From Bugula neritina (Eukaryota; Animalia; Bryozoa), in assembly GCA_964035545.1 (NCBI GenBank), contig CAXIUT010000183.1:806001-870000 (forward strand): 64,000 nucleotides of DNA, read 5' to 3'. The translations under genes and the position numbers were made by a program. Shown here piece after piece: positions 1-64,000 of the stretch. The number at the start of each line of letters is the position of its first letter. Position 1 is the first letter of the stretch. The notes under the pieces are model-generated. The model was not told where the DNA came from. It ran no database searches and saw only the letters and a program-made list of their open reading frames with translations.

Positions 1-140
1 TACTGCAACATACCGAAATATATGGTAAACTAATGAAATATACTGTAACACATTGAAAAATACCGCAACATACTGAAATATACTGCGACACATTGCAATA
101 TACTGTAACATATTGAAATATGCTGTAGCACACTGAAATA

Positions 141-1130
141 CACTGCAACATCCTACAACATACTGAAATACACTGTAACATATTGAAATACACTGCAAGA
201 AATTGAAATAGACTGCAACATAACAAAATATATGGTAAACTACTGAAATAGACTTTAACACATTGAAAAATACTGCAACATACAGAAATATACTGTAACA
301 CACTGAAATATACTGCAACATACTGAAATACACTGTAACATTCTGAAAAATACTGCAACATACTGAAATACACTGCTACATACTGAAATACACTGCAACA
401 TACTGCAAAATACTGCAACATACTGAAATACACTGTAACATATTGAAGTACACTGCAACACATTGAAATATACTGCAACATACCAAAATATATGGTAAAC
501 AACTGAAATATACTTCAACACATTGAAAAATACTGCAACATACTGAAATATACTGCGACACTTTGCAATATACTGTAACATACCGAAATATGCTCTAGCA
601 CACTGAAATACACTGCAACTCACTGAAATATACTGCAACATCCTACAACATACTGAAATACACTGTAACATATTGAAATACACTGCAAGAAATTGAAATA
701 GACTGCAACATAACAAAATATATGGTAAACTACTGAAATAGACTTTAACACATTGAAAAATACTGCAACATACAGAAATATACTGTAACACACTGAAATA
801 TACTGCAACATACTGAAATACACTGTAACATTCTGAAAAATACTGCAACATACTGAAATACACTGCTACATACTGAAATATACTGCAACATACTGCAAAA
901 TACTGCAACATACTGAAATACACTGTAACATATTGAAGTACACTGCAACACATTGAAATATACTGCAACATACCAAAATATATGGTAAACAACTGAAATA
1001 TACTTCAACACATTGAAAAATACTGCAACATACTGAAATATACTGCGACACTTTGCAATATACTGTAACATACCGAAATATGCTCTAGCACACTGAAATA
1101 CACTGCAACTCACTGAAATATACTGCAACA
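141..1130. repeat. 490-bp tandem duplication
   Basis: ORF pairs 255/745 and 376/866; marker cactgcaagaaattgaaatagac at 191 and 681. Confidence 0.9.
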
Positions 1131-1390
1131 TACTGAAATACACTGTGACATCCTGAAATATACTGCAAAATTCTGAAATACACTGCTACATACTGAAATA
1201 TACTGCAACATACTGCAACATACTGAAATACACTGCAACATACTACAACATACTGAAATACGCTGCAACACATTGAAATATACTGCAACATACCTAAATA
1301 TACGGTAATATACCGAAATATACTGTAACACATTGAAAAATACTGCAACATACTGAAATATATTTTAACACATTGAAAAATACTGCAACA

Positions 1391-2010
1391 TACTGAAATA
1401 TACTGTAACACACTGAAGTACACTGCAACTGACTGAAATATACTGCAATATACAGAAATACACTGCAACATCCTACAAAATGCTGAAATACACTGTAACA
1501 TATTGAAATACACTGCAACACATTGAAACATACTGCAACATACCGAAATATATAGTAAACTACTGAAATAAACTGTAACACATTGAAAAATACTGCAACA
1601 TACTGAAATATACTGCAACATACCTAAATATACGGTAATATACTGAAATATACTATAACACACCGAAATATACTGCAACATACTGAAATACACTGTAACA
1701 TACTGAAATATACTGTAACACACTGAAGTACACTGCAACTGACTGAAATATACTGCAATATACAGAAATACACTGCAACATCCTACAAAATGCTGAAATA
1801 CACTGTAACATATTGAAATACACTGCAACACATTGAAACATACTGCAACATACCGAAATATATAGTAAACTACTGAAATAAACTGTAACACATTGAAAAA
1901 TACTGCAACATACTGAAATATACTGCAACATACCTAAATATACGGTAATATACTGAAATATACTATAACACACCGAAATATACTGCAACATACTGAAATA
2001 CACTGTAACA
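1391..2010. repeat. 310-bp tandem duplication inside the HOR
   Basis: Marker cactgaagtacactgcaactgactg at 1411 and 1721; repeated in the HOR copies at ~6.0, ~10.7 and ~49.2 kb. Confidence 0.9.
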
Positions 2011-5000
2011 TACTGAAATATACTGCAACATACTTAAACACACTGCTACATACTGCAACATACTGCAACATACTGCAACATACTGAAATACACTGTAACA
2101 TACTGAAATAAACTGCAACATACTACAACATATTGAAATACACTGCAACACATTGAAATATACTGCTACATACCTAAATATACGGTAATATACTGAAATA
2201 TACTGTAACACATTGAAAAAACTGCAACATACTGAAATACACTGCAACGCACTGAAATACACCGCAAAATGCTACAACATGCTGAAATACACTGTAACAT
2301 ATTGAAATCCACTGCAACACATTGAAATATACTGCAACATACCGAAATATATGGTAAACTAATGAAATATACTGTAACACATTGAAAAATACCGCAACAT
2401 ACTGAAATACACTGCAACACATTGAAATATACTGCTACATACCTAAATATACGGTAATATACTGAAATATACTGTAACGCATTGCAAAATACTGCAACAT
2501 ACTGAAATACACTGCGACACACTGAAATACGCTGCAAAATACTACAACATACTGAAATAAACTGTAACATATTGAAATACACTGCAATACATTGAAAAAT
2601 AATGCAATATACTGAAATATACTGTAACACACTGAAATATACTGCAACATACTGAAATACACTGTAACATACTGAAATATACTGCAACGTACTGAAATAC
2701 ACTGCTACATACTGAAATATACTGTAACATACTGCAACATACTGAAATACACTGTAACATACTGAGATACACTGCCGCATACTGCAACATATTGAACTAC
2801 ACTGCAACACATTGAAATATATTGCAACTTATCGAATATATGGAAAACTACTGAAATATACTGTAACGCATTGAAAGAGACTGCAACATACTGAAATATA
2901 TTGCGACACATTGCAATATACTGTAATATACTGAAAAATGCTGTAGCACACTGAAGTACACCGCAACATCCTACAACATACTAAAATACACTGTAACATT
3001 TCGAAATACACTGCAACACATTGAATTATACTGCAACATAACGAAATATATGGTAAACTACTGAAATATATTTTAACAAATTGAAAAATAGTGCAACATA
3101 CTGAAATATACTGTAACACACTGAAGTATACTGCAACATACTGAAATACACTGTAACATACTGAAATATACTGCAACATACTAAAATACACTGCTACATA
3201 CTGAAATATACTGCAACGTACTGCAACATACTGCAACATACTGAAATACACTGTAACATACTGAATTACACTGCAACATACTACCACATATTGAAATACA
3301 CTGCAACACATTGAAATGTACTACAACATACCGAAATATATGGTAAACTACTAAAATATACTGTAACAGATTGAAAAATACTGCAACATACTGAAATATA
3401 CTGCGACACCTAGCAATATACTGTAACATACTGAAATATGCTCTAGCACACTGAAATACAATGCAACTTACTGAAATATACTGCAACATGCTGAAATACA
3501 CTGCAACATCCTACAATATGCTGAAATACACAGTAACATATTGAAATACACTGCAACACTTTGAAATATACTGCAACATACCGAAATATATGGTAAACTA
3601 CTGCAACATACTACAACATACTGAAATACACTGCAACACATAGAAATATACTGCGACATACCTAGATATACGGTAATATACTGAAATATACTGTAACACA
3701 TTGAAAAATACCGCAACATACTGAAATATACTGCGACACATTGCAATATACTGTAACATATTGAAATATGCTGTAGCACACTGAAATACACTGCAACATC
3801 CTACAACATACTGAAATACACTGTAACATATTGAAATACACTGCAAGAAATTGAAATAGACTGCAACATAACAAAATATATGGTAAACTACTGAAATAGA
3901 CTTTAACACATTGAAAAATACTGCAACATACATAAATATACTGTAACACACTGAAATATACTGCAACATACTGAAATACACTGTAACATTCTGAAATATA
4001 CTGCAACATACTGAAATACACTGCTACATACTGAAATATACTGCAACATACTGCAAAATACTGCAACATACTGAAATACACTGTAACATATTGAAGTACA
4101 CTGCAACACATTGAAATATACTGCAACATACCAAAATATATGGTAAACAACTGAAATATACTTTAACACATTGAAAAATACTGCAACATACTGAAATATA
4201 CTGCGACACTTTGCAATATACTGTAACATACCGAAATATGCTCTAGCACACTGAAATACACTGCAACTCACTGAAATATACTGCAACATACTGAAATACA
4301 CTGTGACATCCTGAAATATACTGCAACATTCTGAAATACACTGCTACATACTGAAATATACTGCAACATACTGCAACATACTGAAATACACTGCAACATA
4401 CTACAACATACTGAAATACGCTGCAACACATTGAAATATACTGCAACATACCTAAATATACGGTAATATACTGAAATATACTGTAACGCATTGCAAAATA
4501 CTGCAACATACTGAAATACACTGCGACACACTGAAATACGCTGCAAAATACTACAACATACTGAAATAAACTGTTATATATTGAAATACACTGCAATACA
4601 TTGAAAAATAATGCAATATACTGAAATATACTGTAACACACTGAAATATACTGCAACATACTGAAATACACTGTAACATACTGAAATATACTGCAACGTA
4701 CTGAAATACACTGCTACATACTGAAATATACTGTAGCATACTGCAACATACTGAAATACACTGTAACATACTGAGATACACTGCCGCATACTGCAACATA
4801 TTGAAATACACTGCAACACATTGAAATATACAGCAACATAACAAAATATATGGTAAACTACTGAAATAGACTTTAACACATTGAAAAATACTGCAACATA
4901 CTGTAATATACTGTAACACACTGAAGTATACTGCAACATACTGAAATACACTGTAACATACTGAAATATACTGCAACATACTGAAATACACTGCTACATA

Positions 5001-8000
5001 CTGAAATATACTGCAACGTACTGCAACATACTCCAACATACTGAAATACACTGTAACATACTGAAATTCACTGCAACATACTACCACATATTGAAATACA
5101 CTGCAACACATTGAAATGTACTTCAACATACCGAAATATAAGGTAAACTACTAAAATATGCTGTAACATATTGAAAAATACTGCAACATACTGAAATATA
5201 CTGCGACACCTAGCAATATACTGTAACATACTGAAATATGCTCTAGCACACTGAAATACAATGCAACTTACTGAATAATACTGCAACATACTGAAATACA
5301 CTGCAACATCCTACAATATGCTGAAATACACTGTAACATATTGAAAGACACTGCAACACTTTGAAATATACTGCAACATACCGAAATATATGGTAAACTA
5401 CTGCAACATACTACAACATATTGAAATACACTGCAACACATTGAAGTATACTGCAACATACCTAAATATACGGTAATATACTGAAATATACTGTAACACA
5501 CTGAAATATACTGCAACATACTGAAATACACTGTAACATACTGAAATATACTGCAACATACTGAAATACACTGCTACATACTGAAATATACTGCAACATA
5601 CTGCAATACACTGTAACATACTGAAATACACTGCAACATACTACAACATATTGAAACACACTGCAACACATTGGAATACACTGCAACTTACCGAATATAT
5701 GGTAAACTACTGAAATATACTGTAACGCATTGAAAAATACTGCAACATACTGAAATATATTGCGACACATTGCAATATACTGTAACATACTGAAAAATGC
5801 TGTAGCACACTGAAATATACTGCAATTCACTGAAATATACTGCAACATACTGAAATACACCGCAACATCCTACAACACACTGAAATACTTTGTAACATAT
5901 TGAAATACACTGCAACACATTGAAATATACTGCAACATAACGAAATATATGGTAAACTACTGAAATATATTTTAACACATTGAAAAATACTGCAACATAC
6001 TGAAATATATTTTAACACATTGAAAAATACTGCAACATACTGAAATATACTGTAACACACTGAAGTACACTGCAACTGACTGAAATATACTGCAATATAC
6101 AGAAATACACTGCAACATCCTACAAAATGCTGAAATACACTGTAACATATTGAAATACACTGCAACACATTGAAACATACTGCAACATACCGAAATATAT
6201 AGTAAACTACTGAAATAAACTGTAACACATTGAAAAATACTGCAACATACTGAAATATACTGCAACATACCTAAATATACGGTAATATACTGAAATATAC
6301 TATAACACACCGAAATATACTGCAACATACTGAAATACACTGTAACATACTGAAATATACTGTAACACACTGAAGTACACTGCAACTGACTGAAATATAC
6401 TGCAATATACAGAAATACACTGCAACATCCTACAAAATGCTGAAATACACTGTAACATATTGAAATACACTGCAACACATTGAAACATACTGCAACATAC
6501 CGAAATATATAGTAAACTACTGAAATAAACTGTAACACATTGAAAAATACTGCAACATACTGAAATATACTGCAACATACCTAAATATACGGTAATATAC
6601 TGAAATATACTATAACACACCGAAATATACTGCAACATACTGAAATACACTGTAACATACTGAAATATACTGCAACATACTTAAACACACTGCTACATAC
6701 TGCAACATACTGCAACATACTGCAACATACTGAAATACACTGTAACATACTGAAATAAACTGCAACATACTACAACATATTGAAATACACTGCAACACAT
6801 TGAAATATACTGCTACATACCTAAATATACGGTAATATACTGAAATATACTGTAACACATTGAAAAAACTGCAACATACTGAAATACACTGCAACGCACT
6901 GAAATACACCGCAAAATGCTACAACATGCTGAAATACACTGTAACATATTGAAATCCACTGCAACACATTGAAATATACTGCAACATACCGAAATATATG
7001 GTAAACTAATGAAATATACTGTAACACATTGAAAAATACCGCAACATACTGAAATACACTGCAACACATTGAAATATACTGCTACATACCTAAATATACG
7101 GTAATATACTGAAATATACTGTAACGCATTGCAAAATACTGCAACATACTGAAATACACTGCGACACACTGAAATACGCTGCAAAATACTACAACATACT
7201 GAAATAAACTGTAACATATTGATATACACTGCAATACATTGAAAAATAATGCAATATACTGAAATATACTGTAACACACTGAAATATACTGCAACATACT
7301 GAAATACACTGTAACATACTGAAATATACTGCAACGTACTGAAATACACTGCTACATACTGAAATATACTGTAACATACTGCAACATACTGAAATACACT
7401 GTAACATACTGAGATACACTGCCGCATACTGCAACATATTGAACTACACTGCAACACATTGAAATATATTGCAACTTATCGAATATATGGAAAACTACTG
7501 AAATATACTGTAACGCATTGAAAGAGACTGCAACATACTGAAATATATTGCGACACATTGCAATATACTGTAATATACTGAAAAATGCTGTAGCACACTG
7601 AAGTACACCGCAACATCCTACAACATACTAAAATACACTGTAACATTTCGAAATACACTGCAACACATTGAATTATACTGCAACATAACGAAATATATGG
7701 TAAACTACTGAAATATATTTTAACAAATTGAAAAATAGTGCAACATACTGAAATATACTGTAACACACTGAAGTATACTGCAACATACTGAAATACACTG
7801 TAACATACTGAAATATACTGCAACATACTAAAATACACTGCTACATACTGAAATATACTGCAACGTACTGCAACATACTGCAACATACTGAAATACACTG
7901 TAACATACTGAATTACACTGCAACATACTACCACATATTGAAATACACTGCAACACATTGAAATGTACTACAACATACCGAAATATATGGTAAACTACTA

Positions 8001-11000
8001 AAATATACTGTAACAGATTGAAAAATACTGCAACATACTGAAATATACTGCGACACCTAGCAATATACTGTAACATACTGAAATATGCTCTAGCACACTG
8101 AAATACAATGCAACTTACTGAAATATACTGCAACATGCTGAAATACACTGCAACATCCTACAATATGCTGAAATACACAGTAACATATTGAAATACACTG
8201 CAACACTTTGAAATATACTGCAACATACCGAAATATATGGTAAACTACTGCAACATACTACAACATACTGAAATACACTGCAACACATAGAAATATACTG
8301 CGACATACCTAGATATACGGTAATATACTGAAATATACTGTAACACATTGAAAAATACCGCAACATACTGAAATATACTGCGACACATTGCAATATACTG
8401 TAACATATTGAAATATGCTGTAGCACACTGAAATACACTGCAACATCCTACAACATACTGAAATACACTGTAACATATTGAAATACACTGCAAGAAATTG
8501 AAATAGACTGCAACATAACAAAATATATGGTAAACTACTGAAATAGACTTTAACACATTGAAAAATACTGCAACATACATAAATATACTGTAACACACTG
8601 AAATATACTGCAACATACTGAAATACACTGTAACATTCTGAAATATACTGCAACATACTGAAATACACTGCTACATACTGAAATATACTGCAACATACTG
8701 CAAAATACTGCAACATACTGAAATACACTGTAACATATTGAAGTACACTGCAACACATTGAAATATACTGCAACATACCAAAATATATGGTAAACAACTG
8801 AAATATACTTTAACACATTGAAAAATACTGCAACATACTGAAATATACTGCGACACTTTGCAATATACTGTAACATACCGAAATATGCTCTAGCACACTG
8901 AAATACACTGCAACTCACTGAAATATACTGCAACATACTGAAATACACTGTGACATCCTGAAATATACTGCAACATTCTGAAATACACTGCTACATACTG
9001 AAATATACTGCAACATACTGCAACATACTGAAATACACTGCAACATACTACAACATACTGAAATACGCTGCAACACATTGAAATATACTGCAACATACCT
9101 AAATATACGGTAATATACTGAAATATACTGTAACGCATTGCAAAATACTGCAACATACTGAAATACACTGCGACACACTGAAATACGCTGCAAAATACTA
9201 CAACATACTGAAATAAACTGTTATATATTGAAATACACTGCAATACATTGAAAAATAATGCAATATACTGAAATATACTGTAACACACTGAAATATACTG
9301 CAACATACTGAAATACACTGTAACATACTGAAATATACTGCAACGTACTGAAATACACTGCTACATACTGAAATATACTGTAGCATACTGCAACATACTG
9401 AAATACACTGTAACATACTGAGATACACTGCCGCATACTGCAACATATTGAAATACACTGCAACACATTGAAATATACTGCAACATAACAAAATATATGG
9501 TAAACTACTGAAATAGACTTTAACACATTGAAAAATACTGCAACATACTGTAATATACTGTAACACACTGAAGTATACTGCAACATACTGAAATACACTG
9601 TAACATACTGAAATATACTGCAACATACTGAAATACACTGCTACATACTGAAATATACTGCAACGTACTGCAACATACTCCAACATACTGAAATACACTG
9701 TAACATACTGAAATTCACTGCAACATACTACCACATATTGAAATACACTGCAACACATTGAAATGTACTTCAACATACCGAAATATAAGGTAAACTACTA
9801 AAATATGCTGTAACATATTGAAAAATACTGCAACATACTGAAATATACTGCGACACCTAGCAATATACTGTAACATACTGAAATATGCTCTAGCACACTG
9901 AAATACAATGCAACTTACTGAATAATACTGCAACATACTGAAATACACTGCAACATCCTACAATATGCTGAAATACACTGTAACATATTGAAAGACACTG
10001 CAACACTTTGAAATATACTGCAACATACCGAAATATATGGTAAACTACTGCAACATACTACAACATATTGAAATACACTGCAACACATTGAAGTATACTG
10101 CAACATACCTAAATATACGGTAATATACTGAAATATACTGTAACACACTGAAATATACTGCAACATACTGAAATACACTGTAACATACTGAAATATACTG
10201 CAACATACTGAAATACACTGCTACATACTGAAATATACTGCAACATACTGCAATACACTGTAACATACTGAAATACACTGCAACATACTACAACATATTG
10301 AAACACACTGCAACACATTGGAATACACTGCAACTTACCGAATATATGGTAAACTACTGAAATATACTGTAACGCATTGAAAAATACTGCAACATACTGA
10401 AATATATTGCGACACATTGCAATATACTGTAACATACTGAAAAATGCTGTAGCACACTGAAATATACTGCAATTCACTGAAATATACTGCAACATACTGA
10501 AATACACCGCAACATCCTACAACACACTGAAATACTTTGTAACATATTGAAATACACTGCAACACATTGAAATATACTGCAACATAACGAAATATATGGT
10601 AAACTACTGAAATATATTTTAACACATTGAAAAATACTGCAACATACTGAAATATATTTTAACACATTGAAAAATACTGCAACATACTGAAATATACTGT
10701 AACACACTGAAGTACACTGCAACTGACTGAAATATACTGCAATATACAGAAATACACTGCAACATCCTACAAAATGCTGAAATACACTGTAACATATTGA
10801 AATACACTGCAACACATTGAAACATACTGCAACATACCGAAATATATAGTAAACTACTGAAATAAACTGTAACACATTGAAAAATACTGCAACATACTGA
10901 AATATACTGCAACATACCTAAATATACGGTAATATACTGAAATATACTATAACACACCGAAATATACTGCAACATACTGAAATACACTGTAACATACTGA

Positions 11001-12560
11001 AATATACTGTAACACACTGAAGTACACTGCAACTGACTGAAATATACTGCAATATACAGAAATACACTGCAACATCCTACAAAATGCTGAAATACACTGT
11101 AACATATTGAAATACACTGCAACACATTGAAACATACTGCAACATACCGAAATATATAGTAAACTACTGAAATAAACTGTAACACATTGAAAAATACTGC
11201 AACATACTGAAATATACTGCAACATACCTAAATATACGGTAATATACTGAAATATACTATAACACACCGAAATATACTGCAACATACTGAAATACACTGT
11301 AACATACTGAAATATACTGCAACATACTTAAACACACTGCTACATACTGCAACATACTGCAACATACTGCAACATACTGAAATACACTGTAACATACTGA
11401 AATAAACTGCAACATACTACAACATATTGAAATACACTGCAACACATTGAAATATACTGCTACATACCTAAATATACGGTAATATACTGAAATATACTGT
11501 AACACATTGAAAAAACTGCAACATACTGAAATACACTGCAACGCACTGAAATACACCGCAAAATGCTACAACATGCTGAAATACACTGTAACATATTGAA
11601 ATCCACTGCAACACATTGAAATATACTGCAACATACCGAAATATATGGTAAACTAATGAAATATACTGTAACACATTGAAAAATACCGCAACATACTGAA
11701 ATACACTGCAACACATTGAAATATACTGCTACATACCTAAATATACGGTAATATACTGAAATATACTGCAACGCATTGCAAAATACTGCAACATACTGAA
11801 ATACACTGCGACACACTGAAATACGCTGCAAAATACTACAACATACTGAAATAAACTGTAACATATTGAAATACACTGCAATACATTGAAAAATAATGCA
11901 ATATACTGAAATATACTGTAACACACTGAAATATACTGCAACATACTGAAATACACTGTAACATACTGAAATATACTGCAACGTACTGAAATACACTGCT
12001 ACATACTGAAATATACTGTAACATACTGCAACATACTGAAATACACTGTAACATACTGAGATACACTCCCGCATACTGCAACATATTGAACTACACTGCA
12101 ACACATTGAAATATATTGCAACTTATCGAATATATGGAAAACTACTGAAATATACTGTAACGCATTGAAAGAGACTGCAACATACTGAAATATATTGCGA
12201 CACATTGCAATATACTGTAATATACTGAAAAATGCTGTAGCACACTGAAGTACACCGCAACATCCTACAACATACTAAAATACACTGTAACATTTCGAAA
12301 TACACTGCAACACATTGAATTATACTGCAACATAACGAAATATATGGTAAACTACTGAAATATATTTTAACAAATTGAAAAATAGTGCAACATACTGAAA
12401 TATACTGTAACACACTGAAGTATACTGCAACATACTGAAATACACTGTAACATACTGAAATATACTGCAACATACTAAAATACACTGCTACATACTGAAA
12501 TATACTGCAACGTACTGCAACATACTGCAACATACTGAAATACACTGTAACATACTGAAT

Positions 12561-12562
12561 TA
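12561..12562. other. Target-site duplication TA (left copy)
   Basis: A single TA in the empty site at 51067-51068; two copies flank the element. Confidence 0.85.
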
Positions 12563-12584
12563 CACAGCTTGATTAAGGTCACCC
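12563..12584 (+). repeat. Left terminal inverted repeat
   Basis: CACAGCTTGATTAAGGTCACCC; 19/22 identical to the reverse complement of the right end (CACAGCATAATTAAGGTCATCC). Confidence 0.93.
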
Positions 12585-12632
12585 TTCTACTGAATCAGTA
12601 ATTTCATTGCTCCATTATAATTATATATGAAA

Positions 12633-12905
12633 CAGTGCCCCACTCATAACTCAACTAATTTTGAGGCTAGAATCAAAATTCAAAAACCATCTTGTAAATA
12701 TTTTGCTGCTCTATTAGAGGCTTTTTTAAAATCTTTACCTACCCAACTCGTTGCATTTTTATGCTTCAAAAACAGTCAAAAATTGCCCATTTTCGCATAA
12801 AAAAACATGGTCTCAGTGCCCCACGAATTATTCAATTCCTAAGCAACAGATCTCTCCAAAAATTGAAACAGAGAGTTATAAGATATTTGTCTATTAGAGG
12901 CTTTT
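12633..12905 (+). repeat. Diverged ~180-bp subterminal direct repeat with two conserved boxes
   Basis: CAGTGCCCCAC at 12633 and 12814 (181 apart); TCTATTAGAGGCTTTT at 12710 and 12890 (180 apart); the sequence between the boxes is poorly conserved. Confidence 0.8.
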
Positions 12906-12979
12906 CAAAGTTTTCAGATAACCTCAATAGAATTGGTGTAAACGTGTAATTTATACACTGATTTTATTAAAAATTTTAC

Positions 12980-13090
12980 TTCTCGCTTAGTCTGCACGCT
13001 TGGCTGAACGCCGTAGAGCTGCGCTGTTATACTAGCCATCACTGATTGCAGGGAGCTCGCGCGACCTAAGATTCATGTTTTGCGCGCTAA
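12980..13090. promoter_or_regulatory. CpG/GC-enriched patch, possible internal promoter of the element
   Basis: Cluster of CG dinucleotides (gaacgccgt, gctgcgct, gctcgcgcgac, tgcgcgct) in an otherwise AT-rich, CpG-poor element, upstream of the candidate exons. Confidence 0.3.
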
Positions 13091-13629
13091 ACCAAAGGGT
13101 TAAAGTTCATCTCTGCACTAAACTAATTACATGGTATAGACTGGTTATTAGATAGTAGCTTAGTAATTGTAATCCGGCTGTTGCAATATTGCTGTACTGC
13201 CTATGGACGCGAGGCTGTACAATGTGCAATCTACTCTGAATCTAGATTTCAGTCGTATATTTATATAAAGCAGTTTCTGAAGCCTGCATACATTTCCTGC
13301 TTCGACTTGTTTCTTTCTAGTGCAAAGCAGTTTAGTAATACAGCCTGCATGATAACCCAGACATCTTAGGATGCTAGTGAAAGTTAAAGCCACTAAATTT
13401 TATACCTTTTGTGTGTGATTTCAAAGCAAATTTATTGTTCTGTAGAGTAATCTAAATTATTCTAATAATACATTTGTAACCAAATTATTTTAAAACATTA
13501 AATTTTTTTTCCGGAGTCTACAAAATTGTTGGAGGGAATTCTTAGTCAATTGAATAGTAATTGCATAATTTTCTGTAAACAATAGTAGTAAAGTCTTATC
13601 AGCTAAGTATAAGTATGTGGTGTGTGCAG

Positions 13630-14416
13630 TGATGAGGGTATTGAGAAATTAAACCCTGCATTTCGTATTATTGGGCCTATTATAGGCAGTGAGATGCAGC
13701 TTAAGAAGTTTAGAGAGAATTCCGACAGGTTACCAAATTAGAATTTCTTGAAAAATTTAAGAACTTATAGGCTGTTTAAGCTTTTCTGCTATTGCACCTA
13801 CCAGGCAACTTTTTTTTATAATAAAGTATTAAAATTCTGGTAGCTTACAATTAAATAAGTAGTTTCTGATTGATAAATAGTGCTTGCACGTAAGAGGCTT
13901 GTATGTAGCAGGCTTGCAATAGCAGTAAGCCATTTTGCTAATGGCTCTGGCAGTGACCAGCCCTTCATACCCAGTGACAAGGTGCTGCTATTTTTAGCTG
14001 AAATGAGCTCACGCGAATTTGAACTTAAATGCCCAACTAGACTACTTGTCAATAATGAGCAACTTAGGCAGGTTATTTTATATTGCAATATGGTTTTAAT
14101 TACAATTAGCTTTAAATAGTCAATTATGTGACCAGATTCAGCATGATGTAAAATAAATGGGTATTTAATTTCACGATTTCTTTTGGACCTGACTGAATCT
14201 CAAATAACCATAACTATGGGGTTCTAGCATTTGAGTACAAGTTTCTGTACACATATATACTACTCATTTCCTTTACTGCTTACACCAATTCATTACATTG
14301 GTAGATAACTATAGGTAGTGCACTTTCAGTCTACTAGCTCAGTAAGAGCTTCACTGCAGTTTCAAGCTAATGCCAGCAGCAGACATCGGAATAGCTTGTT
14401 TGTATTGAAGATGTGA
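13630..14416 (+). CDS. Putative spliced cargo gene fragment of unknown function (exons 13630-13728, 13909-14071, 14315-14416; 5' end unresolved)
   Basis: Three AG/GT-bounded segments join in phase (2-2, 2-0, 0-stop) to give DEGIEKLNPAFRIIGPIIGSEMQLKKFRENSDSRLAIAVSHFANGSGSDQPFIPSDKVLLFLAEMSSREFELKCPTRLLVNNEQLRQVVHFQSTSSVRASLQFQANASSRHRNSLFVLKM*. The donors (AG|GTTA) and polypyrimidine tracts are weak and I recognise no domain. Confidence 0.3.
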
Positions 14417-17400
14417 CTTCTAATCTAATTAGGTTATAACTAAAGGAGTGGAGTGTGGTTGTGGTATTATGAGGGGGTGTTCAAAGTTTTATCAATTTTT
14501 TAAAACAATAGTAAAATAGATAAATAAGTAAATTATAATTTATAAAACAATAAGTTTTATTTTATATATAAATGACTAAAGCGCATGCTATCATAATGCT
14601 TTCAAAAAAGCACATAGAACGTTTATAATTCATATTCACCCCTCCCAAAACCTACCCTAGTCATTCCGCTGCTGCAGTGCACTGTCCTCAAACTAACTGC
14701 TCTGCATAATATCATACGTAGCTGTAAGCGTTACTTATCTTGCCCGATTGGATATGTTACTAGTAAAAGCTAGCTTCGTAAATAAAAACTTCGATGTTAA
14801 AACGCAATCTGTGAAGTGAACTTGCCAACTGGCGGTGGGATTATCATTTTAAAATGGAGTGAAAAACGTCTTTTACCTCTCAAACCTACGATGAAAGAGT
14901 GTACTTTGATTAACTTTAAAAGTTTAACTTCAAGGGTAAGTGAATATCACTGCTTCCTTCAGCAAATTCGCATATTTCATATTGCTTTCAAGCAATAATA
15001 TAGTTATTTTTGATAATTTTATAGAATTTGTATAGTTGTACTATTAGTATTACAGTAGACCTATACTGTGTACTATAACTATTACTATATTCATATTACT
15101 ATTATTATTATAGCATTGCACAGTATAACTAAACTTCAAAATTGAGTTTTATATTCATAAAAAAGGCATAGTATAATAGGAATGCATTGATGGTAGAACT
15201 ATTACTAAGACTGTAAGACTAGATCAAAATTGTCAGAGTTCATTTCATCATTATGTAATTAACTCTAAGAAAAATGGCCAAATTTATTATTGACTATCAC
15301 TTTTTTCTCCAATTATTTAGAGTACTGTAGTTGAGTAGGCACATAGAAAATATAGTTTTGCACTAAAAATCTTTTGTTTAGTAACTCTAATTGTACTACT
15401 ACTTGCATACCTAACTACATTTACTGTGAGTGACCAACTTAAAATACATTATAAGCATATGTTTCAAAAGAATTGGAGTCATCATGGCCATCATATCTAC
15501 TAAGAAATTATTTGAAAAATACAATTTCAAGGGAGCATCCAACCTAATAGTAATTGTAATTATGAGCTGTGTTTTTTAAAAAGTCACCAGCAGGCAGCTT
15601 TGATCTGCATGATTACAGTATAGGTAGATTTTACAGAATATATAAGATTACTATAGTACTAACTGCATGTGGTGTATGAACATGTTAATTCAAATTCAAA
15701 ATGTTGCAAATTACTTTTCAATGTATTGAGAAAACTGCTATTTATATTTTTAGATTGAGTTCCAAAAACAAGTGGGCTACTAGATGATTAGGTTTTGTCA
15801 AAGAAATGCTATAGCATGTGTACTCAGGACATCCTTTCTATGTCAGCATCAGCTTTTAGGATCTTTAGATTCTCTATACTCTTGCAAGACGATATATTTT
15901 TATGTTTAAAAAGCATAATACTCTACAACTGACACCTATATATCAAGACTCTACCTGCAAAAATAGGACTTTTATTACCAGATGTAAAAACTAAAATTAT
16001 TAATAATTGACAGGACTAATCACCCCAGCAATGTGCCTTTTGGTTAGGCTTTTGCAGCTTGAATTTTTATAGATTCTGCTTTTTTACAAAATCAGTTTTG
16101 ACATTCAATATTGTAATGTATGTTCAAGAAAAGTAATTAGGGAACTAACCTATTATTTCTCCCATGTTTGTAATATACTTATAGGATGTATTGCTATGAC
16201 AAGTCCTGACTTATTCCTTCACAATAGTATACAGCTGTTACACCTTCTGCATGTTTACATTATTCATTGAACTTGCTACTTCTATGCCTGATCATACGTG
16301 TATATATATTATACTATGTTTGAAAATCCACACTGATTTTCGTTTTGATCTTTAGCAATGGCTATCTGGTGTTAACTTGAATAAAACTGGTTGATTTGTT
16401 GCATATGCCTAAATTATTGAGTCAATTCTTGTTATGGAATATTATAACTGCAGCATCAGAATAATAGAAAATGCATTGCTAGTTATATCTGAGCTGATTA
16501 ACTGACACCTATCAGGCCGGAAACAAAACTGAATTCACTGGACATCTTCTTTTATCTTAAGGAAATTTTCTTTTCAAATTCTCAATACTTGTCTAGCTAA
16601 GATTAAAACTTTTCATCTTGAATGTTTCACTCAGGCAAGCATAGTGTCGGTCAGTCAGTCTAACTAGACACAGCTTTTTCTATTAGATGCTAAATTTAGA
16701 AACATAAATTAGTTGATAATCTTGGCTCCGAGTTTGTATACAAGCCGATGATATCATGCTTCAGTGAACACTGCGCAGCTATGATAACCAACTATTGATA
16801 GCTGCCAGGAGTACAAAGGAGCCCAGTTGTTTGCTGGCCTCAAATTTATTTCTCAGTGCAAGGCAACAAGATACAGCTCATAGCCAGTTTTTGGACATTT
16901 AGATAGAAGCCATTTAGGCTTGATTGGACCTTTTAAAGTTTAGACTGTATAAAACAGAGAGCAAATAGAATATATTTAAAGCACAGGCTCACGGTCTAAC
17001 ATTTTATATAGTTCAAAGTTCCAACTCACTTCAATAAGTGTTGATTACTGCTTATACTAATGTACAATGAGACCACAAAAGTACCTACTAGCTATATTAG
17101 AAACTTGCAGCGATCAAATCCTTTACCCAAACCATCTAAACTCAAAGTGGCCACACAAAATTCTGCATATCTGATCATTACAGCTACCAACAAAATCTCA
17201 CACATGACTATCTGATCTATATGCAAGTCTCTTTACTATTCTAAGCTATTGTGCAGAGTCCTTAACTGATTGTAATAGTTTAGCACTGAGAAGTGTTTTT
17301 GCAACTAAAAGAGGATTTTAATGATGAAGGTAATTTTGGCTTTAGGTTAGTCAATGGTAGTGAACAGATAGATTATTAGTCTAGCCTAAAAACATTATGC

Positions 17401-17903
17401 TTTGAGAGAAGAGCATCTCTAAATTATTTGTTACGGCTGCCTTTTCACGTTATTTAAATAATATGTGCATTGAAAGTTCAAAAGTTGTAGTCAAGCCTGT
17501 AATTATTAACAACTTTATTAGACTAGGCAAATGGATAAATATTGAGTTAGCTTTAGCATTTAGCTTGCTTTCAGAATCTGAAATAGTTTTACATGGTTTG
17601 TTGAAAAAGAAGTTACGAAAATTATCTTCCTTTGTACATCAAGTACATTGCACATGAAAAGAGCCACTAGTCTCTTGTAATAATAATAATGAGGTGATGC
17701 TGAGGCTTGCCATGACCACATACTTGCTCAATAGAATGTAGCCATGGTTGTAATATAAACAGGTGCAGCCCTAGCTAGTTTGATGGTCTGTTGGCAATTG
17801 TTCAACCTCATGCTAAATTATGACAAGTAGGCAATACGCATGCCGCCCACAGAGCAATAGCAACTAGGAACTGAGACTAGATTATGAGCCGATATTTTAC
17901 TGG

Positions 17904-17925
17904 GGATGACCTTAATTATGCTGTG
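17904..17925 (-). repeat. Right terminal inverted repeat
   Basis: GGATGACCTTAATTATGCTGTG, reverse complement CACAGCATAATTAAGGTCATCC. Confidence 0.93.
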
Positions 17926-17927
17926 TA
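17926..17927. other. Target-site duplication TA (right copy)
   Basis: Immediately follows GCTGTG; the satellite continues cactgcaacatactaccac as in the empty site. Confidence 0.85.
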
Positions 17928-18359
17928 CACTGCAACATACTACCACATATTGAAATACACTGCAACACATTGAAATGTACTGCAACATACCGAAATATAT
18001 GGTAAACTACTAAAATATACTGTAACAGATTGAAAAATACTGCAACATACTGAAATATACTGCGACACCTAGCAATATACTGTAACATACTGAAATATGC
18101 TCTAGCACACTGAAATACAATGCAACTTACTGAAATATACTGCAACATGCTGAAATACACTGCAACATCCTACAATATGCTGAAATACACAGTAACATAT
18201 TGAAATACACTGCAACACTTTGAAATATACTGCAACATACCGAAATATATGGTAAACTACTGCAACATACTACAACATACTGAAATACACTGCAACACAT
18301 AGAAATATACTGCGACATACCTAGATATACGGTAATATACTGAAATATACTGTAACACA

Positions 18360-21300
18360 TTGAAAAATACCGCAACATACTGAAATATACTGCGACACAT
18401 TGCAATATACTGTAACATATTGAAATATGCTGTAGCACACTGAAATACACTGCAACATCCTACAACATACTGAAATACACTGTAACATATTGAAATACAC
18501 TGCAAGAAATTGAAATAGACTGCAACATAACAAAATATATGGTAAACTACTGAAATAGACTTTAACACATTGAAAAATACTGCAACATACATAAATATAC
18601 TGTAACACACTGAAATATACTGCAACATACTGAAATACACTGTAACATTCTGAAATATACTGCAACATACTGAAATACACTGCTACATACTGAAATATAC
18701 TGCAACATACTGCAAAATACTGCAACATACTGAAATACACTGTAACATATTGAAGTACACTGCAACACATTGAAATATACTGCAACATACCAAAATATAT
18801 GGTAAACAACTGAAATATACTTTAACACATTGAAAAATACTGCAACATACTGAAATATACTGCGACACTTTGCAATATACTGTAACATACCGAAATATGC
18901 TCTAGCACACTGAAATACACTGCAACTCACTGAAATATACTGCAACAAAACTGAAATACACTGTGACATCCTGAAATATACTGCAACATTCTGAAATACA
19001 CTGCTACATACTGAAATATACTGCAACATACTGCAACATACTGAAATACACTGCAACATACTACAACATACTGAAATACGCTGCAACACATTGAAATATA
19101 CTGCAACATACCTAAATATACGGTAATATACTGAAATATACTGTAACGCATTGCAAAATACTGCAACATACTGAAATACACTGCGACACACTGAAATACG
19201 CTGCAAAATACTACAACATACTGAAATAAACTGTTATATATTGAAATACACTGCAATACATTGAAAAATAATGCAATATACTGAAATATACTGTAACACA
19301 CTGAAATATACTGCAACATACTGAAATACACTGTAACATACTGAAATATACTGCAACGTACTGAAATACACTGCTACATACTGAAATATACTGTAGCATA
19401 CTGCAACATACTGAAATACACTGTAACATACTGAGATACACTGCCGCATACTGCAACATATTGAAATACACTGCAACACATTGAAATATACTGCAACATA
19501 ACAAAATATATGGTAAACTACTGAAATAGACTTTAACACATTGAAAAATACTGCAACATACTGTAATATACTGTAACACACTGAAGTATACTGCAACATA
19601 CTGAAATACACTGTAACATACTGAAATATACTGCAACATACTGAAATACACTGCTACATACTGAAATATACTGCAACGTACTGCAACATACTCCAACATA
19701 CTGAAATACACTGTAACATACTGAAATTCACTGCAACATACTACCACATATTGAAATACACTGCAACACATTGAAATGTACTTCAACATACCGAAATATA
19801 AGGTAAACTACTAAAATATGCTGTAACATATTGAAAAATACTGCAACATACTGAAATATACTGCGACACCTAGCAATATACTGTAACATACTGAAATATG
19901 CTCTAGCACACTGAAATACAATGCAACTTACTGAATAATACTGCAACATACTGAAATACACTGCAACATCCTACAATATGCTGAAATACACTGTAACATA
20001 TTGAAAGACACTGCAACACTTTGAAATATACTGCAACATACCGAAATATATGGTAAACTACTGCAACATACTACAACATATTGAAATACACTGCAACACA
20101 TTGAAGTATACTGCAACATACCTAAATATACGGTAATATACTGAAATATACTGTAACACATTGAAAAATACCGCAACATACTGAAATATACTGCGACACA
20201 TTGCAATATACTGTAACATATTGAAATATGCTGTAGCACACTGAAATACACTGCAACATCCTACAACATACTGAAATACACTGTAACATATTGAAATACA
20301 CTGCAAGAAATTGAAATAGACTGCAACATAACAAAATATATGGTAAACTACTGAAATAGACTTTAACACATTGAAAAATACTGCAACATACATAAATATA
20401 CTGTAACACACTGAAATATACTGCAACATACTGAAATACACTGTAACATTCTGAAATATACTGCAACATACTGAAATACACTGCTACATACTGAAATATA
20501 CTGCAACATACTGCAAAATACTGCAACATACTGAAATACACTGTAACATATTGAAGTACACTGCAACACATTGAAATATACTGCAACATACCAAAATATA
20601 TGGTAAACAACTGAAATATACTTTAACACATTGAAAAATACTGCAACATACTGAAATATACTGCGACACTTTGCAATATACTGTAACATACCGAAATATG
20701 CTCTAGCACACTGAAATACACTGCAACTCACTGAAATATACTGCAACAAAACTGAAATACACTGTGACATCCTGAAATATACTGCAACATTCTGAAATAC
20801 ACTGCTACATACTGAAATATACTGCAACATACTGCAACATACTGAAATACACTGCAACATACTACAACATACTGAAATACGCTGCAACACATTGAAATAT
20901 ACTGCAACATACCTAAATATACGGTAATATACTGAAATATACTGTAACGCATTGCAAAATACTGCAACATACTGAAATACACTGCGACACACTGAAATAC
21001 GCTGCAAAATACTACAACATACTGAAATAAACTGTTATATATTGAAATACACTGCAATACATTGAAAAATAATGCAATATACTGAAATATACTGTAACAC
21101 ACTGAAATATACTGCAACATACTGAAATACACTGTAACATACTGAAATATACTGCAACGTACTGAAATACACTGCTACATACTGAAATATACTGTAGCAT
21201 ACTGCAACATACTGAAATACACTGTAACATACTGAGATACACTGCCGCATACTGCAACATATTGAAATACACTGCAACACATTGAAATATACTGCAACAT

Positions 21301-21961
21301 AACAAAATATATGGTAAACTACTGAAATAGACTTTAACACATTGAAAAATACTGCAACATACTGTAATATACTGTAACACACTGAAGTATACTGCAACAT
21401 ACTGAAATACACTGTAACATACTGAAATATACTGCAACATACTGAAATACACTGCTACATACTGAAATATACTGCAACGTACTGCAACATACTCCAACAT
21501 ACTGAAATACACTGTAACATACTGAAATTCACTGCAACATACTACCACATATTGAAATACACTGCAACACATTGAAATGTACTTCAACATACCGAAATAT
21601 AAGGTAAACTACTAAAATATGCTGTAACATATTGAAAAATACTGCAACATACTGAAATATACTGCGACACCTAGCAATATACTGTAACATACTGAAATAT
21701 GCTCTAGCACACTGAAATACAATGCAACTTACTGAATAATACTGCAACATACTGAAATACACTGCAACATCCTACAATATGCTGAAATACACTGTAACAT
21801 ATTGAAAGACACTGCAACACTTTGAAATATACTGCAACATACCGAAATATATGGTAAACTACTGCAACATACTACAACATATTGAAATACACTGCAACAC
21901 ATTGAAGTATACTGCAACATACCTAAATATACGGTAATATACTGAAATATACTGTAACACA
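18360..21961. repeat. 1801-bp tandem duplication (2 copies)
   Basis: ORF pairs 18562/20363, 19211/21012, 19728/21529; both copies carry the +1 variant tgcaacaaaactga. Single copy in the paralogous block. Confidence 0.92.
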
Positions 21962-24900
21962 TTGAAAAATCCTGCAACATACTGAAATATACCGTAACAC
22001 ACTGAAGTATACTGCAACATACTGAAATACACTGCAACGCACTGAAATACACCGCAAAATACTACAACATGCTGAAATACACTGTAACATATTGAAATCC
22101 ACTGCAACACATTGAAATATACTGCAACATACCGAAATATATGGTAAACTAATGAAATATACTGTAACACATTGAAAAATACCGCAACATACTGAAATAT
22201 ACTGCGACACATTGCAATATACTGTAACATATTGAAATATGCTGTAGCACACTGAAATACACTGCAACATCCTACAACATACTGAAATACACTGTAACAT
22301 ATTGAAATACACTGCAAGAAATTGAAATAGACTGCAACATAACAAAATAAATGGTAAACTACTGAAATAGACTTTAACACATTGAAAAATACTGCAACAT
22401 ACAGAAATATACTGTAACACACTGAAATATACTGCAACATACTGAAATACACTGTAACATTCTGAAAAATACTGCAACATACTGAAATACACTGCTACAT
22501 ACTGAAATATACTGCAACATACTGCAAAATACTGCAACATACTGAAATACACTGTAACATATTGAAGTACACTGCAACACATTGAAATATACTGCAACAT
22601 ACCAAAATATATGGTAAACAACTGAAATATACTTCAACACATTGAAAAATACTGCAACATACTGAAATATACTGCGACACTTTGCAATATACTGTAACAT
22701 ACCGAAATATGCTCTAGCACACTGAAATACACTGCAACTCACTGAAATATACTGCAACATACTGAAATACACTGTGACATCCTGAAATATACTGCAAAAT
22801 TCTGAAATACACTGCTACATACTGAAATATACTGCAAAATACTGCAACATACTGAAATACACTGCAACATACTACAACATACTGAAATACGCTGCAACAC
22901 ATTGAAATATACTGCAACATACCTAAATATACGGTAATATACCGAAATATACTGTAACACATTGCAAAATACTGCAACATACTGAAATACACTGCGACAC
23001 ACTGAAATACGCTGCAAAATACAACAACATACTGAAATAAACTGTAACATATTGAAACACCCTGCAATACATTGAAAAATAATGCAATATACTGAAATAT
23101 ACTGTAACACACTGAAATATACTGCAACATCCTACAATATGCTGAAATACACTGTAACATATTGAAATACACTGCAACACTTTGAAATATACTGCAACAT
23201 ACCGAAATAAATGGTAAACTACTGCAACATACTACAACATATTGAAATACACTGCAACACATTGAAGTATACTGCAACATACCTAAATATACGGTAATAT
23301 ACTGAAATATACTGTAACACATTGAAAAATCCTGCAACATACTGAAATATACTGTAACATATTGAAATACACTGCAACACACTGAAATATACTGCAACAT
23401 ACTGAAATACACTGTAACATACTGAAATATACTGCAACATACTGAAATACACTGCTACATACTGCAACATACTGCAACATACTGCAACATACTGAAATAC
23501 ACTGTAACATACTGAAATAAACTGCAACATACTACAACATATTGAAATACACTGCAACACATTGAAATATACTGCTACATACCTAAATATACGGTAATAT
23601 ACTGAAATATACTGTAACACATTGAAAAATCCTGCAACATATTGAAATATACTGTAACACACCGAAATATACTGCAACATACTGAAATACACTGTAACAT
23701 ACTGAAATATACTGCAACATACTGAAATACACTGCTACATACTGAAATATGCTGCAACATACTGCAACATACTGAAATACACTGTAACTTACTGAAATAA
23801 ACTGCAACACACTACAACATATTGAAATACACTGCAACACATTGAAATATACTGCAACATACCTAAATATACGGTAATATACTGAAATTCACTGTAACGC
23901 ATTGCAAAATACTGCAACATACTGAAATTCACTGCGACACACTGAAATACGCTGCAAAATACTACAACATACTGAAATAAACTGTAACATATTGAAATAC
24001 ACTGCAACACATTGAAAAATACTGCAACATACTGAAATATACTGTAACACACTGAAATATACTGCAACATACTGAAATACACTGTAACATACTGAAATAT
24101 ACTGCAACATACTGAAATACACTGCTACATACTGAAATATACTGCAACATACTGCAACATACTGCAATACACTGTAACATACTGAAATACACTGCAACAT
24201 ACTACAACATATTGAAACACACTGCAACACATTGAAATACACTGCAACTTACCGAATATATGGTAAACTACTGAAATATACTGTAACGCATTGAAAAATA
24301 CTGCAACATACTGAAATATATTGCGACACATTGCAATATACTGTAACATACTGAAAAATGCTGTAGCACACTGAAATATACTGCAATTCACTGAAATATA
24401 CTGCAACATACTGAAATACACCGCAACATCCTACAACATACTGAAATACTTTGTAACATATTGAAATACACTGCAACACATTGAAATATACTGCAACATA
24501 ACGAAATATATGGTAAACTACTGAAATATATTTTAACACATTGAAAAATACTGCAACATACTGAAATATATTTTAACACATTGAAAAATACTGCAACATA
24601 CTGAAATATACTGTAACACACTGAAGTACACTGCAACTGACTGAAATATACTGCAATATACAGAAATACACTGCAACATCCTACAAAATGCTGAAATACA
24701 CTGTAACATATTGAAATACACTGCAACACATTGAAACATACTGCAACATACCGAAATATATAGTAAACTACTGAAATAAACTGTAACACATTGAAAAATA
24801 CTGCAACATACTGAAATATACTGCAACATACCTAAATATACGGTAATATGCTGAAATATACTATAACACACCGAAATATACTGCAACATACTGAAATACA

Positions 24901-26227
24901 CTGTAACATACTGAAATATACTGCAACATACTTAAATACACTGCTACATACTGCAACATACTGCAACATACTGAAATACACTGTAACATACTGAAATAAA
25001 CTGCAACATACTACAACATATTGAAATACACTGCAACACATTGAAATATACTACTACATACCTAAATATACGGTAATATACTGAAATATACTGTAACACA
25101 TTGAAAAAACTGCAACATACTGAAATACACTGCAACGCACTGAAATACACCGCAAAATACTACAACATGCTGAAATACACTGTAACATATTGAAATCCAC
25201 TGCAACACATTGAAATATACTGCAACATACCGAAATATATGGTAAACTAATGAAATATACTGTAACACATTGAAAAATACCGCAACATACTGAAATATAC
25301 TGCGACACATTGCAATATACTGTAACATATTGAAATATGCTGTAGCACACTGAAATACACTGCAACATCCTACAACATACTGAAATACACTGTAACATAT
25401 TGAAATACACTGCAAGAAATTGAAATAGACTGCAACATAACACAATATATGGTAAACTACTGAAATAGACTTTAACACATTGAAAAATACTGCAACATAC
25501 AGAAATATACTGTAACACACTGAAATATGCTGCAACATACTGAAATACACTGTAACATTCTGAAAAATACTGCAACATACTGAAATACACTGCTACATAC
25601 TGAAATATACTGCAACATACTGCAAAATACTGCAACATACTGAAATACACTGTAACATATTGAAGTACACTGCAACACATTGAAATATACTGCAACATAC
25701 CAAAATATATGGTAAACAACTGAAATATACTTTAACACATTGAAAAATACTGCAACATACTGAAATATACTGCGACACTTTGCAATATACTGTAACATAC
25801 CGAAATATGCTCTAGCACACTGAAATACACTGCAACTCACTGAAATATACTGCAACATACTGAAATACACTGTGACATCCTGAAATATACTGCAACATTC
25901 TGAAATACACTGCTACATACTGAAATATACTGCAACATACTGCAACATACTGAAATACACTGCAACATACTACAACATACTGAAATACGCTGCAACACAT
26001 TGAAATATACTGCAACATACCTAAATATACGGTAATATACCGAAATATACTGTAACACATTGCAAAATACTGCAACATACTGAAATACACTGCGACACAC
26101 TGAAATACGCTGCAAAATACTACAACATACTGAAATAAACTGTAACATATTGAAATACACTGCAATACATTGAAAAATAATGCAATATACTGAAATATAC
26201 TGTAACACACTGAAATATACTGCAACA

Positions 26228-27805
26228 TACTGAAATATACTGCAACATACTGAAATACACTGCAACATACTGAAATACACTGCTACATACTGAAATATAC
26301 TGCAACGTACTGCAACATACTCCAACATACTGAAATACACTGTAACATACTGAAATTCACTGCAACATACCACCACATATTGAAATACACTGCAACACAT
26401 TGAAATGTACTTCAACATACCGAAATATAAGGTAAACTACTAAAATATGCTGTAACATAATGAAAAATACTGCAACATACTGAAATATACTGCGACACCT
26501 AGCAATATACTGTAACATACTGAAATATGCTCTAGCACACTGAAATACAATGCAACTTACTGAAATATACTGCAACATATTGAAATACACTGCAACACTT
26601 TGAAATATACTGCAACATACCGAAATATATGGTAAACTACTGCAACATACTACAACATATTGAAATACACTGCAACACATTGAAGTATACTGCAACATAC
26701 CTAAATATACGGTAATATACTGAAATATACTGTAACACATTGAAAAATCCTGCAACATACTGAAATATACTGTAACATATTGAAATACACTGCAACACAC
26801 TGAAATATACTGCAACATACTGAAATACACTGTAACATACTGAAACATACTGCAACATACTGAAATACACTGCTACATACTGCAACATACTGCAACATAC
26901 TGCAACATACTGAAATACACTGTAACATACTGAAATAAACTGCAACATACTACAACATATTGAAATACACTGCAACACATTGAAATATACTGCTACATAC
27001 CTAAATATACGGTAATTACTGAAATATACTGCAACATACTGAAATACACTGCAACATACTGAAATACACTGCTACATACTGAAATATACTGCAACGTACT
27101 GCAACATACTCCAACATACTGAAATACACTGTAACATACTGAAATTCACTGCAACATACCACCACATATTGAAATACACTGCAACACATTGAAATGTACT
27201 TCAACATACCGAAATATAAGGTAAACTACTAAAATATGCTGTAACATATTGAAAAATACTGCAACATACTGAAATATACTGCGACACCTAGCAATATACT
27301 GTAACATACTGAAATATGCTCTAGCACACTGAAATACAATGCAACTTACTGAAATATACTGCAACATATTGAAATACACTGCAACACTTTGAAATATACT
27401 GCAACATACCGAAATATATGGTAAACTACTGCAACATACTACAACATATTGAAATACACTGCAACACATTGAAGTATACTGCAACATACCTAAATATACG
27501 GTAATATACTGAAATATACTGTAACACATTGAAAAATCCTGCAACATACTGAAATATACTGTAACATATTGAAATACACTGCAACACACTGAAATATACT
27601 GCAACATACTGAAATACACTGTAACATACTGAAATATACTGCAACATACTGAAATACACTGCTACATACTGCAACATACTGCAACATACTGCAACATACT
27701 GAAATACACTGTAACATACTGAAATAAACTGCAACATACTACAACATATTGAAATACACTGCAACACATTGAAATATACTGCTACATACCTAAATATACG
27801 GTAAT
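26228..27805. repeat. 789-bp tandem duplication
   Basis: ORF pairs 26357/27146, 26637/27426, 26701/27490; -1 junction ggtaattact at 27011-27020. Confidence 0.85.
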
Positions 27806-30800
27806 ATACTGAAATATACTGTAACACATTGAAAAATCCTGCAACAAACTGAAATATACTGTAACACACCGAAATATACTGCAACATACTGAAATACACT
27901 GTAACATACTGAAATATACTGCAACATACTGAAATACACTGCTACATACTGAAATATGCTGCAACATACTGCAACATACTGAAATACACTGTAACATACT
28001 GAAATAAACTGCAACACACTACAACATATTGAAATACACTGCAACACATTGAAATATACTGCAACACACCTAAATATACGGTAATATACTGAAATTCACT
28101 GTAACGCATCGAAAAATACCGCAACATACTGAAATATACTGCGACACATTGCAATATACTGTAACATATTGAAATATGCTGTAGCACACTGAAATACACT
28201 GCAACATCCTACAACATACTGAAATACACTGTAACATATTGAAATACACTGCAAGAAATTGAAATAGACTGCAACATAACAAAATATATGGTAAACTACT
28301 GAAATAGACTTTAACACATTGAAAAATACTGCAACATACAGAAATATACTGTAACACACTGAAATATACTGCAACATACTGAAATACACTGTAACATTCT
28401 GAAATATACTGCAACATACTGAAATACACTGCTACATACTGAAATATACTGCAACATACTGCAAAATACTGCAACATACTGAAATACACTGTAACATATT
28501 GAATTACACTGCAACACATTGAAATATACTGCAAGATACCAAAATATATGGTAAACAACTGAAATATACTTTAACACATTGAAAAATACTGCAACATACT
28601 GAAATATATTTTAACACATTGAAAAATACTGCAACATACTGAAATATACTGTAACACACTGAAGTACACTGCAACTGACTGAAATATACTGCAATATACA
28701 GAAATACACTGCAACATCCTACAAAATGCTGAAATACACTGTAACATATTGAAATACACTGCAACACATTGAAACATACTGCAACATACCGAAATATATA
28801 GTAAACTACTGAAATAAACTGTAACACATTGAAAAATACTGCAACATACTGAAATATACTGCAACATACCTAAATATACGGTAATATACTGAAATATACT
28901 ATAACACACCGAAATATACTGCAACATACTGAAATACACTGTAACATACCGAAATATACTGCAACATACTTAAATACACTGCTACATACTGCAACATACT
29001 GCAACATACTGCAACATACTGAAATACACTGTAACCTACTGAAATGAACTACAACATACTACAACATATTGAAATACACTGCAACACATTGAAATATACT
29101 GCTACATACCTAAAAATACCGCAACATACTGAAATATACTGCGACACATTGCAATATACTGTAACATATTGAAATATGCTGTAGCACACTGAAATACACT
29201 GCAACATCCTACAACATACTGAAATACACTGTAACATATTGAAATACACTGCAAGAAATTGAAATAGACTGCAACATAACACAATATATGGTAAACTACT
29301 GAAATAGACTTTAACACATTGAAAAATACTGCAACATACAGAAATATACTGTAACACACTGAAATATGCTGCAACATACTGAAATACACTGTAACATTCT
29401 GAAAAATACTGCAACATACTGAAATACACTGCTACATACTGAAATATACTGCAACATACTGCAAAATACTGCAACATACTGAAATACACTGTAACATATT
29501 GAAGTACACTGCAACACATTGAAATATACTGCAACATACCAAAATATATGGTAAACAACTGAAATATACTTTAACACATTGAAAAATACTGCAACATACT
29601 GAAATATACTGCGACACTTTGCAATATACTGTAACATACCGAAATATGCTCTAGCACACTGAAATACACTGCAACTCACTGAAATATACTGCAACATACT
29701 GAAATAGACTTTAACATATTGAAAAATACTGCAACATACTGAAATATACTGCGACACCTAGCAATATACTGTAACATACTGAAATATGCTCTAGCACACT
29801 GAAATACAATGCAACTTACTGAAATATACTGCAACATACTGAAGTACACTGCAACATCCTACAATATGCTGAAATACACTGTAACATATTGAAATACACT
29901 GCAACACTTTGAAATATACTGCAACATACCGAAATATGCTCCAGCACACTGAAATACACTGCAACTCACTGAAATATACTGCAACATACTGAAATACACT
30001 GTGACATCCTGAAATATACTGCAACATTCAGAAATACACTGCTACATACTGAAATATACTGCAACATACTGCAACATACTGAAATACACTGCAACATACT
30101 ACAACATACTGAAATACGCTGCAACACATTGAAATATACTGCAACATACCTAAATATACGGTAATATACCGAAATATACTGTAACGCATTGCAAAATACT
30201 GCAACATACTGAAATACACTGCAACATCCTACAATATGCTGAAATACACTGTAACATATTGAAATACACTGCAACACTTTGAAATATACTGCAACATACA
30301 GAAATATATGGTAAACTACTGCAACATACTACAACATATTGAAATACACTGCAACACATTGAAGTATACTGCAACATACCTAAATATACGGTAATATACT
30401 GAAATATACTGTAACACATTGAAAAATCCTGCAACATACTGAAATATACTGTAACACACCGAAATATACTGCAACATACTGAAATACACTGTAACATACT
30501 GAAATATACTGCAACATACTGAAATACACTGCTACATACTGAAATATGCTGCAACATACTGCAACATACTGAAATACACTGTAACATACTGAAATAAACT
30601 GCAACATACTACAACATATTGAAATACACTGCAACACATTGAAATATACTGCAACATACCTAAATGTACGGTAATATACTGAAATTCACTGTAACGCATT
30701 GCAAAATACTGCAACATACTGAAATTCACTGCGACACACTGAAATACGCTGCAAAATACTACAACATACTGAAATAAACTGTAACATATTGAAATACACT

Positions 30801-33800
30801 GCAACACATTGAAAAGTACTGTAACATAATGAAATATACTGTAACACACTGAAATATACTGCAACATACTGAAATACACTGTAACATACTGAAATATACT
30901 GCAACATACTGAAATATACTGCTACATACTGAAATATACTGCAACATACTGCAACATACTGCAATACACTGTAACATACTGAAATACACTGCAACATACT
31001 ACAACATATTGAAACACACTGCAACACATTGAAATACACTGCAACTTACCGAATATATGGTAAACTACTGAAATATACTGTAACGCATTGAAAAATACTG
31101 CAACATACTGAAATATATTGCGACACATTGCAATATACTGTAACATACTGAAAAATGCTGTAGCACACTGAAATATACTGCAATTCACTGAAATATACTG
31201 CAACATACTGAAATACACCGCAACATCCTACAACATACTGAAATACTTTGTAACATATTGAAATACACTGCAACACATTGAAATATACTGCAACATAACG
31301 AAATATATGGTAAACTACTGAAATATATTTTAACACATTGAAAAATACTGCAACATACTGAAATATATTTTAACACATTGAAAAATACTGCAACATACTG
31401 AAATATACTGTAACACACTGAAGTACACTGCAACTCACTGAAATATACTGCAATATACAGAAATACACTGCAACATCCTACAAAATGCTGAAATACACTG
31501 TAACATATTGAAATACACTGCAACACATTGAAAGATACTGCAACATACCGAAATATATAGTAAACTACTGAAATATACTGTAACACATTGAAAAATACTG
31601 CAACATACTGAAATATACTGCAACATACCTAAATATACGGTAATATACTGAAATATACTGTAACACACCGAAATATACTGCAACATACTGAAATACACTG
31701 TAACATACTGAAATATACTGCAACATACTGAAATACACTGCTACATACTGCAACATACTGCAACATACTGCAACATACTGAAATACACTGTAACATACTG
31801 AAATAAACTGCAACATACTACAACATATTGAAATACACTGCAACACATTGAAATATACTGCTACATACCTAAATATACGGTAATATACTGAAATATACTG
31901 TAACACATTGAAAAAACTGCAACATACTGAAATACACTGCAACGCACTGAAATGCACCGCAAAATACTACAACATGCTGAAATGCACTGTAACATATTGA
32001 AATCCACTGCAACACATTGAAATATACTGCAACATACTGAAATATATTGCGACACATTGCAATATACTGTAATATACTGAAAAATGCTGTAGCACACTGA
32101 AATATACTGCAATTCGCTGAAATATACTGCAACATACTGAAATACACCGCAACATCCTACAACATACTAAAATACACTGTAACATTTCGAAATACACTGC
32201 AACACATTGAATTATACTGAAACATAACGAAATATATGGTAAACTACTGAAATATATTTTAACAAATTGAAAAATACTGCAACATACTGAAATATACTGT
32301 AACACACTGAAGTATACTGCAACATACTGAAATACACTGTAACATACTGAAATATACTGCAACATACTGAAATACACTGCTACATACTGAAATATACTGC
32401 AACGTACTGCAACATACTGCAACATACTGAAATACACTGTAACATACTGAAATACACTGCAACATACTACCACATATTGAAATACACTGCAACACATTGA
32501 AATGTACTGCAACATACCGAAATATATGGTAAACTACTAAAATATACTGTAACACATTGAAATATACTGCAACATACCTAAATATACGGTAATATACTGA
32601 AATATACTGTAACACGTGGAAAAAACTGCAACATACTGAAATACGCTGCAACACACTGAAATACACCGCAAAATACCACAACATACTGAAATACACTGTG
32701 ACATATAGAAATACACTGCAACACATTGAAATATACTGCAACATACCGAAATATATGGTAAACTAATGAAATATACTGTAACACATTGAAAAATACCGCA
32801 ACATACTGAAAAATACTGTAACATATTGAAATATGCTGTAGCACACTGAAATACACTGCAACATCCTACAACATACTGAAATACACTGTAACATATTGAA
32901 ATACACTGCAAGAAATTGAAATAGACTGCAACATAACAAAATATATGGTAAACTACTGGAATAGACTTTAACACATTGAAAAATACTGCAACATACAGAA
33001 ATATACTGTAACACACTGAAATATACTGCAACATACTGAAATACACTGTAACATTCTGAAATATAATGCAACATACTGAAATACACTGCTACATACTGAA
33101 ATATACTGCAACATACTGCAAAATACTGCAACATACTGAAATACACTGTAACATATTGAAGTACACTGCAACACATTGAAATATACTGCAACATACCAAA
33201 ATATATCGTAAACAACTGAAATATACTTTAACACATTGAAAAATACTGCAACATACTGAAATATACTGCGACACTTTGCAATATACTGTAACATACCGAA
33301 ATATGCTCTAGCACACTGAAATACACTGCAACTCACTGAAATATACTGCAACATACTGAAATACACTGTGACATCCTGAAATATACTGCAACATTCTGAA
33401 ATACACTGCTACATACTGAAATACACTGCAACATACTGCAACATACTGAAATACACTGCAACATACTACAACATACTGAAATACGCTGCAACACATTGAA
33501 ATATACTGCAACATACCTAAATATACGGTAATATACCGAAATATACTGTAACGCATTGCAAAATACTGCAACATACTGAAATACACTGCGACACACTGAA
33601 ATACGCTGCAAAATACTACAACATACTGAAATAAACTGTAACATATTGAAATACACTGCAATACATTGAAAAATAATGCAATATACTGAAATATACTGTA
33701 ACACACTGAAATATACTGCAACATACTGAAATACACTGTAGCATACTGAAATATACTGCAACGTACTGAAATACACTGCTACATACTGAAATATACTGTA

Positions 33801-34749
33801 ACATACTGCAACATACTGAAATACACTGTAACATACTGAGATACACTGCCGCATACTGCAACATATTGAACTACACTGCAACACATTGAAATATATTGCA
33901 ACTTATCGAATATATGGAAAACTACTGAAATATACTGTAACGCATTGAAAAGACTGCAACATACTGAAATATATTGCGACACATTGCAATATACTGTAAT
34001 ATACTGAAAAATGCTGTAGCACACTGAAATATACTGCAATTCGCTGAAATATACTGCAACATACTGAAATACACCGCAACATCCTACAACATACTAAAAT
34101 ACACTGTAACATTTCGAAATACACTGCAACACATTGAATTATACTGAAACATAACGAAATATATGGTAAACTACTGAAATATATTTTAACAAATTGAAAA
34201 ATACTGCAACATACTGAAATATACTGTAACACACTGAAATATACTGCAACATACTGAAATACACTGTAACATACTGAAATATACTGCAACATACCGAAAT
34301 ATATGGTAAACTAATGAAATATACTGTAACACATTGAAAAATACCGCAACATACTGAAAAATACTGCGACACATTGCAATATACTGTAACATACTGAAAT
34401 ATACTGTAGCACACTGAAATACACTGCAACATCCTACAACATACTGAAATACACTGTAACATATTGAAATACACTGCAACACAATGAAATATACTGCAAC
34501 ATAACAAAATATATGGTAAACTACTGAAATAGACTTTAACACATTGAAAAATACTGCAACATACTGAAATATACTGTAACACACTGAAGTATACTGCACC
34601 ATACTGAAATACACTGTAACATACTGAAATATACTGCAACATACTGAAATACACTGCTACATACTGAAATATACTGCAACGTACTGCAACATACTCCAAC
34701 ATACTGAAATACACCGTAACATACTAAAATACACTGCAACATACTACCA

Positions 34750-37700
34750 CATATTGAAATACACTGCAACACATTGAAATGTACTTCAACATACCGAAAT
34801 ATAAGGTAAACTACTAAAATATGCTGTAACATATAGAAAAATACTGCAACATACTGAAATATACTGCGACACCTAGCAATATACTGTAACATACTGAAAT
34901 ATGCTCTAGCACACTGAAATACAATGCAACTTACTGAAATATACTGCAACATACTGAAGTACACTGCAACATCCTACAATATGCTGAAATACACTGTAAC
35001 ATATTGAATTACACTGCAACACTTTGAAATATACTGCAACATACCGAAATATATGGTAAACTACTGCAACATACTACAACATATTGAAATACACTGCAAC
35101 ACATTGAAGTATACTGCAACATACCTAAATATACGGTAATATACTGAAATATACTGTAACACATTGAAAAATCCTGCAACATACTGAAATATACTGTAAC
35201 ACACCGAAATATACTGCAACATACTGAAATACACTGTAACATACTGAAATATACTGCAACATACTGAAATACACTGCTACATACTGAAATATGCTGCAAC
35301 ATACTGCAACATACTGAAATACACTGTAACATACTGAAATAAACTGCAACATACTACAACATATTGAAATACACTGCAACACATTGAAATATACTGCAAC
35401 ATACCTAAATATACGGTAATATACTGAAATTCACTGTAACGCATTGCAAAATACTGCAACATACTGAAATTCACTGCGACACACTGAAATACGCTGCAAA
35501 ATACTACAACATACTGAAATAAACTGTAACATATTGAAATACACTGCAACAGATTGAAAAATACTGCAACATACTGAAATATGCTGCAACATACTGCAAC
35601 ATACTGAAATACACTGTAACATACTGAAATAAACTGCAACATACTACAACATATTGAAATACACTGCAACACATTGAAATATACTGCAACATAACGAAAT
35701 ATATGGTAAACTACTGAAATATATTTTAACACATTGAAAAATACTGCAACATACTGAAATATATTTTAACACATTGAAAAATACTGCAACATACTGAAAT
35801 ATACTGTAACACACTGAAGTATACTGCAACATACTGAAATACACTGTAACATACTGAAATATACTGCAACATACAGAAATACACTGCTACATACTGAAAT
35901 ATACTGCAACGTACTGCAACATACTCCAACATACTGAAATACACTGTACCATACTGAAATACACTGCAACATACTACCACATATTGAAATACACTGCAAC
36001 ACATTGAAATACACTGCAACTTACCGAATATATGGTAAACTACTGAAATATCCTGTAACGCATTGAAAAATACTGCAACATACTGAAATATATTGCGACA
36101 CATTGCAATATACTGTAACATACTGAAAAATGCTGTAGCACACTGAAATATACTGCAATTCACTGAAATATACTGCAACATACTGAAATACACCGCAACA
36201 TCCTACAACATACTGAAATACTTTGTAACATATTGAAATCACTGCAACACGTTGAAATATACTGCAACATAACGAAATATATGGTAAACTACTGAAATAT
36301 ATTTTAACACATCGAAAAATACTGCAACATACTGAAATATATTTTAACACATTGAAAAATACTGCAACATACTGAAATATACTGTAACACACTGAAGTAC
36401 ACTGCAACTCACTGAAATATACTGCAATATACAGAAATACACTGCAACATCCTACAAAATGCTGAAATACACTGTACCATATTGAAATACACTGCAACAT
36501 ACTACCACATATTGAAATACACTGCAACACATTGAAATGTACTTCAACATACCGAAATATAAGGTAAACTACTAAAATATGCTGTAACATATTGAAAAAT
36601 ACTGCAACATACTCAAATATACTGCGACACCTAGCAATATACTGTAACATACTGAAATATGCTCTAGCACACTGAAATACAATGCAACTTACTGAAATAT
36701 ACTGCAACATACTGAAGTACACTGCAACATCCTACAATATGCTGAAATACACTGTAACATATTGAATTACACTGCAACACTTTGAAATATACTGCAACAT
36801 ACCGAAATATATGGTAAACTACTGCAACATACTACAACATATTGAAATACACTGCAACACATTGAAGTATACTGCAACATACCTAAATATACGGTAATAT
36901 ACTGAAATATACTGTAACACATTGAAAAATCCTGCAACATACTGAAATATACTGTAACACACCGAAATATACTGCAACATACTGAAATACACTGTAACAT
37001 ACTGAAATATACTGCAACATACTGAAATACACTGCTACATACTGAAATATGCTGCAACATACTGCAACATACTGAAATACACTGTAACATACTGAAATAA
37101 ACTGCAACATACTACAACATATTGAAATACACTACAACACATTGAAATATACTGCAACATACCTAAATATACGGTAATATACTGAAATTCACTGTAACGC
37201 ATTGCAAAATACTGCAACATACTGAAGTTCACTGCGACACACTGAAATACGCTGCAAAATACTACAACATACTGAAATAAACTGTAACATATTGAAATAC
37301 ACTGCAACAGATTGAAAAATATTGCAACATACTGAAATATACTGTAACACACTGAAATATACTGCAACATACTGAAATACACTGTAACATACTGAAATAT
37401 ACTGCAACATACTGAAATACACTGCTACATACTGAAATATACTGCAACATACTGCAACATACTGCAATACACTGTAACATACTGAAATACACTGCAACAT
37501 ACTACAAAATATTGAAATACACTGCAACACATTGAAATACACTGCAACACATTGAAATATACTGCAACATAACGAAATATATGGTAAACTACTGAAATAT
37601 ATTTTAACACATTGAAAAATACTGCAACATACTGAAATATATTTTAACACATTGAAAAATACTGCAACATACTGAAATATACTGTAACACACTGAAGTAT

Positions 37701-40450
37701 ACTGCAACATACTGAAATACACTGTAACATACTGAAATATACTGCAACATACTGAAATACACTGCTACATACTGAAATATACTGCAACGTACTGCAACAT
37801 ACTCCAACATACTGAAATACACTGTACCATACTGAAATACACTGCAACATACTACCACATATTGAAATACACTGCAACACATTGAAATACACTGCAACTT
37901 ACCGAATATATGGTAAACTACTGAAATATACTGTAACGCATTGAAAAATACTGCAACATACTGAAATATATTGCGACACATTGCAATATACTGTAACATA
38001 CTGAAAAATGCTGTAGCACACTGAAATATACTGCAATTCACTGAAATATACTGCAACATACTGAAATACACCGCAACATCCTACAACATACTGAAATACT
38101 TTGTAACATATTGAAATACACTGCAACACGTTGAAATATACTGCAACATAACGAAATATATGGTAAACTACTGAAATATATTTTAACACATCGAAAAATA
38201 CTGCAACATACTGAAATATACTGTAACACACTGAAGTACACTGCAACTCACTGAAATATACTGCAATATACAGAAATACACTGCAACATCCTACAAAATG
38301 CTGAAATACACTGTACCATATTGAAATACACTGCAACATACTACCACATATTGAAATACACTGCAACACATTGAAATGTACTTCAACATACCGAAATATA
38401 AGGTAAACTACTAAAATATGCTGTAACATATTGAAAAATACTGCAACATACTGAAATATACTGCGACACCTAGCAATATACTGTAACATACTGAAATATG
38501 CTCTAGCACACTGAAATACAATGCAACTTACTGAAATATACTGCAACATACTGCAACATACTGAAATACACTGCAACATACTACAACATACTGAAATACG
38601 CTGCAACACATTGAAATATACTGCAACATACCTAAATATACGGTAATATACTGAAATTCACTGTAACGCATTGCAAAATACTGCAACATACTGAAATTCA
38701 CTGCGACACACTGAAATACGCTGCAAAATACTACAACATACTGAAATAAACTGTAACATATTGAAATACACTGCAACACATTGAAAAATACTGCAACATA
38801 CTGAAATATACTGTAACACACTGAAATATACTGCAACATACTGAAATACACTGTAACATACTGAAATATACTGCAACATACTGAAATACACTGCTACATA
38901 CTGAAATATACTGCAACATACTGCAACATACTGCAATACACTGTAACATACTGAAATACACTGCAACATACTACAACATATTGAAACACACTGCAACACA
39001 TTGAAATACACTGCAACTTACCGAATATATGGTAAACTACTGAAATATACTGTAACGCATTGAAAAATAGTGCAACATACTGAAATATATCGCGACACAT
39101 TGCAATATACTGTAACATACTGAAAAATGCTGTAGCACACTGAAATATACTGCAATTCACTGAAATATACTGCAACATACTGAAATACACCGCAACATCC
39201 TACAACATACTGAAATACTTTGTAACATATTGAAATACACTGCAACACATTGAAATATACTGCAACATAACGAAATATATGGTAAACTACTGAAATATAT
39301 TTTAACACACTGAAAAATACTGCAACATACTGAAATATATTTTAACACATTGAAAAATACTGCAACATACTGAAATATACTGTAACACACTGAAGTACAC
39401 TGCAACTCACTGAAATATACTGCAATATACAGAAATACACTGCAACATCCTACAAAATGCTGAAATACACTGTAACATATTGAAATACACTGCAACACAT
39501 TGAAATATACTGCAACATACCGAAATATATAGTAAACTACTGAAATATACTGTAACACATTGAAAAATACTGCAACATACTGAAATATACTGCAACATAC
39601 CTAAATATACGGTAATATACTGAAATATACTGTAACACACCGAAATATACTGCAACATACTGAAATACACTGTAACATACTGAAATACACTGCTACATAC
39701 TGCAACATACTGCAACATACTGCAACATACTGAAATACACTGTAACATACTGAAATACACTGCAACATACTACAAAATATTGAAATACACTGCAACACAT
39801 TGAAATACACTGCAACACATTGAAATATACTGCAACATAACGAAATATATGGTAAACTACTGAAATATATTTTAACACATTGAAAAATACTGCAACATAC
39901 TGAAATATATTTTAACACATTGAAAAATACTGCAACATACTGAAATATACTGTAACACACTGAAGTATACTGCAACATACTGAAATACACTGTAACATAC
40001 TGAAATATACTGCAACATACTCAAATACACTGCTACATACTGAAATATACTGCAACGTACTGCAACATACTCCAACATACTGAAATACACTGTACCATAC
40101 TGAAATACACTGCAACATACTACCACATATTGAAATACACTGCAACACATTGAAATACACTGCAACTTACCGAATATATGGTAAACTACTGAAATATACT
40201 GTAACGCATTGAAAAATACTGCAACATACTGAAATATATTGCGACACATTGCAATATACTGTAACATACTGAAAAATGCTGTAGCACACTGAAATATACT
40301 GCAATTCACTGAAATATACTGCAACATACTGAAATACACCGCAACATCCTACAACATACTGAAATACTTTGTAACATATTGAAATACACTGCAACACATT
40401 GAAATATACTGCAACATAACGAAATATATGGTAAACTACTGAAATATATT
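34750..40450. repeat. Variable-length local HOR cluster (offsets 1758, 1878 and 2268 bp)
   Basis: ORF matches 35009/36767, 35277/37035, 35726/37604/39872, 35766/37644/39912; private marker actgtaccata. Boundaries are approximate. Confidence 0.75.
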
Positions 40451-40456
40451 TTAACA

Positions 40457-43400
40457 CATTGAAAAATACTGCAACATACTGAAATATATTTTAACACATT
40501 GAAAAATACTGCAACATACTGAAATATACTGTAACACACTGAAGTACACTGCAACTGACTGAAATATACTGCAATATACAGAAATACACTGCAACATCCT
40601 ACAAAATGCTGAAATACACTGTAACATATTGAAATACACTGCAACACATTGAAACATACTGCAACATACCGAAATATATAGTAAACTACTGAAATAAACT
40701 GTAACACATTGAAAAATACTGCAACATACTGAAATATACTGCAACATACCTAAATATACGGTAATATACTGAAATATACTATAACACACCGAAATATACT
40801 GCAACATACTGAAATACACTGTAACATACTGAAATATACTGCAACATACTTAAACACACTGCTACATACTGCAACATACTGCAACATACTGCAACATACT
40901 GAAATACACTGTAACATACTGAAATAAACTGCAACATACTACAACATATTGAAATACACTGCAACACATTGAAATATACTGCTACATACCTAAATATACG
41001 GTAATATACTGAAATATACTGTAACACATTGAAAAAACTGCAACATACTGAAATACACTGCAACGCACTGAAATACACCGCAAAATGCTACAACATGCTG
41101 AAATACACTGTAACATATTGAAATCCACTGCAACACATTGAAATATACTGCAACATACCGAAATATATGGTAAACTAATGAAATATACTGTAACACATTG
41201 AAAAATACCGCAACATACTGAAATACACTGCAACACATTGAAATATACTGCTACATACCTAAATATACGGTAATATACTGAAATATACTGTAACGCATTG
41301 CAAAATACTGCAACATACTGAAATACACTGCGACACACTGAAATACGCTGCAAAATACTACAACATACTGAAATAAACTGTAACATATTGAAATACACTG
41401 CAATACATTGAAAAATAATGCAATATACTGAAATATACTGTAACACACTGAAATATACTGCAACATACTGAAATACACTGTAACATACTGAAATATACTG
41501 CAACGTACTGAAATACACTGCTACATACTGAAATATACTGTAACATACTGCAACATACTGAAATACACTGTAACATACTGAGATACACTGCCGCATACTG
41601 CAACATATTGAACTACACTGCAACACATTGAAATATATTGCAACTTATCGAATATATGGAAAACTACTGAAATATACTGTAACGCATTGAAAGAGACTGC
41701 AACATACTGAAATATATTGCGACACATTGCAATATACTGTAATATACTGAAAAATGCTGTAGCACACTGAAGTACACCGCAACATCCTACAACATACTAA
41801 AATACACTGTAACATTTCGAAATACACTGCAACACATTGAATTATACTGCAACATAACGAAATATATGGTAAACTACTGAAATATATTTTAACAAATTGA
41901 AAAATAGTGCAACATACTGAAATATACTGTAACACACTGAAGTATACTGCAACATACTGAAATACACTGTAACATACTGAAATATACTGCAACATACTAA
42001 AATACACTGCTACATACTGAAATATACTGCAACGTACTGCAACATACTGCAACATACTGAAATACACTGTAACATACTGAATTACACTGCAACATACTAC
42101 CACATATTGAAATACACTGCAACACATTGAAATGTACTACAACATACCGAAATATATGGTAAACTACTAAAATATACTGTAACAGATTGAAAAATACTGC
42201 AACATACTGAAATATACTGCGACACCTAGCAATATACTGTAACATACTGAAATATGCTCTAGCACACTGAAATACAATGCAACTTACTGAAATATACTGC
42301 AACATGCTGAAATACACTGCAACATCCTACAATATGCTGAAATACACAGTAACATATTGAAATACACTGCAACACTTTGAAATATACTGCAACATACCGA
42401 AATATATGGTAAACTACTGCAACATACTACAACATACTGAAATACACTGCAACACATAGAAATATACTGCGACATACCTAGATATACGGTAATATACTGA
42501 AATATACTGTAACACATTGAAAAATACCGCAACATACTGAAATATACTGCGACACATTGCAATATACTGTAACATATTGAAATATGCTGTAGCACACTGA
42601 AATACACTGCAACATCCTACAACATACTGAAATACACTGTAACATATTGAAATACACTGCAAGAAATTGAAATAGACTGCAACATAACAAAATATATGGT
42701 AAACTACTGAAATAGACTTTAACACATTGAAAAATACTGCAACATACATAAATATACTGTAACACACTGAAATATACTGCAACATACTGAAATACACTGT
42801 AACATTCTGAAATATACTGCAACATACTGAAATACACTGCTACATACTGAAATATACTGCAACATACTGCAAAATACTGCAACATACTGAAATACACTGT
42901 AACATATTGAAGTACACTGCAACACATTGAAATATACTGCAACATACCAAAATATATGGTAAACAACTGAAATATACTTTAACACATTGAAAAATACTGC
43001 AACATACTGAAATATACTGCGACACTTTGCAATATACTGTAACATACCGAAATATGCTCTAGCACACTGAAATACACTGCAACTCACTGAAATATACTGC
43101 AACATACTGAAATACACTGTGACATCCTGAAATATACTGCAACATTCTGAAATACACTGCTACATACTGAAATATACTGCAACATACTGCAACATACTGA
43201 AATACACTGCAACATACTACAACATACTGAAATACGCTGCAACACATTGAAATATACTGCAACATACCTAAATATACGGTAATATACTGAAATATACTGT
43301 AACGCATTGCAAAATACTGCAACATACTGAAATACACTGCGACACACTGAAATACGCTGCAAAATACTACAACATACTGAAATAAACTGTTATATATTGA

Positions 43401-46400
43401 AATACACTGCAATACATTGAAAAATAATGCAATATACTGAAATATACTGTAACACACTGAAATATACTGCAACATACTGAAATACACTGTAACATACTGA
43501 AATATACTGCAACGTACTGAAATACACTGCTACATACTGAAATATACTGTAGCATACTGCAACATACTGAAATACACTGTAACATACTGAGATACACTGC
43601 CGCATACTGCAACATATTGAAATACACTGCAACACATTGAAATATACTGCAACATAACAAAATATATGGTAAACTACTGAAATAGACTTTAACACATTGA
43701 AAAATACTGCAACATACTGTAATATACTGTAACACACTGAAGTATACTGCAACATACTGAAATACACTGTAACATACTGAAATATACTGCAACATACTGA
43801 AATACACTGCTACATACTGAAATATACTGCAACGTACTGCAACATACTCCAACATACTGAAATACACTGTAACATACTGAAATTCACTGCAACATACTAC
43901 CACATATTGAAATACACTGCAACACATTGAAATGTACTTCAACATACCGAAATATAAGGTAAACTACTAAAATATGCTGTAACATATTGAAAAATACTGC
44001 AACATACTGAAATATACTGCGACACCTAGCAATATACTGTAACATACTGAAATATGCTCTAGCACACTGAAATACAATGCAACTTACTGAATAATACTGC
44101 AACATACTGAAATACACTGCAACATCCTACAATATGCTGAAATACACTGTAACATATTGAAAGACACTGCAACACTTTGAAATATACTGCAACATACCGA
44201 AATATATGGTAAACTACTGCAACATACTACAACATATTGAAATACACTGCAACACATTGAAGTATACTGCAACATACCTAAATATACGGTAATATACTGA
44301 AATATACTGTAACACACTGAAATATACTGCAACATACTGAAATACACTGTAACATACTGAAATATACTGCAACATACTGAAATACACTGCTACATACTGA
44401 AATATACTGCAACATACTGCAATACACTGTAACATACTGAAATACACTGCAACATACTACAACATATTGAAACACACTGCAACACATTGGAATACACTGC
44501 AACTTACCGAATATATGGTAAACTACTGAAATATACTGTAACGCATTGAAAAATACTGCAACATACTGAAATATATTGCGACACATTGCAATATACTGTA
44601 ACATACTGAAAAATGCTGTAGCACACTGAAATATACTGCAATTCACTGAAATATACTGCAACATACTGAAATACACCGCAACATCCTACAACACACTGAA
44701 ATACTTTGTAACATATTGAAATACACTGCAACACATTGAAATATACTGCAACATAACGAAATATATGGTAAACTACTGAAATATATTTTAACACATTGAA
44801 AAATACTGCAACATACTGAAATATATTTTAACACATTGAAAAATACTGCAACATACTGAAATATACTGTAACACACTGAAGTACACTGCAACTGACTGAA
44901 ATATACTGCAATATACAGAAATACACTGCAACATCCTACAAAATGCTGAAATACACTGTAACATATTGAAATACACTGCAACACATTGAAACATACTGCA
45001 ACATACCGAAATATATAGTAAACTACTGAAATAAACTGTAACACATTGAAAAATACTGCAACATACTGAAATATACTGCAACATACCTAAATATACGGTA
45101 ATATACTGAAATATACTATAACACACCGAAATATACTGCAACATACTGAAATACACTGTAACATACTGAAATATACTGCAACATACTTAAACACACTGCT
45201 ACATACTGCAACATACTGCAACATACTGCAACATACTGAAATACACTGTAACATACTGAAATAAACTGCAACATACTACAACATATTGAAATACACTGCA
45301 ACACATTGAAATATACTGCTACATACCTAAATATACGGTAATATACTGAAATATACTGTAACACATTGAAAAAACTGCAACATACTGAAATACACTGCAA
45401 CACACTGAAATACACCGCAAAATGCTACAACATGCTGAAATACACTGTAACATATTGAAATCCACTGCAACACATTGAAATATACTGCAACATACCGAAA
45501 TATATGGTAAACTAATGAAATATACTGTAACACATTGAAAAATACCGCAACATACTGAAATACACTGCAACACATTGAAATATACTGCTACATACCTAAA
45601 TATACGGTAATATACTGAAATATACTGTAACGCATTGCAAAATACTGCAACATACTGAAATACACTGCGACACACTGAAATACGCTGCAAAATACTACAA
45701 CATACTGAAATAAACTGTAACATATTGAAATACACTGCAATACATTGAAAAATAATGCAATATACTGAAATATACTGTAACACACTGAAATATACTGCAA
45801 CATACTGAAATACACTGTAACATACTGAAATATACTGCAACGTACTGAAATACACTGCTACATACTGAAATATACTGTAACATACTGCAACATACTGAAA
45901 TACACTGTAACATACTGAGATACACTGCCGCATACTGCAACATATTGAACTACACTGCAACACATTGAAATATATTGCAACTTATCGAATATATGGAAAA
46001 CTACTGAAATATACTGTAACGCATTGAAAGAGACTGCAACATACTGAAATATATTGCGACACATTGCAATATACTGTAATATACTGAAAAATGCTGTAGC
46101 ACACTGAAGTACACCGCAACATCCTACAACATACTAAAATACACTGTAACATTTCGAAATACACTGCAACACATTGAATTATACTGCAACATAACGAAAT
46201 ATATGGTAAACTACTGAAATATATTTTAACAAATTGAAAAATAGTGCAACATACTGAAATATACTGTAACACACTGAAGTATACTGCAACATACTGAAAT
46301 ACACTGTAACATACTGAAATATACTGCAACATACTAAAATACACTGCTACATACTGAAATATACTGCAACGTACTGCAACATACTGCAACATACTGAAAT

Positions 46401-49400
46401 ACACTGTAACATACTGAATTACACTGCAACATACTACCACATATTGAAATACACTGCAACACATTGAAATGTACTACAACATACCGAAATATATGGTAAA
46501 CTACTAAAATATACTGTAACAGATTGAAAAATACTGCAACATACTGAAATATACTGCGACACCTAGCAATATACTGTAACATACTGAAATATGCTCTAGC
46601 ACACTGAAATACAATGCAACTTACTGAAATATACTGCAACATGCTGAAATACACTGCAACATCCTACAATATGCTGAAATACACAGTAACATATTGAAAT
46701 ACACTGCAACACTTTGAAATATACTGCAACATACCGAAATATATGGTAAACTACTGCAACATACTACAACATACTGAAATACACTGCAACACATAGAAAT
46801 ATACTGCGACATACCTAGATATACGGTAATATACTGAAATATACTGTAACACATTGAAAAATACCGCAACATACTGAAATATACTGCGACACATTGCAAT
46901 ATACTGTAACATATTGAAATATGCTGTAGCACACTGAAATACACTGCAACATCCTACAACATACTGAAATACACTGTAACATATTGAAATACACTGCAAG
47001 AAATTGAAATAGACTGCAACATAACAAAATATATGGTAAACTACTGAAATAGACTTTAACACATTGAAAAATACTGCAACATACATAAATATACTGTAAC
47101 ACACTGAAATATACTGCAACATACTGAAATACACTGTAACATTCTGAAATATACTGCAACATACTGAAATACACTGCTACATACTGAAATATACTGCAAC
47201 ATACTGCAAAATACTGCAACATACTGAAATACACTGTAACATATTGAAGTACACTGCAACACATTGAAATATACTGCAACATACCAAAATATATGGTAAA
47301 CAACTGAAATATACTTTAACACATTGAAAAATACTGCAACATACTGAAATATACTGCGACACTTTGCAATATACTGTAACATACCGAAATATGCTCTAGC
47401 ACACTGAAATACACTGCAACTCACTGAAATATACTGCAACATACTGAAATACACTGTGACATCCTGAAATATACTGCAACATTCTGAAATACACTGCTAC
47501 ATACTGAAATATACTGCAACATACTGCAACATACTGAAATACACTGCAACATACTACAACATACTGAAATACGCTGCAACACATTGAAATATACTGCAAC
47601 ATACCTAAATATACGGTAATATACTGAAATATACTGTAACGCATTGCAAAATACTGCAACATACTGAAATACACTGCGACACACTGAAATACGCTGCAAA
47701 ATACTACAACATACTGAAATAAACTGTTATATATTGAAATACACTGCAATACATTGAAAAATAATGCAATATACTGAAATATACTGTAACACACTGAAAT
47801 ATACTGCAACATACTGAAATACACTGTAACATACTGAAATATACTGCAACGTACTGAAATACACTGCTACATACTGAAATATACTGTAGCATACTGCAAC
47901 ATACTGAAATACACTGTAACATACTGAGATACACTGCCGCATACTGCAACATATTGAAATACACTGCAACACATTGAAATATACTGCAACATAACAAAAT
48001 ATATGGTAAACTACTGAAATAGACTTTAACACATTGAAAAATACTGCAACATACTGTAATATACTGTAACACACTGAAGTATACTGCAACATACTGAAAT
48101 ACACTGTAACATACTGAAATATACTGCAACATACTGAAATACACTGCTACATACTGAAATATACTGCAACGTACTGCAACATACTCCAACATACTGAAAT
48201 ACACTGTAACATACTGAAATTCACTGCAACATACTACCACATATTGAAATACACTGCAACACATTGAAATGTACTTCAACATACCGAAATATAAGGTAAA
48301 CTACTAAAATATGCTGTAACATATTGAAAAATACTGCAACATACTGAAATATACTGCGACACCTAGCAATATACTGTAACATACTGAAATATGCTCTAGC
48401 ACACTGAAATACAATGCAACTTACTGAATAATACTGCAACATACTGAAATACACTGCAACATCCTACAATATGCTGAAATACACTGTAACATATTGAAAG
48501 ACACTGCAACACTTTGAAATATACTGCAACATACCGAAATATATGGTAAACTACTGCAACATACTACAACATATTGAAATACACTGCAACACATTGAAGT
48601 ATACTGCAACATACCTAAATATACGGTAATATACTGAAATATACTGTAACACACTGAAATATACTGCAACATACTGAAATACACTGTAACATACTGAAAT
48701 ATACTGCAACATACTGAAATACACTGCTACATACTGAAATATACTGCAACATACTGCAATACACTGTAACATACTGAAATACACTGCAACATACTACAAC
48801 ATATTGAAACACACTGCAACACATTGGAATACACTGCAACTTACCGAATATATGGTAAACTACTGAAATATACTGTAACGCATTGAAAAATACTGCAACA
48901 TACTGAAATATATTGAGACACATTGCAATATACTGTAACATACTGAAAAATGCTGTAGCACACTGAAATATACTGCAATTCACTGAAATATACTGCAACA
49001 TACTGAAATACACCGCAACATCCTACAACACACTGAAATACTTTGTAACATATTGAAATACACTGCAACACATTGAAATATACTGCAACATAACGAAATA
49101 TATGGTAAACTACTGAAATATATTTTAACACATTGAAAAATACTGCAACATACTGAAATATATTTTAACACATTGAAAAATACTGCAACATACTGAAATA
49201 TACTGTAACACACTGAAGTACACTGCAACTGACTGAAATATACTGCAATATACAGAAATACACTGCAACATCCTACAAAATGCTGAAATACACTGTAACA
49301 TATTGAAATACACTGCAACACATTGAAACATACTGCAACATACCGAAATATATAGTAAACTACTGAAATAAACTGTAACACATTGAAAAATACTGCAACA

Positions 49401-52400
49401 TACTGAAATATACTGCAACATACCTAAATATACGGTAATATACTGAAATATACTATAACACACCGAAATATACTGCAACATACTGAAATACACTGTAACA
49501 TACTGAAATATACTGTAACACACTGAAGTACACTGCAACTGACTGAAATATACTGCAATATACAGAAATACACTGCAACATCCTACAAAATGCTGAAATA
49601 CACTGTAACATATTGAAATACACTGCAACACATTGAAACATACTGCAACATACCGAAATATATAGTAAACTACTGAAATAAACTGTAACACATTGAAAAA
49701 TACTGCAACATACTGAAATATACTGCAACATACCTAAATATACGGTAATATACTGAAATATACTATAACACACCGAAATATACTGCAACATACTGAAATA
49801 CACTGTAACATACTGAAATATACTGCAACATACTTAAACACACTGCTACATACTGCAACATACTGCAACATACTGCAACATACTGAAATACACTGTAACA
49901 TACTGAAATAAACTGCAACATACTACAACATATTGAAATACACTGCAACACATTGAAATATACTGCTACATACCTAAATATACGGTAATATACTGAAATA
50001 TACTGTAACACATTGAAAAAACTGCAACATACTGAAATACACTGCAACGCACTGAAATACACCGCAAAATGCTACAACATGCTGAAATACACTGTAACAT
50101 ATTGAAATCCACTGCAACACATTGAAATATACTGCAACATACCGAAATATATGGTAAACTAATGAAATATACTGTAACACATTGAAAAATACCGCAACAT
50201 ACTGAAATACACTGCAACACATTGAAATATACTGCTACATACCTAAATATACGGTAATATACTGAAATATACTGTAACGCATTGCAAAATACTGCAACAT
50301 ACTGAAATACACTGCGACACACTGAAATACGCTGCAAAATACTACAACATACTGAAATAAACTGTAACATATTGAAATACACTGCAATACATTGAAAAAT
50401 AATGCAATATACTGAAATATACTGTAACACACTGAAATATACTGCAACATACTGAAATACACTGTAACATACTGAAATATACTGCAACGTACTGAAAAAC
50501 ACTGCTACATACTGAAATATACTGTAACATACTGCAACATACTGAAATACACTGTAACATACTGAGATACACTCCCGCATACTGCAACATATTGAACTAC
50601 ACTGCAACACATTGAAATATATTGCAACTTATCGAATATATGGAAAACTACTGAAATATACTGTAACGCATTGAAAGAGACTGCAACATACTGAAATATA
50701 TTGCGACACATTGCAATATACTGTAATATACTGAAAAATGCTGTAGCACACTGAAGTACACCGCAACATCCTACAACATACTAAAATACACTGTAACATT
50801 TCGAAATACACTGCAACACATTGAATTATACTGCAACATAACGAAATATATGGTAAACTACTGAAATATATTTTAACAAATTGAAAAATAGTGCAACATA
50901 CTGAAATATACTGTAACACACTGAAGTATACTGCAACATACTGAAATACACTGTAACATACTGAAATATACTGCAACATACTAAAATACACTGCTACATA
51001 CTGAAATATACTGCAACGTACTGCAACATACTGCAACATACTGAAATACACTGTAACATACTGAATTACACTGCAACATACTACCACATATTGAAATACA
51101 CTGCAACACATTGAAATGTACTGCAACATACCGAAATATATGGTAAACTACTAAAATATACTGTAACAGATTGAAAAATACTGCAACATACTGAAATATA
51201 CTGCGACACCTAGCAATATACTGTAACATACTGAAATATGCTCTAGCACACTGAAATACAATGCAACTTACTGAAATATACTGCAACATGCTGAAATACA
51301 CTGCAACATCCTACAATATGCTGAAATACACAGTAACATATTGAAATACACTGCAACACTTTGAAATATACTGCAACATACCGAAATATATGGTAAACTA
51401 CTGCAACATACTACAACATACTGAAATACACTGCAACACATAGAAATATACTGCGACATACCTAGATATACGGTAATATACTGAAATATACTGTAACACA
51501 TTGAAAAATACCGCAACATACTGAAATATACTGCGACACATTGCAATATACTGTAACATATTGAAATATGCTGTAGCACACTGAAATACACTGCAACATC
51601 CTACAACATACTGAAATACACTGTAACATATTGAAATACACTGCAAGAAATTGAAATAGACTGCAACATAACAAAATATATGGTAAACTACTGAAATAGA
51701 CTTTAACACATTGAAAAATACTGCAACATACATAAATATACTGTAACACACTGAAATATACTGCAACATACTGAAATACACTGTAACATTCTGAAATATA
51801 CTGCAACATACTGAAATACACTGCTACATACTGAAATATACTGCAACATACTGCAAAATACTGCAACATACTGAAATACACTGTAACATATTGAAGTACA
51901 CTGCAACACATTGAAATATACTGCAACATACCAAAATATATGGTAAACAACTGAAATATACTTTAACACATTGAAAAATACTGCAACATACTGAAATATA
52001 CTGCGACACTTTGCAATATACTGTAACATACCGAAATATGCTCTAGCACACTGAAATACACTGCAACTCACTGAAATATACTGCAACAAAACTGAAATAC
52101 ACTGTGACATCCTGAAATATACTGCAACATTCTGAAATACACTGCTACATACTGAAATATACTGCAACATACTGCAACATACTGAAATACACTGCAACAT
52201 ACTACAACATACTGAAATACGCTGCAACACATTGAAATATACTGCAACATACCTAAATATACGGTAATATACTGAAATATACTGTAACGCATTGCAAAAT
52301 ACTGCAACATACTGAAATACACTGCGACACACTGAAATACGCTGCAAAATACTACAACATACTGAAATAAACTGTTATATATTGAAATACACTGCAATAC

Positions 52401-53300
52401 ATTGAAAAATAATGCAATATACTGAAATATACTGTAACACACTGAAATATACTGCAACATACTGAAATACACTGTAACATACTGAAATATACTGCAACGT
52501 ACTGAAATACACTGCTACATACTGAAATATACTGTAGCATACTGCAACATACTGAAATACACTGTAACATACTGAGATACACTGCCGCATACTGCAACAT
52601 ATTGAAATACACTGCAACACATTGAAATATACTGCAACATAACAAAATATATGGTAAACTACTGAAATAGACTTTAACACATTGAAAAATACTGCAACAT
52701 ACTGTAATATACTGTAACACACTGAAGTATACTGCAACATACTGAAATACACTGTAACATACTGAAATATACTGCAACATACTGAAATACACTGCTACAT
52801 ACTGAAATATACTGCAACGTACTGCAACATACTCCAACATACTGAAATACACTGTAACATACTGAAATTCACTGCAACATACTACCACATATTGAAATAC
52901 ACTGCAACACATTGAAATGTACTTCAACATACCGAAATATAAGGTAAACTACTAAAATATGCTGTAACATATTGAAAAATACTGCAACATACTGAAATAT
53001 ACTGCGACACCTAGCAATATACTGTAACATACTGAAATATGCTCTAGCACACTGAAATACAATGCAACTTACTGAATAATACTGCAACATACTGAAATAC
53101 ACTGCAACATCCTACAATATGCTGAAATACACTGTAACATATTGAAAGACACTGCAACACTTTGAAATATACTGCAACATACCGAAATATATGGTAAACT
53201 ACTGCAACATACTACAACATATTGAAATACACTGCAACACATTGAAGTATACTGCAACATACCTAAATATACGGTAATATACTGAAATATACTGTAACAC
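40457..53300. repeat. Second cluster of the same HOR: two 4337-bp copies lacking the 310-bp internal duplication, then one copy carrying it
   Basis: ORF starts at 40451/44788/49125 (+4337) and 40779/45116/49763 (+4337, +4647); 4647 - 310 = 4337. The right boundary is approximate. Confidence 0.92.
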
Positions 53301-56300
53301 ATTGAAAAATCCTGCAACATACTGAAATATACTGTAACACACTGAAGTATACTGCAACATACTGAAATACACTGCAACGCACTGAAATACACCGCAAAAT
53401 ACTACAACATGCTGAAATACACTGTAACATATTGAAATCCACTGCAACACATTGAAATATACTGCAACATACCGAAATATATGGTAAACTAATGAAATAT
53501 ACTGTAACACATTGAAAAATACCGCAACATACTGAAATATACTGCGACACATTGCAATATACTGTAACATATTGAAATATGCTGTAGCACACTGAAATAC
53601 ACTGCAACATCCTACAACATACTGAAATACACTGTAACATATTGAAATACACTGCAAGAAATTGAAATAGACTGCAACATAACAAAATAAATGGTAAACT
53701 ACTGAAATAGACTTTAACACATTGAAAAATACTGCAACATACAGAAATATACTGTAACACACTGAAATATACTGCAACATACTGAAATACACTGTAACAT
53801 TCTGAAAAATACTGCAACATACTGAAATACACTGCTACATACTGAAATATACTGCAACATACTGCAAAATACTGCAACATACTGAAATACACTGTAACAT
53901 ATTGAAGTACACTGCAACACATTGAAATATACTGCAACATACCAAAATATATGGTAAACAACTGAAATATACTTCAACACATTGAAAAATACTGCAACAT
54001 ACTGAAATATACTGCGACACTTTGCAATATACTGTAACATACCGAAATATGCTCTAGCACACTGAAATACACTGCAACTCACTGAAATATACTGCAACAT
54101 ACTGAAATACACTGTGACATCCTGAAATATACTGCAAAATTCTGAAATACACTGCTACATACTGAAATATACTGCAACATACTGCAACATACTGAAATAC
54201 ACTGCAACATACTACAACATACTGAAATACGCTGCAACACATTGAAATATACTGCAACATACCTAAATATACGGTAATATACCGAAATATACTGTAACAC
54301 ATTGCAAAATACTGCAACATACTGAAATACACTGCGACACACTGAAATACGCTGCAAAATACAACAACATACTGAAATAAACTGTAACATATTGAAACAC
54401 CCTGCAATACATTGAAAAATAATGCAATATACTGAAATATACTGTAACACACTGAAATATACTGCAACATCCTACAATATGCTGAAATACACTGTAACAT
54501 ATTGAAATACACTGCAACACTTTGAAATATACTGCAACATACCGAAATAAATGGTAAACTACTGCAACATACTACAACATATTGAAATACACTGCAACAC
54601 ATTGAAGTATACTGCAACATACCTAAACATACGGTAATATACTGAAATATACTGTAACACATTGAAAAATCCTGCAACATACTGAAATATACTGTAACAT
54701 ATTGAAATACACTGCAACACACTGAAATATACTGCAACATACTGAAATACACTGTAACATACTGAAATATACTGCAACATACTGAAATACACTGCTACAT
54801 ACTGCAACATACTGCAACATACTGCAACATACTGAAATACACTGTAACATACTGAAATAAACTGCAACATACTACAACATATTGAAATACACTGCAACAC
54901 ATTGAAATATACTGCTACATACCTAAATATACGGTAATATACTGAAATATACTGTAACACATTGAAAAATCCTGCAACATACTGAAATATACTGTAACAC
55001 ACCGAAATATACTGCAACATACTGAAATACACTGTAACATACTGAAATATACTGCAACATACTGAAATACACTGCTACATACTGAAATATGCTGCAACAT
55101 ACTGCAACATACTGAAATACACTGTAACTTACTGAAATAAACTGCAACACACTACAACATATTGAAATACACTGCAACACATTGAAATATACTGCAACAT
55201 ACCTAAATATACGGTAATATACTGAAATTCACTGTAACGCATTGCAAAATACTGCAACATACTGAAATTCACTGCGACACACTGAAATACGCTGCAAAAT
55301 ACTACAACATACTGAAATAAACTGTAACATATTGAAATACACTGCAACACATTGAAAAATACTGCAACATACTGAAATATACTGTAACACACTGAAATAT
55401 ACTGCAACATACTGAAATACACTGTAACATACTGAAATATACTGCAACATACTGAAATACACTGCTACATACTGAAATATACTGCAACATACTGCAACAT
55501 ACTGCAATACACTGTAACATACTGAAATACACTGCAACATACTACAACATATTGAAACACACTGCAACACATTGAAATACACTGCAACTTACCGAATATA
55601 TGGTAAACTACTGAAATATACTGTAACGCATTGAAAAATACTGCAACATACTGAAATATATTGCGACACATTGCAATATACTGTAACATACTGAAAAATG
55701 CTGTAGCACACTGAAATATACTGCAATTCACTGAAATATACTGCAACATACTGAAATACACCGCAACATCCTACAACATACTGAAATACTTTGTAACATA
55801 TTGAAATACACTGCAACACATTGAAATATACTGCAACATAACGAAATATATGGTAAACTACTGAAATATATTTTAACACATTGAAAAATACTGCAACATA
55901 CTGAAATATATTTTAACACATTGAAAAATACTGCAACATACTGAAATATACTGTAACACACTGAAGTACACTGCAACTGACTGAAATATACTGCAATATA
56001 CAGAAATACACTGCAACATCCTACAAAATGCTGAAATACACTGTAACATATTGAAATACACTGCAACACATTGAAACATACTGCAACATACCGAAATATA
56101 TAGTAAACTACTGAAATAAACTGTAACACATTGAAAAATACTGCAACATACTGAAATATACTGCAACATACCTAAATATACGGTAATATGCTGAAATATA
56201 CTATAACACACCGAAATATACTGCAACATACTGAAATACACTGTAACATACTGAAATATACTGCAACATACTTAAATACACTGCTACATACTGCAACATA

Positions 56301-59300
56301 CTGCAACATACTGAAATACACTGTAACATACTGAAACAAACTGCAACATACTACAACATATTGAAATACACTGCAACACATTGAAATATACTACTACATA
56401 CCTAAATATACGGTAATATACTGAAATATACTGTAACACATTGAAAAAACTGCAACATACTGAAATACACTGCAACGCACTGAAATACACCGCAAAATAC
56501 TACAACATGCTGAAATACACTGTAACATATTGAAATCCACTGCAACACATTGAAATATACTGCAACATACCGAAATATATGGTAAACTAATGAAATATAC
56601 TGTAACACATTGAAAAATACCGCAACATACTGAAATATACTGCGACACATTGCAATATACTGTAACATATTGAAATATGCTGTAGCACACTGAAATACAC
56701 TGCAACATCCTACAACATACTGAAATACACTGTAACATATTGAAATACACTGCAACACATTGAAGTATACTGCAACATACCTAAATATACGGTAATATAC
56801 TGAAATATACTGTAACACATTGAAAAATCCTGCAACATACTGAAATATACTGTAACATATTGAAATACACTGCAACACACTGAAATATACTGCAACATAC
56901 TGAAATACACTGTAACATACTGAAACATACTGCAACATACTGAAATACACTGCTACATACTGCAACATACTGCAACATACTGCAACATACTGAAATACAC
57001 TGTAACATACTGAAATAAACTGCAACATACTACAACATATTGAAATACACTGCAACACATTGAAATATACTGCTACATACCTAAATATACGGTAATTACT
57101 GAAATATACTGCAACATACTGAAATACACTGCAACATACTGAAATACACTGCTACATACTGAAATATACTGCAACGTACTGCAACATACTCCAACATACT
57201 GAAATACACTGTAACATACTGAAATTCACTGCAACATACCACCACATATTGAAATACACTGCAACACATTGAAATGTACTTCAACATACCGAAATATAAG
57301 GTAAACTACTAAAATATGCTGTAACATATTGAAAAATACTGCAACATACTGAAATATACTGCGACACCTAGCAATATACTGTAACATACTGAAATATGCT
57401 CTAGCACACTGAAATACAATGCAACTTACTGAAATATACTGCAACATATTGAAATACACTGCAACACTTTGAAATATACTGCAACATACCGAAATATATG
57501 GTAAACTACTGCAACATACTACAACATATTGAAATACACTGCAACACACTGAAATATACTGCAACATACTGAAATACACTGTAACATACTGAAATATACT
57601 GCAACATACTGAAATACACTGCTACATACTGCAACATACTGCAACATACTGCAACATACTGAAATACACTGTAACATACTGAAATAAACTGCAACATACT
57701 ACAACATATTGAAATACACTGCAACACATTGAAATATACTGCTACATACCTAAATATACGGTAATATACTGAAATATACTGTAACACATTGAAAAATCCT
57801 GCAACATACTGAAATATACTGTAACACACCGAAATATACTGCAACATACTGAAATACACTGTAACATACTGAAATATACTGCAACATACTGAAATACACT
57901 GCTACATACTGAAATATGCTGCAACATACTGCAACATACTGAAATACACTGTAACATACTGAAATAAACTGCAACACACTACAACATATTGAAATACACT
58001 GCAACACATTGAAATATACTGCAACACACCTAAATATACGGTAATATACTGAAATTCACTGTAACGCATTGAAAAATACCGCAACATACTGAAATATACT
58101 GCGACACATTGCAATATACTGTAACATATTGAAATATGCTGTAGCACACTGAAATACACTGCAACATCCTACAACATACTGAAATACACTGTAACATATT
58201 GAAATACACTGCAAGAAATTGAAATAGACTGCAACATAACAAAATATATGGTAAACTACTGAAATAGACTTTAACACATTGAAAAATACTGCAACATACA
58301 GAAATATACTGTAACACACTGAAATATACTGCAACATACTGAAATACACTGTAACATTCTGAAATATACTGCAACATACTGAAATACACTGCTACATACT
58401 GAAATATACTGCAACATACTGCAAAATACTGCAACATACTGAAATACACTGTAACATATTGAATTACACTGCAACACATTGAAATATACTGCAAGATACC
58501 AAAATATATGGTAAACAACTGAAATATACTTTAACACATTGAAAAATACTGCAACATACTGAAATATATTTTAACACATTGAAAAATACTGCAACATACT
58601 GAAATATACTGTAACACACTGAAGTACACTGCAACTGACTGAAATATACTGCAATATACAGAAATACACTGCAACATCCTACAAAATGCTGAAATACACT
58701 GTAACATATTGAAATACACTGCAACACATTGAAACATACTGCAACATACCGAAATATATAGTAAACTACTGAAATAAACTGTAACACATTGAAAAATACT
58801 GCAACATACTGAAATATACTGCAACATACCTAAATATACGGTAATATACTGAAATATACTATAACACACCGAAATATACTGCAACATACTGAAATACACT
58901 GTAACATACCGAAATATACTGCAACATACTTAAATACACTGCTACATACTGCAACATACTGCAACATACTGCAACATACTGAAATACACTGTAACATACT
59001 GAAATAAACTGCAACATACTACAACATATTGAAATACACTGCAACACATTGAAATATACTGCTACATACCTAAAAATACCGCAACATACTGAAATATACT
59101 GCGACACATTGCAATATACTGTAACATATTGAAATATGCTGTAGCACACTGAAATACACTGCAACATCCTACAACATACTGAAATACACTGTAACATATT
59201 GAAATACACTGCAAGAAATTGAAATAAACTGCAACATAACACAATATATGGTAAACTACTGAAATAGACTTTAACACATTGAAAAATACTGCAACATACA

Positions 59301-62300
59301 GAAATATACTGTAACACACTGAAATATGCTGCAACATACTGAAATACACTGTAACATTCTGAAAAATACTGCAACATACTGAAATACACTGCTACATACT
59401 GAAATATACTGCAACATACTGCAAAATACTGCAACATACTGAAATACACTGTAACATATTGAAGTACACTGCAACACATTGAAATATACTGCAACATACC
59501 AAAATATATGGTAAACAACTGAAATATACTTTAACACATTGAAAAATACTGCAACATACTGAAATATACTGCGACACTTTGCAATATACTGTAACATACC
59601 GAAATATGCTCTAGCACACTGAAATACACTGCAACTCACTGAAATATACTGCAACATACTGAAATAGACTTTAACATATTGAAAAATACTGCAACATACT
59701 GAAATATACTGCGACACCTAGCAATATACTGTAACATACTGAAATATGCTCTAGCACACTGAAATACAATGCAACTTACTGAAATATACTGCAACATACT
59801 GAAGTACACTGCAACATCCTACAATATGCTGAAATACACTGTAACATATTGAAATACACTGCAACACTTTGAAATATACTGCAACATACCGAAATATGCT
59901 CCAGCACACTGAAATACACTGCAACTCACTGAAATATACTGCAACATACTGAAATACACTGTGACATCCTGAAATATACTGCAACATTCAGAAATACACT
60001 GCTACATACTGAAATATACTGCAACATACTGCAACATACTGAAATACACTGCAACATACTACAACATACTGAAATACGCTGCAACACATTGAAATATACT
60101 GCAACATACCTAAATATACGGTAATATACCGAAATATACTGTAACGCATTGCAAAATACTGCAACATACTGAAATACACTGCAACATCCTACAATATGCT
60201 GAAATACACTGTAACATATTGAAATACACTGCAACACTTTGAAATATACTGCAACATACCGAAATATATGGTAAACTACTGCAACATACTACAACATATT
60301 GAAATACACTGCAACACATTGAAGTATACTGCAACATACCTAAATATACGGTAATATACTGAAATATACTGTAACACATTGAAAAATCCTGCAACATACT
60401 GAAATATACTGTAACACACCGAAATATACTGCAACATACTGAAATACACTGTAACATACTGAAATATACTGCAACATACTGAAATACACTGCTACATACT
60501 GAAATATGCTGCAACATACTGCAACATACTGAAATACACTGTAACATACTGAAATAAACTGCAACATACTACAACATATTGAAATACACTGCAACACATT
60601 GAAATATACTGCAACATACCTAAATGTACGGTAATATACTGAAATTCACTGTAACGCATTGCAAAATACTGCAACATACTGAAATTCACTGCGACACACT
60701 GAAATACGCTGCAAAATACTACAACATACTGAAATAAACTGTAACATATTGAAATACACTGCAACACATTGAAAAGTACTGTAACATAATGAAATATACT
60801 GTAACACACTGAAATATACTGCAACATACTGAAATACACTGTAACATACTGAAATATACTGCAACATACTGAAATATACTGCTACATACTGAAATATACT
60901 GCAACATACTGCAACATACTGCAATACACTGTAACATACTGAAATACACTGCAACATACTACAACATATTGAAACACACTGCAACACATTGAAATACACT
61001 GCAACTTACCGAATATATGGTAAACTACTGAAATATACTGTAACGCATTGAAAAATACTGCAACATACTGAAATATATTGCGACACATTGCAATATACTG
61101 TAACATACTGAAAAATGCTGTAGCACACTGAAATATACTGCAATTCACTGAAATATACTGCAACATACTGAAATACACCGCAACATCCTACAACATACTG
61201 AAATACTTTGTAACATATTGAAATACACTGCAACACATTGAAATATACTGCAACATAACGAAATATATGGTAAACTACTGAAATATATTTTAACACATTG
61301 AAAAATACTGCAACATACTGAAATATATTTTAACACATTGAAAAATACTGCAACATACTGAAATATACTGTAACACACTGAAGTACACTGCAACTCACTG
61401 AAATATACTGCAATATACAGAAATACACTGCAACATCCTACAAAATGCTGAAATACACTGTAACATATTGAAATACACTGCAACACATTGAAAGATACTG
61501 CAACATACCGAAATATATAGTAAACTACTGAAATATACTGTAACACATTGAAAAATACTGCAACATACTGAAATATACTGCAACATACCTAAATATACGG
61601 TAATATACTGAAATATACTGTAACACACCGAAATATACTGCAACATACTGAAATACACTGTAACATACTGAAATATACTGCAACATACTGAAATACACTG
61701 CTACATACTGCAACATACTGCAACATACTGCAACATACTGAAATACACTGTAACATACTGAAATAAACTGCAACATACTACAACATATTGAAATACACTG
61801 CAACACATTGAAATATACTGCTACATACCTAAATATACGGTAATATACTGAAATATACTGTAACACATTGAAAAAACTGCAACATACTGAAATACACTGC
61901 AACGCACTGAAATGCACCGCAAAATACTACAACATGCTGAAATGCACTGTAACATATTGAAATCCACTGCAACACATTGAAATATACTGCAACATACTGA
62001 AATATATTGCGACACATTGCAATATACTGTAATATACTGAAAAATGCTGTAGCACACTGAAATATACTGCAATTCGCTGAAATATACTGCAACATACTGA
62101 AATACACCGCAACATCCTACAACATACTAAAATACACTGTAACATTTCGAAATACACTGCAACACATTGAATTATACTGAAACATAACGAAATATATGGT
62201 AAACTACTGAAATATATTTTAACAAATTGAAAAATACTGCAACATACTGAAATATACTGTAACACACTGAAGTATACTGCAACATACTGAAATACACTGT

Positions 62301-62560
62301 AACATACTGAAATATACTGCAACATACTGAAATACACTGCTACATACTGAAATATACTGCAACGTACTGCAACATACTGCAACATACTGAAATACACTGT
62401 AACATACTGAAATACACTGCAACATACTACCACATATTGAAATACACTGCAACACATTGAAATGTACTGCAACATACCGAAATATATGGTAAACTACTAA
62501 AATATACTGTAACACATTGAAATATACTGCAACATACCTAAATATACGGTAATATACTGA
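40457..62560. repeat. Second copy of a large block duplication (paralogous to ~1650-32560)
   Basis: Collinear ORF matches with stepwise offsets of 38816, 38506, 33141, 31340, 30080 and 29960; each step is explained by one indel (310, 5365, 1801, 1260, 120 bp). Boundaries are approximate. Confidence 0.9.
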
Positions 62561-64000
62561 AATATACTATAACACACCGAAATATACTGCAACATACTGA
62601 AATACACTGTAACATACCGAAATATACTGCAACATACTTAAATACACTGCTACATACTGCAACATACTGCAACATACTGCAACATACTGAAATACACTGT
62701 AACATACTGAAATAAACTGCAACATACTACAACATATTGAAATACACTGCAACACATTGAAATATACTGCTACATACCTAAAAATACCGCAACATACTGA
62801 AATATACTGCGACACATTGCAATATACTGTAACATATTGAAATATGCTGTAGCACACTGAAATACACTGCAACATCCTACAACATACTGAAATACACTGT
62901 AACATATTGAAATACACTGCAAGAAATTGAAATAGACTGCAACATAACACAATATATGGTAAACTACTGAAATAGACTTTAACACATTGAAACATACTGC
63001 AACATACAGAAATATACTGTAACACACTGAAATATGCTGCAACATACTGAAATACACTGTAACATTCTGAAAAATACTGCAACATACTGAAATACACTGC
63101 TACATACTGAAATATACTGCAACATACTGCAAAATACTGCAACATACTGAAATACACTGTAACATATTGAAGTACACTGCAACACATTGAAATATACTGC
63201 AACATACCAAAATATATGGTAAACAACTGAAATATACTTTAACACATTGAAAAATACTGCAACATACTGAAATATACTGCGACACTTTGCAATATACTGT
63301 AACATACCGAAATATGCTCTAGCACACTGAAATACACTGCAACTCACTGAAATATACTGCAACATACTGAAATAGACTTTAACATATTGAAAAATACTGC
63401 AACATACTGAAATATACTGCGACACCTAGCAATATACTGTAACATACTGAAATATGCTCTAGCACACTGAAATACAATGCAACTTACTGAAATATACTGC
63501 AACATACTGAAGTACACTGCAACATCCTACAATATGCTGAAATACACTGTAACATATTGAAATACACTGCAACACTTTGAAATATACTGCAACATACCGA
63601 AATATGCTCCAGCACACTGAAATACACTGCAACTCACTGAAATATACTGCAACATACTGAAATACACTGTGACATCCTGAAATATACTGCAACATTCAGA
63701 AATACACTGCTACATACTGAAATATACTGCAACATACTGCAACATACTGAAATACACTGCAACATACTACAACATACTGAAATACGCTGCAACACATTGA
63801 AATATACTGCAACATACCTAAATATACGGTAATATACCGAAATATACTGTAACGCATTGCAAAATACTGCAACATACTGAAATACACTGCAACATCCTAC
63901 AATATGCTGAAATACACTGTAACATATTGAAATACACTGCAACACTTTGAAATATACTGCAACATACCGAAATATATGGTAAACTACTGCAACATACTAC
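58850..64000. repeat. 3708-bp tandem duplication (second copy truncated by the window end)
   Basis: ORF pairs 58859/62567, 59062/62770, 59751/63459, 59988/63696. Confidence 0.9.

Follow-up and report, generated by a model that had tools for sequence, protein, structure and literature searches.

Boundaries of the element within a satellite array

The window analysed here, a 64 000 nucleotide stretch of the genome of the bryozoan Bugula neritina, is a satellite array interrupted once, and the question raised by the locus is what the interrupting sequence is and how it came to be there. The satellite to the left (positions 1 to 12560, forward strand) is built from a 20-bp unit with the consensus TACTGCAACATACTGAAATA, as determined by TRF, composition and unit matches. 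The satellite to the right (17928 to 64000, forward strand) is composed of the same unit and keeps its register with the left side, as determined by TRF, autocorrelation and empty-site comparison. A break in GC skew and the autocorrelation located the sole non-satellite DNA of the window to a single block at ∼12501–18000, in agreement with the first-pass annotation.

This block contains a non-autonomous DNA transposon of 5363 bp (12563 to 17925, forward strand), which belongs to subfamily A, the youngest lineage. The annotation had described termini of CACAGC...GCTGTG, terminal inverted repeats (TIRs) agreeing at 19 of 22 positions and a TA on both sides, and all of these were re-derived, the two arms including the TA lying at 12561–12584 and 17904–17927. 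The 5′ TIR, CACAGCTTGATTAAGGTCACCC, is at 12563–12584 on the forward strand and the 3′ TIR, the reverse complement of which is CACAGCATAATTAAGGTCATCC, is at 17904–17925 on the reverse strand. Flanking sequence and empty sites place the left and right copies of the TA target site duplication (TSD) at 12561–12562 and 17926–17927 respectively.

The window supplies its own empty sites. The left satellite holds near-identical local duplications of 4647 bp (identity 0.98–1.0 at a lag of 4647), and paralogous sites with a single TA are present one duplication unit upstream (7914–7915) and two units upstream (3267–3268). Both matched the rejoined flanks of the element at 799 of 800 positions, and this match was obtained only on removal of exactly the element and one TA (5365 bp); with the excision offset by 1 to 4 bp in either direction no more than 128 of 400 positions matched. 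Neither a TSD of 3 bp nor a 5-bp duplication of TACAC is compatible with the register of the TIRs and with the empty sites. The five bases beside the two ends are unlike (AATTA and TACAC). These base-exact empty sites fix both the boundaries of the family and its 2-bp TSD. The insertion in the window is younger than the 4647-bp satellite duplications, which are themselves ∼99.9% identical.

Copies and target site duplications in the genome

The annotation had called the element solitary, which is correct within the window and incorrect genome-wide, where ∼40 copies belonging to two subfamilies were found in 216 Mb, with at least 38 5′ ends and ∼45 3′ ends. The termini were uniform across copies, starting CACAGC and finishing GCTGTG. 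The subfamilies are ∼16% apart and both retain a full length of ∼5.3 kb. One copy, on C2, differs from the window copy at eight of 5363 bases (99.85% identical) and has another flank and another TSD.

Misplacement of unique sequence into the satellite array by the assembler was considered, as satellite arrays assemble poorly and the contig, C192, is small and unplaced. However, the junctions are base-exact, a 2-bp duplication is present and the satellite register is restored on removal of the element, while more than 20 other copies with the same ends lie in different contexts; an assembly artefact is thus extremely improbable. The annotation had allowed for a misassembly, and since many copies with differing flanks were found the locus is not a candidate for one. 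The window element is a genuine, very young, gene-less cut-and-paste transposon.

The 2-bp flanks were matched in 22 of 24 independent copies. The duplicated dinucleotide was TA in four of these, the window copy and three others, and in the remaining eighteen it was CA, TT, AT, AA, CC, GT or TC. TA therefore does not hold as the target of the family; the TSD may be any 2 bp, and this excludes a Tc1/mariner-type element, in which the TA duplication would result from obligatory integration at TA. The four copies that sit between TAs are the observation in favour of such an element, set against eighteen with non-TA duplications. In addition, the enzyme family of the autonomous partner described below is RAG1-like in fold and none of the 43 members scanned matches a Pfam Tc1/mariner family, and a Tc1/mariner origin has a negligible probability.

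Approximately ten of ∼28 inspected insertion sites were in the 20-bp satellite, which makes up only ∼4% of the assembly, a roughly ten-fold enrichment of the family in this repeat. The enrichment could reflect an insertion preference or a tolerated accumulation in heterochromatin, and the choice between the two is a possible lead for further work.

Coding content of the element

The first-pass annotation had noted no sizeable open reading frame, and this was borne out, with start-to-stop frames of at most 90 aa and stop-free pieces of at most 127 aa. Pfam searches of the 36 stop-free pieces of at least 40 aa gave chance-level matches only (best E 0.0032) and no transposase family. A tblastn search of the element with four transposase homologues gave nothing at E≤0.01, and the only matches to a hidden Markov model of the transposase family lay in the wrong orientation and fell short of significance (best E 0.026, 8.7 bits). 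The transposase reported as missing is indeed missing, with no remnant detected in the Pfam, tblastn or family-model scans. An Rfam search of the element returned a lone lncRNA match, which scored 22 bits where the gathering cut-off is 45 and was rejected.

It had also been suggested that the element might carry cargo. Functional cargo under selection, be it a spliced gene, a non-coding RNA or a regulatory module, would be consistent with the retention of full length by both subfamilies despite their divergence and with a 2.5-kb interior unrelated to the autonomous element. No sign of it was found, however: there was no meaningful Pfam match, the Rfam match was sub-threshold, no reading frame was kept open among copies, in which frameshifts were common, and the divergence and indels between subfamilies were spread evenly along the element with no conserved block. 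Selected cargo is considered improbable. There is no gene in the 5.36-kb element.

An autonomous partner with the same ends

Two longer copies with the family ends were rejected as autonomous elements. The 9.4-kb copy on C5 proved to be a subfamily B copy with a nested insertion, and the 9.97-kb copy at C6:4110444 a subfamily B copy with a nested insertion holding an LTR retrotransposon.

The search for a transposase-encoding partner with the same TIRs, which the annotation had proposed, identified an element of 12 442 bp with a multi-exon gene at C6:7085149–7097590, and a second copy, 98% identical to it, at C4:15502832–15518728. Their TIRs are those of the window element, and each has its own 2-bp TSD, TT on C6 and CA on C4. 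As read from the alignment, partner and window element hardly differ in the outermost 100 bp of the 5′ end and agree at roughly 90% of positions or more in those of the 3′ end, and the two have ∼1.4–1.5 kb of subterminal sequence per side in common. The 5′ region (element positions 1–1508; 12563–14070 of the window, forward strand) is 70–81% identical to the autonomous element, its first 100 bp almost completely so, and the 3′ region (element positions 3992–5363; 16554–17925, forward strand) is 73–83% identical. The interior (14071–16553) is peculiar to the non-autonomous family: nothing in the autonomous element matches it, it contains no conserved reading frame and Pfam and Rfam gave no family for it. 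In the partner, the family profile matched eight exons in colinear order (E 1e-41 to 0.014), and the transposase exons were located only in the 12.4-kb element, without counterpart in the 5.36-kb element. Judged by its sequence, the 5.36-kb element is a non-autonomous derivative, with the ends of the partner and no transposase of its own. The earlier proposal of a large non-autonomous TIR element of CMC rather than Tc1/mariner type, mobilised in trans, is supported.

The mobilising enzyme might instead be the transposase of a commoner sister family with the ends CACAGGATAGTTAAGGGCATCCT. There are ∼250 such ends in the genome, they differ from the 3′ TIR at only three of 23 positions, and weak exon homology occurs ∼2.8 kb inside several of them. 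However, the ends of the sister family differ within the TIR, whereas the 12.4-kb element shares the TIRs exactly and its outermost 100 bp at either end are nearly the same, which is what a cognate pair should show. Mobilisation by the sister family is unlikely, and we infer that the source of the enzyme is the 12.4-kb partner rather than the related family and that its gene is now functional.

The transposase of the partner

The partner exons were searched singly rather than as a joined gene model. One exon retrieved 426 homologues; full-length homologues of the gene were found in scallop and amphioxus, among others, and homologues were also present in cnidarians. Single-exon searches of Pfam and PDB sequences returned nothing. 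With the full-length homologues and a 43-member profile, the only Pfam or PDB sequence match was a SAP domain, which is inserted in the enzyme. A Pfam scan of 43 family members gave no DUF1258, Transposase_21 or Tc1/mariner family, and no sequence-level match of the transposase to RAG1, HzTransib, any Pfam transposase family or any PDB chain was obtained. The Pfam RAG1 profile (PF12940) was also run against the genome; it gave no match, but neither did the control, and this negative carries no weight. The class of the enzyme thus rests on its fold, its motifs and the features of the ends and TSDs.

The fold was assessed on a database homologue, P0141, for which the AlphaFold model has a pLDDT of 92.8. 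The best Foldseek match of P0141, which stands in for the spliced protein of the element itself, was the RAG1 core (E 3e-8, TM 0.45–0.56); amphioxus RAG1-like (BbRAGL) was also matched, and HzTransib more weakly (TM only 0.25–0.44). Atlas structural neighbours bear the Transposase_21, DUF1258, Plavaka and RAG1 families. Motifs read by eye in the partner exons and homologues were GD-PA...GG...C-x-C-G, EPLHD, and FH-x4-H followed by ...E-x-x-E-R. The motifs LH and H(4)H, described with C(2)C for the CMC clade (PMC4079192, PMC12730594), are present in the exons, although the cysteine pair, again read by eye, is C-x-C and not C(2)C. Fold, motifs, ends and TSDs together suggest that the partner enzyme is most likely a DDE transposase of the CACTA/Mirage/Chapaev/Transib assemblage with a RAG1-like fold.

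Proposed origin of the insertion

The window element is very probably a recent non-coding copy of a non-autonomous cut-and-paste transposon that shares its ends with a partner of RAG1-fold type and is mobilised in trans. Transposase supplied in trans by the 12.4-kb partner would recognise the shared CACAGC...GCTGTG ends, excise the element and integrate it by cutting targets, whatever their sequence, with a 2-bp stagger. A 2-bp duplication would be left behind, which at the site in the window happens to be TA.

The one unique block of the 64-kb satellite array is therefore an ordinary gene-less copy of a transposon, neither a new kind of element nor a misassembly. The family presents a matched autonomous and non-autonomous pair of a RAG1-fold transposon, very recently active, which should be useful for studying RAG1-like enzymes with differing target staggers. 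It is conceivable, though we hold it only tentatively, that the enzyme represents an unnamed CMC/Transib lineage of marine invertebrates, scallop and amphioxus among them, with a RAG1-like fold, a SAP insert, C-x-C and 2-bp TSDs of any sequence, with non-autonomous derivatives that preferentially enter or persist in one 20-bp satellite. The unclassified family suggested by the annotation would come down to this point alone, the CMC/Transib lineage of the partner's enzyme.

Comparison with known transposon groups

TSDs of 2–5 bp are described for the CMC/Transib ('CMCT') clade (PMC12730594). The element has both the 5′-CA(C)...(G)TG-3′ termini and the short TSD of this clade, and the RAG1/Transib-like catalytic fold was found on the model of the homologue P0141. 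Mirage, a lineage of the CMC/EnSpm group in Repbase, has a 2-bp TSD. Compared by description, the present family resembles Mirage in its CAC...GTG termini, its 2-bp TSD and its probable use of a CMC/Transib-type DDE transposase, but the partner enzyme has a SAP insert and C-x-C, with no DUF1258 or Transposase_21 match among the 43 members scanned.

EnSpm elements have 3-bp TSDs and ends that are typically CACTA or CACTG. The 5.36-kb element is similar to non-autonomous CACTA/EnSpm elements, derivatives with a deleted or replaced interior, in being large, in keeping TIRs and long subterminal regions around a non-transposase interior and in its presumed mobilisation in trans, but differs from EnSpm in its 2-bp TSD and CACAG end. 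Chapaev elements have TSDs of 3–4 bp. Chapaev and Chapaev3 are CMC elements of animals. Their ends are invariably CAC...GTG and they have the motifs LH and H(4)H; the TSD of Chapaev3 is TWA, between A and T (PMC4079192). Both groups occur in amphioxus and cnidarians, as do homologues of the partner's enzyme, but here the TSD can be any 2 bp, and a Chapa zinc-finger domain was not detected. Transib elements produce 5-bp TSDs (PMC4411706). In structure the enzyme family is closest to the Transib/RAG1 group, and the ends start CACAG, which may be compared with the CACAGTG heptamer, whereas the TSD here is fixed at 2 bp by the empty sites. Overall, the element behaves like the CMC/Transib clade, with a Mirage-like 2-bp TSD.

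Boundaries of the element within the satellite array

From end to end, the window is made up of a satellite with a 20-bp unit (TACTGCAACATACTGAAATA in consensus), which is ∼31% G+C and strongly skewed between strands, except for one single block in which the skew disappears, and an autocorrelation scan of the whole window (200 bp) confined non-repetitive sequence to ∼12501–18000. The block begins with CACAGCTTGATTAAGGTCACCC, preceded by TA, and ends with GGGATGACCTTAATTATGCTGTG, followed by TA. The repeat finder placed the arms of the terminal inverted repeat (TIR) at 12561–12584 and 17904–17927, and these agree at 19/22 positions when counted from CACAGC. The unique block, the CACAGC...GCTGTG ends, the TIRs, the flanking TA and the short open reading frames (ORFs) recorded in the first-pass annotation were all present.

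Near-identical local duplications of 4647 bp are found in the satellite left of the element (identity 0.98–1.0 at this lag); with the element removed, they span positions 1–∼14000 of the window at 98–100% identity. Another satellite stretch showed a lag of 1801 bp at 93%, and satellite duplications were seen again at ∼36000–45000.

For an empty-site test, 400 bp per side was rejoined after taking out the element and one TA (5365 bp). The rejoined flanks matched the stretches one and two duplication units upstream at 799/800 positions, ungapped, and shifting the right flank by 1–4 bases either way reduced the match to ≤128/400. These upstream stretches are paralogous empty sites within the window itself, and because they match, the boundaries CACAGC...GCTGTG and the 2-bp duplication are fixed. 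As the empty sites lie in the 4647-bp duplications, which are ∼99.9% identical to each other, the element was inserted after those duplications arose.

Genomic copies and target-site duplications

The element had initially been described as solitary; a search of the assembly (216 Mb, 321 contigs) with the element yielded many relatives, including a copy on contig C2 with only 8 differences over 5363 positions. Approximately 10 more full-length copies had pairwise-alignment identities of 90–96% to the window copy, while a second subfamily (B) is of the same length with ∼84% aligned identity to that of the window element (A). Fragments and internally deleted copies were numerous, and pattern searches of the genome gave 38 near-exact 5′ ends and ∼45 3′ ends.

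Flanks were read at both ends of 24 independent copies, and identical dinucleotides were found on both sides in 22 of these: TA, CA, TT and AT (four each), AA (three), CC, GT and TC (one each). The two exceptions were an old copy (∼90% aligned identity to the window copy) and a 13-kb end pair, perhaps not one element. With eight different dinucleotides among the matched copies, the target-site duplication (TSD) of this family comprises any 2 bp and is TA in the window only incidentally, which rules out Tc1/mariner. The TA duplication noted in the first-pass annotation accounts for only 4/22 matched TSDs, the others representing seven dinucleotides.

Several further loci were recorded. Two copies on C106 (127122–132497 and 177173–182548) are a segmental duplication of satellite and transposon rather than two transpositions, as they are 100% identical including their flanks, at a spacing of exactly 50 051 bp. 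A third 5′ end with the young-lineage TIR variant GGTCACCC was located at C7:11111850–11111871; no 3′ end in the vicinity matched it, and a copy of the window element's lineage that is truncated or interrupted may be present there. Family ends 13.3 kb apart at C8:798496–811757 have unmatched flanks (GC vs AA), one of them in satellite, and may represent two elements or a rearrangement.

Allowing ≤1 mismatch, 706 occurrences of the 20-bp unit were counted in the 58.6 kb of satellite in the window and 99 098 in the whole genome, corresponding to roughly 8 Mb, or ∼4% of the assembly. Approximately 10 of the ∼28 family insertion sites with flanks read fall in this satellite, a roughly ten-fold enrichment for ∼28 sites against the estimated ∼4%. 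The enrichment may reflect either insertion preference or tolerated accumulation in heterochromatin.

Coding content of the element and its partner

In the window element, ORFs with a start codon reach at most 90 aa and stop-free pieces at most 127 aa. No meaningful Pfam match was obtained for any of the 36 stop-free pieces of ≥40 aa, Rfam gave one sub-threshold match, and none of the nine longest frames was kept open across other copies, frameshifts being common. Between copies, and likewise between subfamilies, identity is uniform from end to end, and no conserved block stands out apart from the tips. Searches with four full-length transposase homologues (tblastn) and a transposase-family profile HMM gave no match in subfamily A or B copies; the same HMM detects eight exons in the partner described below. 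The window element is thus without coding capacity, and the absence of a transposase noted at first pass is borne out by Pfam, tblastn and the family HMM alike.

Several long elements were found by positional pairing of 5′ and 3′ ends. A search for a transposase-encoding partner with the same TIRs, suggested by the first-pass annotation, identified a 12 442-bp element at C6:7085149–7097590 (loci L023 and L024) with exact family TIRs. At either end, its outermost 100 bp hardly differ from those of subfamilies A and B, and element positions 1–1508 and 3992–5363 are present in the partner at 70–83% identity. Where the window element has a 2.5-kb interior, the partner has ∼9.3 kb in which a multi-exon gene runs antisense to the 5′-to-3′ orientation of the element. 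TT occurs on both sides of the C6 copy and CA on both sides of another copy, on C4, whose gene region is 98% identical; more diverged relatives are present on C3, C2 and C1.

Two other long elements, on C5 (9.4 kb) and at C6:4110444 (9.97 kb), were rejected as subfamily-B copies with nested insertions. The insertion on C6 (L022:2211–6707) is an LTR retrotransposon of ∼4.5 kb with an open 1316-aa Gag-Pol frame in which protease, RT, RNase H and integrase motifs are visible. The 4.1-kb insertion on C5 (L021:4281–8404, element position ∼1288) contains no ORF of ≥100 aa.

The enzyme encoded by the partner

The partner's exons were searched one at a time, not as a spliced protein, and single exons gave no match in Pfam or PDB. 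A 144-aa exon piece (L023:6275–6706) matched 426 proteins in a library of 1.84 billion, among them full-length proteins of 900–1270 aa colinear with the partner's exons. Two homologues are named, an 'uncharacterized protein' of Argopecten irradians (scallop) and Hypp2835 of Branchiostoma lanceolatum (amphioxus). A Pfam transposase family was matched in none of the 43 members of this enzyme family, and Pfam SAP in 10; the SAP DNA-binding domain lies between the presumed second catalytic D and E (L023:5477–5626 and homologues, e.g. residues 650–678 of P0143).

For the 688-aa homologue P0141, AlphaFold with the family alignment gave a model of mean pLDDT 92.8. The best Foldseek matches of this model in PDB were dozens of RAG1 core chains (E ∼3e-8, probability 1.0; TM 0.45–0.56 over ∼570 columns), followed by amphioxus RAG1-like and then Helicoverpa Transib. 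The partner therefore appears, from the fold modelled on this homologue, to encode a RAG1-fold DDE enzyme. No CACTA, Mirage or Chapaev structure was among the listed PDB matches, and to our knowledge none has been solved; the RAG1 match would consequently place the enzyme in the wider CACTA/Mirage/Chapaev (CMC)/Transib clade and not in Transib proper. Structural neighbours in the ESM Atlas, as leads only, include clusters with Transposase_21 (CACTA), DUF1258, Plavaka and RAG1 domains.

Motifs read by eye in the exons and homologues are W-x-D-H-S, GD-x-PA...GG...C-x-C-G, EPLHD, and FH-x4-H with E-x-x-E-R after it. LH, H(4)H and C(2)C motifs are described for CMC/Transib enzymes (PMC4079192, PMC12730594); the exons and homologues appear to have LH and H(4)H, whereas C(2)C here reads C-x-C.

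Proposed mobilization and classification

In this family the inverted ends start with CACAG, targets of any sequence are duplicated over 2 bp, the empty-site sequence is intact and a near-identical sister copy is present elsewhere. The partner's transposase would bind the TIR and the subterminal sequence common to both elements and excise the 5.36-kb window element, which would then have been integrated with a 2-bp stagger. The source of the transposase is the least certain step: it is probably the C6/C4 partner, but may instead be an abundant CACAGGA sister family, of which ∼250 further ends of the CACAGGATAGTTAAGGGCATCCT type are found genome-wide (e.g. C2:18250649–18256130). Several CACAGGATAGTTAAGGGCATCCT ends also have, ∼2.8 kb to their interior, short stretches homologous to exons of the partner's gene (C3:1149364, C2:25004305 and C1:13966926).

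Its ends, TSD and the enzyme fold assign the window element, in itself ordinary, to the CACTA/Mirage/Chapaev/Transib assemblage as a non-autonomous member. Mirage elements generate a 2-bp TSD, and in this feature the family resembles Mirage. Mirage and Chapaev are placed under EnSpm in Repbase (PMC4455052). The 2-bp TSD of any sequence differs from the 5 bp of Transib (PMC4411706) and from both the 3–4 bp of Chapaev and the TWA of Chapaev3 (PMC4079192).
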